Notes: generated by a model not told the origin, from the letters alone. Shown: positions 1 to 64,000, numbered from the stretch's first letter. The stretch: 64,000 nucleotides of DNA from Candidatus Eiseniibacteriota bacterium (GCA_031370785.1 JANMQY010000079.1:1-64000); one strand, 5' to 3'. Translations and numbers: made by a program.

Positions 1-66
1 TCTATGAAGATTGAAATGGTTCCTAGAAACAAGTTGCGATTCTTGGGAGAACTGGAAACTTTTCTT

Positions 67-2448
67 CTAAAAATTCTCCGACATCCGGAAGCTCTCAGGT
101 CCCCGCGACTCGGCTTCGCGCAACCGCGCGAGCAACCGGGGTTGAGTGAGTTGCCCGAGCAGCGCGTTCTGAATCGCGAACGCCTTGTCCCCGAGATCGT
201 AGTCGAGCCGGGCCCCGCCGCCGCCCCACGCGTTCGGCATGCCCCAGTGATTCCAGCGATCGGGCGCCAGCCGATTCAGGATCACGGGCGACACCGCGAA
301 GGCGTCCGGCGCGAACGCGCGCTGGGCGAGGAAGTCGAGCGCCTCGCGCTGCTTCGCCGCCGCAACGAGCTGGAGCGGCTCCACCATGCCGGTCTGGCCA
401 CGGTGATTGCGGGCGTGATACTGCCCGCCGACCCACTTCACGCCCATGCCGAGTGCGACCGCGTACTGGCTGAGCAAATCGTCCATCGCGTTGCGGAGCG
501 TCGGATAGGAACCGTCCGCCCCGAGGATGCGGTCCTCGAGCTTCGGGCTCTTCCATAAGTTTGCGATCCACTCCGCGCGATCCTTGCCGAACTTGAGTGG
601 ATCGTCGCCGAGGTCCCAGATGTTCGCGCGCGGATCGAGCGCATCCGCGGGGTAGGTGTCGGCGTCGTTCGAGTACTCGTGACCGGGCAGCGTCGACTCC
701 TCGGCGATCGTCCTGGCGAACGCGTAGTCGGCGTCGATGTCGGTGGCGCCGGACGGCTGGTAGCCATAGCGGATCATCCACAGGTCCGCGTCGCCGGCGG
801 TGATGCCGTAGTAATCGCCCTGCTTTGCGCGGTCTGCGGACAGATTGGGCGTGGCGTAGTCCATCACGGACCCGGTCAGCCCGTGCTGATGCGTCCAGTC
901 ACAATCTTGAAGTTTGTCCCACGGCGTCGAGGTGCTCGAGCGAAAGTTGTGCATCAGGCCGAGCGTGTGTCCGACCTCGTGCAGCGTGACGTGCACCAGC
1001 ATCTCGCCGATGAACTTCTCCGGCAGCGGGGCCCCCGCCGGGATCGTCCCGTCGACCATCATGCCAATCTGTGCGAGCGACGCGCCCTGCAAGATGCCGA
1101 GCGGTGCATCGCAGCGGTGCTCGGGCGAGATGAACGATGGCCACTCCTTCATCGACGGCGCGACGTTTTCTGCGATGGCGTCCGGGCTGATGCGGCGGAA
1201 CACCTGCAGGCGCCGCTGGACGATCGAACCTTCGAACAGTATGTCCGCGTCCAAGATCTCGCCGGTGCGCGGGTCCACGCGCGACGGCCCGATCGCGCCG
1301 AACGACGGCTCGGACGACACGATCCAGCGGATCGTGCTGTAGCGCACGTCTTCGGGATCCCAGTTCGGATCGTCGGGCGCATCCTTCGCGACGATCGCGT
1401 TCTTCAGGCCGGCCGCCTCGAATGCCTTTTGCCAGTTCTCGATTCCGGTGCGCACGTACGGCCGGTACTCATTGGGAATGGTGTGGTCCAAGTAGAACAC
1501 GATCGGCTTCACGACCTCGGAGACTGCGGCGTTCGGATCCTTCTTCTCGAGCCGCCAGTGGCGCACGTAGCGCACCCAGAAGCTTTCGGCGGTGTCCTTG
1601 CCGAAGTCCTTCTTCGCGGTGAGGAAGTACCCGGTTCGGCTGTCGGCGATGCGCGGCACCATCGGCACGTCGGGAAGCTTCGAGAACGAGTAGTGGACCG
1701 TGACCGGGATGAAGCGCTCGTCGGGCACGGCGTCGAGCCCGAAGTTGGTGCGGTCGGTCGGCGTGTAGGTGAGCAGCGCTTCGACCTCCGCGTTTTCGGG
1801 GAAGACCTTCACCGCGCCGAGCGCCGAGCGATCCTTGTCGAAGCGCACCGCCTTGCCCGCGAACGCGCCCTTCATGAATTCGGCCAGGTCGGTGAGATCA
1901 CTCACCAGCAGTGGCGCCAGATCCACCAGCACCGCCTTCGACGAATCCTGCTCGCTCTCGATCTTGAGTGAAGCCAGCACCGACTGTCCTTCCGAGAGAT
2001 CCTTCGCCTTCTCGAACGGGCTGCCCGGCGGCGCCAGGAAGCGCGTGTTCTTCTCGAACACCAGCACGTGGTCCCCGGAGCGCTGGAACTCCATGAGGCG
2101 ATCGTTGAGCGGCAGGCCGCCGAGCAGGAAGTTCTGACCGATGCCGCGGCTGAAGCTGAAGATGCCGAGGATCGGCTTGCCCATCTGCTCGGGCCTGAGC
2201 TCGAGGTAGAGGCTCTCGCGCTTCTTGTAGAGCGTGAAGAATCCCTTCATCACCTCGCTGTCCCTGGTGAGCTTCTTCCAGTCGCCGTAGGGCTTCTCCT
2301 TCTCGCTGGCGGCCGCCGCGGCGGCGGTGGCGGCCGCGGCATCACCAGGCTTGCCCGACGGCTTCTTGTCGGCAAGCGCGGGCGTCGCGAGCAGGGCGAT
2401 CAGGATCAGCGCGAGAAGACTTCGCACAGAATCGGGGCGGAACGGCAT
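67..2448 (-). CDS. Secreted zinc-dependent metalloprotease (DUF5117/DUF4953, EcxA-like); C-terminus probably truncated
   Basis: Signal peptide after ATG 2448 with AGGAG RBS; HEVGHTLGLMHNF zinc motif; SVMDY Met-turn; DPRTGEILDADI motif. Stop lies in the AT-rich first 75 nt. Confidence 0.85.
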   Translation of the reverse strand: MPFRPDSVRSLLALILIALLATPALADKKPSGKPGDAAAATAAAAAASEKEKPYGDWKKLTRDSEVMKGFFTLYKKRESLYLELRPEQMGKPILGIFSFSRGIGQNFLLGGLPLNDRLMEFQRSGDHVLVFEKNTRFLAPPGSPFEKAKDLSEGQSVLASLKIESEQDSSKAVLVDLAPLLVSDLTDLAEFMKGAFAGKAVRFDKDRSALGAVKVFPENAEVEALLTYTPTDRTNFGLDAVPDERFIPVTVHYSFSKLPDVPMVPRIADSRTGYFLTAKKDFGKDTAESFWVRYVRHWRLEKKDPNAAVSEVVKPIVFYLDHTIPNEYRPYVRTGIENWQKAFEAAGLKNAIVAKDAPDDPNWDPEDVRYSTIRWIVSSEPSFGAIGPSRVDPRTGEILDADILFEGSIVQRRLQVFRRISPDAIAENVAPSMKEWPSFISPEHRCDAPLGILQGASLAQIGMMVDGTIPAGAPLPEKFIGEMLVHVTLHEVGHTLGLMHNFRSSTSTPWDKLQDCDWTHQHGLTGSVMDYATPNLSADRAKQGDYYGITAGDADLWMIRYGYQPSGATDIDADYAFARTIAEESTLPGHEYSNDADTYPADALDPRANIWDLGDDPLKFGKDRAEWIANLWKSPKLEDRILGADGSYPTLRNAMDDLLSQYAVALGMGVKWVGGQYHARNHRGQTGMVEPLQLVAAAKQREALDFLAQRAFAPDAFAVSPVILNRLAPDRWNHWGMPNAWGGGGARLDYDLGDKAFAIQNALLGQLTQPRLLARLREAESRGPESFRMSENF

Positions 2449-2847
2449 GGATCGACTCCTCTCGTACCTGGCGGCCTGCCTGAATTCGCATGAACGCACC
2501 GGGAAGCGGTGACGTTGTGCGAGAAAGTAACGCCCGCATGCGGGAGAACTGGGGCCGGCACGGACCGGCGCGGCATTTCTGCGCACCGGCGGTGGCGGCG
2601 CGACCGATGGTCGCAGCGCGAGCGCCCGTGACGCGGCAGAGACGCCAGTCCGGCGTGACCGGTCCCCCAACCTCCAGGCGTTGCTCCGTCCAACCCGACG
2701 TAACCGTGAACCCGCCAGGCGGCGCTCGCGGTGCGCCGGCCTCGAGATGCGCCGGCTCGCCGAGGACGCGATCGCTTCGGGCAAGGCCGAGCGGCTGAGG
2801 AACTAGAGGCCGTTCCCACCGCATCGGGATTTCGGGCGGAAATGCGA

Positions 2848-2877
2848 ACCGGGCCGGGGATTTCTCCCCGGCCCGGT
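2848..2877 (-). terminator. Terminator-like hairpin after groEL
   Basis: Perfect 13-bp stem ACCGGGCCGGGGA/TCCCCGGCCCGGT with GAAA loop, 22 nt past the groEL stop; weak U tract. Confidence 0.7.
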
Positions 2878-2899
2878 CGCCCGTTGCGTGCGTCGAGCT

Positions 2900-4549
<1,650 letters not shown>

Positions 4550-4625
4550 TCATGAAAGGTAAGTTCACGGCGTGCGGATCCGTCGATGACGGAAGTCGCG
4601 GACGCCGGTGGATGCGAGGTTTCGG

Positions 4626-4922
4626 TTACTTCTTGTCTGCGAGCACGCCCAGCACATCGTCCTCGCGGAGGATGACGTACTCGGTGCCATCGATCTTCAC
4701 GTCGGTGCCGCTGTACTTGCCGATGAGAATGCGATCGCCCTTCTTCACTTCCATGACGATGCGCTTGCCGTCTTCGGTGAGACGGCCCGGACCGACGGCG
4801 ACGACTTCGCCTTCCTGCGGCTTCTCCTTGGCGGTGTCGGGGATGATGATGCCGCCGCGCACCGACTCCTGCTCCTCGATTCGCCGAACCAGAACTCGGT
4901 CGTGAAGAGGCTTCATGTTCAT
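4626..4922 (-). CDS. groES: Co-chaperonin GroES
   Basis: [25 protein letters not shown]; directly upstream of groEL. Confidence 0.99.
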
Positions 4923-5245
4923 GTTTCTCCTCCTGGCTACTGACCCCTGTGGATGGGGCGGTGTGAGAATGATCGTCTGCTTGACGACCCGAATACGCGG
5001 CGAGATGTGTCTCGGCCTACGTCGTGGGCAAGGTGTATATCACACCCTGACCTCGTCCGGTGATGACCTTCTAATCAATTGGCAAGTCTATGACTGTGGC
5101 ATGGACCACGCGCTTCCCGGAGGGTCGAATCGGCAGCCGTCGCTTAGACGCCTTGCCTAAATGGCACGTTTGTTCTGGCGGAACGGGCAGCGGGTGGGAT
5201 CAAACTCTGGCCCCCGCCTGAGGCGGCGCCGCTGGCCAAAGCCGA

Positions 5246-5273
5246 GACGCCGCCCGCAGTAGCGGGCGGCGTC
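5246..5273 (-). terminator. Terminator-like hairpin
   Basis: Perfect 12-bp stem GACGCCGCCCGC/GCGGGCGGCGTC with 4-nt loop, just downstream of the 5300..6142 gene. Confidence 0.6.
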
Positions 5274-5299
5274 GGGAAAAGCAGAGGATTCGGATCCAG

Positions 5300-6142
5300 T
5301 TACTGCGTGGCCTCGAACAGGGTCTGGCGCGGGTGGCCGTCCAGGTATCCGGTGCTGATCGAGCCGGTCACGGTCACCTTCTCGCGTTCGACCGGAACGC
5401 GCGAGCGGGTGAAGACCACGATCGTGTCACGGCCCTGGTGCAGATAGAAGGTATAGCCGCCGCCGACCGCGAAGACTTCTCCCACGCGGCCGTGCAGCGA
5501 GATGGTGCGGCCATCCCATTCGCTCGCGTGAGTGCGGATGGCATGCAGCGAAACCGCCGGATTCTTGCGCGGCCACATCGCGACCGCGATCAGGGACACC
5601 ACCACCAGAGCGACCAGGATCTGAACCTTGGAGTTCGAACGCAACTCGTCGAGCGCGACGACCCAGAACGGCTCCTTGAGCGGACGTAGCTGAATCCGGG
5701 CCGCGGTCTTCTCGACCACGTCATCGTCCGGGAATGCGTCCGTTCCATCCAGCGGGCCCGGTTGCTCGCCGCCTCCGCGCGGCTCATGGCTCATCGGCTC
5801 TTCGTCCTCGATTGCCGGGCTCGGCTCGCGCCGGGCCGAGGCGGCCGCGGGCGTCAGGCGAAGCCGGGGCACGCTGCTCGCCGCCGCCACCCACGGCTTG
5901 GCCGCGCTCGTCATTCCGGCTGGCGGCTCGGCCCGGGACGGCCGTGGCACACCGCCTCCCTGCTGCGCCAGATCCGCATCGGGGCGGGTCAGGCGAAGCG
6001 GCGGCCCATCGGCAGGGTCGCCGCCATCGCGGGACATCTCGGCATTGGCGCCCACATCGGCGCCCACCAGCCAGTTGGGCCGCGCGCCGGATGGAGGCGT
6101 GGGCGGTGCGTCGAGATCGTCATCGGGCTCGGGGAGCGGCAT
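5300..6142 (-). CDS. Hypothetical membrane protein: acidic/Pro-rich N-terminus, one TM helix, C-terminal OB-fold-like domain
   Basis: GGAGG RBS; hydrophobic VQILVALVVVSLIAVAMW; beta-strand pattern ISLHGRVGEV...KVTVTGSI. Confidence 0.65.
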   Translation of the reverse strand: MPLPEPDDDLDAPPTPPSGARPNWLVGADVGANAEMSRDGGDPADGPPLRLTRPDADLAQQGGGVPRPSRAEPPAGMTSAAKPWVAAASSVPRLRLTPAAASARREPSPAIEDEEPMSHEPRGGGEQPGPLDGTDAFPDDDVVEKTAARIQLRPLKEPFWVVALDELRSNSKVQILVALVVVSLIAVAMWPRKNPAVSLHAIRTHASEWDGRTISLHGRVGEVFAVGGGYTFYLHQGRDTIVVFTRSRVPVEREKVTVTGSISTGYLDGHPRQTLFEATQ

Positions 6143-6226
6143 GATGCCTCCGGAAGGAACGGGAAAAGACTCCTCGCAGATATCGGCAGCATGCCGTGCC
6201 GGGATTAGCCCCGCCTGCGGAGCGGC

Positions 6227-7588
6227 TCAGGACATCCCGTATTGCTTGAGCTTCCGGTACAGGGTTCGCAGGCCGATCCCGAGCATGGCGGCGGCGCGGG
6301 TCTTGTCGTTGCCGGTGTGCCGGAGTGTCGCGGAGATCAGGTGGCGCTCGGCTTCTCCGACCGTCATCCCGATCGCGACGTCGAGCGGGTCGGTCTCGCG
6401 CGCCCCTTCGCGGAGCGCGTCGGGCAGATCCGAGAGATTGAGCGGGCGGCGCCCCTCGGCGAACACGACCATGCCCTCCACCGCGTTCTTGAGCTCGCGC
6501 ACGTTGCCGGGCCAGTCGTGGCCGGTCAGGCGCTCGAGCGCACCGCGCGTGATGCCGGTCACCCTCCGGTTGTGCTCGCGGTTGAACTGCCGGACGAAGG
6601 CGTCGACCAGCAGCGGGATGTCCTCGCGCCGCTCGCGCAGCGCCGGCATCTGCACCCGCACCACCCCCAGCCGGTAGAACAGATCCTCGCGAAAGTGTCC
6701 GGCCTTGACCTCGTCCGCCAGATCGCGGTGCGTCGCCGCGATCAGGCGCACGTCGGCGCGTAAAGGCTCCCTCGCCCCGATGCGCGAGAAGGTGCGTTCC
6801 TGGACGAGATGCAGCAGCGCCACCTGCACCAGCGGCGGCAATGCGGCGACACCGTCGAGGAACAGCGTGCCGCCCTCGGCGAGCTCGACCCGCCCGGGGC
6901 GCGCCTGCGTTCCTGCCGAGCTGGGAGGCTGGATTCCGAACAGCTCGCTCTCGATCAGCGACTCCGGCACCGACTCGCAATCGACCGACACGAACGGCCC
7001 CTGCTTGCGCGCGCTGTTCTGGTGGATCGCCTGCGCGACCACGCCCTTGCCTGTGCCGGGCTCGCCTTCGATCAGCACCGAGGCGCGCGTCGAGGCGATG
7101 TGCCGCACCTGCTCGATCACGCGCTGCAGGGCGCGCGAGTGCCCATGCAGGCGCTCGAGCCCGAAGCGCTCGTCGAGGCGGCCCTCGAGGTCGGCGACCC
7201 GCGCGCTCAGCTTCTGCTGCGCGAGACCGCGCTCGAGCACAGCGAGCAGTTTCTCGAGATGCAGCGGACGCACCTGGAAGTCGTGAGCGCCCCGGCGCAT
7301 CGCATCGATCGCCATCTCACTGTCGGGGCCGTCGGTCATCATCACCGCGCACATCACGGGATTGCGCTCGAGCGCGCGCGCGAGCAGCGCCATTCCGTCG
7401 ATGCGTGGCGAGCGCAGCTCCGAGACCAGGCAGTCCACGCTGGCCCCGTCATCGAGTGCGCTGAAGGCGCCCTCGCCGTCCTTCGCCCACACGACTTCGA
7501 AGCCGCGCCCGCGCAGGAAGGCGATCAGCGCCTGGGTCGCGTCGCTCTCACGGTCCACCACCAGCGCGGTGGGCGGGTCTCGATGCAT
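6227..7588 (-). CDS. NtrC/AtoC-family REC-AAA+-Fis HTH regulator with degenerate motifs
   Basis: GEPGTGK, ESELFG, GGTLFLD, RLIAATHRDL, FREDLFYRL, WPGNVREL, Fis HTH. Start 7588 or 7621. Confidence 0.9.
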   Translation of the reverse strand: MHRDPPTALVVDRESDATQALIAFLRGRGFEVVWAKDGEGAFSALDDGASVDCLVSELRSPRIDGMALLARALERNPVMCAVMMTDGPDSEMAIDAMRRGAHDFQVRPLHLEKLLAVLERGLAQQKLSARVADLEGRLDERFGLERLHGHSRALQRVIEQVRHIASTRASVLIEGEPGTGKGVVAQAIHQNSARKQGPFVSVDCESVPESLIESELFGIQPPSSAGTQARPGRVELAEGGTLFLDGVAALPPLVQVALLHLVQERTFSRIGAREPLRADVRLIAATHRDLADEVKAGHFREDLFYRLGVVRVQMPALRERREDIPLLVDAFVRQFNREHNRRVTGITRGALERLTGHDWPGNVRELKNAVEGMVVFAEGRRPLNLSDLPDALREGARETDPLDVAIGMTVGEAERHLISATLRHTGNDKTRAAAMLGIGLRTLYRKLKQYGMS

Positions 7589-7658
7589 GGGGTGCAGGAT
7601 CGTTATGCGACGAGGCGACATCAGGCCGCGGGGCGTGCGACGCCCCGGCCGGACGCGC

Positions 7659-8138
7659 TCACTTCAGCGCGTCGAGCGCGCGAAGCACTCCGTCCACGCT
7701 GGGGATCTGCGCCCTGTCGCCGGGAGAGGCGGCATGGTCCTTGTGCACGATCACTCCGTTGCGGTCCACCACGAACGTGGCGCGACCGCTGTACCCGGTG
7801 TCCTCCGTGAGCACGCCGTACGCCCGGCTCGCGTTGCGCTGGAAGTCGGAGAGGAGCGGGAACGAGAGCCTGAGCTTGTGCGCGAACTCGGTGTTCGCGT
7901 AGTGGCTGTCGACGCTGATGCCGAACACTGCCGCGCCGCGCGCCTGCAACTCCGCGTAACGCTTCTCCACATCGGGAAGCTGGTGCGAACAGACCGGCGA
8001 GAAGGCGAGCGGGAAGAACACCAGCACGACCGGATTGGTTTCGCGGTATTCGGAAAGGGTCACCAGTTGCCCGCCCGGTCCCTTGAGCTTGAAGTCCGGA
8101 GCGGTCTGTCCGACGTCGATGGATGCGGTGGCCGGCAT
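7659..8138 (-). CDS. Peroxiredoxin (AhpC/TSA, AhpE-like)
   Basis: APDFKL, FFPLAFSPVC, GISVDS, FPLLSD, RATFVVD. Confidence 0.9.
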   Translation of the reverse strand: MPATASIDVGQTAPDFKLKGPGGQLVTLSEYRETNPVVLVFFPLAFSPVCSHQLPDVEKRYAELQARGAAVFGISVDSHYANTEFAHKLRLSFPLLSDFQRNASRAYGVLTEDTGYSGRATFVVDRNGVIVHKDHAASPGDRAQIPSVDGVLRALDALK

Positions 8139-8207
8139 GGGGAGCCTCCCCTGGGATTTGTCGTGAGCGGCGTGGGGGTGTCGATTATCCGGGCCGGGGC
8201 GAGACTG

Positions 8208-8810
8208 TCAACCCGACTTTTTGTTGGTGAGCCGGACGACGTCCTGGCTCGCGGCCGCCAGCTCGTCGAGCGAGCGGACACCCTTCTCGCGCTCCCAGCG
8301 CTCCGCGAGCGCGATCAGCAGACGCGCGGTGGTACGCGCATCGGACGCCGCGCGGTGCTCGGTTTCCTCGGGCAGCCCAAGTCGGTGGGCCAGCTGGCTG
8401 AGAGAGTTGGTCCCCGCGCCGAAGAGTCCGCGAGCGAGGCCGAGGGTGTCGATCACCGGCGCGGTGAATGGCGGCTGCCCCGCCCCTCGCAGAAGCGCCG
8501 CAAGAAACGGAAGGTCGAACGGGGCGTTGTGAAAGACCAGGGTGCGCTCGCCGCACGCCTCGCGAAGCTTTCGCCCGACCTCGGTCGGGCCCGGCGCTCC
8601 CGCGACCATCGCATCGGTGATCCCGTGCACCGCGCTCGCGCCGTGCGGGATGGGACGCGAGGGCCGGATCAGGCTCGACCAGGTGTCTGCGATCGAGCGA
8701 TTCACGATCGAGACGAGCGCCACCTCGACCAGCTCGTGGCCGTGGGCGGGATCGAATCCTGTGGTCTCGGTGTCTACCGCCTCGACAGTCTGCCCATCGA
8801 GCAGCGCCAC
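8208..8810 (-). CDS. DEDDh 3'-5' exonuclease (DnaQ-like)
   Basis: VDTETTG, HNAPFDL, IDTL, HRAASDA. Confidence 0.92.
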   Translation of the reverse strand: MALLDGQTVEAVDTETTGFDPAHGHELVEVALVSIVNRSIADTWSSLIRPSRPIPHGASAVHGITDAMVAGAPGPTEVGRKLREACGERTLVFHNAPFDLPFLAALLRGAGQPPFTAPVIDTLGLARGLFGAGTNSLSQLAHRLGLPEETEHRAASDARTTARLLIALAERWEREKGVRSLDELAAASQDVVRLTNKKSG

Positions 8811-8814
8811 CGGA

Positions 8815-9309
8815 TCAGCGCGCCGCGCTGCGGGTGAAGGACTCGAAGCTCTCGCCGCGGTCGAGATGACCGTCGCCGATGTAGCGCAGCAGGAGCAGAA
8901 ACCGATCGGCGGGCACGTAGCCCGGCACGTTCACCAGATGCTCGCCGCCGGAACGGAGAAAGATCGTGGTCGGATAACCGGAAACCCCGAAGTGCCCGGC
9001 CAGCGAAGTGCCGCTGAAGGAGCGTCCCTTGTACGAAGCCGCTTCTGGAGACTCGGCGTTGAGCCGGATCGTCACGAAGTGCTCGTCGAGATACGCGCTG
9101 ACGTCGCGGCGGTCGTAGACGTCGCGATCCATGCGTCGGCACCAGCCACACCAGTCGGTGTAGACATCCACCAGCACCGGCTTGCCGCTGCTGGCAGCCT
9201 CGCTCAGCCCGGGGTTCCACGCGCGCCAGCGCGGACCGGCATCTCCGGGACCCGCGAGGAGCAGCGATGCCGCGGCCGCGGCGGTGAGAATGAATATCGG
9301 GAAACGCAT
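8815..9309 (-). CDS. Exported thioredoxin-fold protein (SoxW/DUF255-like)
   Basis: Signal peptide; KPVLVDVYTDWCGWCRRM; GYPT cis-Pro loop. Confidence 0.88.
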   Translation of the reverse strand: MRFPIFILTAAAAASLLLAGPGDAGPRWRAWNPGLSEAASSGKPVLVDVYTDWCGWCRRMDRDVYDRRDVSAYLDEHFVTIRLNAESPEAASYKGRSFSGTSLAGHFGVSGYPTTIFLRSGGEHLVNVPGYVPADRFLLLLRYIGDGHLDRGESFESFTRSAAR

Positions 9310-9428
9310 GGAGACTCCGGTCGGGAAGGCGTAGCGCTCTGGGAGCGCGGGAAGTCTAACACGCGCGGCCGCCCTCGGGGATCGAGACGCGGGACTTCTT
9401 TGCCGGGCCTTGACCTTCGCGGCCTCGT

Positions 9429-10265
9429 TCAGACGAAGACGGTGTGCCGAAGCGTCGCAGACGGCCGCTTCGGGTCGAACCACACACCACACAGGCGCGC
9501 AGTTCCGAATTGCCCGGGGTTTACGATCGCGGTGCGACCGATGAGGTCGTGATACGCCGACGACACGCGTGGCGATTCGTGGATGTGTCCGCTGAGCACG
9601 AGCGGCGGCTGATGCCGTTCCACGAATGCGCGGATGGCGCGCGAACCGACGTGCATGCCGGGAGCGATCATGTCGCATGCGGTGCCGCGCGGCGGCGAGT
9701 GCAATACGAAGACGGTATCCCCGGGCGGTGTCTCGGCGGCGAGGCTCTCGAGCGCGGCGGCGATGGTCGGAGTGCGGGCCGCGGGATCGAATCGATACGG
9801 TTCGACCGCGCCCGGCGCGCTCACCCAGCCCTCGAGTCGTGGCGGCGATTCCTCCGCGCCGTCTTCCCAGCGTTCCCAGTCCTTGAGCGCGAACGGCGTG
9901 ATCGGAACCCACGAAAGGCCGGCGAAGCGCGTCCCGTCCACCTCCAGGACCCGTCCGTGCAGCACGTGCCACAGGTCGCCGTGGTTCGCCTCGAGGCAGT
10001 CGTGGTTCGCGCGCCAATCGTCGTTGCCCATGAGCAGAAGCAACGGAGTTTCCGGCGTCGCCTCGCGCAACCGGCGCGCGAACTCCACGAGGAAGCCCTG
10101 CAGGAACACGCGCTGGTGACGCACCCCCTCGGCACCCGGTGCGTGCGGGCACAGATCGCCGCCGATGACCACGCCGCGCGGCCGGTGCGCGGCGGCGGTG
10201 GCGAGAAGCTGCTCGTACAGAGCGCCCTGACCGTGCAGATCGGAGGTGAAGAACCACTCGCTCAC
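9429..10265 (-). CDS. Calcineurin-like metallophosphoesterase (Icc-related)
   Basis: SDLHG, GGDL, MGND, HSPP, SGHIHE. Confidence 0.88.
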   Translation of the reverse strand: MSEWFFTSDLHGQGALYEQLLATAAAHRPRGVVIGGDLCPHAPGAEGVRHQRVFLQGFLVEFARRLREATPETPLLLLMGNDDWRANHDCLEANHGDLWHVLHGRVLEVDGTRFAGLSWVPITPFALKDWERWEDGAEESPPRLEGWVSAPGAVEPYRFDPAARTPTIAAALESLAAETPPGDTVFVLHSPPRGTACDMIAPGMHVGSRAIRAFVERHQPPLVLSGHIHESPRVSSAYHDLIGRTAIVNPGQFGTARLCGVWFDPKRPSATLRHTVFV

Positions 10266-10446
10266 GTCACGCTCCTGTCATGCCAGCGGCGCCTTGCGTG
10301 CTTGAGGAAGGTCAGGAATCTATCCGAGTGATTTCAGAGATCGCAACTGGAGGAGAAAGACCTTGACCCCCGGGGCGGCTGGTCCGGATACTTTTCGCTC
10401 CTCGCATCATGCTCAGCGACCGAAGAGGCTCCCCGAAAGGAACCCC

Positions 10447-11637
10447 ATGTACCTGAAGTCTCACGCGCACGGCATTCTGTGCGCGGCGCTGCTGCTGTTC
10501 TCCGCCGGCTCCGCCGCCAACGCCGCCAGAGATCCGGCGAACCTGCTCGGCAATCCCGGCTTCGAGCAGTCACGTCCCGGACATCAGTGGATGCCCGCGA
10601 GCTGGGACACCTCCGAATCCGGGTTGCCGACCGTGTTCTTCGGGCGCGACACCTTTCTCGTGCACGGGGGCAACTACGCGGTGACGGTGGCGAACGTGAG
10701 CACGGTGTGGCCGATGGCGCACAACTGGAGCCAGACGCTCAAGATCGATCGGTCCTGGTGGGGCAAGGATGCGGTGCTCTCGGTGTGGACGCGAAGCAAC
10801 GGGCTGCAGGGGCGTGGCTACATCCTGCTTCAGGCCTATCGCGACACTCTCACCCGCGCCGCGCTCGAGCACGGCGTGAGCCGCGATTCGGCGATGCGCA
10901 TCCTCAACATCAAGCGCATCGACGATCCGGCGTATCCCCTCGGATGGAAGCGCCGCTACTTCTCCGAGAACGAGACCGAGTGGGTGCGCCGAGAGGTGCG
11001 CGTGTTCCTCGCGCCACTCACCAATGCGGTTTTCGTGCGCTGCGGAATGACCGGCACCGGCCAGGTCATCTTCGACGACGCCTCGCTGACGATCGAGAAC
11101 GCCCGCCCGGCGGACCCGCTGCCGCGGAACACCAATCTGCTCCTCGATCCATCGTTCGAGGAGGGCGGGAATGCGTGGGAGTATTCCGCGCCGCCATGGG
11201 AAGGCATGCACGTGGACGTGGACACCACCACCGCCCGCACCGGCCGCGCCTGCGGAATGGCAACCGGCGGAAACGCCGGCTGGGTCAAGGGCCGCGCCGG
11301 CTTCTGCCAGGTGATCGTGAACCGCAATCTTGGCGGCAAGCAGGTCCGCCTGAGCGGGTACGTACGCACCGACAGCCTCAAGGGCATCGCGGGTATCCGG
11401 CTCTACGCGCACACCCTTCACGGCGAAGAGTACATGCCGCCGCCCAAGCAGTTCTCCGACAACACCGACTGGACGCTCACCACGCTCTACATGGATCTGC
11501 CGAAGGACACTTACGAGGTGTGGGCCTGGTTCCAGTACAACGCGCCGGTACCCGGCAGGGTGTACTACGACGACTGTTCGCTGGAGGTGATCGGGCCTGC
11601 GACCGGCAAGTACAAAGCACCGCCGCTCATGCCCTGA
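10447..11637 (+). CDS. Secreted protein with two CBM4/9-like (galactose-binding-like) domains
   Basis: Signal peptide; repeated NLLGNPGFE / NLLLDPSFE starts and FDDASL / YDDCSL ends; GAAAGGA RBS. Confidence 0.7.
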   Translation: MYLKSHAHGILCAALLLFSAGSAANAARDPANLLGNPGFEQSRPGHQWMPASWDTSESGLPTVFFGRDTFLVHGGNYAVTVANVSTVWPMAHNWSQTLKIDRSWWGKDAVLSVWTRSNGLQGRGYILLQAYRDTLTRAALEHGVSRDSAMRILNIKRIDDPAYPLGWKRRYFSENETEWVRREVRVFLAPLTNAVFVRCGMTGTGQVIFDDASLTIENARPADPLPRNTNLLLDPSFEEGGNAWEYSAPPWEGMHVDVDTTTARTGRACGMATGGNAGWVKGRAGFCQVIVNRNLGGKQVRLSGYVRTDSLKGIAGIRLYAHTLHGEEYMPPPKQFSDNTDWTLTTLYMDLPKDTYEVWAWFQYNAPVPGRVYYDDCSLEVIGPATGKYKAPPLMP

Positions 11638-11653
11638 GCGATCTCGATTGCAC

Positions 11654-11691
11654 GCGCGGCCCGCTTCCGCTCCGACGGAGGCGGGCCGCGC
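11654..11691 (+). terminator. Intrinsic terminator
   Basis: 16-bp GC stem (one G-U pair) followed by CGATTTT, directly after the stop at 11637. Confidence 0.65.
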
Positions 11692-11731
11692 CGATTTTCG
11701 CCCGCGCGATCGGCACGAGAAGGTCGACCCC

Positions 11732-11760
11732 TTGACGGGTTTCGACTGCGGACCCACACT
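11732..11760 (+). promoter_or_regulatory. Sigma70-type promoter for the downstream ncRNA
   Basis: TTGACG-17 nt-CACACT. Confidence 0.6.
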
Positions 11761-11770
11761 TCCGTGTGCA

Positions 11771-11970
11771 GTCGGGCAGAGAAGACTCCTTGGCAGGGAG
11801 TTCTCGAAGCCGGCTCGGAGCCGCGGATGCTGCCCGCGGATTGTCGGAAGGTGATCCGTAACGGTGACCTAGAGCGAGGTGAGCCGTACGATCGCCGGAC
11901 GACCGAGCGAGTCGGGACTGCTGGGAATGCCGGTCGCCAGCCCCTGGTGACAACCTCTCGGCGCCCGGAT
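11771..11970 (+). ncRNA. ssrS: Probable 6S RNA
   Basis: About 200 nt of non-coding sequence folding by eye into one long rod (CGGGC/GCCCG, GAGA/TCTC, CAGGG/CCCTG, CCGGC/GCCGG, central bubble, GGTGATC/GATCGCC, ACGG/CCGT, ACCT/AGGT). Own promoter upstream, hairpins plus T-run downstream. Confidence 0.6.
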
Positions 11971-12043
11971 TCAGGGAGGGTCCCCCCTCCTCAGCTTCAA
12001 TCCGCTTCTCCCCCCTTGGAAGAGAAGACGTTTTTGTGTCGCG

Positions 12044-13000
12044 CTACATCCAGCGTTTGCGCCGGAGGTACCACCATGTCGCCGCGGCGGTCAGCGCGAG
12101 CAGGCTCACGATGTAGATCGTCCCGTGTCGCCAGCGATACTCGGCGAGCGGAAAGTTCATGCCGTAATAGCTGGTCACCACCGTGAGCGGCAGGCCGACA
12201 GTGGCGATCACCGTGAGTCGCTTGATCACATCGTTCATGCGATTCGAGACCATCGACACCTGCAGATCGAGCAGAGTCGCGGTCTCGTCCCGGAACGAGT
12301 CGAGCAGATCGGTAACGCGCGCCAGCCGGTCGTACACGTCGCGCAGGTAGGGCCGCAGGTCGGCGGGGATGGCGCGGAATTCGTCGCGAGTGAGCGCGAG
12401 CATGGTATCGCGCTGCGGCCCGAGGATGCGGCGCAGCGCCGACATGCCGCGCTTGAGGCGCACGATCTCGGCGTGCGCGTTCTCCCCGGTCGTGCCGAAC
12501 AGACGCTCCTCGATCGCGTCGATCTCCTCGGCGATCCGATCCATGATCGGCAGGTAGTGATCCACCAGCACGTCGAGTATGAAGTGCAGCAGGCGGCCCG
12601 TTCCGCCGCACAGCAGCTCCGGCCGCCTCGGCAGCATCTCGCGCGCGGCGGCGACCGACCGCGTGCTGCCGTCGTGGCACGAGATGAGATAGCGTTCCGC
12701 CAGCACCAGGTCGATCTCGCGCAGGTTCGGGCGATCCTCATCCCAGCGCGCCGAGTGCACCACGACATAGAGATAGTCGCCGTAGTCATCCACCTTCGGA
12801 CGGTTGACCTCCCCCAGCATGTCGTCGAGCACGAGAGGGTGGATGCTCAAAGGCGCGAGCAGTTCGCGCACCTCGGGCTCGGGCGCATCTTCGAGATCGA
12901 GCCACACCCGCTCCGGGCCCGTGCCGACCGCGAGCCGCACCGCCTCGGCCGGAGCGATCTCGCGCACCGCGGTGCCTTCCGCGACCCATGCGCGGATCAC
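12044..13000 (-). CDS. corA: CorA-family Mg2+/Co2+ transporter
   Basis: IHPLVLDD, RPKVDDY, YLRDVYD, YYGMNF signature; GTGA overlap with the upstream gene. Confidence 0.93.
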   Translation of the reverse strand: MIRAWVAEGTAVREIAPAEAVRLAVGTGPERVWLDLEDAPEPEVRELLAPLSIHPLVLDDMLGEVNRPKVDDYGDYLYVVVHSARWDEDRPNLREIDLVLAERYLISCHDGSTRSVAAAREMLPRRPELLCGGTGRLLHFILDVLVDHYLPIMDRIAEEIDAIEERLFGTTGENAHAEIVRLKRGMSALRRILGPQRDTMLALTRDEFRAIPADLRPYLRDVYDRLARVTDLLDSFRDETATLLDLQVSMVSNRMNDVIKRLTVIATVGLPLTVVTSYYGMNFPLAEYRWRHGTIYIVSLLALTAAATWWYLRRKRWM

Positions 13001-13920
13001 GCGCGCCTCTCCGCAACCGAATTCGCGGCGCCGAGCGCGAGCGTCGCGGTGCGCGCATGAATGCGCACCGTGTCCTCGGTCCGGCGCGCGTATCCACCGG
13101 CCAGCGCGATCGCGAACGGAATGCCGCGCGTGGCGCAGCCCTCGATCACGCGGCGGTCGCGTCGCTCGAGGCCGTCGAAGGTGAGCGCGAGCCCTCCAAT
13201 CTGATCGTCCACGTACGGGTCGGCCCCGGCCACGTACAGAACCAGCTCCGGCGCGAACGCCCAGACCTTCTCGAGCGCGAGGCTCAACGCGATATCGTAG
13301 GTCTCGTCGTCCGCTCCGTCCTCGAGCCCGACGTCGAGATCGCTCACCGCCTTGGGCACCGGATAGTTGTTCTCCTGGTGGATCGAAAGCGTGAACACCG
13401 AGTCGTCGTCCGCAAAGATGCGCGCGGTGCCGTTTCCCTGGTGCACGTCGAGGTCGACGACCGCGGCGCGACCGATCCGTCCTTCGGCCTGAAGCGTGCG
13501 AATCGCCACCGCAAGATCGTTGACGTAGCAGAAGCCTTCCGCGTGGCCAGGCGATGCGTGATGGAAGCCACCGCCGACGTGAACTGCGGCCCCTGCACCC
13601 AGCGCCTCGCGCGCGGCCAGAGTCGTGCCGCCCGCGGCCAGAACGTAGGCGCGCACGATGTCGCGGCTCAGCGGCAGCTCGGAGGATGCGGTTCGCTCCG
13701 AGATTCGCAGTGACTCCAGGTCGTCGAGATAAGCGTCCTCGTGCGCGCGCTGGAGCATCGTCCGGGAGGCCGGCTCGGGCTCGAGCACCGGCGTCTGGGC
13801 CAGCACCCCGTCGCGCGCGAGCGCCTCGACCACCCGGCGGTATTTGTCGGTGGGAAAGACGTGGGGCCCGATGTCGCATGCATACGCGCGCGAGTGCACG
13901 ATGACCGCTGGGTTCGCCAT
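12997..13920 (-). CDS. Histone deacetylase family protein
   Basis: HVFPTDKY, GGGFHHA, GFCYVND, DLDVHQGNGT, GADPY, AGGY. Confidence 0.93.
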   Translation of the reverse strand: MANPAVIVHSRAYACDIGPHVFPTDKYRRVVEALARDGVLAQTPVLEPEPASRTMLQRAHEDAYLDDLESLRISERTASSELPLSRDIVRAYVLAAGGTTLAAREALGAGAAVHVGGGFHHASPGHAEGFCYVNDLAVAIRTLQAEGRIGRAAVVDLDVHQGNGTARIFADDDSVFTLSIHQENNYPVPKAVSDLDVGLEDGADDETYDIALSLALEKVWAFAPELVLYVAGADPYVDDQIGGLALTFDGLERRDRRVIEGCATRGIPFAIALAGGYARRTEDTVRIHARTATLALGAANSVAERRA

Positions 13921-14003
13921 GGCCGCGGGATCGTGCCTCAAACGTCCGGAGCGCGCAAAGAAGCGTGGCACCCCGGCTTCGGTGGGATACACTCGTTGCC
14001 CCG

Positions 14004-15224
14004 ATGAACCCCTCCTCACCCGCACCCGCCGCCTTCCGAACCCTCGAGCGCGCGCTCATGCGCCGCCGCTTCGCAGGGGTGGATGCGCGCCTGCGCGTCG
14101 AGCTCGCCGCGCTGTGCGCCCTGATCTCGGGCTTCCTGTTCTGGCAGGCACGCGTCCCGCTCGACGGGCTAGCGCGCGCGCGAGGTCCGATCGCGGTCGC
14201 GATCCTGGAGCTGTTCGTACTCGCCGCGCTCGCCGCGCTCGGAGGATTCCTCGCCGGCACCCGTCACATGGCGCGGCTGCGTGGGGGATCCGGCGGGCCG
14301 GCTTGGCTCGCGCTGCCCGTGCCCCCGGCGATGCTCAAGCGGCACCTGATGTGGGACTCGCGGGTCTCGGCCTGGATTCTGCTCGTGCCCGGCATCGCCT
14401 GCGTCCTCGCGGCGATCGGCCTGGTGCCGCCGTGGTGGCTCGCGCTGCTCGCGGCGCTCTTCGTGTGGCTGTTGCTCGAAGTCGCGCGATTCGGCTGCTG
14501 GGCCGTGCAGCGGATCGTCGAGCGCGAAGCCGAGCCGCGAGCGGGGCTCGATGCGTTGACCCGCGTGCTGGCGGCCGGCCGGGGTGCGGTCGAGGTGGCC
14601 CGCCTTCCTAAGACGCGCTGGAGGCAGCAGGCGGCATGGCTCGCGCTCTGCGCCAAGGATCTGAAGCTCAGCCGCCGCGCGACCCCGGCGCGGCAGCGGG
14701 CGTGGATGCCGCTGATCCTGCTCGCGCTGTCGGCGCTGGTGTGGACGTTCCCGATCGCCACTCCCCTCTCCCGGGCGCTTTCGTTCGCGATCGGCCTGCT
14801 CGCGGCCACCACCTTCGCCGAGTGGATCATCGCCGCGGCGGGAACCGATCCGTTTTCCGTGCTGCGCGGACTGCCGCTGGGAGTGGCCACGGTATGGGGC
14901 GCGCGCGTCGCCATGGTCGCGGCGTTCGCCGCGGTACTTGTCGCGGTGCAGGCGCTGTGTGCGCGGCCTCTCGCGCCGCCCGCGCTCCGCTTCCATCTGG
15001 TGTGGCTCGGCGCGGCCTCGCTCACGATCGGGGTGCTCGGCGCGAATTACGCGATCACGCTCTATCCTCGCGCCGAGCACGCGCAGCGCGCGCTGGCGCT
15101 CTCGCTCGGGCTGGCCATCGCGGCGAGCCTGATGATCCCGCTGGTCGGCTGGGTGCTGCTGTTCACCGCCCTGCTCCACTCCGCGCGCCGGCTGCCGCGA
15201 TGGACGCAGCAGGAGATCGCCTGA
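14004..15224 (+). CDS. Putative ABC exporter permease
   Basis: About 10 hydrophobic segments in two halves; TGATG overlap with the ABC ATPase. Confidence 0.65.
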   Translation: MNPSSPAPAAFRTLERALMRRRFAGVDARLRVELAALCALISGFLFWQARVPLDGLARARGPIAVAILELFVLAALAALGGFLAGTRHMARLRGGSGGPAWLALPVPPAMLKRHLMWDSRVSAWILLVPGIACVLAAIGLVPPWWLALLAALFVWLLLEVARFGCWAVQRIVEREAEPRAGLDALTRVLAAGRGAVEVARLPKTRWRQQAAWLALCAKDLKLSRRATPARQRAWMPLILLALSALVWTFPIATPLSRALSFAIGLLAATTFAEWIIAAAGTDPFSVLRGLPLGVATVWGARVAMVAAFAAVLVAVQALCARPLAPPALRFHLVWLGAASLTIGVLGANYAITLYPRAEHAQRALALSLGLAIAASLMIPLVGWVLLFTALLHSARRLPRWTQQEIA

Positions 15225-15964
15225 TGCTGCGCATCGAGAATCTCTCGCGCCGATACGACGCGCTGATCGCGCTCGAGCGGGTCTCGCTCGAGGCGCACCC
15301 TGGCGAGATCGTGGGATTGCTCGGAGCGAACGGCGCGGGCAAGAGCACGCTGCTGCGCACCGCCGCGGGACTCCAGCCCCCGGATGAGGGCACGGTGCAC
15401 GTGGGCGAGGTGGATCTGTGGCGTGAGCCGATCGCGGCGAAGCAGAAGCTCGGCTACGCGGCCGAAGAGCCGGAGTTCTACGAAGAGCTGTCGCTGGACG
15501 AATTCCTCGCGTTCCTCGCGACGCTGCGCGGGCTCGATCCGTCCGCGAGCCGGGCTCGCTCGCGCGCGCTATGCCATCAGCTCGGACTCGAGGGCCGGAC
15601 CGACGAGCCGGTTCGCCGGTTCTCGCACGGCATGCGCAAGAAGGCTTCGTTCCTCGCGGCGGTGCTGCACCAGCCCGCCGTGCTCCTGTGCGACGAGGCT
15701 CTCGAGGGTTTCGACGCGGGGGCCGCGCTCGCCGCCAAGCAGGAGCTGCGAGAGATGAGCCGGCGCGGATGCGCCGTCCTGTTCTCGAGCCACGTCACCG
15801 AGACCATCGAGCGGCTGTGCGACCGGGTGGTGCTCCTGCACCGCGGTCGGGTGGCGCGAGCCCTGAGCCGCGCGGAGTGGGGTGCGCCCGATCCGGGACT
15901 CTCGCCGCTCGAGCGCGAATTCCTCTCGCTCGCCGAGGCCGACGGCGTGGAGCGCAGCGCGTGA
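15224..15964 (+). CDS. ABC-2 type ATP-binding protein
   Basis: GANGAGKST, FSHGM, LLCDE, SSH. Confidence 0.92.
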   Translation: MLRIENLSRRYDALIALERVSLEAHPGEIVGLLGANGAGKSTLLRTAAGLQPPDEGTVHVGEVDLWREPIAAKQKLGYAAEEPEFYEELSLDEFLAFLATLRGLDPSASRARSRALCHQLGLEGRTDEPVRRFSHGMRKKASFLAAVLHQPAVLLCDEALEGFDAGAALAAKQELREMSRRGCAVLFSSHVTETIERLCDRVVLLHRGRVARALSRAEWGAPDPGLSPLEREFLSLAEADGVERSA

Positions 15965-17445
15965 GCGGGGCGCGTCGCGTGGCGCTGGCTCTCGCGCTGT
16001 GGAGCGCAGTGGGGCTGGCGTGCGCGTCCGCCCCGGCACGGGCCGGCGAGCCGCCGACCCGCACCATGACGCTGCTGACGGTCTGCCCGACCCCCGCGGC
16101 GCTGCGCGCGCGTCTCGCAGCCTATGCGGATTCGGCGCGCTCGGGAGATCCGTACGGAGCGGCCGAAGCGCGCTACGAGATCGGGCGCAGCTTCTTCCGC
16201 GCCGGACTGACCGACAGCGCGATCATCAACCTCGAAGAGGCGATGACGCTGCGCGGATCGGATGAGGAGCGGCTCGCGCTGCTGATCGCGCTCGAGGCTC
16301 GCGGCAGGAGCACGGACCTCGAGCGCGTGATCGGCCTGATCCACGCGTCGCTAGCGGGCAGCGACATCGCCTCGCAGCTCACCTACTGGCGCGGACATCT
16401 CGCGTGGGCCCTGTTCCTCGCCGGCCGGGCGGACAGCGCCCACACGATCGCCAGCTCGGTCGCATCCGAGGCCAACTGGACCCTCGAGTGGCAGGAGCGA
16501 TTCGGGTTGATCGCGGCCGCTCACGGCGATGCCCGGGACGCGTTCGTGCGACTGCTGCCGGTAGCCCGCGCCGCCCGCGGCCAGGCGGCCGAGGTCACCG
16601 CCGCGCTCGCCCGCGCGAGCGCCGAGCTTCCTTCGGCCGATCGCGACCGAGCCGATCGACTGATGGAGAACCTGACCGCGCCCGAGGACCGGGCCGAGCG
16701 GGGCTGGCTCGCGAAGGCCGGAGCATCCCGTCTCGACTTCGCAGCGCGCGACGGGTTTCCGCTCGGCGCAATCGTCTTCCCCGCGGCCTCAGTCACGCGC
16801 CGTCGGGCCGCGATCGTGGTGATGGCCCACGGCGACTCGCTCGCGGATCACGACAGCCTGGGCGTGGTGCTGGCGCGCACCGGGCTGGCGGTGATGCTGC
16901 TCGAGCCGCGCGGCAGCGGCCACTCGGTCGCTCCCTCCTGCCCGCTGCCGTGGGCATGGCGCGGGCGCGAGGAGAAGCTGGAAGCGACGGTGGCTCGCGA
17001 CGTGCTCGACGCGCTGCGCGCTCTGGCGCAGCGCATGCCGATCGACACCTCGGCCTACGTGGTGGCGGGCATTGGACCGACCGCCGGCATCGCGATCGAG
17101 GCCGGTTCGCTCGATCCGCGCGCGGGCGCATTGCTGCTGGTCAGCCCGGAGCCGCCGCCCAGCGAGCAGGGCCGGGCCTGCGCGCGATTGGCGAAGATGC
17201 GCCGGCCGGTGTTCTTCCAGACCTCACCCGAGGATGCAATCGACTGGTTCGAAGTGATCGACGCTCTCTACCAGTCCGGCAACCGCTCGGCTTCGCGTCA
17301 GGCCGATGCGGTCGGCAGGGGGCGTCGCGCCATCCAGTACCGCTACGATCCGGCCCTCGGCGAGCGCTTCAGGCGCTGGCTGGGAGACGTGCTTCCGGAG
17401 CACGCGCGGCGCGCGCCTCGACCAGAACGACCGCGGCGAGGATGA
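15961..17445 (+). CDS. Exported TPR-like plus alpha/beta-hydrolase-fold protein
   Basis: Signal peptide; helical repeats; ARDGFPLGA, VMAHG, EPRGSGHS. Nucleophile elbow reads GIGPT. Confidence 0.65.
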   Translation: MSGARRVALALALWSAVGLACASAPARAGEPPTRTMTLLTVCPTPAALRARLAAYADSARSGDPYGAAEARYEIGRSFFRAGLTDSAIINLEEAMTLRGSDEERLALLIALEARGRSTDLERVIGLIHASLAGSDIASQLTYWRGHLAWALFLAGRADSAHTIASSVASEANWTLEWQERFGLIAAAHGDARDAFVRLLPVARAARGQAAEVTAALARASAELPSADRDRADRLMENLTAPEDRAERGWLAKAGASRLDFAARDGFPLGAIVFPAASVTRRRAAIVVMAHGDSLADHDSLGVVLARTGLAVMLLEPRGSGHSVAPSCPLPWAWRGREEKLEATVARDVLDALRALAQRMPIDTSAYVVAGIGPTAGIAIEAGSLDPRAGALLLVSPEPPPSEQGRACARLAKMRRPVFFQTSPEDAIDWFEVIDALYQSGNRSASRQADAVGRGRRAIQYRYDPALGERFRRWLGDVLPEHARRAPRPERPRRG

Positions 17446-18256
17446 GCGCGGCGCCGAGCCACCACCTCGGCGCGAAGCGTTCGCCCCCGAGCCCGATCGC
17501 GAACAGCAGCGCGAAGACCGGCTCGAGCGCGAACAGGAGGCCGACCCGCCCGGGCGGCAGGGTGCGCTGCGCCGCGACCTGCAGCAGCGGAGCGATCACG
17601 CTGGCCGGGATCGCAAGATAGGCGAAGCGCAGCCAGTTCGCCGCATCGAACGTCGTGAAGGCGCGCAGGTCCCCTCCCGCGAACGGGGCCAGCGTCGCGA
17701 CCAGCACCAGCGCCTGCACCGCCATCAGTCCGATCGGATCCGCCGCCGGCGCGAAGCGCGCCACGCTGACGATCTGTAGCGCGTAGAGCAGCGCGCCGAG
17801 CATGGTCCAGCGCTCGCCGATGCCGAGCGTCAATGAGCCACGCAGCGAGAGCAGCGCCGAGCCGGCGAGCGCGAGCAGGATCCCGCCGAACAGGGTCGCG
17901 CCCGGGCGCTGGCGCAGCAGCGGCCATGCGAAGAACCCGGCGCAAAGCGTGCCGGCACAGGTCAGGAACGCCGAGCTGCCGGCCGAGGTATCGGTGAGCC
18001 CGATCGCCTGGAACAGGTAGCTGCCCGCGGTGAGCGATCCGGACGCGAGCCCTCCGAGCCATGCGGCGCGGTTCAGCCGCGAGGGCCGCAGCGCGACCGC
18101 GACCAGGAACACCACCAGCGCAACGCAGAAACGCCCGAAGACCAGCGGGAGCGGCGCGATGGCGGCCAGCGCATCGCGGGTGACGACGAACGTCGCGCCC
18201 CACAGCAGGGTCGCGACCACCATGCCAAGCACGGCGCGCCGCTCAGCGCCGGGCAT
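17369..18256 (-). CDS. DMT/EamA family transporter
   Basis: LWGATF, FQAIGL, LEPVFA; two EamA halves. Confidence 0.9.
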   Translation of the reverse strand: MPGAERRAVLGMVVATLLWGATFVVTRDALAAIAPLPLVFGRFCVALVVFLVAVALRPSRLNRAAWLGGLASGSLTAGSYLFQAIGLTDTSAGSSAFLTCAGTLCAGFFAWPLLRQRPGATLFGGILLALAGSALLSLRGSLTLGIGERWTMLGALLYALQIVSVARFAPAADPIGLMAVQALVLVATLAPFAGGDLRAFTTFDAANWLRFAYLAIPASVIAPLLQVAAQRTLPPGRVGLLFALEPVFALLFAIGLGGERFAPRWWLGAALILAAVVLVEARAARAPEARLPASA

Positions 18257-18261
18257 GCGGC

Positions 18262-18924
18262 TCAGGCTCGGCGGCGGCGCGGGCCACGCGCCTGGGTCAG
18301 GGCGAACGAGAGACTCTCGAACTCCATCGCCATGTCCACCGTGCGCAGCGCGACGTGCTCCGGAACGAACAGCTTGCGCGGCGCGAAATTCAGGATCCCG
18401 CGCACCCCGGCCTCGACCAGCGCGTCGGCCACTTCCTGAGCCGCCTGGATCGGAGTCGCGACCACGCCGATGTCGAAGCTCTCGCCCGTCCCCGTCGCGG
18501 ACAGTCGCGTGATGTCCTGCACCACGTGGGACCCGAGGCGCTGGCCGACCCGCGCCGCATCCCGGTCGAAGACGGCCACGATATCGAAGCCCTGCTTCTG
18601 GAACCCACGGTAGGCGAGCAGCGCCGAGCCGATGTTGCCCGCACCGACCAGCGCGACGCGCCAGCGGCGCTCGAGCCCGAGGATGGCGCGGATCTGGTCA
18701 CGCAGATGATCGACGTTGTACCCGAGGCCGCGTCGTCCGAACGACCCGAAGTACGAGAGGTCCTTGCGCACCTGCGCCGAGGTGATGCCCTCGCGCTCCG
18801 CCAGGCGGTGCGAGGAGATCATGCGCTTGCCCTCGGCCTGCACTTCCTCGAGCACGCGGTAGTAGTGCGAGAGACGGCGGACGGTGGATTCGGAGATGCG
18901 CGCCATCGAGGGCCCCGGGCGCAT
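18262..18924 (-). CDS. rex: Redox-sensing transcriptional repressor Rex
   Basis: TVRRLSHY, QVRKDLSYFG, GLGY, GAGNIG, GILNFAP. Confidence 0.97.
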   Translation of the reverse strand: MRPGPSMARISESTVRRLSHYYRVLEEVQAEGKRMISSHRLAEREGITSAQVRKDLSYFGSFGRRGLGYNVDHLRDQIRAILGLERRWRVALVGAGNIGSALLAYRGFQKQGFDIVAVFDRDAARVGQRLGSHVVQDITRLSATGTGESFDIGVVATPIQAAQEVADALVEAGVRGILNFAPRKLFVPEHVALRTVDMAMEFESLSFALTQARGPRRRRA

Positions 18925-18936
18925 GAACCGCGCCTC

Positions 18937-18954
18937 CGGTGAATGATTTCACAA
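18937..18954 (-). promoter_or_regulatory. Rex operator abutting the rex RBS
   Basis: Minus strand TTGTGAA-ATCA-TTCACCG, 12/14 match to TTGTGAA-N4-TTCACAA. Confidence 0.8.
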
Positions 18955-19011
18955 ACCGGGTCGAACAAAGGCGCAGCGCCCGACTCAGGGACGCTGCGCC
19001 GTGATCCTCGG

Positions 19012-21555
<2,544 letters not shown>

Positions 21556-21610
21556 GTCGTCGTTCCTGACCGGCGCCGGGATGTCTCCGGCGCCCTGGTT
21601 GGACTGTGCT

Positions 21611-22188
21611 TCAGCGGGCTCCTCGCCACGCCCAGTCGACGCCGGCGCTCACGTAGCGCCCGACAAGCACGTCGTTGGCGAGGCGGTGATAGCGAAGTGA
21701 TGCTCCGAGGGCGCCGCTGCCCATCGGTCGGCGCAGGCCGGCGGCGAGACTGAATCCGGTGGAGCCGACGCGGTTCTGGGTGACGCCGAGCCGGTCGTCT
21801 TCGACGCGGTAGTAACCCCACGTCGCGCTGCCGAACGGCTCCCATCCGCGCCGCGGCGCGGTCCGCGCGTCGAGCCGCCACGCCGCGCCGTAGGCGGCGC
21901 GGTGTCCGAGCCCGACGGTGCCGAGATCGGTTCCGTCGTTCGCATCCCTCAGCCGGCCGATTCGATTCCCGGCATCGTCCGCGAACAGGCCGAGACCGAA
22001 CGAGACGCCCTGGAGGTCGAGCGGCCACAGTGCGCCGAGCGAAAGCGACCAGCCGCCGCCGCCCAGATCTCCGGTGACCGCGAAAGAATGGCCGGCGCTT
22101 CCGGTCCATTCGGGCAGCGGCACCGCGCGCGCCATGGGAGTGCCGGCGAGCAGCAGGAGCAGCGAGGCGGATGCGATCAGTGGGCGCA

Positions 22189-22189
<1 letters not shown>
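21611..22189 (-). CDS. Small outer-membrane beta-barrel-like protein
   Basis: Signal peptide; Gly/aromatic alternating strands; C-terminal YVSAGVDWAW. Confidence 0.6.
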
Positions 22190-24428
<2,239 letters not shown>

Positions 24429-24430
24429 CC

Positions 24431-25579
24431 CTATCCCGCAGCCTCGGGCAGTCGCAGCGGCATGATCAGGCACAGCTGCTCCTCCTCGGACTGCGGCAGC
24501 GCTCCTACCGGCTCGACGATTCCGGCCGCGAGCGCGGTATTGAGGCGGAACGCGACTTCCTCGGTCGGAATGCTCTTCAGGATTTCCAGCAGATAGCCTG
24601 CGTTGTAGCCGATGTCCATGTCGTCGCCCGCGTAATTCGCCTCGATCTGGTGCTCGCCCGCGCCGAGCTCGGTCGCGGACGACACACCGAGCTTGCCTGA
24701 GCGCACGGAGAAGCGCACCTGGCGCGTGATGTTGTCCGCGTGCGAGGCCACGATGTCCACGGCCTCCATCACGTCCGCGCGCCGCGCGCGAAGCTCGCGC
24801 GGGTTGTTGCGCGGGATCACCTGCTCGTAGTTCGGGTACGGTCCCTCGAGGAGCCGGGTCAGGATCTGCACGCGGTACTCCCCGACCTGGGTCGTGAAGC
24901 CGGCCTGGTTCTTTCCGGCGGCAATCTCGATCTCGACCGGGCTGGTCGCCTCCTCGGCGGTCCGGCTCACCGACTGGAGCGCCCGGCTCGGCACGATCAC
25001 GCCGTCCTTCGCCAACCCCGCGAACGAACCCTTGCGCGTGTATCGCGCGAGACGATGCCCGTCGGTGGCGACGAAGATCACCTGCTTGTCGTTGCCCTGA
25101 ATCAGCACGCCGTTGAGCTGCGGGCGCGTCTCCTCGTTCGATGCGGCATAGCCAGTGCGAGCGATCAAACGCGACAGCGCATCACCGCTCAGCGAGATCC
25201 TGGCGTCGGCCTTGAGCTCGGGAATGCGCGGAAAATCCGCGGGATCCTGAACCGGAAATTTCGACCAGCCCTTGCCGTCGCCGTACTTGACCTCGCACTG
25301 CCCGGAACCGATCGAGATCGACAGAATTCCCTTGGGCATCTTGCGCACGACGTCGTTGAAATGCCGCGCAGAAACCGCGGCGCGCCCCGGAGATTTCACG
25401 GCACTCGGAACGAGAACGGAGGTGGTCACGTCCAGGTCGGTTCCGGTCACCCGAAGGCCGTTCTTGTCGGCCTCCAGCAGCACGCAACTGAGCAGGGGCA
25501 GCGGGCTCTTGTTCGAGACCGAACCCAGCGCTCTGCCGACGGCGAACGCCAAGTCGCCCTGCTGAATGGTGAGTTCCAT
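24431..25579 (-). CDS. dnaN: DNA polymerase III beta clamp
   Basis: GTDLD, RPQLNGV, ATDGHRL, GPYPNY, IMPLRL. Confidence 0.97.
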   Translation of the reverse strand: MELTIQQGDLAFAVGRALGSVSNKSPLPLLSCVLLEADKNGLRVTGTDLDVTTSVLVPSAVKSPGRAAVSARHFNDVVRKMPKGILSISIGSGQCEVKYGDGKGWSKFPVQDPADFPRIPELKADARISLSGDALSRLIARTGYAASNEETRPQLNGVLIQGNDKQVIFVATDGHRLARYTRKGSFAGLAKDGVIVPSRALQSVSRTAEEATSPVEIEIAAGKNQAGFTTQVGEYRVQILTRLLEGPYPNYEQVIPRNNPRELRARRADVMEAVDIVASHADNITRQVRFSVRSGKLGVSSATELGAGEHQIEANYAGDDMDIGYNAGYLLEILKSIPTEEVAFRLNTALAAGIVEPVGALPQSEEEQLCLIMPLRLPEAAG

Positions 25580-25699
25580 ACGATCACTCCCTGACTGTTG
25601 GGAAGTCGAAGTCCCGCTGGTGTTTCCGGGAGCCGCAAAGGTGTCCGTGGAGGCATTCATTCGGGTGCCCGCATAGTAGTTTCTGGCCCTTACCCCTGC

Positions 25700-25928
25700 A
25701 AGCCCAGATTCACTGCTTCTAACCTATTGTATTTCAATAAGAAAGAAGCTAGTAACCGTAGGGCCTGTGGAGTTTGTGAAAGGACCCGTATTTCGGGTCC
25801 TAAATGGGTCCTGGCTAATGGGATGGAAGTTCGTACCGAAATGTGGAGAACCTTCGCTGATTCCACATTCCGGTACGGGTCGCGCGGGAAGCTCAAAACT
25901 TTCCCCAAGCGTCCACCGGTTTTCCACA
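25700..25928. other. oriC, unwinding subregion between dnaA and dnaN
   Basis: DnaA-box-like 9-mers (TTTTCCACA 25920, GATTCCACA 25859, TGTGGAGAA 25842, tandem pair 25766-25783) next to an AT-rich tract at about 25715-25755. Confidence 0.85.
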
Positions 25929-25930
25929 GC

Positions 25931-27316
25931 TCATCCGGACGCCAGCGTGGAGATCAGTCCGTTGATCTTCTCGGAGAACGGCTCGTTGCTGGCGATCAAG
26001 GTCGCGACTTTTTCGCACGCGTAGAGCACGGTCGTGTGATCGCGACCGCCGAACATGCGTCCGATCTCGACCAGGCTGAGCTCGGTGAGCTGGCGCATCA
26101 GGTACATCGCGACCTGGCGTGGCAGCACCACCGTGCGCGTACGTCGCTGCCCGCAGATCGCGTCGGTTTTCACCGCGAAGCGCTCTGCGACCGCGGTGAG
26201 GATGCGCTCCGGAGTCATCTGGTCTGGCTCCGGATTGACGTAGTGCTGCAGCACGTCGTCGGCGATCTCGAGAGAAATCTCCTGGTGCGTCAGCGAAGCC
26301 ACCGCGATCAGCCGCACCAGGCAGCCTTCCAGATCGCGAATGTTGCTGTGGATCCGATCCGCGATCAACAGGAGCACGTCTTCCGGCAGACGCACACCTT
26401 CGCCCTCGAGCTCGCAGCGGTTGCGCAGAATCGCGATCCGCGTCTCGAGGTCGGGCTGCTGGATGTCAGTGACCAGGCCCTGATTGAAGCGCGAGGTCAG
26501 CCGCTCCTCGAGCATCGGGATGTCCTTGGGAGGCTTGTCCGCGGTGACCACGACCTGCTTGCGCGCATCGCGAAGCGCGTTGAACGTGTAGAAGAACTCC
26601 TCCTGCGTGCTCTCCTTGCCGGCCAGGAACTGGATGTCATCGATCAGCAGCACGTCGACGTTCCGGTACTTGTTTCGGAACGCCAGCGTCTGGCCGTGCT
26701 GGATGGAGTAGATCATCTCGTTGGTGAACCGCTCGGCCGAGACGTAGTACACCCGGGTCTCGGGGTCGGTCGCGCGCACCGCGTGGCCGATCGCGTGGAG
26801 CAGGTGGGTCTTGCCGAGCCCGGAGCCGCCGAAGATGAAAAGAGGGTTGTAGACGTTTGCGGGATTGCCGGCCACGCCGAGGCAGGCCGCATGCGTGAAG
26901 CGGTTGCTGCTTCCCACGACGAACGATTCGAACGTGAGTCTCGGGTTGAGCTGGCTCTCGAGCCAGGCGCGCTGCGGGCGCTGGACTTCGGAAGTCGAAA
27001 CCGTGGCGGAGCGGGCCTCGAGCGATGCCGCCTCGAAGGGCACGGACTCGCGCGCGGCGAAACGGATCTCGGGCACGTCGCCGAGGATTTCTCCCAGGCA
27101 GATGCTCAGCATTGGAAGGTGGTGTTCGTGGATCCAATCCACGAAGAAGGCGTTTGGAACTTCGAGTTCGACACTGCTGGGAGAGATCTCGAGCGGGACG
27201 ATCGGCTTGAACCACGTATCGAAAGCCTGCGGGCTCGCGACTCTGCCCCGAATCGACGTGAGGACCTGCTCCCAGATCCGGCCGAGCTCCTCGGACTGCG
27301 CAGTCAAAACGGCCAT
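25931..27316 (-). CDS. dnaA: Chromosomal replication initiator DnaA
   Basis: YNPLFIFGGSGLGKTHL, LLIDDIQF, RQVAMYL, GGRDHTTV. Confidence 0.99.
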   Translation of the reverse strand: MAVLTAQSEELGRIWEQVLTSIRGRVASPQAFDTWFKPIVPLEISPSSVELEVPNAFFVDWIHEHHLPMLSICLGEILGDVPEIRFAARESVPFEAASLEARSATVSTSEVQRPQRAWLESQLNPRLTFESFVVGSSNRFTHAACLGVAGNPANVYNPLFIFGGSGLGKTHLLHAIGHAVRATDPETRVYYVSAERFTNEMIYSIQHGQTLAFRNKYRNVDVLLIDDIQFLAGKESTQEEFFYTFNALRDARKQVVVTADKPPKDIPMLEERLTSRFNQGLVTDIQQPDLETRIAILRNRCELEGEGVRLPEDVLLLIADRIHSNIRDLEGCLVRLIAVASLTHQEISLEIADDVLQHYVNPEPDQMTPERILTAVAERFAVKTDAICGQRRTRTVVLPRQVAMYLMRQLTELSLVEIGRMFGGRDHTTVLYACEKVATLIASNEPFSEKINGLISTLASG

Positions 27317-27345
27317 TTCAACGGTCCTTGCTGAAAGGTCGCGAA

Positions 27346-27524
27346 CTTTCCACAGGGTTCGAGGCTGCGGGAACGCGTTTCTGCCGCGGCCCCGGGCCCG
27401 GTGGGGGAGTTCGTTGTGGAAATCGAGCGGGCGAGTTATCAACATTGAGTGGAAAGACGCCATCTGTTCACATGGCTTGTGGTTAGGTGCTGCCCTGCCT
27501 CCTCTCGTCCACACTGATTCCACA
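27346..27524. promoter_or_regulatory. DnaA-box cluster upstream of dnaA (second oriC subregion / autoregulation)
   Basis: CTTTCCACA 27346, TGTGGAAAT 27415, TTATCAACA 27436, TCGTCCACA 27505, GATTCCACA 27516. Confidence 0.75.
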
Positions 27525-27807
27525 AAGCCGGCGAACGCCGTCGGCGACGGAGCTGGAAGGGCTCCACAGGGCGCGTGGGGGCGCCGTGCAAGACATTGCT
27601 ATCAAATTGGTTGTAGGTGAGCGCCAGAACCATCTCGGAAGGCCGCAGAGAGGCCTTCTTCCAAGAGTCGAGGAGGCTAGCACCCGCCCCGGGACCCTAC
27701 AAGCCGCATTTTGGGATGGCGGCTCATGGCATAACATATTGAGAAACAGCGTCTTGCGCCTATGCCCCGGGGCTGCCCGGACGTTCACATCGGCCCTGTC
27801 CCGGCCG

Positions 27808-28449
27808 TCAGAAGGGGAGATTGACCCCGGCCGAGAATCCGACATTGTCGTTAAAGTCATCGGACAGGCGCAGTTGCAGCTCCGCCGTAAGCCGGACGTC
27901 GGGGATGGCTCGCAGCTCCGCGCCGATTCTCACCGGAACCGAGAGATCGCTGAGGTGCGTGGCTCCCGCATCGACGTTCGAGAACAGAAGCTGGAAGCCG
28001 ACGAACGGAATGACCTTCGAGCCGCCGTCGGCGCGCGGGCTGAGGCTGATCACTCCGCTCGGCCCGACGCTGAGCACGCTGTAGTTGTCGCCAGTTTCGA
28101 CTCCGATCGCGCCGCCGAATGCCAGATCGATCGGCGAGCTCGACGTTCCGTGTCGCGCCGCGATCTTGAGATCGGCGCCCAGATGAACCGTGGTGCGATT
28201 GCCGCCGACGTAGTTGATGCGATTGAGCCCGCCCTGAAAACCGAAGTCCACGTTGGGATAGAAGCTCAGCCGGAGCCCCGCGGTCAGCCCGACGACGCTG
28301 TCGCTTCCGTTCAGATGCCCGCCGAACAGATGCCCATTGACGGGAAGCGTCTCGGCGCCCACGTACTGACCCGAAACCTGGGCGTTCGCAGCGGGGGCGA
28401 TGATGACGAGTGCTCCGGTCAGCAGCACCGTTGCCAGACGATGATTCAC
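27808..28449 (-). CDS. Outer-membrane beta-barrel protein
   Basis: GGAGG RBS plus GTG; signal peptide ending ANA; amphipathic strands; C-terminal FSAGVNLPF. Confidence 0.75.
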   Translation of the reverse strand: MNHRLATVLLTGALVIIAPAANAQVSGQYVGAETLPVNGHLFGGHLNGSDSVVGLTAGLRLSFYPNVDFGFQGGLNRINYVGGNRTTVHLGADLKIAARHGTSSSPIDLAFGGAIGVETGDNYSVLSVGPSGVISLSPRADGGSKVIPFVGFQLLFSNVDAGATHLSDLSVPVRIGAELRAIPDVRLTAELQLRLSDDFNDNVGFSAGVNLPF

Positions 28450-28581
28450 TCTGCACCTCCCTGTGGGTTGGCTCCGGCGGGAGCTTAATCTCCTCGCGCG
28501 GGACGCACCGTCGCAAATCGCGGAAATCACGGTCAAGGAAAACTTGTCGGCCGCGCGGGCGCGTGATAGCGATGCGCGGCC

Positions 28582-29478
28582 ATGAAGCTTCTCAGTGACT
28601 TCGATGGAGTGTGGACCAATCCCGCCGCAGAGGCACGCGAGCAGGGCGAATACCTCGATGCCACGTTGCTCGAGTGGACCGCGCCCGCCGAGCGCGCTGC
28701 GACCGCCGAATGGCTGGCGCGCGCCCGCGCCGCAACCTTCGCCGAGCCGACCCGGTACGGCTGGGCACCGGGAGGGCGGATCTCGGCGTTCGCCGACGAG
28801 GACCCGTTCTCGCCGCACAGCGCCCTGCTCCACTACCTGCACCTGCACCGGGCCGACGACGCAGGCGCTGCGGCGCTGCATGCGGCGATCGAGGCGCATG
28901 GCTTCGCCAGTCTCGAAGCGTTCGGGGGGGAAGCGCACGCCAGGGGCGTGCAGCGCGCGGTGGCCGCGCGCGGTCCCGGCATCCTGCCGGCCGCGGCCGA
29001 TGCCGGCCGGCGCCTGCTCGCGCGAGGCGTCGAGATCGTAGTCGTCTCGAACTCCGGCACCGACAAGCTGGCCGCGTGGTTCGACCACGCCGGTGTGCCG
29101 CAGCGGGTGCATCCCGAGCGCGCAAAGGGAGCCCTCCGCCTGCGCGGCTCCGCGCGCAAGTTCGTGCTCGACGGTCCGGAGCGCGAGCCGGTGTTGCTCG
29201 GCGCCACCAGGGTGGACGTCGCACGGCCGTTCTACGATGCCATCCTGCGCGACGAGCGGCCGGACGCGGTGGTGGGGGACGTGTTCTCGCTGGATCTGGC
29301 GCTGCCCCTTGCGCTCCGGCGGCGCGAGCCGGCGTTCGCCGCACTGCGCCTGCTGTGGATCATCCACGACTACACGCCGGCGTGGCTGAGGCGCGAAGTC
29401 GAGCGCCACGTTCCGGAGGTCGAGCCGATCGAGGGCGGGTTTGCGGCCGTCGCGGAGAAGCTCCTCGAAGGAAAGTAG
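28582..29478 (+). CDS. HAD-superfamily hydrolase
   Basis: Motif I DFDGV, motif II VSNS, ARKF, motif IV VGDVFSLD. Confidence 0.75.
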   Translation: MKLLSDFDGVWTNPAAEAREQGEYLDATLLEWTAPAERAATAEWLARARAATFAEPTRYGWAPGGRISAFADEDPFSPHSALLHYLHLHRADDAGAAALHAAIEAHGFASLEAFGGEAHARGVQRAVAARGPGILPAAADAGRRLLARGVEIVVVSNSGTDKLAAWFDHAGVPQRVHPERAKGALRLRGSARKFVLDGPEREPVLLGATRVDVARPFYDAILRDERPDAVVGDVFSLDLALPLALRRREPAFAALRLLWIIHDYTPAWLRREVERHVPEVEPIEGGFAAVAEKLLEGK

Positions 29479-29491
29479 GGGAGGGACGGAC

Positions 29492-30385
29492 CTACCGCGC
29501 GGCCGACCCTCCGCCGAGATCGTAGAACGCGGAGGCCCATTCGGCGATCTCGCGAAATCCGATCCGCCGGTAGACCGCGAGCGCGGGTGCGTTGAAATCG
29601 TTCACGAACAGACACGCGTGCCGGCTGTGCTCGAACAGACGTGTACACAGCTCCGAGACTCCGCGGCGCGCAAGGCCGCGATTCCTTCGTTCGGGCGGCG
29701 TGTACACGCCCGAGATCTGCACCGCGTCCGAAGTGCGCGCACTGACGCTGGCGCGGAAGCACAGGCCATCCCCGTCGAGCCACAGCGAGGTATAGCCGTC
29801 ACGACATTCCTCCTGCACGCGACGCGCGTAGGCGGCGGCATCGGCCGTGCGCGGATCTTCCTCGAGCTCCTCCGCGCGCAGCCGTGCGCCGCTCTCGTAG
29901 ATCACGTCGTAGTCTTCGCCGTGTGCAGCGCGGAGCTCGGGCACGCGCTCGAACGACGGGAGCGCCGTCTGCGCGAGCGCCATGTAGGTCTGGGCGCGGA
30001 ACAGTCGCGGGGCGAGTCCGGCGCGACGCAGACGATCCGTGAAGTCGCCGACCACCACCCGCGGCCCGATCACCTGGAAGCGTCGCGGCATGAAGCTCAG
30101 CCGCTCGCACGCCAGATCGCTCATGCGCCGGGCGGCTTCGGGATCGCTGGTGAGCGGGAGCAGCGAGCCGGAAGGTCCGCCCATGTGGAGCAGGCCGACG
30201 AGTACGCCTCCGCGCCGGGCGGCCCAGAACTCATCGCGCACCTGGGCCAGCGAGTCCCGAAGCACGAGCGCGGTCAGGTAGACGTTCAGCACCGGATCCT
30301 GGTCGAGGTAGCCGAATACCTCGACCAGATCGCGCGGACTCAGCCGCTCGAGTGAGACCGTCTCGGTTCCCTGGTGCACGCTCAT
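29492..30385 (-). CDS. GNAT family N-acetyltransferase
   Basis: VYTPPERRNRGLA; LFVNDFNAPALAVYRRIGF. Confidence 0.88.
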   Translation of the reverse strand: MSVHQGTETVSLERLSPRDLVEVFGYLDQDPVLNVYLTALVLRDSLAQVRDEFWAARRGGVLVGLLHMGGPSGSLLPLTSDPEAARRMSDLACERLSFMPRRFQVIGPRVVVGDFTDRLRRAGLAPRLFRAQTYMALAQTALPSFERVPELRAAHGEDYDVIYESGARLRAEELEEDPRTADAAAYARRVQEECRDGYTSLWLDGDGLCFRASVSARTSDAVQISGVYTPPERRNRGLARRGVSELCTRLFEHSRHACLFVNDFNAPALAVYRRIGFREIAEWASAFYDLGGGSAAR

Positions 30386-30478
30386 GCGAAAACCTCTCGT
30401 ACGGTCGCAGCGCCGGGCCCGGCAATGGGCATGCCGCGCGCATCCGATGTCGCATCATGGTACCCCGGGAAGAGGGGT

Positions 30479-31222
30479 TCAGACGATTCTCTCGAAGATC
30501 GAGTCCACCAGAGCGTCGAATCCCAGATCGCGCTTGTTGCGCGGGCGCTCGAGCGGGATGTCGAGGTCCGCGGCGACGCGGCCCGGGTGATGCGCCAGCA
30601 CCAGCACCCGGTCGGCCATCAACACCGCCTCCTCGATGATGTGGGTGACCATCACCACTGTGTGCACCGGAAGCGCGTGATCGGCCCACAGCGTGAGCAC
30701 CTCCTCGCGCAGGTTGGCCGAGGTCAGCGCATCGAGTCCGGCGAACGGTTCGTCCATGAACAGCAGGTCGGGTTCGACCGCGAGCGCCCGCGCCAGCCCG
30801 GCACGCTGCTTCATCCCGCCCGAGAGCTCGCTCGGGTACGCCTCCTCGTAGCCGTCGAGGCCGACCTTGTCCAGGTAGAACGCCGCACGCCGGCGCGCGT
30901 CCTCGTCCGCAAGCTCGCGCGCCTTGAGTCCGAGCTCGACGTTGGCCTGCACCGTGAGCCACGGCAGTAGCGCGAAGGACTGGAACACCATCGCTGCGCG
31001 CAGATTCACGCCCTCTACCGGCTGGCCCTGATAGAGCACGGATCCGGCCGAGGGGGGAGTGAGGCCCATCATGATGCGCAGCAGAGTGGACTTGCCGCTG
31101 CCCGACGGACCGACGATGCACACGAACTGGCCGTCCGGGATGCGCACGTGGATGTCGTCGAGCACCGGCATCACGCGCCCGCGATCGGCGAAATTCTTGT
31201 GCACGTGGTTCAGCTCGAGCAC
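30479..31222 (-). CDS. NitT/TauT-family ABC ATP-binding protein
   Basis: GPSGSGKST, FQSFALLPW, LSGGMKQR, MDEPF. Confidence 0.92.
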   Translation of the reverse strand: MLELNHVHKNFADRGRVMPVLDDIHVRIPDGQFVCIVGPSGSGKSTLLRIMMGLTPPSAGSVLYQGQPVEGVNLRAAMVFQSFALLPWLTVQANVELGLKARELADEDARRRAAFYLDKVGLDGYEEAYPSELSGGMKQRAGLARALAVEPDLLFMDEPFAGLDALTSANLREEVLTLWADHALPVHTVVMVTHIIEEAVLMADRVLVLAHHPGRVAADLDIPLERPRNKRDLGFDALVDSIFERIV

Positions 31223-31223
31223 C

Positions 31224-32918
31224 TCAGCCCTCCAGCCGGTAGCGATTGTTCACGTACCGGAACAGCCGATCCCACACCAGCCGGTTGAAGGCAACCACGG
31301 TGATCACCAGCGCGGCGAGCGACAGGAACAGCAGCGCGCGGCTACCGGTCTTGAAAGTGGCGCGATTGAGTAGCGCTCCGACCCCGAGCACCTCGTAGAC
31401 GTGTCCCCGATAGGTCACGTACTCGGAAAGGATGAGCGCGTTCCAGGTTCCGCCCCACGCCACCACGCTGCCGGTGACCAGCGACGGCATGCACGCCGGC
31501 AGGGTGAGCTTGCGATGGATCGCGGCGCGCGACAGCCCGAGCGAGCGCAGCGATTCCTTGAGATCGGTCGGAACGCGCTGCACACCGGCGAGCAGATTGA
31601 ACAGCAGGTACCACTGCATGCCGGTGAGCGCGAGCGCGACCGAGATCATCTCCATGCCTCCCAGGCGGCCGACCAGCAGCGCGACCAGCACCGGGAAGAA
31701 GGCGGTCGCCGGCAGCGATGCTCCGACCTGTGCCACCAGCGACAGCGCGCGCGCACCGCGCGGGTGGTCGCTCGCCCACAGTGTCACCGGGATGGTCCAG
31801 AGCAGCGCCAGCACGTACGCGGCGTTGATGCGCAGGAACGAGTAGAACAGTGCGAGCGGCACCGAGGAGGCCTCGGGCGGCCATGGCGGCCGGAACACCC
31901 GCACCATTGCCACCACGCCCATCATCGCCCCGAGCAGGGCGGCGGCCAGCACCGGCCAGCGCGCCACCCGCCACGCGGCGCCGAGCAGCTTCGCGATCGC
32001 GCTGACGAGGCGGTTTGCCTTTGCGAGCGGCATTCGATTCCACACCGCCCGCCCGGCGCTGCGCAGCGGCCGCAGCAGGGCGGGCAGTCCGAGATCGGGC
32101 AGGCTCAGGCGCGCCTTCTCGGTCTCTTCGACGCCGTGCGTGTCGTAGCGGAAGCGGCGCGACCACGCGCGCAGCGGCCGCCACACCAGGAATTCCATCG
32201 CGAGCACGATCAGCGTGAGCACCACGATCGCGCCGGCGGCGAGGCGCAGATTCCCGGTGGCAAAGGCCCGCGCCATGATGCTGCCCAGGCCGGGCAGCGG
32301 ATATTCGACCGGGCCGGCCACGATGATCTCGCTCGCGATCAGGAAGTACCAGCCGTTGGCCCACGACAGGATGCTGTTGTAGATCAGGGTGGGGATGCAG
32401 GCCGGCAGCAGGAGCGTTCGCCACAGCAGTATGCCGCGCACACCCAGGCTCTCGGTGGCGGCCCGCGTCTCGAGCGGAATCGTGGACAGCCCCTCGTAGA
32501 CGCCGAACGCGAGATTCCACGACTGGCTGGTGAAGAGCAGGAAGATGGAGGCGAGCTCGATTCCGAGCCGCCCGCCGCCCATGACCGTGACGAACAGGAA
32601 GATCGCGGCGGGGAAGAACCCGAGCACCGGCACCGACTGCCCCACGTCGAGCAGCGGCAGCAGAATCCGCGCCGCACGCGGACTGGTCGCGGCCTTGTAG
32701 CCCACGATCCACGCGAACACCAGCGACAGGACGTAGGAGGCGGTCATGCGCAGCAGCGACCACGCCGCGGCGGCGGGCAGCTCGCCGACCCCGGGCTCGT
32801 GCGCGACCACTCGCGCAATCGAGAGCGCGCGCGGCCCCTGCGAGAGCGTCGCGAGCGCGAGCAGGCCGGCGATCACCCCGATCGTCAGCCAGCGCGATGT
32901 CGGACGGGTTTCGGTCAT
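31224..32918 (-). CDS. NitT/TauT-family ABC permease with two fused TM domains
   Basis: LDVGQSVPVLGF, SWANGWYFLIASE; second half WGGTWNALILSEY. Confidence 0.88.
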   Translation of the reverse strand: MTETRPTSRWLTIGVIAGLLALATLSQGPRALSIARVVAHEPGVGELPAAAAWSLLRMTASYVLSLVFAWIVGYKAATSPRAARILLPLLDVGQSVPVLGFFPAAIFLFVTVMGGGRLGIELASIFLLFTSQSWNLAFGVYEGLSTIPLETRAATESLGVRGILLWRTLLLPACIPTLIYNSILSWANGWYFLIASEIIVAGPVEYPLPGLGSIMARAFATGNLRLAAGAIVVLTLIVLAMEFLVWRPLRAWSRRFRYDTHGVEETEKARLSLPDLGLPALLRPLRSAGRAVWNRMPLAKANRLVSAIAKLLGAAWRVARWPVLAAALLGAMMGVVAMVRVFRPPWPPEASSVPLALFYSFLRINAAYVLALLWTIPVTLWASDHPRGARALSLVAQVGASLPATAFFPVLVALLVGRLGGMEMISVALALTGMQWYLLFNLLAGVQRVPTDLKESLRSLGLSRAAIHRKLTLPACMPSLVTGSVVAWGGTWNALILSEYVTYRGHVYEVLGVGALLNRATFKTGSRALLFLSLAALVITVVAFNRLVWDRLFRYVNNRYRLEG

Positions 32919-33158
32919 GCGCAACCTTCCCCTCGAGGTGGAGCCCGCGCGCGGCCCCTCAAGGCTCGCGACGGGGAACTCCGCCGGCCGTGAGCGTGGA
33001 TGATTCCGCAATCTAGCGTGCGGATCGCGCGCACAACAACGTTTAATCGCGGTCCGTGAGCGATTGTCGGCCGCGCCACTTCGGCCCGCGTCCCCTGAGG
33101 CCCGCGATTGACCCGGCTCTCACGGCGCGCTTAGCATCGCGATCCCATCGGAGGACGC

Positions 33159-33857
33159 ATGCACGATGTTGTGATGGTCATCGAGGACGAGAAGGAGATC
33201 CGCGATCTCATCCGCTACAACCTCGAGCGTGCGGGATTCCGGGTCGTCACGGCGCCCAATGGCGAGGAAGGGCTCGAGCGGGTGTTCGCTTCGAGACCCG
33301 ACGCGCTGGTGCTCGACCTGATGCTGCCCGGACGCAGCGGTCTCGACGTGCTGCGCGAAGTGCGCGGCGAGATCGCGACCCGTGACCTGCCGGTGGTGCT
33401 GCTCACGGCGCGCGGCGCCGAAATGGACAAGCTGCTGGGCTTCGAACACGGCGCCGACGACTACCTGACCAAGCCGTTCAGTCCGCGCGAGCTGATCGCA
33501 CGATTGCATGCCCTGCTGCGGCGCGCCCGGCCGGTGTCCGCCGAGAACGTGATCGAGATCGGGGAGCTGCGCGTGGACCCGCTCGCCCGCGAGGCGACGT
33601 TTGCGGGGCGCGCGCTCACACTCACGCCGCGCGAATTCGACCTGCTCGCCTACCTTGCGAGTCACCCGGGAAGGGTGCAGTCGCGCGAAGAGCTGCTGCG
33701 CAAGGTCTGGGGCTACGACTTCGTCGGTGAGACGCGCACGGTCGACGTGCACGTGCGCCGGCTCCGCGCCAAGATCGGCGAGAAGCATCGCGTGATCGAG
33801 ACCATGACCGGCGCCGGGTACAAGTTCGTCGGCGGGGCGAAGCGCGACTCGCGCTGA
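33159..33857 (+). CDS. phoB: Phosphate regulon response regulator (OmpR family)
   Basis: LDLMLP, GADDYLTKPF, RTVDVHVRRLR; context of phoR and pst. Confidence 0.85.
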   Translation: MHDVVMVIEDEKEIRDLIRYNLERAGFRVVTAPNGEEGLERVFASRPDALVLDLMLPGRSGLDVLREVRGEIATRDLPVVLLTARGAEMDKLLGFEHGADDYLTKPFSPRELIARLHALLRRARPVSAENVIEIGELRVDPLAREATFAGRALTLTPREFDLLAYLASHPGRVQSREELLRKVWGYDFVGETRTVDVHVRRLRAKIGEKHRVIETMTGAGYKFVGGAKRDSR

Positions 33858-33878
33858 GCGCTGGCGAAAGAGGCGCGC

Positions 33879-35645
33879 ATGACACTGGGCCTGCGCGAGA
33901 GACTGTTCGGTGGATTCGCGCTGGTGCTGGCGGCGACCCTGGCGCTGGTCGCCCTGATGACCGCGCACGAACAGGAGCGCTGGCTGCAGGCGCGCACCCG
34001 CGAGACGCTCGAGCGCTCGGCGCGACTGGTGCTGCGCGAGATCGCACACGCTCCTGAAGCCGCGGCCGGCAACTGGCCGGCGTTCGCCGCGGAGATGGGC
34101 GATGTGCTCCAGTGCCGGGTCACCCTGATCGCGGGCGACGGTCGCGTGCTCGGCGACAGCGAGGTCGCGGCCGACCGGATCGCGGCGCTCGACAATCACT
34201 CCGGCCGCCCCGAGGTGCGCGCGGCGCTGGCTGGCCGGGTCGGCTGGGCGGTGCGCCACAGCCGGACTCTTGGGCTCGATCTCATGTACGTGGCGGTGCC
34301 CGCGGCGGCCGGCGGGCTCGGCGTGGTGCGCACCTCGGAGCCGCTGACCGTGCTCGCCGCGCTGCGCACCTCGCTCCAGCGCGCCACCATGCTGGCGCTT
34401 CTCGTCGCGCTCGCTCTCGGACTCGTGCTGGTGTACGGCGTCGCGGCCTGGCAGGCGGCGCGCGTGCGCTCGCTCCAGGCAATCGCCGCGCGCATTGGCG
34501 CTGGCGAGTCGGGCGCGCGCGCGCTGGAGCGCCCGCTCGACGAGCTGGGTCGGCTGGGGCGGACGCTGAATCAGATGGCGACCGACCTCTCGGCGCGGCT
34601 CGAGACGCTTTCGCGGGAGCGCGACGAGCGCGAGCACATCCTCGCCCACATGAGCGAAGGTGTTGCGCTGATCGACGCCGGGGGCCGGATCGTGCGCGCC
34701 AACCAGCGGCTTGCCGAGCTGCTGGATCAGACGTTCGTCGAGATCGGCCGGCCGTTCCGGGAATTCGCGCGCGTTCCCGAGCTGGCGGAAGTGCTGGAGG
34801 TCGCACGTCGCGATGGCGTGGTGGTGGAACGCGAGCTGAGGCTGTGGACGAGGGGTCTGCGCACGGTGCGCGCCAGCGCGACGCCGCTCGACGGACCCGA
34901 GGGGCGCGCGATTCTGCTCGTGCTCCACGATCTGAGCGAGGCCGAGAGGCTGAACCGCGTGCGCCAGGATTTCGTGGCGAACGTCTCGCACGAGCTGCGC
35001 ACGCCGCTCACCTCGGTGCGAGGTTACGCCGAGACGCTGCTCGACGGCGGGCTGGACGACCTCGAGCACCGTGAAGGCTTCGTGCGCATCATCCGCGATC
35101 AGACCGAGCGCCTGCAGGCGCTGGTGGACGACCTGCTTTCACTTTCCGAGCTGGAACGGCCCGGGGCCGAGCTGCGCGTTTCGCACTTCGACCTGTGGGA
35201 GCCGGTGGAGCGCCAGGTGGCGGCATTCCGGGATCGCGCGGTGCGCGCGCATCTCGCGCTGAGCGTGGAGCGGGGCCCGGCGGTCGAAGTGACCGCGGAT
35301 CGGGCCCGGCTCGAGCAGGTGGTGGCGAACCTGCTCGACAACGCCATCAAGTACACCGAGCGGGGCGGTGTGCGGGTCAGGGTCGGTGGCGACGCGCTGA
35401 GCGCGTGGTGCGAGGTCGAGGACACCGGCGCTGGGATTCCATTCGAGGATCAGGGACGCGTGTTCGAGCGGTTCTATCGCGTCGACAAGGCGCGCTCGCG
35501 GGACAAGGGTGGCACCGGGCTCGGACTTTCGATCGTGAAGCACATCGTCAGCCTGCACGGGGGAGAGGTCTCGCTCGAGAGCGCCCCGGGCAAGGGCAGT
35601 ACCTTTCGCTTCGAGATTCCGCGCCTCGCGCTCGCCGAGGACTGA
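33879..35645 (+). CDS. phoR: Phosphate regulon sensor kinase (TM-sCache-HAMP-PAS-HisKA-HATPase)
   Basis: DNHSGRPEV, DFVANVSHELRTPLT, ERFYRVDKARSR, GTGLGL. Confidence 0.9.
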   Translation: MTLGLRERLFGGFALVLAATLALVALMTAHEQERWLQARTRETLERSARLVLREIAHAPEAAAGNWPAFAAEMGDVLQCRVTLIAGDGRVLGDSEVAADRIAALDNHSGRPEVRAALAGRVGWAVRHSRTLGLDLMYVAVPAAAGGLGVVRTSEPLTVLAALRTSLQRATMLALLVALALGLVLVYGVAAWQAARVRSLQAIAARIGAGESGARALERPLDELGRLGRTLNQMATDLSARLETLSRERDEREHILAHMSEGVALIDAGGRIVRANQRLAELLDQTFVEIGRPFREFARVPELAEVLEVARRDGVVVERELRLWTRGLRTVRASATPLDGPEGRAILLVLHDLSEAERLNRVRQDFVANVSHELRTPLTSVRGYAETLLDGGLDDLEHREGFVRIIRDQTERLQALVDDLLSLSELERPGAELRVSHFDLWEPVERQVAAFRDRAVRAHLALSVERGPAVEVTADRARLEQVVANLLDNAIKYTERGGVRVRVGGDALSAWCEVEDTGAGIPFEDQGRVFERFYRVDKARSRDKGGTGLGLSIVKHIVSLHGGEVSLESAPGKGSTFRFEIPRLALAED

Positions 35646-36099
35646 GCCGACAGCGCGCCACGCCTGCCTCGCAGTCACTGCCATTCTCCAGCCGCGGCGC
35701 CCCTGCCCGTACTTCCGCCGCCGGCGCTTGCCCTCCTGCGTGAATTGCGGGGAGCCGGATCGGGTCCGGCGAACCCCTTCGGCGAGTGCCCCGCAATTCC
35801 GGATCTCCGACTTGCGGATCGAACGCGGCTCCGGCGGACCGCGCCCTCGAGAACGCTTCGAACGCGCCCGAAGCCTGCGCGATTCTCGAAATACCCATGC
35901 CCGCCTAACATGCGGGCGGACATGCGGTTCGGGCCGCGCGCCACGAGCCGTGTTTCCTCTCTCAATTCGGCAATGTTAGCGTTGATGCCCCGCGGCACCC
36001 CCTGCGTGGCGTCGTTGCTCCGCGGCGGCGTGACGCGGTGCGGCATTCGCCCGCGACCTGGCACCGCCCCATCAGATACTTGAAAGCGATCAGTTCCTC

Positions 36100-36618
36100 A
36101 TGCGTCTCATCCTGTTCAGGCACGGCCCCGCGGGCAGCTCCGATGCCGCACGCTGGCCCGACGACCGCGAACGTCCGCTCTCCTCGCGCGGCGAGGAGCG
36201 TACGCACGCCGCGGCGCTCGGTCTCGGCGAGATCGAGCGCGAGATCACCCGCATCCTGACGAGTCCGCTGCGCCGTGCGCTCGGGACCGGCGCGATCCTG
36301 CGCGAGGTGCTCGACCTCGACCGTGAGCTCGAGCTTCACGCCGATCTGGCGCCCGGCGGCTCGACGCGTCGGCTGCTCGAATCGTTCGCGGAGTCCACCG
36401 ACGAAGAGAGCGTGGTTCTGGTCGGGCACGAGCCCGACCTCGGCAAGCTCGCCGGCACGCTGCTCTTTGGCGCTCCGGCGCATCTGCCGCTCAAGAAGGC
36501 GGGCGGCTGCGCCATCGGCTTCGAGGGCGCCCCGCGTGCGGGAGAAGGGCAGCTGCTGTGGTTCCTGCCCCCGCGTGCGCTTCGCCGGCTGGCGCGCAAG
36601 CAAAGGATGCACGCGTGA
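36100..36618 (+). CDS. sixA: Phosphohistidine phosphatase SixA family
   Basis: RHG, RPLS, TSPLRRA, VGHEP. Confidence 0.88.
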   Translation: MRLILFRHGPAGSSDAARWPDDRERPLSSRGEERTHAAALGLGEIEREITRILTSPLRRALGTGAILREVLDLDRELELHADLAPGGSTRRLLESFAESTDEESVVLVGHEPDLGKLAGTLLFGAPAHLPLKKAGGCAIGFEGAPRAGEGQLLWFLPPRALRRLARKQRMHA

Positions 36619-36623
36619 ACTCG

Positions 36624-37325
36624 ATGCCGGACACCTACGGCGCCAACCGGACGCAGTATCCCGGCCGGTTGTTCATCGTCGAAGGCATCGACGGCTCGGG
36701 CAAGAGCACGCAGCTCACCCTGCTCGCGCAGTGGCTGCGCGGCCAGGGCTACCCGGTGGTGTTCAGCGAGTGGAACTCCTCGCTGATCGTGAAGGCGACC
36801 ACCTCGCGCGCCAAGAAGCGCCGGCTGCTCACGCCGCTGACCTTCTCCCTGATCCACGCCACCGACTTCTCGGACCGGGTGGAGCGCGAGATCGTGCCCA
36901 CGCTCAAGGCGGGCGCGGTCGTGCTCGCCGACCGCTACGTGTACACCGCGTTCGCGCGCGACGTGGTGCGCGGGGTGGACCCACGCTGGGTGCGTTCGCT
37001 CTACCGGTTCGCGGTGGTGCCGACGCGCGCGTTCTACTTCCGCGTGCCGCTCGAGATCGCGCTGCGCCGCATCCTCATGTCGCGTCCCAAGCTCAAGTAC
37101 TACGAGGCGGGCATGGACCTGGGCCTGCACCCGGATCCGCGCGAGTCGTACCGCCGATTCCAGACCCGCATCCTCGACCAGTACGAGACCCTGGTCGATG
37201 AATTCGGCCTCAGCGTGATGGACGCGACCGAACCGGTCGAGATCCAGCAGCGCCGCCTGCGCCGCGAGATCCTGCCACTGCTCGCGGGGCTGCCCCGTTC
37301 GGGAGACGTCCATGCGATCCTTTGA
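36624..37325 (+). CDS. Thymidylate-kinase-like protein A (intact P-loop); candidate polyphosphate kinase catalytic subunit
   Basis: EGIDGSGKST and LADRY present; EWNSS replaces canonical REPG; YYEAGMDL. Alternative GTG start 36615 overlaps the sixA stop. Confidence 0.85.
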   Translation: MPDTYGANRTQYPGRLFIVEGIDGSGKSTQLTLLAQWLRGQGYPVVFSEWNSSLIVKATTSRAKKRRLLTPLTFSLIHATDFSDRVEREIVPTLKAGAVVLADRYVYTAFARDVVRGVDPRWVRSLYRFAVVPTRAFYFRVPLEIALRRILMSRPKLKYYEAGMDLGLHPDPRESYRRFQTRILDQYETLVDEFGLSVMDATEPVEIQQRRLRREILPLLAGLPRSGDVHAIL

Positions 37326-38019
37326 GAGTTACGGCGTCCCGATTCCGGCGGTGGATCCTGCCGAGCTCACCGGCTGGCTGGTCGTGATCGAGGGGACCGA
37401 TGGAGTGGGGCGCACCACGCACGTCAATCACCTGCGCGCCCATCTCGAACGCCAGGGCTACGCCGTGGCCGAGTCCGGATTCACGCGATCCGACGTCGCG
37501 AGCCGCGGCATCCGCCGCGCCAAGCAGGGCAACACGCTCGGCTCCAACGCGTACAATCTGTTCTACGCGACCGATTTTGCGGACCGGCTCGAACGTCAGA
37601 TCATTCCCGCACTTCGCGCCGGGTTCGTCATGCTGACCGACCGATACGTCTATTCGCTCATCGCGCGCGCCATCGTGCGCGGGGCGGATCCGGACTGGAT
37701 CAAGCAGGTCTACTCGTTCTCGCTCCAGCCCGATGCGGTGTTCTACCTGCGCATCGCGGTGCCCGACCTGGTGCCGCGCATCGTTTCCAACGGCGGCTTC
37801 GACTACTGGGAGTCGGGCATGGACCTGCCCATGGGCGAGGACATCTACGACTCCTTCATCAACTATCAGAAGCGCGTGATCGAGGAGCTGGACGGGCTGT
37901 CGCGTGACTACGGATTCCAGACCATCGACGCCACCCGGCGAGAGGACGACATCGCCGAGGAGCTGGCGGCCCGCGTCTCGACTCTGCTGGAAGCCGACAT
38001 TCCTCCAGTCGTCGAGTGA
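37312..38019 (+). CDS. Thymidylate-kinase-like protein B (P-loop K->R); candidate partner subunit
   Basis: EGTDGVGRTT, ATDFADR, TDRYVY, YWESGMDL; paralog of the upstream gene. Confidence 0.85.
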   Translation: MRSFESYGVPIPAVDPAELTGWLVVIEGTDGVGRTTHVNHLRAHLERQGYAVAESGFTRSDVASRGIRRAKQGNTLGSNAYNLFYATDFADRLERQIIPALRAGFVMLTDRYVYSLIARAIVRGADPDWIKQVYSFSLQPDAVFYLRIAVPDLVPRIVSNGGFDYWESGMDLPMGEDIYDSFINYQKRVIEELDGLSRDYGFQTIDATRREDDIAEELAARVSTLLEADIPPVVE

Positions 38020-39077
38020 TCGCGCTGGCTTCTGAAGACACCGGCGCTCCCGGCGCTGGCGCTCCCGACACGCCGGACGCCGACGCTCGCGAGCCGCTGG
38101 CCCTGAGGCTCCGCCGTCTCACCGAAGCGCTCCTCATTGCCGCGCGTGGGCTGCGCGCGCACGACACCGAGGCGGCGCACGATGCGCGTGTCGCCGCACG
38201 CAGGCTCGAGTCCGCGCTTTCGCTGTGGCGATCGGTGCTGCGTCACAGCCCCGCCGATCGCGCCCGCCGCGAACTGCGCCGCAAGCGTCGCGCGCTGTCC
38301 CGGGTCCGCGATCTGGAAGTCCACCTTGCCGAGCTTCGCCCGATGCTGCGCCCGCTCGCCGCGGATGATGCGCGTATTGCGCGCTGGCTCGAGCGGCTCG
38401 AGCGCCGGACGGTGCGCGCCCGCGAGGTCGCGACGCGACGGGTGAGCCCGGCGCGGGTGAGGCGCGTGCAGAAGTGGATCGAGGCTGCCGCCGAGAATGC
38501 CGCGGAGGAGACGGCGCTCGATGCGGTGCGCGAGCGGCTTGCCGGGCGCGAGAAGGAATTCCGGGAACACGCGGCGCATGCGCTCGAATCCCCCGAGCCC
38601 GCGCGGCTTCACGCCGCGAGGATCGCCGCCAAGAAGCTGCGCTACGCGCTGGAGAGCGCGCAGAGTCCCGCTATGCCGTCGGACCAGCCTCGCGACGAGG
38701 TCGCGGAACTCCGCGCGGTCCAGCGGGCGCTGGGAGATGTCCAGGACGCTTCGACGCTGACCCGGCGGCTGACCCGGCGCCTGCGTCGCTGGCACGCACG
38801 CGGTCATGCGTCGACGGCTTCACGAGTCGAGCCCCTGCTCGAGCCGCTGGCGGCGCGGAGCGCGCGGGCCGTCGAGAAGGTGCTGCCGAAGATCCGTGCG
38901 ATTCTCGAGCGGGCTTCGCGGCATGTTCCAGCACCACCCGCACCCGCCCCTTCACCAGGCGCTCGAGAAGCCCGGTCCGGCGTCGCGCCGCCCACAGCTC
39001 CAGCTGCGCCTCGCGTCGGGCGGATACAACGATCGATACGGTCGCGTCGCGTCGCACCACCCGCATCGAGCGGATGA
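38016..39077 (+). CDS. CHAD domain polyphosphate-binding protein
   Basis: HDARVAARRL, RDLEV, LHAARIAAKKLRY, QRALGDVQD. Confidence 0.88.
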   Translation: MIALASEDTGAPGAGAPDTPDADAREPLALRLRRLTEALLIAARGLRAHDTEAAHDARVAARRLESALSLWRSVLRHSPADRARRELRRKRRALSRVRDLEVHLAELRPMLRPLAADDARIARWLERLERRTVRAREVATRRVSPARVRRVQKWIEAAAENAAEETALDAVRERLAGREKEFREHAAHALESPEPARLHAARIAAKKLRYALESAQSPAMPSDQPRDEVAELRAVQRALGDVQDASTLTRRLTRRLRRWHARGHASTASRVEPLLEPLAARSARAVEKVLPKIRAILERASRHVPAPPAPAPSPGAREARSGVAPPTAPAAPRVGRIQRSIRSRRVAPPASSG

Positions 39078-40455
39078 GCTGATAGTGACTGCGCTCGAGG
39101 CCCTCGGCGATGCGCAGGATCGCGGAGAGCCAGAGCACGACGCGCCGCTGACTCTTGTCCAGCGCCTTGTACTCCGGGTCGCGCTTTCGCGGGCGACCTT
39201 TGCCGTGATAGCGCGTCACCAGCGCCACCTGCACGATCTCCGCGGCAGAGAGCCCGCGCAGATTTCCGTTCTTGACCACGTAGCCCGAGTGCTCGTGGTG
39301 GCCGTCGTAGCCGATCGCCGAGCCGATGTCGTGGAGCAGCGCCGCGAAGTGCAGCAGCTCGCGCGCCTCGGCATCCAGCCTGTGCCTGGAGCGCAGCGCA
39401 TCGAACAGCGTGAGCGCGAGGGTCGCGACGTGACGCGGGTGCGCCCCGTCCGCGTTGAATTTCGCGAGCAGCAGGTAGACGCTGCGCAGCCGAAGGTCGT
39501 CGACTGTCTCCAGCTTCGAGATCTCCTTCGCGTGGTAGACCAGATGGTCGGTGACCAGTCCCTCGCGCACGCCGAAGTCCGACAGCGTGATCCCGTCGAG
39601 GCCGAGCATGGAGAGCAGCTCGTGCAGAACGGTGGCCCCGGCCAGCAGGATCTCGGCGCGTGCCGCATCGATCGCCGGCAGGTGCTCGCGCTCGGTCTGA
39701 TCCATGCGCTGCAATCGCGCCACCAGACGCTCGAGCCCCTCGGCGGCGAGGAAGTGCCCGTTCAGCTGCTCCAGGGGCACGCCGGTCTGGCTCCACGCCA
39801 CGGTCTGTGCCAGTGCGTGGATCGAGCCTGACGATCCGTACGCGCGGGTGATCTTGTAGGGCTCGAGCTCGCGCAAGGCCGGGCGCAGCTTGCGCCGCAC
39901 GTGGCGGCGAAGCCGTGCGACGTCGCGGCGGGTCGGCGGATCCCTGGGGACCATCAGCTCGGTGAGGCGCAGCGCGCCGAGTGGAACGCTGGCGGCGTGT
40001 GAAAGGCGCTCGCGGTTTCCCACCACCAGCTGGGCGCTGCCGCCGCCGATGTCCACGATCAGCGCGGGCGCCTCCTCCAGCTGGAGGGCGCTCTTGACCG
40101 CGAGATAGATGAGGCGCCCCTCTTCATCTCCGGGGATGACGCGGGGCGAGATCCCGCTCGCCTCGCGCGCCGCGCTCAGGAACTCGCCGCCGTTGCGGGC
40201 CTCGCGCACCGCGGCCGTGGCGGTGCACAGGATGCGGTCCACCTGATGCCGGCGCGCGAGGCGCACGAAGCGGGTGAGCGCGTCCACGGTGCGGCGGATC
40301 GCCGCACGGCGCAGCCGTCCGGCGGCGAACGAGCCGCGACCGATCTGCACCACTTCCCGCTCGCGATCGATCACGTCGAACGAGGCACCGCCTCGCGACT
40401 GCGCGATCACCATGTGAATCGAGTTGGTGCCGATGTCGATTGCAGCGATGCGCAT
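38671..40455 (-). CDS. ppx: Exopolyphosphatase Ppx/GppA with HD domain
   Basis: AAIDIGTNS, ATAAVREA, DIGGGS, GVREG, LLHDIG. Confidence 0.93.
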   Translation of the reverse strand: MRIAAIDIGTNSIHMVIAQSRGGASFDVIDREREVVQIGRGSFAAGRLRRAAIRRTVDALTRFVRLARRHQVDRILCTATAAVREARNGGEFLSAAREASGISPRVIPGDEEGRLIYLAVKSALQLEEAPALIVDIGGGSAQLVVGNRERLSHAASVPLGALRLTELMVPRDPPTRRDVARLRRHVRRKLRPALRELEPYKITRAYGSSGSIHALAQTVAWSQTGVPLEQLNGHFLAAEGLERLVARLQRMDQTEREHLPAIDAARAEILLAGATVLHELLSMLGLDGITLSDFGVREGLVTDHLVYHAKEISKLETVDDLRLRSVYLLLAKFNADGAHPRHVATLALTLFDALRSRHRLDAEARELLHFAALLHDIGSAIGYDGHHEHSGYVVKNGNLRGLSAAEIVQVALVTRYHGKGRPRKRDPEYKALDKSQRRVVLWLSAILRIAEGLERSHYQLIRSMRVVRRDATVSIVVSARREAQLELWAARRRTGLLERLVKGRVRVVLEHAAKPARESHGSSAAPSRRPARSAPPAARAGARLVKPSTHDRVRASDAGAGSAAGSASKRPGHLPAPAGPRGVPRPRREAGPTA

Positions 40456-40593
40456 CTGGTCCGGCCCTCCAAGGGGGACGCGTCCGCGGCCACCGAGTTT
40501 ACGCGTCTCGGGCGCCTTTGGCCATCACACTGCTCGACGTCCGCGCATCGTCGCCGTCCCGCCTGCCCCGGCGTCGTGCGCAGTTTCTCCGCA

Positions 40594-40640
40594 CTTTTAT
40601 CGGGCGTTCACGCGTCGTAACCGCCGACGTGTTCTCTTTC
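40594..40640 (+). promoter_or_regulatory. Possible Pho-box promoter element
   Basis: CTTTTAT-N4-CGTTCAC-N3-TCGTAAC, then CGCCGACGTGTTCTCTT, closely matching the element upstream of the porin-pst operon. Confidence 0.45.
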
Positions 40641-40659
40641 GGCTCGTCGCTCCCGACCC

Positions 40660-40862
40660 TTGAGCTTCCCCGCCACTCGAATCCGGGAGTTCGCCCCGCG
40701 CGGCACCGCACGCATCGCGCGCTCTGCGCGCGCGCACGCCGACTGTTCGGAAGCTGGGAGGGCGCGGTCCGCGCGGCGGGACTCGACTACGCCGAGCTGG
40801 TCACGATTGCACGGCAGCGCGCCTCGCGCGCCCGCCGGCTCACCTGGCGTCGCGCGCGCTAA
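40660..40862 (+). pseudogene. Small 'FGSW...AAG' helical-repeat protein (HNH-associated repeat-like), possibly frameshifted
   Basis: ALCARARRLFGSWEGAVRAAGLDY in the 40440 frame; no convincing in-frame start or RBS. Confidence 0.45.
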
Positions 40863-41551
40863 GCGCGACCGAAGTCGTCGCCGGCTTCGGTTTGCTCTTC
40901 GGCGTGGTGCTTGATCACCCGTGCCTCGGCGATGAACACCACTTCTTCGGCGATGTTGGTGGCGAGGTCGGCGACACGCTCCAGGTTGCGCGCGACCAGG
41001 ATCAGCTCCATCGCCCGGGTGATGGTGGTCGGATTCTCCACCATGAAACTGAGCAGCTCGCGGAAGACCTGATCGTTCAGACTGTCGACCACGTCGTCGG
41101 CGCGGCACAGGCGCCGCGCGCTCACGGCATCCTGGCGCACGAACGCGTCGAGCGACTCGCGCAGCATCCCGTTCGCGAGCTCGGCCATTCGCGGGATGTC
41201 CACCAGCGGCTTGAGCAGGGGCTGTCCGGCCAGCCGCATCACGCTTCCGGCGATATTCACCGCATGGTCGCCGACCCGCTCCAGGTCGTTGTTGATCTTG
41301 AGCGCGGCGGTGATGAAGCGCAGGTCGCGCGCCATCGGCTGCTGGAGCGCGAGCAGGCGCAGGCAGCGCTCGTCGATGTCGAGCTCCATGCGATCGATGA
41401 TCTTGTCGTCGGCGAAGACCTCGCGAGCCAGGGTCTCATCCAGACGGCGCAGCGCGTCGATCGACTTGAGCACGATGCTCTCGGAGTGTCCGCCCATGAG
41501 CAGCAGCTGCTGCTTGAGCTGCTCCAGCTCGCGTTCGAAATGCCTTTCCAC
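40859..41551 (-). CDS. phoU: Phosphate signalling protein PhoU
   Basis: QQPMARDLR, DLERVGDHA, LERVADLATNIAE. Confidence 0.96.
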   Translation of the reverse strand: MERHFERELEQLKQQLLLMGGHSESIVLKSIDALRRLDETLAREVFADDKIIDRMELDIDERCLRLLALQQPMARDLRFITAALKINNDLERVGDHAVNIAGSVMRLAGQPLLKPLVDIPRMAELANGMLRESLDAFVRQDAVSARRLCRADDVVDSLNDQVFRELLSFMVENPTTITRAMELILVARNLERVADLATNIAEEVVFIAEARVIKHHAEEQTEAGDDFGRA

Positions 41552-41583
41552 GTGTGTTCTCCGCCCCGGTTTGGCGCCGGCGC

Positions 41584-42447
41584 TCAGCCGAAGCGCCCGG
41601 TGATGTATTCCTCGGTGAGCTTCTGGCGCGGGCGCGTGAACAGCTCCCGCGTATTGCCCACCTCGATCAGCTCTCCCGACAGCATGAACGCGGTCCGATC
41701 CGAGATGCGCGCGGCCTGCTGCATGTTGTGGGTCACGACCACGATCGTGTAGCGCGATTTGAGATCCAGCACCAGCTCTTCGATGCGTGCGGTTGCGGTC
41801 GGGTCGAGCGCGGAGGCCGGCTCGTCCATCAGCAGGACCTCGGGCTCGACCGCGAGCGCGCGCGCGATGCACATGCGCTGCTGCTGCCCGCCCGACAGCT
41901 GGAGCGCGGAGCGGCCGAGCCGGTCGCGCACCTCGTCCCACAGCGCCGCGCGGCGCAGGCTGTTCTCGACGTGCGACTCGAGCTCGCCACGGTCGCGAAT
42001 CCCGAGCAGCCGAAGTCCGAAGGCCACGTTGTCGAAGATGCTTCGCGGAAAGGGATTGGGGCGCTGGAACACCATGCCGACGCGACGCCTGAGCTCGACC
42101 GTGTCGGTCGATGGTGCGTAGACATCGATCTCGGACACCCGGATCTCGCCCGTGACGCGCACGCTGGGAATCAGATCGTTCATCCGGTTGAATGCGCGCA
42201 GCAGCGTACTCTTGCCGCATCCCGACGGGCCGATGATCGCGGTGACCCCCCGCTCCGGAACGTCGAGGGATACCGACTTGAGCGCCTGGTGGTTTCCGTA
42301 CCACAGGTTGAAGTCGCGCGTGCAGATGCGCGGCTCCACGACGCGCCCGCTCTCGGCATCGCGCGCCGGGTCCGGGTTGCGAGGCGCGGATCCGGCGGCG
42401 ATCTCCGGAAGGATCGTCCGGATCGTGGGAGGAGCTTCCAGAGACAC
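41584..42447 (-). CDS. pstB: Phosphate ABC transporter ATPase
   Basis: [39 protein letters not shown]. Confidence 0.97.
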
Positions 42448-42449
42448 CC

Positions 42450-43334
42450 CTAGTTTCTCCCGGGCAATCGCCGCAAGGTCAGTCGCAGGATGCCGGACAT
42501 CAACGTGACGAGCAGGAGCAGCACGAGCGCTCCGGTCCAGGCCTGGCGGTTCCAGTCCTCGTAGGGCGCCTTGGCGTAATCGTAGATCATGACGGGAAGC
42601 GAGGCGATTGGCTGGTCCAGGCGAATCGACCAGAACCGGTTGCCGAGCGCGGTGAACAGCAGCGGCGCGGTCTCCCCGGCGGCGCGCGACAGCGCGAGCA
42701 GGCTCGCGGTCACGATGCCGGCCGAGGCCGACGGGATCACCACCGACTGGATCGCGCGCCAGCGCGGCGCTCCCAGCGCGAGCGCGGCCTCGGTGTAGGA
42801 GCGCGGCACGAGGCGCACCACTTCCTCGGTCGAGCGCACGATGGTCGGCAGCATCAGGATGGCGAGCGCGACGCCGCCAGCCAGGGCCGAGAACCGGCCC
42901 ATCGGCAGCACCACCAGCCCGTAGGCCGCGACCCCGACCACGATCGACGGCACGCCGGCGAGAACATCGGCGGTGTAGCGCACGATCATTCCCAGTCGGC
43001 CTCCGCCATACGTCGCGAGCCACACGCCGGCGCCGACTCCGACCGGCACCGCGATCAGGCCGCCGAGCCCGGTCACGATCAGCGTCCCGATGATCGCGTT
43101 GGCCATGCCGCCGCCCGGCTCTCCGACCGGCTTGGGCAGATTGAAGAAGAACGAAGGGCGAAGCGCAGGCAGACCCTTCGCGAGCAGGTGCCACACGATG
43201 AAGGCGAGCGGCAGCACCACCAGCGCGGCCGCGATCCAGCACGCCGCAAGGAGCGAGGCGTTGTGAATCAGCCGCAACCTCGAGGGGCCGCGCCCGGCCG
43301 AACGGGCCAGCGCGTCAGGCCGTGCCGGCGACAT
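42450..43334 (-). CDS. pstA: Phosphate ABC transporter permease
   Basis: [19 protein letters not shown]. Confidence 0.95.
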
Positions 43335-44310
43335 CGCGTCTTCCTCCGGTCGCGAGGTGGACGAGCAGGCGCGCCCCGGCGTTGACCACCAGCGTCAGCG
43401 CGAACAGCACCAGCGCCACCTCGATCAGCGCGGAAAGGTAGAGAGCGCCGGTCGCCTCGGTGAACTCGTTGGCGATCACGCTCGCCATGGTCGAGCCGGG
43501 CGCGAGCAACGAGGCCGAGATGCGATTGGTGTTCCCGATCACCATGGTCACCGCCATGGTTTCCCCGAGCGCGCGCCCGAGCGCAAGGATCACCGCGCCG
43601 AGGATTCCCGGCCTCGCGGCGTCGACCGCGACCGCGATCGCCTCGGCGCGGGTCGAGCCGAGCGCCAGCGCCGCTTCACGCAGCGAACGCGGCGTCGCGA
43701 GCAGGATCTCTCGCGAGATCGAGACCACCGTCGGCAGCACCATGATGGCGAGCACGATGCCCGCGTTGAGAACGCCGATGCCGAAGGGGGGACCCGTGAA
43801 CAGCGGCATGAACCCGAGGTGCTGGATCAGCCACGGCTCGACGGCGGTGCGCAGGACGGGCGCGAGCACGAACAGTCCCCACAGCCCGTACACGATGCTC
43901 GGGATCGAGGCGAGCAGATCGACCACGAACGCGACGGCTTCGCCGACCCGGGGCGGCGCCAGCTCGGAGAGGAACACCGCGGCCCCGATCCCGAGCGGCA
44001 CCGCGAGCAGCATCGCGATCGCCGAGGTCACCAGCGTGCCGTACACGTAGGGCAGCGCGCCGAACTTCTCCGCGACCGGATCCCAGGTGGTGGAGGTGAA
44101 GAACTGCCACCCGAAGGTGCGCAACGAGAGCTGCGCGCCCCGAGTGGACTCGAACACGATCAGCGCGGCGACCAGGAACACGAACAGGGCGCACGCGCCG
44201 AGCAGCCCCTGGTATGCGGTGTCGGCATGTGCCCAGGGCTTCGCCCGTGCGATCGGTCGGGTGAGCACCGGCAGATGGCTCGCGCCGGCCGTTCCGGTTC
44301 GGGAGGTCAC
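43315..44310 (-). CDS. pstC: Phosphate ABC transporter permease
   Basis: IPSIVYGLWG, GRALGETMAV, IANEF. Confidence 0.95.
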   Translation of the reverse strand: MTSRTGTAGASHLPVLTRPIARAKPWAHADTAYQGLLGACALFVFLVAALIVFESTRGAQLSLRTFGWQFFTSTTWDPVAEKFGALPYVYGTLVTSAIAMLLAVPLGIGAAVFLSELAPPRVGEAVAFVVDLLASIPSIVYGLWGLFVLAPVLRTAVEPWLIQHLGFMPLFTGPPFGIGVLNAGIVLAIMVLPTVVSISREILLATPRSLREAALALGSTRAEAIAVAVDAARPGILGAVILALGRALGETMAVTMVIGNTNRISASLLAPGSTMASVIANEFTEATGALYLSALIEVALVLFALTLVVNAGARLLVHLATGGRRDVAGTA

Positions 44311-44326
44311 CGGCTGTCCCGGGCGC

Positions 44327-45388
44327 TCACTGCAGCACCGGCCTGCCGTTCGCGGTCAGCTTGAGCAGGTTCGCATCGTTGATCTTGATCACCGCCTCGG
44401 GCAGCCGGGCGTAGTCCAGCGCCTCGGCCATGCTCTGTCCGTCGTGCATCGCCCAGCGGATGAATTCCGCGAGCGTGCGCGCTTTCTTCCCGTCCTTCAG
44501 GTCCCTGTAGACGAGCAGATAGGTGAGCCCCGCGATGGGGTAGGCGTCCGGGCTCGCCGAGTTCACGATTGGTGCGCGTACGTCCTTCGCAAGCGCCGCC
44601 TCCGCGCCGGCGACGGCCGCGGTGGTCGAAGCCAGCGAGGGTTCGACGAACTTGCCCGCCTTGTTGCGCAGCGCCGCGATCGGAAGCTGGTTCTGCTTCG
44701 CATACGCCAGCTCCACGTAGCCGATCGCGCCCGGAGATTGCCGTATCAGGCCGGCCACGCCCTCGTTGCCCTTGCCGCCGACACCGGCCGGCCAGCTCAC
44801 CGAGGTGTTGGCGCCGACCAGCTCCTTCCACTCGGTGCTGACCGACGAGAGGTAGGTGGTGAAGATGTTCGTCGTGCCGCTGCCATCCGACCGGTGCACA
44901 GGCAGGATCGGCACCGGAGGCAGCGCGACGCCGGGGTTGGCGGCGGCGATCGCCTTGTCGTTCCACACCGTGATCCGGCCGAGAGAGATTCCGGTCAGGG
45001 CCTCGGGCGTGAGCTGGAGCCGGCCCTTGAAGTCGGGAAGGTTGTAGGCGATCGCGACCGCCCCGGCGACGGTCGGGAAATGGATGATCGGGCGCGGCAG
45101 CTCGCGGAGCCGATCGTCCGAGAGCGCCGCGTCGCTGGCCCCGAAATCGACGGTGCCGGCCTTCACCTGCTGGATGCCCGCGCCGCTGCCGATCGACTGA
45201 TAGTTGATGCCCACCCCGGTCTTCTTCTGGTACGTGTCGAACCACTTCGAGTAGATGGGATAGGGAAAGGTCGCGCCTGCCCCGGTCAGATTCTGCGCCC
45301 GCGCACAACTGGCCGGACCGAGCGCCGCCAGCGCCAGGCCGAGGAGCGCCGCGACTCCGGTCACCTGTCGCTTCAATGTGCTTCTCAT
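44327..45388 (-). CDS. pstS: Phosphate-binding protein
   Basis: GAGATFP, GSGAG, DFGASD, RSDGSGTT, GNEGV, IGYVE. Confidence 0.97.
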   Translation of the reverse strand: MRSTLKRQVTGVAALLGLALAALGPASCARAQNLTGAGATFPYPIYSKWFDTYQKKTGVGINYQSIGSGAGIQQVKAGTVDFGASDAALSDDRLRELPRPIIHFPTVAGAVAIAYNLPDFKGRLQLTPEALTGISLGRITVWNDKAIAAANPGVALPPVPILPVHRSDGSGTTNIFTTYLSSVSTEWKELVGANTSVSWPAGVGGKGNEGVAGLIRQSPGAIGYVELAYAKQNQLPIAALRNKAGKFVEPSLASTTAAVAGAEAALAKDVRAPIVNSASPDAYPIAGLTYLLVYRDLKDGKKARTLAEFIRWAMHDGQSMAEALDYARLPEAVIKINDANLLKLTANGRPVLQ

Positions 45389-45411
45389 GGGTCTGGCCCT
45401 TTCGTTGAGTT

Positions 45412-46617
45412 TCACGACTGCGGCCTGCTGAACCGGTAGAACAGAGTGATGCGGGCCTGCAGGTCGTGGTGAGCGGGGGCGACCGCCGTGCCCTTCGCCA
45501 GATACTGAGTGGCCTCGACGTTGGGAATGACGTGGACGTCCTTGAACGGCTGCCAGTCGACACCCGCGATCCACAGCTGCGAATCCACGCGATTGCTCGC
45601 GCGACGATTTGGAATCCACTGGTCGAAGCGCGCCAGCAGCACGACCGTGGAGCTTAACGTCGCGCGGGCAAAACACGAGTACCCGCGCGGCTCCTCGGTC
45701 GGGGCCGGACCCTTTCGATTCAGCCGGTCGAGCGCCTCGAAACCGATCGCGACGCGCCTGAATTCATATCCCGCGAAGATCTTCCAGGTGGTCTGGTCGT
45801 TGTTGATCGCCGCGCTCTCGGGCTGGACCGGCTGCGCTCGGTCGAGGTTCACCCGCACGCCCTGATAGTCCGCGTACGGCTCGATGCGCAGAGCGCCCAC
45901 ACGCAGCGGCAGCGCGAAGTAGAGCTTCTTGAACCGATCGGTCTCCGGTTTCTGGCCGGTGCCATCGCCGATCGCGGCGATGTAGCCGACATGGTGATCC
46001 GGGTCGGCGAATCCCTTGAGCTCGAGGGCGAGGTCGGTCGCATTGCCGATCGAGCGGAAGTCGCCAATCGTCTTCTCGACCGCGCGGTATTGCCAGAAAT
46101 CCTCGGAGTTCTCCCACGTTGGAGTGACGATCATGCCGACGTACAGATCGGTGCGCGGCAGGACGCCCTTGGCCTGAAGGTAGGCCGAGCGCAGGGCGAC
46201 TCCGATCTTTCCGTCCGAGGTCAGGGACTTGCTGTCGGCTTCGAGTCGAAAGCGCGTGGCGAGGCGGACCGAAAGATCGTTGTCGAGCTGGAAGTAGACG
46301 CGGCGGATCTGAACGCCGTTCAATCCCTGGGTGATCGGTTTCTTTCCGTCGATGTTGGTCTGACCCAGGTCCGCGCCGTTCACGTCGTAGACGTGGCTGG
46401 GGTCACCGGAGAGATTGCCGTAGAGGTCACCGAACACCAGGCCGCTGATCCGTCCGCGCGGGAAGTCGGGGGGGGTCTGCGGAACCACGATCGCGATCGG
46501 GATCGGCGGCGGGGTCGAGGCGCTATCCGGCGAGGTCGAGCCGGTCGCGGACATCTGTGCGGAGCAGGGGACCGCAACGGTCAGCGCTGCGGCAATGAAC
46601 CAGGCGCGTCCTGTCAT
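45412..46617 (-). CDS. Outer-membrane porin, probably phosphate-selective (OprO/P-like)
   Basis: AAAGGAG RBS; signal peptide; beta-barrel pattern (IRRVYF, RFRLE, AYLQ, ARFD); first gene of the pst operon. Confidence 0.7.
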   Translation of the reverse strand: MTGRAWFIAAALTVAVPCSAQMSATGSTSPDSASTPPPIPIAIVVPQTPPDFPRGRISGLVFGDLYGNLSGDPSHVYDVNGADLGQTNIDGKKPITQGLNGVQIRRVYFQLDNDLSVRLATRFRLEADSKSLTSDGKIGVALRSAYLQAKGVLPRTDLYVGMIVTPTWENSEDFWQYRAVEKTIGDFRSIGNATDLALELKGFADPDHHVGYIAAIGDGTGQKPETDRFKKLYFALPLRVGALRIEPYADYQGVRVNLDRAQPVQPESAAINNDQTTWKIFAGYEFRRVAIGFEALDRLNRKGPAPTEEPRGYSCFARATLSSTVVLLARFDQWIPNRRASNRVDSQLWIAGVDWQPFKDVHVIPNVEATQYLAKGTAVAPAHHDLQARITLFYRFSRPQS

Positions 46618-46710
46618 GGCGCTCCTTTCGGGATGGAGTGTCGCTGCAACTGGAGTTTCGAGGGGTTCCACTTCGGCCGCCGCATGTCCCGGTAAAAGAA
46701 CACGGCGGGA

Positions 46711-46750
46711 GTTACGGCAGCGTTACGGCCGGATGAAATGCATGGAACGG
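46711..46750 (-). promoter_or_regulatory. Pho boxes (four 7-mers at 11-bp period)
   Basis: Minus strand CCGTTCC-N4-ATTTCAT-N4-CCGTAAC-N4-CCGTAAC, about 95 nt upstream of porin-pstSCAB-phoU. Confidence 0.7.
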
Positions 46751-46804
46751 CCGACAAGGCGCAGGGAATTCCACGGGGAGTCCGTCTGCCAGCGCCTCAG
46801 AGCC

Positions 46805-47146
46805 TCATTCTTCGTCGGTCCGGGCGCGTTCGCGTTTCCGGCGCGCGGCAACCCGCTTGGCGGCGAGGCGCGCCTCGACCGCGGAGCGGCTCGGCCGGGT
46901 CGCGTGACGTGGCTTGGGCTTGTGGGCGCGGCGCTGGATCTCGGCCCACACCCTTTCGAGTGCGGCTTCACGGTTGCGCAGCTGCGAGCGGCTCTCGGTG
47001 GCGATGCGGGTGATTCCGGTCGGGCGATGGCGCACGCGCACGCTCGACTCGGTCTTGTTCTTCTTCTGTCCGCCCGGCCCCGACGATTTGTAGGCAACGA
47101 CATCGCAGTCGCGGGCCAGGCGCTCGAGATGTTCCGGCAACGCCAT
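46805..47146 (-). CDS. ArfB-like peptidyl-tRNA hydrolase (RF-1 domain)
   Basis: SSGPGGQ, NKTESSV, RSQLRN; basic C-terminal tail KPRHATRPS. Confidence 0.85.
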   Translation of the reverse strand: MALPEHLERLARDCDVVAYKSSGPGGQKKNKTESSVRVRHRPTGITRIATESRSQLRNREAALERVWAEIQRRAHKPKPRHATRPSRSAVEARLAAKRVAARRKRERARTDEE

Positions 47147-47221
47147 GGCCGCATGCTAGCGCAGGAGCGGCCGCGTTTCGCTGCCGTTTGGTGAGCGTTT
47201 ACTTCCCGCCATGCCCGGCGA

Positions 47222-49672
47222 ATGACCTATTGCATCGAAGGTGCGAACTCGGGGATCATCGTGCGGTCGCCAAGCCGGCCCGGGTCTCACACCTCGGACC
47301 GGAGGCATGGCACGCGCGGGACGCGCGCCATCAGCCCCACAGGAAATCGAAGCGCGTCATCGTGCCATCGCAACCTGCCACGCCGGCGCGCCTCTTGGAG
47401 ATCCACCATCCCCCGTTCCTCCTGCCCCGCATCGGGCCCGGCATTCGCACGCCGCGTGGCCCGGATCTTCGCGATTGCCGTTTTTGGAGCACTCACGCTG
47501 TTCGGTAGCCCACGCGCGGGTAATCGCATCTGGACGGGCGTCGCGCCGCGGGCCCGGAGCATCGAGGCAATCGCGCGCGATCCTCTGAACCCTTCTCGCA
47601 TGTGGGTCGCCTCGTTCGGAGCCGGCGTGTACCGGTCGCTGGACGGGGGGGTGACCTGGAAGGCATATCGCTCGGGCCTGATCAACACCTTCGTGCGCTG
47701 TCTCGCAGTTCAGCCCCTGCATCCGGATTCGGTTCTGTGCGGCACTAACGACGGCGTGTTCCTCAGCGTGGACGGTGGCGTGACGTGGAAGGCTCTGCTC
47801 TCGACGACTCGATCGGTGCGCTCGCTCGCCATTCATCCGGTGCGGACCGGCGTCGTCTATGCGGCGCTGTACGGCGGCGGCGTCTACAAGTCGCTGAACG
47901 CGGGCGCGAGCTGGAGCGCGATCAACCTGGGCCTGGTCAACACCAACGTGCGTGACATCGCGATCTATCCGACGCGGCCCGAGACCCTGCTGGCTGCGAC
48001 CGGGACCGGCGGCGGAATTCATCGGAGCTTCAACGGTGGCTTGAGCTGGGCCCAGGTGCCGGACACTACGGCAACTCGGGGCGCGGCGGAGCAGGTGCAG
48101 TTCGACGCGCTCGACCCCTCGCGAATCTATGTCGCCGAGCTGGACCGCGGCGTGCTGCGCAGCACCGACGGCGGCACCAACTGGGGGCGCATCAACGGTG
48201 GCCTGTCGTCGTTCCGGGGACGATCGCTGGCGGTGGTGGACACGCTGCGCTGGTTCGGCACCGACGGCGCCGGCGTTTTCGTGACCTCGCTCAACGATAC
48301 GATGTGGCACCCCGTCGACATCGGGCCGACCGGCCGGGTCGTGGATGCGCTGTGGTCCTCGGCCGCGGAACCGTCCACCGCCCTCGCGGGTACTGACGGA
48401 GACGGGATGTTCCTCACTTCCGACCGCGGAGCGTCGTGGATCCCGGTAGACGGCGGCCTGATGTCCACTCAGGCGTTTTCACTCGCGGTGCGCCCATCCA
48501 CTCATGTCGTCTATGCCGGCACCGGCTTCGGCGATCAGTTCTGGCGGAGCGCGGACGTCGGCGCGTCGTGGACGCGCGCCACGCGATTGGTCACGAACAA
48601 TTCGGAACATGGTGTCGCACCGGATCCGCTGCTGGCCGGTCGAGTGTATCTGTCGGCGTATGGCTCGGGGGTGTACCGCAGTGATGACGATGGCGCGACC
48701 TGGCTGAATCCCGACAGCCTGAACGCAACGCTCACCAACCGGTTCGTCCGCCCGCTGCTGGTCTGGCCGGGCCAGAGCGAGCACCTGTTCGTCGGCACCG
48801 GCATCGGACCATTCGAGAGCACGGACGGAGGCGCGCAATGGGCTTCACGCGTCGGGAACCTGCCGGCGGGCTTCGGCGTGCACTCAATGGCGCTGGTGCC
48901 GGGGGTGCCGGCCACGTTGTATGTGGGGAACGACAGCGCCGGCGTCTACCGCTCGAACGATGGCGGCACGACCTGGAATCAAAAATCGGCCGGGCTGCTC
49001 TCGCCATTCGTTCGCGCCATCGTAGTGGACGCCGTCGATCCGCTCCGGGTATACGTCGCGACCGACTCGGGAGTATTTCGCAGCGTCGATGGGGGTAACG
49101 CGTGGGTCGCGGCGCGCGCCGGGCTCCCCGCGGGGCTGGTGGTGCGGGCGCTGGTGCAGGATCCGGCGCACGGAGCGCTATTCTGCGGCGTCTATGGAGG
49201 CGGAGTGTTCGAGAGCGTCGATGGTGCCGGCACCTGGCTGCCGGTCTTCGGGCAGCAGGGGCTCAGTGATCTGCACGTACGCGCGCTTGCGGTGGACACC
49301 GGCCAGCGCGCCCTCTATGCCGGCACCGAGAACGGTGTCGCCTCGGTGACCTTCTACGACGCCCTCGACGTGCCGCGGCCGGTTGCGGGATCCAGGCTTA
49401 GCCTTTCGGCCTCGCCCAACCCTTCGTCCGGGTCCGGACCCGAGCTGCGCTTCGCAATGGCACGTGCCGGCTCCGCGCAGCTTTCGATCTACGACACGGC
49501 CGGGCGCCGGGTGCGGGTGCTCGCCGACGCGTGGCTCGAAGCCGGGGAGCACGAGGCGCGCTGGGACGGCCGGGACGCCCGCGGCTTTCCCGCGCCGGCC
49601 GGTCTCTATTTCGCGCGGCTGGTCGTACCCGACGGAGTCCGTGTCGTGCGTCTCGCGCGCCTCATGAGGTGA
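47222..49672 (+). CDS. Secreted BNR/VPS10-type beta-propeller protein with C-terminal FlgD-Ig/T9SS-like domain
   Basis: More than 10 Asp-boxes (SxDGGxxW); C-terminal IYDTAGRRV...WDGRD...AGLYFARL. True start may be GTG 47456. Confidence 0.85.
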   Translation: MTYCIEGANSGIIVRSPSRPGSHTSDRRHGTRGTRAISPTGNRSASSCHRNLPRRRASWRSTIPRSSCPASGPAFARRVARIFAIAVFGALTLFGSPRAGNRIWTGVAPRARSIEAIARDPLNPSRMWVASFGAGVYRSLDGGVTWKAYRSGLINTFVRCLAVQPLHPDSVLCGTNDGVFLSVDGGVTWKALLSTTRSVRSLAIHPVRTGVVYAALYGGGVYKSLNAGASWSAINLGLVNTNVRDIAIYPTRPETLLAATGTGGGIHRSFNGGLSWAQVPDTTATRGAAEQVQFDALDPSRIYVAELDRGVLRSTDGGTNWGRINGGLSSFRGRSLAVVDTLRWFGTDGAGVFVTSLNDTMWHPVDIGPTGRVVDALWSSAAEPSTALAGTDGDGMFLTSDRGASWIPVDGGLMSTQAFSLAVRPSTHVVYAGTGFGDQFWRSADVGASWTRATRLVTNNSEHGVAPDPLLAGRVYLSAYGSGVYRSDDDGATWLNPDSLNATLTNRFVRPLLVWPGQSEHLFVGTGIGPFESTDGGAQWASRVGNLPAGFGVHSMALVPGVPATLYVGNDSAGVYRSNDGGTTWNQKSAGLLSPFVRAIVVDAVDPLRVYVATDSGVFRSVDGGNAWVAARAGLPAGLVVRALVQDPAHGALFCGVYGGGVFESVDGAGTWLPVFGQQGLSDLHVRALAVDTGQRALYAGTENGVASVTFYDALDVPRPVAGSRLSLSASPNPSSGSGPELRFAMARAGSAQLSIYDTAGRRVRVLADAWLEAGEHEARWDGRDARGFPAPAGLYFARLVVPDGVRVVRLARLMR

Positions 49673-50856
49673 TGCGGGGCATGCTCGTTCCGGGATTTCT
49701 GACGCTCGGCCTCGTGGCGTACGGCCTGTGGGAGTCGCGCTCCCACGCGGCCATGCTGTCCCGCATTCCGACCCGCGTCCACGTCAACGGCACGCGCGGA
49801 AAGTCCTCGGTGACCCGGCTCATCGCCGGTGGATTGCGCATGGGTGGCGTGAGGACTTTCGCCAAGACCACCGGCACCATGGCGCGCATGATTCGTCCCG
49901 ACGGCGCAGAGGTGGACGTGTATCGAGTCGGCCGGCCCAACATCATCGAGCAGACACGCATCATACGCCGCGCGGTGGAAGCGGACACCCACGCGCTGGT
50001 CGTCGAGTGCATGGCGGTCTCACCCGAGCTACAACCGCTCTCCGAGCTGCGGCTGATCCGCAGCACGGTCGGCGTCATCACTAATTGCCGCGCCGACCAC
50101 CTTGACGTGATGGGACCGACCACCGACGACGTCGCGCGGGCGCTGGCGCAGACCTGCCCGCTGCGTGGACACCTGTTCACCGCGGAGCGCGATCGCGCGT
50201 GGATCCTCGAATCGGTCGCGCGCGATCGCGGCACGGATCTGCACGTGATCGATTCTGCGGACGTCACGCCCGCCGAGATGGCGTCTTTCTCGTACATCGA
50301 GCATGCAGAGAACGTCGCGCTGGCCCTTGCGGTGTGCACGCACCTCGGGGTGTCGCGCGAGGCGGCGCTGGCGGGCATGCAGGTGGCGACTCCCGACCCG
50401 GGCGTGCTTCGCCGGTTCGTGGTTCACGTCGGGGGCAGAACGGTCGAATTCGTGAATGCGTTTGCCGCCAATGACCCGGACTCCACCCTGCTCATCTGGG
50501 AGCGCCTCGGACTCGAAGTGCCCCGCGCCGGAATCCAGCGAATCGTTCTGGCCCACTGCCGCCCCGATCGGATACAGCGCTCGGGCCAGATCGCGCAACT
50601 GGTCGCCACCCGACTGAAGTCGGATCACGTCGTGCTCTGCGGAGAGGATACCGATCTGGTGGCGTTTCACGCGGTCAAGGCGGGACTGCCGCGCGAGCGA
50701 ATCAGCAATCTCGGAGGGCGCGGCGCGGAAGCGGTGTATGAACATGTTCTCGATCTCGTGAAGGAGAAGGGCATCGTGGTCGGAATCGGCAATATCGTGG
50801 GACTGGGGGAGGAAATCGTGCTCCATTTCAGAAACCGGATGGTGCGTGGTGGTTGA
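49672..50856 (+). CDS. pgsB: Poly-gamma-glutamate synthase
   Basis: HVNGTRGKSSVTRL, AKTTG, VECMA, DHLDVMG, FAANDPDST. Confidence 0.95.
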   Translation: MRGMLVPGFLTLGLVAYGLWESRSHAAMLSRIPTRVHVNGTRGKSSVTRLIAGGLRMGGVRTFAKTTGTMARMIRPDGAEVDVYRVGRPNIIEQTRIIRRAVEADTHALVVECMAVSPELQPLSELRLIRSTVGVITNCRADHLDVMGPTTDDVARALAQTCPLRGHLFTAERDRAWILESVARDRGTDLHVIDSADVTPAEMASFSYIEHAENVALALAVCTHLGVSREAALAGMQVATPDPGVLRRFVVHVGGRTVEFVNAFAANDPDSTLLIWERLGLEVPRAGIQRIVLAHCRPDRIQRSGQIAQLVATRLKSDHVVLCGEDTDLVAFHAVKAGLPRERISNLGGRGAEAVYEHVLDLVKEKGIVVGIGNIVGLGEEIVLHFRNRMVRGG

Positions 50857-51298
50857 ACAGGCGATCGGCCTCGGTCTGGTGATCAGCCTGATCTTCTCGG
50901 AGACTCTCGGACTGGCGGCCGGAGGCATGGTGGTGCCCGGATACCTCGCGCTCACCATCCACGAGCCGCTGCGCATCCTCGGCACCGTGCTGATCGCGCT
51001 GCTCACCTTCGGCGCGGTGAGGTTCCTGTCGCTCTATACGCTCATCTATGGGCGGCGACGCATCGTGGTCGCCGTGCTCATCGGATTCGTATTCGGCGCA
51101 CTGTCGCGCAACCTGCTGTTCTTCCGCTGGCACGAGACTCCCGTCGACATTCGCACCATCGGATACGTCATCCCCGGCCTGATCGCCAACTGGATGGAGC
51201 GCCAGGGCGTGCTACAGACCCTGTGCGTCATGACCACCACCGCGGTTCTGGTGCGCCTGCTGTTGATGCTGATCAACGGCGGAACCCTCATCCGATGA
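50846..51298 (+). CDS. pgsC: Poly-gamma-glutamate biosynthesis membrane protein
   Basis: AGGMVVPGYLAL, IYGRRR, IGYVIPGLIAN. Confidence 0.95.
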   Translation: MVVEQAIGLGLVISLIFSETLGLAAGGMVVPGYLALTIHEPLRILGTVLIALLTFGAVRFLSLYTLIYGRRRIVVAVLIGFVFGALSRNLLFFRWHETPVDIRTIGYVIPGLIANWMERQGVLQTLCVMTTTAVLVRLLLMLINGGTLIR

Positions 51299-52422
51299 GT
51301 CTGGCCCGCGCCTCCACTCCCGCCCTCGCCGCGCTTGCGCTGCTGTCGCTCGTCGTCTATGCCGTCGCCGAGCGCTCGGTGACTCCCGTGCACGCCGAGG
51401 CTTATCGCATCAAGCTCGACGCCATGCGCGTGATGCAGCGGGCGGAGCATGCGGTGCTCGAGGCCAAGCGCGCCCGCGGCATCTCGATCGATGCGAAGAA
51501 CGATCCGGTTCCCACCGGACTGATCGGCCCGCAATTCACTTTGATCACCACGGATCGCGGCGCACAGTCCGCCAAGAGTCTTGCCACGCATTCGAGTTTC
51601 GCGGCCGCCGCCGCGCAGATGATGCTGCAGGGCGGGGTTCGTCGGGGGGACCTGGTGGCGGTCGGCGTGACCGGGTCGCTTCCCGGGCTCAACGTCGCGG
51701 TGTTCTCGGCCTGTCGCGCAGTGGGCGCGGAGCCGGTCGTGATCACTTCGGCAGGAGCCTCGATGTTCGGCGCGACCGATCCCGAGATGACCTGGCTCGA
51801 CATGGAGTCGGCGATCGTCGCGCGCGGCCTGTGGCCGGACGGCTTCCGATCGATCGCTGCCTCGCTCGGTGGCGGCGGCGACGCCGGGCGCGGGCTGTCC
51901 CCGACCGGGCGCCAGCTGCTGCGCGATGCCATCGACCGCAATCATGTTCGATTCCTCGATCCACCCACCGTGTTCGAGGCGGTCCGCGAGCGCGTCGCTC
52001 TCTACGACTCGGTGGCCGCCGCCCGGGGCAGGCCGATCCGGATGTACGTCAACGTCGGAGGCGGCGTGGCGAGTCTCGGCGGCGCGCAGAATGGACGGTT
52101 GATCCCGGCCGGCCTCAGTCCGCGCCTCACCACTCGCAACTATCCGAATCGCGGCGTGATCAACGTTCTCGGCGAACGGCGCATTCCCGTGATTCATCTG
52201 CTGCAGGTGGAGAAGCTGGCACGCGAGTTCGAGATCACGGACGCCGCGGGCGAGCCGGTCAAGCCCGGCCGCGGGCTGCTGTTCGTGAAGTATCGCTACA
52301 ACCTCGCGATCGTGGCAGGGGCGGCGGTGCTGGTCCTCTTCGCCAACCTGTTCGTGCTGCGTCACGACATTCGCCAGAAGCTGCTCGGCCAGCCCCATCC
52401 GGAAAGGATTCCGCTCGCATGA
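51295..52422 (+). CDS. pgsW: Poly-gamma-glutamate system protein (PgsW-type)
   Basis: TGLIG...ITTDRG...AK, TGSLPGLN, GASMFGA, SLGGGGD, YVNVGG; N- and C-terminal TM helices; follows pgsC. Confidence 0.8.
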   Translation: MSLARASTPALAALALLSLVVYAVAERSVTPVHAEAYRIKLDAMRVMQRAEHAVLEAKRARGISIDAKNDPVPTGLIGPQFTLITTDRGAQSAKSLATHSSFAAAAAQMMLQGGVRRGDLVAVGVTGSLPGLNVAVFSACRAVGAEPVVITSAGASMFGATDPEMTWLDMESAIVARGLWPDGFRSIAASLGGGGDAGRGLSPTGRQLLRDAIDRNHVRFLDPPTVFEAVRERVALYDSVAAARGRPIRMYVNVGGGVASLGGAQNGRLIPAGLSPRLTTRNYPNRGVINVLGERRIPVIHLLQVEKLAREFEITDAAGEPVKPGRGLLFVKYRYNLAIVAGAAVLVLFANLFVLRHDIRQKLLGQPHPERIPLA

Positions 52423-53330
52423 AGGCGTCGTACCTGTTCCTGCTCGTGTTGTTGCTCGCATCAGCTCCCGACCCGCGCTCTCCAGGCGTGCAGGCCGCGG
52501 GCTGGGTCACCATCGAGAAGCTGACGGACGCGAAACCGGTTCACGTGCTGGTGCGCGGCCAGGACCGGGTCTACTTCCGGATCACGCCCCAGAGGCCGCT
52601 CAACGTCGCAATCGATGGGCCGGTCCGCGTGCGCGTCGTGACCCGGGTCGAGCTGCGCGGCGCCGGGGACACGATCGCGACCTACAAGGTCCGCGCGGTC
52701 GAGAACGGTCGCGAGCTCGAGATTCTCGACACCGAGAGCTCCGCCGCTTCCGAGACCCGGCTGGCCGACGGCCCGGGTGTGCTCGGCAAGAGCCGGCGCA
52801 TGACGTTCGATGTGCCGGCCGGCCGCCATCGCATCCAGCTCGCGCTCGAAGGCACCGCGTCCGCGCTGGTCAGGCTGCAGCTCTCCCGTGAAAAGATCGG
52901 AGACGAGGCCATGGTCTCGCTCACCCCGACCGAAGCGCCGCGCAGCGTCTCGGTGATCGAGGGCGAGAAGACCGTGCCGTACTACAGCGTGCTCCCCGGC
53001 CAGCCGGTGCGGCTTCGCGTGATCGGACCGACGACGCTCGAGCTCATGACCCGCCTCGATTTCGACGCCACCATGCGCGGGACACAGACCTATCGAGTGC
53101 GGGTGACGGGGCGTGGAAAGGTGCTTCGTGAAGCGGAGTTCAAGACGACGAAGGCCACGACTGCCACTTACGCCAATCTGCCGGATCGCGTGCCTTCGAA
53201 ATTCGACCGCGTGGTCGTTCGTCTGGGAGGGGGCGTGCATGAGCTCGCCATCGAGCTGCTCTCGCCCGTTCGCGGGTCGGCCGAGATCCGCGCGCGCATC
53301 CCGCAACCATCCGTTGGCAACGAGGAATGA
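52419..53330 (+). CDS. Exported hypothetical protein with two duplicated beta-rich domains
   Basis: Signal peptide; internal repeat (YF..TP.RPL.V.IDGP..VRVVTR / YY...PGQPV.LRVIGP..LELMTR); ATGA overlaps at both ends. Confidence 0.75.
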   Translation: MKASYLFLLVLLLASAPDPRSPGVQAAGWVTIEKLTDAKPVHVLVRGQDRVYFRITPQRPLNVAIDGPVRVRVVTRVELRGAGDTIATYKVRAVENGRELEILDTESSAASETRLADGPGVLGKSRRMTFDVPAGRHRIQLALEGTASALVRLQLSREKIGDEAMVSLTPTEAPRSVSVIEGEKTVPYYSVLPGQPVRLRVIGPTTLELMTRLDFDATMRGTQTYRVRVTGRGKVLREAEFKTTKATTATYANLPDRVPSKFDRVVVRLGGGVHELAIELLSPVRGSAEIRARIPQPSVGNEE

Positions 53331-54481
53331 TGGGAAACCCAGAGGTGCGCCGAAACCGCCGTCTCAGGACCGCAGCCACCGCCGTTCTCGCCGCACTCAC
53401 GCTCGGCACGGCCGACGCCGGAGCGGCGCAGAGAGTGAATCTCACACTCGGGCTCGGAGCGATCTACGACACGAACCTGCTGAAGTACTCGGCCGACCAG
53501 CGCACCCTTTTCGAGAGCGGCACTCGGCCCGACCGGTTCTCGATCCATTCGCTGGATGACCTGACGTGGAATCCGTTCGTCGCGCTCGCCTGGGATGCCG
53601 ACGCGGGGCGCGGCCGCCACCACATCCTGCGCCTTAAGAGTGAGGGGGAGTTCCACGATCGCAACCCCACCGCGGACTTCCACTCGATCAGTGCCGGCTG
53701 GCGCGAGACCTGGCGCGGCGGGCGCAGATTCTCGGTGGGATATTACGGACTGCCGCACTACTATCTGCGGCAGCTCGTCGACGAAGACTACGTGACGCCG
53801 TTTCCCGGGCTGGCGCTCCATCGTCGCGCGCAATTCGATCTGCAGATCGCCTCCACGTCGTGGGGCCAGCGCATCGCCCGGAATACCGACACCGAGCTCG
53901 CATACCAGTTCGAAAACCGGCGCTACGTGCCGGACTTTCGCGAGCGAGACTCGAAAACCCACCAGGGCGAGCTGACCTTCGGTTTCACGGGGCTGCCGGA
54001 TCGCGGCTCGATCGATGTTTCGGGAGGGTGGCGGGTGAGCAACGCGAAGGGCGTGGATGGTGACGAAGTTGCGGGCGCCCCTCCCGACGATCAGGACCTG
54101 ACCTATCACGGTCCGATCGCATCGGTGCGCGGTCGTGCCGAGCTCGGGCGAACCGCGCGCTGGCGGGTGATCGGCGATGCCGGCTACCAGTTCGGGAGCC
54201 GCACGTACGATTCGAAGGTGCCTGCCGATCGCTTCCACTTCGGGCGCCGCGATGCGCTCAATGCGGTCGAGTTCGGGCTGCGCGCCCAGTTTCGCCCTCA
54301 CCTGAGCGCCCGCGGATTCTTCCGTCACGAGTCCAACAACGCACACCACGGTGCCAACGTGGCGTCCACGACCGACCTGGGAAGCTACTCGCAGAATCAG
54401 GTCGGCCTGGTCGTGGACTGGTCGGGCGCAATCTGGCGGAGTCAGCGCGCCACGGCCGCCGAGCCGGACACGACGAATTGA
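53327..54481 (+). CDS. Outer-membrane beta-barrel protein of the PGA operon
   Basis: Signal peptide ending AGA; LGLGAIYDTN opening strand; many aromatic-girdle strands. Confidence 0.7.
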   Translation: MMGNPEVRRNRRLRTAATAVLAALTLGTADAGAAQRVNLTLGLGAIYDTNLLKYSADQRTLFESGTRPDRFSIHSLDDLTWNPFVALAWDADAGRGRHHILRLKSEGEFHDRNPTADFHSISAGWRETWRGGRRFSVGYYGLPHYYLRQLVDEDYVTPFPGLALHRRAQFDLQIASTSWGQRIARNTDTELAYQFENRRYVPDFRERDSKTHQGELTFGFTGLPDRGSIDVSGGWRVSNAKGVDGDEVAGAPPDDQDLTYHGPIASVRGRAELGRTARWRVIGDAGYQFGSRTYDSKVPADRFHFGRRDALNAVEFGLRAQFRPHLSARGFFRHESNNAHHGANVASTTDLGSYSQNQVGLVVDWSGAIWRSQRATAAEPDTTN

Positions 54482-55167
54482 TGCCTGCTCCTCGCCTCCG
54501 CCCGGGTCTGTTGCCGACATTGATCGCGGCCGCAGGGATCGCCCTGTTCGTAACGGGCTGCCATACCGCGCGCATCCTCGGGCCGCCGCCGCCGTTGCGC
54601 GCCGCGTCGGCGTCCAGCTATGCGGTGGATGTGGAGTTTGCGGAGCCGCTCGATCGCGCGAGCGCCGAAGACCCATCGCACTATGCGCTGGTCGCCGTCT
54701 CCGGTGGCGCCGCCGCGGTCATCCAGAGCGCGACCCTGGTGGACACGCTCTACGGCCGAGTCGTACAGCTCCTGATCCCGGACTGGCTCACCACCAATCC
54801 CGATACCACGGAGTTCGACCTCACCACGAGCGGCGTGATCGCGCTGGACGGGAGATCGACCGGCTCACGCACGGTGCGCTTCGCTACCGGGCTCTCCTAT
54901 CGCGCGCCGGTGCGCGCGCTGCTGGGCGCGCATTGCAGCTCGTGTCACGGGGCTTCACGCGCCGACGGAAGCTATCGCACCGACAGCGAGGCGGAGCTGG
55001 TGGGCGGCGGCAGAAATGCGACGCCCAATCTCATCGCCGGCGATCCCAACAGCCTGCTGCTGGTGAAGTGCCGGCCGGGCAACTCGATGTTCAATCGTGG
55101 CAACCTCTCCTTCCTCGACTTCGAGATCCTTCTCAACTGGGTCGTGAGTTACTCGGCGCGTTCGTAG
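54481..55167 (+). CDS. Lipoprotein with Ig-like domain and monoheme cytochrome c domain
   Basis: Lipobox-like FVTGC; VDVEFAEPLD Ig-like motif; CSSCH; distal Met (NSMF) and WV ending. Confidence 0.75.
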   Translation: MPAPRLRPGLLPTLIAAAGIALFVTGCHTARILGPPPPLRAASASSYAVDVEFAEPLDRASAEDPSHYALVAVSGGAAAVIQSATLVDTLYGRVVQLLIPDWLTTNPDTTEFDLTTSGVIALDGRSTGSRTVRFATGLSYRAPVRALLGAHCSSCHGASRADGSYRTDSEAELVGGGRNATPNLIAGDPNSLLLVKCRPGNSMFNRGNLSFLDFEILLNWVVSYSARS

Positions 55168-55270
55168 CGCTTCTGCGCCGCCGTACCCACTTGTGGCCGC
55201 TTCGCGCCCGCCGTTAGACTGCCGCCGCTAAGGCCGCAGGCCCTGTCGTCACGTCCATTCCGGAGGTCTC

Positions 55271-56671
55271 ATGCTCACCGCATCCCGCGTGGCGCCGATC
55301 ATCGTGCTCGCGCTCGCGGGCGCGCTGCTCTCGGCTCCGGATGCCGTGGCGAAGAAGCGCCCCGCGCCCCGTCCGGCCGCCCCGGTGACGGCATCCTCGG
55401 CGCTCGCGCTCCGCGTGCAGCGCGTCACGCTCGGCAACGGACTCACTGTGCTGCTTCACGAGGACCACAGCGTGCCGACGGTCGCGTTCTGGCAGTGGTA
55501 TCGCGTCGGCTCGCGCAACGAGCGGCCGGGCATCACCGGGATCTCGCACTTCTTCGAACACATGATGTTCAACGGATCGAAGAACGTCCCGCCCAAGGAG
55601 TACGACCGGATCCTCGAATCGAACGGCGGCTACTCGGACGCGTTCACCGACTACGACATGACCGCGTACTTCGAGGAGATCGCATCGGACCGGCTGGGAG
55701 TCGTGCTGCGCCTCGACTCCGACCGCATGGCGGCGCTCTCGCTCCTGCCCGAGCAGCTCAAGAGCGAGATCGACGTGGTGAAGGAGGAGCGGCGGTTCCG
55801 CGTGGACGACGACATCCGGGGCATGCTCGACGAGCCGCTGTGGGCGACCGCGTTCGAGGCCTCGCCCTATCACTGGCCGGTGATCGGCTGGATGGGCGAC
55901 CTCAACCGGATCACGCGCGAAGACATGGTCGAGTACTTCCGGATTCACTACGCGCCGGACAACTGCATTCTCGCGCTGGTCGGGGATTTCGATTCGAAGG
56001 CCGCGCTCGACAGCATTCGGACGTACTTTGGCTCGATTCCGCGCCAGCCGGCGCCGCCCGAGCCGGTGGACTCGGAGCCCGAGCAGAGAGGCGCTCGCCA
56101 CCTCGAGGTGCACTATCCGGCGCAGAACGTCACGTTCCTCGCGGGTTACAAGGCGCCGGCCGCGAAGAGCGCCGATGCGCCGGTGCTCGATTTACTGCGC
56201 TCGATTCTCGGCGACGGCGAGTCGTCCCGGCTGCACCAGGCGCTGGTGTACGAGGGGCAGATGGCGATCGAGGCCTCCTGCGCGTACCAGGCCCGCATTG
56301 CTCCTGGCCTCATGGAATTCACCGTCGAGCTGAAGCCGGGCCGCAGCGCACAGGAAGGGTTGAAGGCGCTCGACTCGGTGTTGACGCACCTGTCGGACCA
56401 GGGCCCGAGCGAGCGCGAGCTCCAGAAGGCGCGCAATCAGCTCGAGGCGGCGGTGGTGCGCTCGCTCAAGACCAACAACGGCGTGGGCCAGCAGCTCGGC
56501 TACTTCGAGCACGTGTTCGGGGACTACCGCACACTGTTCCAGACCGTGGAGCGCTATCGCACGGTCAGCGCGGAGGACTGCCGGCGCGTGGCGAAGCAGG
56601 TATTCGATGCGAAGCGGCGCACGGTGGCGGTGCTCGTGCCCGACAAGGGCGCCGAGGATGCCGCACCATGA
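55271..56671 (+). CDS. M16B zinc peptidase, catalytic subunit
   Basis: LGNGL, VGSRNE, HFFEHMMF (HxxEH), EERR, YHWPVIG; signal peptide. Confidence 0.93.
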   Translation: MLTASRVAPIIVLALAGALLSAPDAVAKKRPAPRPAAPVTASSALALRVQRVTLGNGLTVLLHEDHSVPTVAFWQWYRVGSRNERPGITGISHFFEHMMFNGSKNVPPKEYDRILESNGGYSDAFTDYDMTAYFEEIASDRLGVVLRLDSDRMAALSLLPEQLKSEIDVVKEERRFRVDDDIRGMLDEPLWATAFEASPYHWPVIGWMGDLNRITREDMVEYFRIHYAPDNCILALVGDFDSKAALDSIRTYFGSIPRQPAPPEPVDSEPEQRGARHLEVHYPAQNVTFLAGYKAPAAKSADAPVLDLLRSILGDGESSRLHQALVYEGQMAIEASCAYQARIAPGLMEFTVELKPGRSAQEGLKALDSVLTHLSDQGPSERELQKARNQLEAAVVRSLKTNNGVGQQLGYFEHVFGDYRTLFQTVERYRTVSAEDCRRVAKQVFDAKRRTVAVLVPDKGAEDAAP

Positions 56672-58050
56672 GCGCGCGCCGGATCGGAATCGCGTTGCTG
56701 GCGGCGGGTCTGGTTCACTTCGCCCCGCCGGCGAGCGCGGCGGCGGTCGCGTTGCCGCCGGCCGTGCGCGTCACGCTCAAGAACGGGCTGGTCGTGATCG
56801 TCAGCCCCACCCACCGCCTGCCGCTGGTCGACTTTCGGCTGGTGGCCCGCGCCGGATCGAGCAGCGATCCCACGGGCAAGGAAGGCGTCGCCGGGCTCAC
56901 CGCGGATCTTCTGACCCAGGGCGCTGGAGCGCGCGGCGCTCGCCAGCTCGCCGAGGACATCGCGTTCATCGGAGGCACGCTCGAGGCGGGCGCGCTCGCC
57001 GAGCAGCTCGTGGTCACCTGCGAAGTGCTGAAGAAGGACATGGCGACCGGGCTCGAGCTGCTCCACGACGTGCTGGTCGCGCCCGCGTTTCCCGCCGAGG
57101 AGTTCGCGCGCAAGAAGGACGAGGCGCTGAGCGCGATCGTGGCCGCGCGGGATGATCCTTCGTCGGTGGCCGATCGCGCACTGCTTCCCTTCCTGCTTGG
57201 CACGGGCCCGCTCGCGCATCCGGTCTCGGGCTGGGAGAAATCGGTCGGCTCGCTCACTCGCGACGACGTCACCGCGTTCCACCGCCGGTTCTTGACGCCC
57301 GACAACGCGATCCTCGCCGTGGTCGGGGACGTGGATCCGCAGGCGATGATCGCCCTGCTCCAGCGCACCTTCGCCGACTGGAAGCCGAGCGGCCAGAAGC
57401 GGACCCTGGCCGCCGACATGCCGGCGCGCGCCGCAGGGGTGCAGCTGCGCATCGTGAGCAAGCCCGAGGTGACCCAGACCCAGATCCGGCTCGCCACGCT
57501 CGGCGTCGCGCGCAATCATCCGGACTATTTCCCGATCCAGGTCGCGAACACGATTCTCGGCGCCGGATTCACTTCGCGGCTGGTCAACGAGATCAGAGTC
57601 GTGCAGGGACTGAGCTACAGCATCTCGAGCGGCTTCACCATGTATCGCAACGCCGGCACGTTCGAGGTGAACACGTTCACCAAGAACGAGACCCTGCGCA
57701 AGACCATCGACGAGACCCTGCGCGTGATGCGCCAGTTCATCTCGCAGGGCCCCAGCGATGAGGAAGTGGCAAAGGCGAAGCGCTACCTGACCGGGCTCTA
57801 CCCGCTCGGGCTGCAGGCGCCCGACGATCTCGCGGCCGCGCTGGTCAACGTCGAGTTCTACGGGCTCGATCCGCAGTACATCGCGAACTACGACGCGAGA
57901 GTCAACGCGGTCACCCCGGACGACGTTCGCCGCGCGCTGCGCTCGTACTTCGACGTGGACAATCTCAGGATCCTCGTGGTCTCCGACCCGGCGACGGCGA
58001 AGGGCGCGCTCGAAGGGCTCGGACCCATCGAGGTGACCGCGATCCCGTGA
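56668..58050 (+). CDS. M16B peptidase, non-catalytic subunit
   Basis: LKNGL; lacks HxxEH; SRL..EIR...GLSY. Confidence 0.9.
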   Translation: MSARRIGIALLAAGLVHFAPPASAAAVALPPAVRVTLKNGLVVIVSPTHRLPLVDFRLVARAGSSSDPTGKEGVAGLTADLLTQGAGARGARQLAEDIAFIGGTLEAGALAEQLVVTCEVLKKDMATGLELLHDVLVAPAFPAEEFARKKDEALSAIVAARDDPSSVADRALLPFLLGTGPLAHPVSGWEKSVGSLTRDDVTAFHRRFLTPDNAILAVVGDVDPQAMIALLQRTFADWKPSGQKRTLAADMPARAAGVQLRIVSKPEVTQTQIRLATLGVARNHPDYFPIQVANTILGAGFTSRLVNEIRVVQGLSYSISSGFTMYRNAGTFEVNTFTKNETLRKTIDETLRVMRQFISQGPSDEEVAKAKRYLTGLYPLGLQAPDDLAAALVNVEFYGLDPQYIANYDARVNAVTPDDVRRALRSYFDVDNLRILVVSDPATAKGALEGLGPIEVTAIP

Positions 58051-59300
58051 GCGAAGCGCCCGCTTCGGACGGGTCCGGCGGGCCATCCGCGAATCCCGCG
58101 CGCGCGAAGGGCCGCGGCCCAGCGGGAGTCACCCGCAACGTCGTCGCGCTGGGTATGGTTTCCTTGCTCACCGACGTCTCGACCGAGATGATCCTGCCGG
58201 TGCTGCCGCTGTTTGTGACCGGTGTGCTGCATGCGTCGGTCACCAGCGTCGGTGTGATCGAGGGCGTGGCCGAGTGCACCGCCGCGATGCTGCGCCTCGC
58301 CTCGGGGTGGCTCTCCGACCGGATCGGCCGGCGCAAGCCATTCCTGATGTTCGGCTACGGAATCTCGACCGTGGCCAAGGGCGCGATGGCGCTGGCCGCT
58401 TCCTGGCCCGCGATCCTCGCCCTGCGCTTCGCCGATCGCGTCGGCAAGGGCCTGCGCAATCCGCCGCGCGACGCGTTGATCGCCGACTCGGTCGAGCCGC
58501 AGTATCTCGGGCGCGCGTTCGGACTCCACCGCGCCATGGACACGCTCGGCGCCGCGCTCGGGCCGCTGGTCGCCTTTGCGATGCTGCAGCGGAACCCGAC
58601 TGGATTCCGCGACATCTTCGGCTTGAGTGCGGTGCCCGCGCTGCTCTCGATCGTCGTGCTCGGCATCTTCGTGCGCGCGCCGCGCCACGTCGCACGCCGC
58701 AGTACGGGCGGGTTCCGGGGCGAGGTCAAGGCGCTGGGCGCGCCATTCATGCGCTTCCTCGCGGTGGATGCGGTCTTTCAGCTCGGCAACAGCAGCATGG
58801 CCTTCGTGCTGCTGCGCTCGCGCGACGTGGGCCTCAACGCCGGCCAGGTGGTGCTCGGCTACCTCGGCTACAACCTGGTCTATGCGCTGCTGTCGTGGCC
58901 GCTGGGCGCGCTCTCGGATCGCATCGGCCGGCGTCCGCTGCTGCTCGCCTCCTATGCGCTCTATGCAGGCGCATACGCGCTGCTCGCCTTTGGTCTGACC
59001 CGCTGGGCAGCGCTCGGCGCGCTCGCGCTGCTCGGGGTGCAGAGCGCGCTCATGGAGGGGCAGGCGCGCAGCCTGATCGCCGACTTCGTGCCGGAAGATC
59101 GGCGCGCGACGGCGTACGGCGTTTATTACACCGTGGTCGGGGCAGCCCTGCTGCCGGCGAGCGTGCTGGCCGGAGTGCTGTGGGATCGGGTCGGCGCCGC
59201 GGCGACGTTCGGGGTCGATGCCGCGCTGGCCGCTGTGGCGGCGCTCCTCTTCCTGACCGTGCTGCCCTCGCGTCACGAGCTGCGAGACCGCCATGGTTAA
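58047..59300 (+). CDS. MFS transporter
   Basis: [35 protein letters not shown]. Confidence 0.92.
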
Positions 59301-60444
59301 GCAGCGCGAACGCATGGGCGAGCGCGAGCGCATCCGCCGCGTGACGGAACGGCTGACGCAGGGCGAGGGCGTGGTGCTGGGTCCGGGCGATGACGCCGCG
59401 CTGCTGCGCGCCCGGGCCGGCCGCGACCTTGCGGTGACCGTCGATGCGTTCGAAGAGGGACGCCACTGGCGCGCAGGCTGGATCGAGCCCGCATCGCTCG
59501 GCGCGCGCTTCGCCGCCGCAAACCTGAGCGATCTGGCGGCGATGGGCGCGGCTCCACGCTGGGCGCTGCTCTCGGTCGGGGCCAGGCCTAAGGGCGATGC
59601 GAAGCGGTGGGAGGAGATCGAGCGCGGGCTCGCGGACCTGCTCATGAGGCACGGCGCCTCGCTGGTGGGCGGCAATCTTTCTGCGACCACCGGGCCCGAG
59701 TGGATGAGCCTCACGTTGATCGGCGAGGTCGAGCGCGGCAAGGCGTGGACCCGGGCCGCAGCGCGCCCCGGCGATCTGATCGCGGTGACCGGGCATCCGG
59801 GCCGCGCCGGGGCTGCGCTGCGGTTGCTCGCCGCAGGCGGTACGCGGGTGCGTGAGCGCGCGTGGCGTCCGCTGCTCGAGGCGTGGGCCGCGCCCGAGCC
59901 GCGCGTCGCGTTCGCGCTGCGCCTGGCCGCGACCGATGCGGTGAGCGCGGCGATCGATATTTCGGATGGATTCGCGGGCGACCTCTCGCGCCTTTGCGAA
60001 GCGAGCGGGGTCGGCGCCGAGATCGACGCATGGCCGGCCGATCGGCTGCTGGCGCGTGCGGCGCGCGCGCTGGGCCTGAGCGCCGAGGCATTGCGCTTCG
60101 GGCCGAGCGATGACTACGAGCTGCTGCTCGCGGTCGAGAGCGCGCGTCGCGCGGAGTGCGAGAGTCTGGCGCACGAGATGAAGGTGCCGCTCGAGTTCGT
60201 GGGGCACCTGACCGATGCGCCGGGCATGATCCAGCGGGTGGATGGCAGAGGTAGGCGGAGTGCGCTCGAGTCAGGGGGCTACGATCACTTCGCGACGTCG
60301 ACAGGAGCGCCGCAAAAGCCGCGTCGCGCTACCGTACGGGGGTCACGCTCCGGTCCCGTCGCGCGCCGCGCAGCGACCAAGCGCAGCGGCGTGCGACGCC
60401 GAGCCTCGAGCGGCCGCGCACGCCGCAGGCGGCCTCAGCGGTAG
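59293..60444 (+). CDS. thiL: Thiamine-monophosphate kinase with basic C-terminal extension
   Basis: [34 protein letters not shown]. Confidence 0.93.
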
Positions 60445-61379
60445 AGGGCCTTGAGCCTTCCCCAGGTGCTGGTGTGCACCGGCGTCGCGCAGTTGTCGGC
60501 GGCGCCCGAGAAGTTCGGAGTCGGGTTGTCGAACCAGCGGTTCACATCGTGCACCGAGGCGCTGCCACAGAACTCGATCGAGTTCCCGACCGCAACCACC
60601 GGCACCGACTGTCCGGCCCCCCAGTATCCCGCACTCATCGCGGTCGCTTCGTTCGCGCCGCCGCCCGCGCCCCACTCGACGTAGTCGACCATCTGATCGG
60701 CCGAGGCGAGGCCGCCGGTCGCGGTAAGCGCCGGCACGTAGAGCGCGAGCGCGCCGGATGGGTCGGGCAGGTTGCCAACCGCGCTCACGAAGAAGTCGGT
60801 CGCGGTGTTGATGCCGGTCTCATTGGTGTGAATGGTCATGGTCGCGCCGGGACCGAGCGCCACGTTGCTGAACGGAATCACCGTGGCCGCGCCCGCTCCG
60901 ATGCTCAGCCGGTAACGCCCGAGGTCGCCGGCCGCGGTGCCCATGTTGGTGATCTCGATGAGATCGTGCCCGGCCGCCTCGTTGTACTGCACTTCGGTGA
61001 TGCGGAAGTCCGAAACATCGATCGCCGAGCCGTTCACGATCACGCGGCCGGCCATCAGCGGCGCGTGCGGGGTGCAGTAGTAGAGAAAGGTGCCGGTGCC
61101 GGTCACGCGCCACATGAAACCCGCGCCGCTGCCCACAAATCCGCTATCCCACCGCCCGTCGGGCGTGACGGTCAAGCTGTCCCCGGAGGTTGTCGTGTGG
61201 CTGCTCGTTGCCGCTACCCATACAATCTTGTCCCCAACGTTGGCGTTGATCGCCCTGGGGACGAAGCCCGTAACGTTGGATACGATTGTGACGCGAACCT
61301 GACCGGCGTCCGCAACGGCGGCAAATCCGAGTGTGATCGCCGCGATGGTGATCCCGACAGAAAAGTAGCGAAGCGACAT
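60435..61379 (-). CDS. Secreted cupredoxin plus lamin-tail-like domain protein with [11 protein letters not shown]-terminus
   Basis: Signal peptide; type-1 Cu ligands H...[17 protein letters not shown]...IEITN, DYVEWG. Confidence 0.8.
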
Positions 61380-61442
61380 GCATCCCCCCGTGAACGCGGC
61401 CTGCGTTTCGGTAACGCCTGCTCATTCCATCCGTGGTGTTGG

Positions 61443-62462
61443 TTATTTCGCGCTGCGCCGTCCCGATCCGCGCCGCGTCCCGGCGGCACGCGAGCTGGCG
61501 CGGCTGGGAGTGCGGCCGCCCGAGGTTGCCGGGCGGGCTCTGGCGCCTGATGCGCGCGCAACGGCCCTGGCGGCGGGTTTCTTCGCACTCACCTTCGCGC
61601 GGTTCTTCGTCGCCGAAGAGCGCGCGACCCCCGCTCTGGCCTTCGAAGTCGAAGTCTTCGTGGCCGCGCTGCGCAGCACCGCAGCTTTGCTCATGCGCTC
61701 CTGCTCGGCGCGGGCCTTCACGCGTTCCTGCTGGGCGCGAACCTTAGTCAGACGCTCCTGTTCCGCGTGGAACCTCGCGAGGCGCTCCTGCCCGATCCGG
61801 ATTTTCGCGAGGCGCTCCTGCTCGGCCAGATTGCTCTTCGCCGCACGCGCGTTGGCGGCTGCCGCGCCCTTGGCGACCGCCGCGACCTCGGCCTCGCGTC
61901 TTGCGAGCGGCACCGCGGCCGGAGGCGAGAACAGGTCGAGCGTGCGCCCCACCGGCTTTGCGACCCGGGCCTCATGGTCGAGGAGCCAGCGCTTGCGCGG
62001 AAGGCCGCCGCCGTAGCCGGTCATGGAGCCGTCGGCGCCGATCACCCGGTGGCATGCCACCACGATCGCGAGCGGGTTCTGGTTGTTGGCGAGCCCGACC
62101 GCGCGAGCGGCCTGCGGCTGGCCGACCTGGCGCGCGATTTCCGCATAGCTCACGGTCTCGCCGTACGGAATCCGACGGAGGACATTCCACACCTGCATCT
62201 GGAACTCGGAACCGATGGGGTCGAGCGGGACGGTGAACTCGGTTCGATTGCCGCTGAAGTAGTCGTCGAGCTGGTCGACGTACTTCTTCAAGTTGAGCAG
62301 CGACGGCTCCCACTTCGCGTCTGGATGCTCGGCCTCGTGCGCGCCGATCATGCGCTTGAGGCTCTTGCGGTCCATGAACTCGAGATAGCGAAGCCCGCGC
62401 TCGGTGCGCGCGAGAAACAGAAGCCCCAGGGGCGAGGACATTACATGGTAGGTGAGGCGCAT
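61443..62462 (-). CDS. ogt: Methylated-DNA-protein-cysteine methyltransferase with long repetitive/basic tail
   Basis: SPLG, FQMQVW, IPYGETVSY, ARAVG, ACHRVIG, GYGGG. Confidence 0.9.
   Translation of the reverse strand: MRLTYHVMSSPLGLLFLARTERGLRYLEFMDRKSLKRMIGAHEAEHPDAKWEPSLLNLKKYVDQLDDYFSGNRTEFTVPLDPIGSEFQMQVWNVLRRIPYGETVSYAEIARQVGQPQAARAVGLANNQNPLAIVVACHRVIGADGSMTGYGGGLPRKRWLLDHEARVAKPVGRTLDLFSPPAAVPLARREAEVAAVAKGAAAANARAAKSNLAEQERLAKIRIGQERLARFHAEQERLTKVRAQQERVKARAEQERMSKAAVLRSAATKTSTSKARAGVARSSATKNRAKVSAKKPAARAVARASGARARPATSGGRTPSRASSRAAGTRRGSGRRSAK
61686..61829 (-). repeat. Five degenerate ~30-nt coding repeats (AEQERL)
   Basis: CG(C/T)TCCTG at 61696, 61723, 61753, 61783, 61813. Confidence 0.8.
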
Positions 62463-62535
62463 CGCGGGGAGTCTAGCCGAGGGCCGAGCGGAGTGCCAAG
62501 CGCCGCGGGCGCGCCGGATCGTGCCGACCCGGTGC

Positions 62536-63273
62536 CTAGTGGCGCCGCACCGCGCCCAGCCGAGGCAGAACGCGACCGGTACGCGCGCAGTAGCGGGTGA
62601 ATTCGTCGCCGAATCTGCGCGCGAGCAGCGCCTCTTCGGCCTCCATGCGCGCGTGCAGCGCCAGCGCCATCAGCGCCGCGCCCACTAGGCCGATCGCGCT
62701 TCCGAATGCGAGCGCCGCTCCCAGGTTGGCGAGGCCCGCGCCGAGGTAGCCGGGGTGGCGGATGCGCGCGTAGGGCTCGCCGGTCTCGAGAGCGTGTTCG
62801 CGCTGCACCGCGACGACCGGGGCGAAGCGCGGCCCCAGCCGATCCATAGCCGCGATCCGCAGCGTGAGCCCCGCGGCCGCGAGCACGACTCCCGCCCAGC
62901 GCATGGGCGCTCCGCCCGGGAGCGGAAACCAGCCCATGCGCTCGCCAAGCGCGGAGAGCGGCGGAGTCAGAAGCGGGATCAGGAACAGCGCGAGCAGCAG
63001 CATGCGCTGGCCCGGCGCGGACTCGACCACGTCCTGCGCGCGCACCGGGCGCAGGAATCCGAGCACGAGCGTGGTCACCCCCCAGATCGCGACCAGCGCG
63101 AGCGCGCGAGCGTGATGAGCCAGCGCCCCCACGCCGCCCAGTGCCAGCGCGAGCAGCGCGGCGTCGAGCGCGGTCACGATCAGCGCGGTGATCAGCGTGC
63201 GCAGTGGATGTGTGCGACGTTCTTCGGCAGGGGTCACGGGGCGCAATCTATCAAATTGGGAGCGAGGCGTCAT
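62536..63273 (-). CDS. Isoprenylcysteine carboxyl methyltransferase (ICMT/PEMT) family protein
   Basis: PYARIRHPGYLG, EEALL..RFG.EF..Y; multiple TM helices. Confidence 0.88.
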   Translation of the reverse strand: MTPRSQFDRLRPVTPAEERRTHPLRTLITALIVTALDAALLALALGGVGALAHHARALALVAIWGVTTLVLGFLRPVRAQDVVESAPGQRMLLLALFLIPLLTPPLSALGERMGWFPLPGGAPMRWAGVVLAAAGLTLRIAAMDRLGPRFAPVVAVQREHALETGEPYARIRHPGYLGAGLANLGAALAFGSAIGLVGAALMALALHARMEAEEALLARRFGDEFTRYCARTGRVLPRLGAVRRH

Positions 63274-63325
63274 CGCGCTAGGCTCGCGCCGCCCTCAGTA
63301 GTCGCGCCCACCCCTGGAGAATGTC

Positions 63326-63580
63326 ATGCCCGGCATGCCGCCGCTTCATCCCGTCCTGGTTCACCTGGCTCGCGCGCTCGCGGGACGCGCCGGCAAGGCG
63401 ACGCCGGTCGTCTCGGGGCTCGCTCTCGCGCTCCATCTCGCGGCCGCGATCGCGGTCGGGGTCGCGGGTTTCCGCGGTGGCCGACTGGTCTTCGAGCACG
63501 GCGGCGGTGTCCGCGTGCACGACCCGCTGGTTCCGAGCGATGGGCCGCCACGAGAAGAGGGCGAGCACGAGAAGGACTGA
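63326..63580 (+). CDS. Short DUF2231-like membrane protein, apparently internally deleted
   Basis: PLHPVLVH at the N-terminus and AGFRGGRLVFEHGGGV at the C-terminus with little between; GGAG RBS. Confidence 0.5.
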   Translation: MPGMPPLHPVLVHLARALAGRAGKATPVVSGLALALHLAAAIAVGVAGFRGGRLVFEHGGGVRVHDPLVPSDGPPREEGEHEKD

Positions 63581-63610
63581 GCGCGCCGCGCCCGGACCCA
63601 GGGCCTCCCA

Positions 63611-64000
63611 ATGCCCGCACAACCCCCGCTCCGCCTGATGGCCGTCCTTGCGCACCCCGACGATGAGTCGCTCGGGATGGGCGGCACGTTGGCGAGGTAC
63701 GCGGCCGAAGGGGTCGAAACCTACCTCGTCACCGCGACGCGCGGGCAGAGCGGACGCTTCCGCGGGATTCCCGCGGGCGAGGGACATCCGGGCAAGGAGA
63801 AGCTGGCGCAGATCCGCGAGGCCGAGCTGCGGGCCGCCGCCGAGGCTCTCGGCGTGCGCGAGCTCGCGCTGCTCGACTACATGGACGGGGAGCTCGATCG
63901 CGCCGAGCCACGAGGAGTGATCGCGAAGATCGCGGCGCAACTGCGGCGCCATCGGCCGCAGGTCGTGCTCACCTTCCCGTCCGATGGCATCTACGGCCAT
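63611..64000 (+). CDS. PIG-L/LmbE family deacetylase (runs off the window end)
   Basis: My translation: MPAQPPLRLMAVLAHPDDESLGMGGTLARYAAEG...ATRGQ...R.AEL..AA..LG...DG.YGH. Absent from the ORF track because it is open-ended. Confidence 0.92.
   Translation, partial: MPAQPPLRLMAVLAHPDDESLGMGGTLARYAAEGVETYLVTATRGQSGRFRGIPAGEGHPGKEKLAQIREAELRAAAEALGVRELALLDYMDGELDRAEPRGVIAKIAAQLRRHRPQVVLTFPSDGIYGH

Follow-up and report, generated by a model that had tools for sequence, protein, structure and literature searches.

A poly-gamma-glutamate synthase operon with a candidate outer-membrane export module in Candidatus Eisenbacteria

The synthesis and anchoring of poly-gamma-glutamate (PGA) are described for Bacillus (PMC13721041, PMC3815933; these and the other papers given by PMC number are quoted from excerpts). 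CapsuleFinder treats CapB and CapC as the mandatory components of a PGA synthase system, and capABC alone yields PGA in E. coli (both PMC5542703). Among diderms, PGA production is reported for Fusobacterium nucleatum (PMC3815933, citing Candela 2009), and for Francisella capBCA the excerpts of PMC3925715 and PMC4688374 give no demonstrated PGA capsule. Synthase-dependent systems consist of a synthase, a periplasmic scaffold and a β-barrel of 16–18 strands; the EpsX barrel has 18 strands and is paired with an OPX protein (both PMC9601211). The DUF560/SLAM barrel has 14 strands (PMC8406197).

The window analysed here is a stretch of 64,000 nucleotides from a Candidatus Eisenbacteria genome (GCA_031370785.1, JANMQY010000079.1:1-64000). 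It contains seven open reading frames, all on the + strand and each running into the next:

47456..49672, + strand: secreted β-propeller of the BNR/sortilin type (Pfam PF15902, PF02012, PF13860)
49672..50856, + strand: pgsB/capB, ATP-dependent gamma-glutamyl ligase with a Mur-ligase fold (TIGR04012)
50846..51298, + strand: pgsC/capC, multi-pass inner-membrane partner (TIGR04011, PF14102)
51295..52422, + strand: pgsW (TIGR04332), W in short
52419..53330, + strand: X, signal peptide followed by two homologous jelly-roll (CBM-like) domains (AF2 model)
53327..54481, + strand: Y, predicted 14-stranded outer-membrane β-barrel (AF2 model)
54478..55167, + strand: Z, lipoprotein whose C-terminal part carries a c-type heme motif (conserved Cys28 and CxxCH; weak PSCyt1 match)

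The overlaps are 1 nt (propeller/pgsB), 11 nt (pgsB/pgsC) and 4 nt at each of the other junctions (pgsC/pgsW, pgsW/X, X/Y and Y/Z), which agrees with the seven overlapping same-strand genes of the first-pass annotation. The secreted propeller was also correctly recognized by its families, but its start had been placed at 47222, probably 78 codons too early. The true start is probably GTG 47456: the signal peptide sets in at this codon, and upstream of it, at 47341 and 47401, the frame is broken by indels in a ~95%-identical relative. The C-terminus of the propeller is a FlgD-Ig/T9SS-like sorting domain (the TIGR04183 match is weak), and SprA is encoded in the host genome. The propeller is likely a type IX-secreted surface accessory protein in a variable slot, which, among 63 loci, holds a propeller in 23, a C25 peptidase in 20 and other genes in 20.

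PgsB scores 431.5 bits against NCBIfam TIGR04012 (cut-off 222.7) and contains a P-loop-like GTRGKSS, PgsC scores 127.7 bits against TIGR04011 (cut-off 96.45) and has four hydrophobic regions, and PgsW scores 270.6 bits against TIGR04332 (cut-off 100), so that all three initial gene identifications hold. Both components required by CapsuleFinder are present, CapB/PgsB above its family cut-off and CapC/PgsC adjacent to it with the 11-nt overlap, and the operon likely makes PGA. Similar to Bacillus PgsBCA(E) and B. anthracis CapBCADE, pgsB and pgsC are adjacent, coupled and above equivalog cut-offs. Unlike these systems, the operon has no PGA_cap (capA) or GGT (capD) gene and no recognizable capE, a small and divergent gene, and it adds PgsW, X, Y, a lipoprotein and a T9SS-tailed protein. 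The same pgsB–pgsC–pgsW core is found in other diderms (Cetobacterium record L167, Francisella capBCA by product name and F. nucleatum by review).

The lack of capA and capD, as originally claimed, is true of the operon and of the window, neither of which contains a CapA-domain or GGT gene, but not of the genome. Away from the operon there are two CapA-domain genes above the cut-off (contigs C22 and C133) and one GGT gene (C133), and PF09587 and PF01019 matches in the host genome occur only on contigs C22, C133 and C74. The CapA-domain gene of L001 and the GGT of L004 lie in unrelated contexts, and both families are common in control genomes (7/14 for CapA-domain, 8/14 for GGT). The unlinked genes were therefore rejected as specific evidence for or against another export route.

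PgsW has two hydrophobic segments by hydropathy (residues ~3–29 and 334–357) on either side of a basic domain, which is probably periplasmic. Its net charge is +12 (the median of relatives is +7, 29 rows). It displays no homology to CapA domains (hhalign 0.1%), has no sequence match in the PDB and no Pfam family among 29 members, and was not found in 14 control genomes, B. subtilis included. Since Francisella capA bears the PgsW product name (PMC5362203), PgsW itself may fill the ‘CapA’ slot.

Neither Pfam nor NCBIfam has a family that matches X. As the first-pass annotation proposed, it is an exported protein with a duplicated domain: a signal peptide is present, and its halves are homologous to one another (hhalign 99.65%). 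The predicted fold is all-beta (AF2 pLDDT 90.5) and matches CBM/BcsB-like domains with Z-scores of 8–10; the BcsB-like matches, at 8.2–8.3, are at a common level. The net charge is +9, equal to the median across 53 rows, and relatives number 1270 representatives at E<=0.001. The model suggests a probable periplasmic polymer guide. A search of open-access literature found no description of either X or Y.

The outer-membrane barrel assigned to Y is reproduced by structure prediction as a 14-stranded barrel (AF2 pLDDT 89), which begins at residue 33, directly behind the signal peptide, and has no TPR, helical repeat or plug domain. In AlgE, the charge of the lumen is complementary to the polymer. 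The basic lumen that had been expected for Y is not clearly found: by a crude alternation method that uses no coordinates, 17 of the residues at predicted inward-facing strand positions are basic and 17 are acidic (family mean 19.8 basic and 16.0 acidic of 110 by the same method), and the median net charge is +1. The best fold match is CymA (Z-score 24.1, rmsd 3.3, 290 aligned), followed here by OmpG (21.1), both import channels and the closest folds, while the BcsC and PgaA barrels score 14.5. At the profile level, EpsL (TIGR03014) matches 10/58 Y members at E<=0.05 (best E 1.3e-10) and BBP2_2 (PF10082) matches 3/58 (best E 1.9e-08); Y of the window itself matches neither model. These weak to moderate matches in some homologs suggest that Y is distantly related to the EpsL/BBP2 barrels of polysaccharide loci, a group to which EpsX can be compared, except that the operon encodes no OPX protein.

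Like Alg8/AlgK/AlgE, PgaCD/PgaA and BcsAB/BcsC, the operon combines a polymerase, a periplasmic partner and an outer-membrane barrel. It differs in that the polymerase is an amide ligase (PgsB, with its Mur-ligase fold) and not a processive glycosyltransferase, in that no TPR scaffold is present (X is all-beta, Y has no helical repeat and no TPR family is matched), and in that Y has 14 strands, not 16–18, with a lumen that is not clearly basic.

The conservation of this arrangement was surveyed in the best 80 of 561 loci by likeness to this PgsW, a sample biased to this subtype. In these 80, X directly follows pgsW in all 75 loci with room for it. After X (71 loci), Y is next in 61 and upstream in 2, a TonB-dependent-type barrel stands in its place in 5, and neither is found in 3. 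X and Y accompany pgsBCW in records of Eisenbacteria, Bacteroidota, Ignavibacteria, Zixibacteria, Krumholzibacteria, Nitrospirota, Fibrobacterota and Acidobacteriota, so their proposed recurrence as partners across several diderm phyla is borne out. Among 201 Eisenbacteria genomes, 65 carry pgsW, of which 63 have X and 62 have Y. Furthermore, in some lineages X is fused to PgsW (L011, L050, L128, P0172, P0255, P0282, P0213 and P0166, the last being the L011 protein) or to the barrel (X-domain–barrel fusions in L048, L049, L128, L134 and L154), and 8 family-f13 genomes have a second X match within the Y frame. The fusions tie W, X and Y together and predict which of the proteins touch. PghP, a gamma-PGA hydrolase, is present in 8 X-bearing loci, and CapA domains in 5.

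Y co-occurs with pgsBCW, as anticipated, but is not exclusive to it: 22 of 84 Y-bearing genomes have no pgsW, and none of the 22 matches pgsB (5 of these Y matches are weak, E > 1e-10). In two Eisenbacteria loci, Y paralogs beside a GT2 gene and a β-helix protein, one of them with a chondroitinase-B-like gene, nest within the pgs-linked clade of a quick tree, which places the barrel in a synthase-like polysaccharide locus as well.

The position of X next to W and of Y after X, the fusions, the PghP loci, the EpsL/BBP2 matches, the Y paralogs at GT2 loci and the charge of X and W together make it somewhat probable, slightly beyond an even chance, that W–X–Y is a synthase-dependent conduit for PGA export across the periplasm and outer membrane. 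Judging from family membership, PgsB would ligate glutamate with ATP and PgsC would pass the chain across the inner membrane. The basic PgsW domain and the basic jelly rolls of X would then pass it on, as charge, fold and W–X fusions suggest, a handover comparable to that by BcsB and TPR proteins in exopolysaccharide systems. X would dock on Y, to which it is fused elsewhere, and the chain would leave via Y. Least certain is the part of the lipoprotein behind Y and of the T9SS-tailed protein, which might act at the surface as interchangeable accessories, capping the barrel and binding or trimming the polymer. The trans-envelope conduit first put forward is supported by co-occurrence, the barrel prediction and the fusions; a basic lumen is not clearly supported, Z and the propeller are not core parts, and Y is not confined to pgs loci. 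Also against a conduit are the Y-bearing genomes without pgsW, Y followed by a lipoprotein away from pgsBCWX, the 14 strands, the import-like folds of Y, pgsBCW loci without X/Y, the sufficiency of capABC in E. coli and, as far as the excerpts go, the negative Francisella capsule case.

The import-like folds raise an alternative that appears unlikely: surface hydrolases would release gamma-glutamyl oligomers, Y would take these up as an import or salvage channel, and the polymer would exit elsewhere. It would account for the plugged TonB-dependent-type barrel in Y's place (5 loci, some Ignavibacteria/Chlorobiaceae records among them), which is followed by PghP in L085, L086, L097 and L116, and for the release of PGA by E. 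coli without X/Y (PMC5542703, excerpt). In addition, the TRAP-large, AstE-like and GGT genes of the X/Y-less loci described below resemble a degradation and uptake set. However, translational coupling links Y to the synthase, fusions join X domains to Y and X to PgsW, Y paralogs lie behind GT2 genes, those Y relatives with family matches hit EpsL/BBP2 models and not sugar-porin families, and tblastn finds no PghP, TRAP, AstE or DUF6305 match in the host genome.

Z was predicted to be a lipoprotein with an Ig-like and a cytochrome c-type part, the putative Ig-like half being N-terminal, and a lipobox-like Cys28 and the CxxCH motif are indeed conserved in 17/17 aligned homologs. Full-length Z matches occur in 19/201 genomes, all with pgsW. 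Behind Y, a lipoprotein is found in 37/53 loci (14 Z, 23 LVIVD-type), non-homologous between lineages. Z is, by these comparisons, a lineage-specific occupant of a ‘lipoprotein slot’, and neither Z nor the propeller belongs to the core module; both are variable. The slot recalls SLAM (type XI), where a 14-stranded barrel is likewise followed by a lipoprotein gene, and Y could serve the lipoprotein as a SLAM-like translocon or pair with it as barrel and lid, with only an indirect tie to PGA. ESM Atlas neighbours of Y carry SlipAM (scores 0.94–0.96, low recognition), conserved Y residues gather at strand ends and loops, an LVIVD-FGE lipoprotein follows Y in 4/4 inspected genomes that have Y and pgsBCWX on separate contigs, and four Y copies without pgs genes have a cytochrome c lipoprotein behind them. 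This reading is nonetheless improbable, a little more so than salvage: PF04575 (SlipAM/DUF560/SLAM) matches 0/58 Y sequences at E<=0.05, Y has no N-terminal TPR, no TbpB-like cargo occurs among scanned neighbours, and 16/53 loci keep Y without such a lipoprotein. No solved SLAM chain is among the 50 best fold matches of Y, which is still compatible with kinship.

A third alternative concerns the product. B, C and W might add short gamma-glutamyl chains to an acceptor in the envelope, be it a lipoprotein, LPS or T9SS cargo, which X and Y would deliver or display instead of free polymer. PgsW could be an enzyme, having many invariant Gly/Ser/Asp/Glu/Asn residues and no match to a known fold, and the C25 gingipain-family proteins of the upstream slot (20/63 loci) bear T9SS-like tails. 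One member of the C25 family, PorU, acts as a transpeptidase. The Francisella case, where capA/FTT_0807 has the PgsW product name and no demonstrated capsule in the excerpts, points the same way. Against this stand PghP, a hydrolase of polymeric gamma-PGA, in X-bearing loci, the reported PGA of F. nucleatum and the modelled resemblance of X to a polymer-binding module, and we rate glutamylation as poorly as salvage.

The preferred export reading makes W, X and Y candidates for PGA passage over the outer membrane of diderms, and they could help Gram-negative production hosts to secrete PGA more effectively. The presence of pgsW in 65/201 genomes suggests widespread PGA-like polymers in Eisenbacteria, and such polymers may also be common in sediment and sludge Bacteroidota relatives.

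X and Y, proposed as a diderm PGA module, span several phyla but are missing from a whole subtype. Six diderm pgsBCW loci without X/Y carry DUF6305 (6/6), TRAP-large (5), AstE-like (5) and GGT (4) genes; in genome-wide searches, X is not found in 5/5 and Y in 4/4 of these genomes, and G036 is likewise without Y. Their PgsW falls outside the X/Y group (SH-aLRT 94, in a quick tree with long branches), which suggests that diderm pgsBCW loci divide into an X/Y and a DUF6305/TRAP/GGT type. A broader claim, tentative and just short of even odds, is that W–X–Y would be the first outer-membrane route dedicated to secreting a non-ribosomal polypeptide polymer: a variant of synthase-dependent export, 14-stranded and free of TPR, with a swappable barrel (TonB-type, GT2 locus) and interchangeable lipoprotein caps (here cytochrome c), and one of two diderm PGA types.

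An M16 peptidase pair (55271–58050) was rejected as part of the system, being 103 bases downstream and adjoining in 1/20 loci. A promoter and terminator scan gave no signal above chance. In one study, two RNA runs give even coverage of 45000–59000, on 15–45 kb contigs of the ~95%-identical relative; this looks like DNA carry-over and was rejected as evidence of transcription. A SlipAM genome search gave no match anywhere, controls included, which makes it uninformative. Of the taxon labels, the ‘Clostridia’ record L102 falls with Bacteroidales and comes from a genome that carries Omp85 genes, and the ‘Hyphomicrobiales’ record is an Eisenbacteria genome.

The genome that carries the window is 3.44 Mb long and 100% complete, and its named relatives belong to Candidatus Eisenbacteria. 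As the first-pass annotation had described, seven ORFs follow one another on the same strand, each overlapping its successor, and all seven with their overlaps are seen in the window:

47456 (probable start) to 49672, +, propeller protein with a FlgD-Ig/T9SS-like domain at its end
49672 to 50856, +, pgsB, passing the NCBIfam cut-off
50846 to 51298, +, pgsC, passing the NCBIfam cut-off
51295 to 52422, +, pgsW (W), passing the NCBIfam cut-off
52419 to 53330, +, exported tandem jelly-roll protein (X), no family match at cut-off
53327 to 54481, +, predicted outer-membrane barrel (Y), no family match at cut-off
54478 to 55167, +, heme-motif lipoprotein (Z), weak cytochrome c match only

The probable start codon of the propeller gene is GTG 47456, the position at which the signal peptide of the protein also begins; a relative of ~95% identity has +1 and -2 indels 5' of this codon. 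SprA is present in the genome above cut-off. Cys28 and the CxxCH motif are kept in 17 of 17 Z homologs. An exported pair of M16 peptidase subunits (55271 to 58050, +) lies 103 bases 3' of Z and is adjacent in genome G005 too.

X and Y accompany pgsBCW well beyond this genome. Among 201 genomes of the phylum, which as kin are not independent of one another, 65 have pgsW, 67 have X and 84 have Y; the pgsW-bearing genomes have X in 63 of 65 cases and Y in 62 of 65. Full-length Z occurs in 19 genomes, every one with pgsW. A wider sample took the 80 loci, out of 561 in GTDB, whose PgsW is most like the window's, and so is biased toward this subtype. X directly follows W in all 75 of them that leave 1 kb or more for it. 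Past X, the 71 loci with room have Y next (61), Y upstream of pgsB (2), a TonB-dependent-type barrel (5) or neither barrel (3). The proposal that X and Y are partners of pgsBCW across diderm phyla is thus borne out in this sample, whose loci are titled Eisenbacteria, Bacteroidota, Ignavibacteria, Chlorobiaceae, Zixibacteria, Krumholzibacteria, Nitrospirota, Fibrobacteraceae, Fermentibacteria and Acidobacteriota. Title-based phylum counts are to be taken with care, because some titles (L061, L084, L102 and L080: Dormiibacterota, Hyphomicrobiales, Clostridia, Omnitrophota) conflict with the sequence grouping; the L084 genome and the Eisenbacteria genome G191 give an identical match. Fusions join the same partners: PgsW and X share a single frame in L011, L050, L128 and four more database proteins, and in L048, L049, L128, L134 and L154 X-like domains and the barrel, in that order, form one reading frame.

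The flanking slots are more variable. Of 53 loci, 14 have Z 3' of Y and 23 an LVIVD-type lipoprotein, 37 in all, while 16 have neither; the slot 5' of pgsB holds a propeller in 23 of 63 loci, a C25 peptidase in 20 and other genes in 20. Eight X-bearing loci contain PghP gamma-PGA hydrolase genes, the best indirect sign, from gene neighbourhood, that the operon product may be gamma-PGA (poly-gamma-glutamate, PGA). In L085, L086, L097, L099 and L116 a TonB-dependent-type barrel within about 3 kb past X replaces Y; in four of them it is directly 3' of X and followed by PghP, and in L099 PghP precedes it. Y was not found in G205, the one genome searched among these loci.

A second type of pgsBCW locus has a different gene set. 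When 301 genomes were drawn evenly from the phylum of G204, 8 had pgsW, 7 of them new; three of the seven have X and Y and four have neither. In the phylum of G203, pgsW occurs in just 2 of 201 genomes. The four G204-phylum genomes that lack X and Y, together with G036 (Eisenbacteria) and a replicon of Cetobacterium, provide six loci of this type (L167, L171-L175; genomes listed: G358, G434, G438, G418, G036). They contain DUF6305 (6/6), a DctM-like TRAP large subunit (5), an AstE-like peptidase (5) and GGT, the capD-type family (4). None of the X/Y-type loci has DUF6305, the TRAP large subunit or the AstE-like gene, and only one (L089) has GGT in its flank. Genome-wide, X was not found in the five X/Y-less genomes searched for it, nor Y in the four searched for Y. 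In a quick tree of 36 PgsW sequences with long branches, the two types stand apart (SH-aLRT 94). Given these near-exclusive gene sets and the split in the PgsW tree, X/Y appears to be one alternative and the GGT set the other. The idea that the module stands in for CapA/CapD/CapE survives to that extent, but diderm pgsBCW sometimes occurs without X/Y.

In the operon capA and capD are unrecognisable, as first noted, but the genome has two CapA-domain genes and one GGT on other contigs, in unrelated surroundings. Among control genomes, 7 of 14 match the CapA-domain family and 8 of 14 the GGT family. Some X/Y-type loci (L122:3316-6318, L169:1700-4759, L043, L053, L054) also encode large proteins with a CapA (PGA_cap) domain close to pgsB. 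The L122 protein carries a T9SS tail, which suggests a surface enzyme role for this domain.

PgsW is hydrophobic at both ends and basic in the middle. No relative was found in PDB or Pfam, and hhalign against CapA domains (0.1%) gives no homology. The predicted fold of X (pLDDT 90.5) consists of two beta-sandwich domains with mutual homology (99.65%); against carbohydrate-binding modules and BcsB they reach Z-scores of 8-10 at most, as is usual for such folds. X has a net charge of +9, is positive in 96% of 53 aligned rows, and belongs to a family of 1270 representatives at E<=0.001.

The barrel call for Y agrees with its predicted structure, 14 strands beginning directly after the signal peptide (pLDDT 89). 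The closest structural match is CymA (Z-score 24.1, rmsd 3.3, 290 aligned), followed by OmpG (21.1), with the BcsC and PgaA barrels at 14.5. Y may instead import gamma-Glu oligomers, but we consider this unlikely. A crude strand-alternation count places 17 basic and 17 acidic residues on the inner face, and by this test the basic lumen once expected is not supported. At E<=0.05, 10 of 58 aligned Y sequences match EpsL, 3 match BBP2_2 and none matches SlipAM.

Y also occurs away from pgs loci. It is found in 22 genomes that lack a pgsW match, none of which has a match to pgsB. Twenty Y loci apart from pgsBCWX include the following:

L147-L149, L151: Y directly 5' of the genes for a cytochrome c lipoprotein and cytochrome oxidase subunit II (4 of 20), in genomes mostly without pgsW
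L152:3749-10352, L153:5941-10672: Y after GT2 and a beta-helix protein (2 of 20), with an extra chondroitinase-B-like gene in L152
L155-L157, L159-L161: Y paralogs of one clade (6 of 20), without pgs genes, after a FlgD-tailed protein with CarboxypepD repeats, which an ABC exporter precedes in most cases

An unnamed gene of ~350-450 aa lies nearby in three of the last group. Two further loci are glycosyltransferase clusters with a lipoprotein, four have an LVIVD-FGE lipoprotein 3' of Y in genomes whose pgsBCWX is on a different contig, and the remainder are one X-X-Y fusion standing alone and one locus at a contig end. The L152 and L153 clusters are candidate synthase-dependent polysaccharide loci with a 14-stranded barrel. 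The GT2- and cytochrome-linked copies nest within the Eisenbacteria pgs-linked clade in a quick tree of 78 rows (support 96-99), which shows the barrel to be portable. This fits a general polymer pore, as in the GT2 case, but a lipoprotein partner too. In the latter vein, Y could be a SLAM-like translocon for the lipoprotein. ESM Atlas neighbours of Y, at low recognition, include SlipAM clusters, and Y fails the family and domain tests for SLAM (as described in part of PMC8406197); we rate this reading as improbable, slightly more so than the importer.

We lean toward W-X-Y being an export path for the polymer made by PgsBC. What is directly established is the gene content, the coupling, the fusions and the predicted folds; polymer, contacts and direction we infer. 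PgsBC would polymerise glutamate and pass the chain through the inner membrane, from where PgsW and X, both basic, may guide it across the periplasm, and Y would let it exit, with the lipoprotein and T9SS-tailed protein as putative exchangeable surface accessories. By gene rule the operon qualifies as a CapB+CapC PGA system. Its likeness to synthase-dependent secretion is one of analogy: judged by the definition in an excerpt of PMC9601211, it lacks the glycosyltransferase and the TPR and has a 14-stranded barrel, and so falls outside that class.

The Y copies away from pgs loci count against the W-X-Y path. So does a result in E. coli, where PGA was obtained from capABC alone, according to an excerpt of PMC5542703. 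F. nucleatum is listed among PGA producers in part of PMC3815933. Francisella capA FTT_0807 is tabulated under 'poly-gamma-glutamate system protein' in an excerpt of PMC5362203; to judge by this product name, which equals that of TIGR04332, it is probably a PgsW. Passages of PMC3925715 and PMC4688374 state that a PGA capsule has not been demonstrated in Francisella, and report CapA as an inner-membrane protein and suggested export aid. A system that glutamylates an envelope acceptor is another possibility, about as doubtful as import through Y. Export along W-X-Y would belong to an already known kind of PGA system, but the module is real, conserved and apparently undescribed: in line with the initial view of such a Gram-negative apparatus as uncharacterised, the open-access papers searched yielded no description of X or Y.

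Upstream of the operon, a phosphate uptake cluster (40859 to 46671, -) comprises a porin-like gene, pstS, pstC, pstA, pstB and phoU, named from translations read by eye and a weak Porin_O_P match. It is followed by a Ppx/GppA-like gene at 38671 to 40455.
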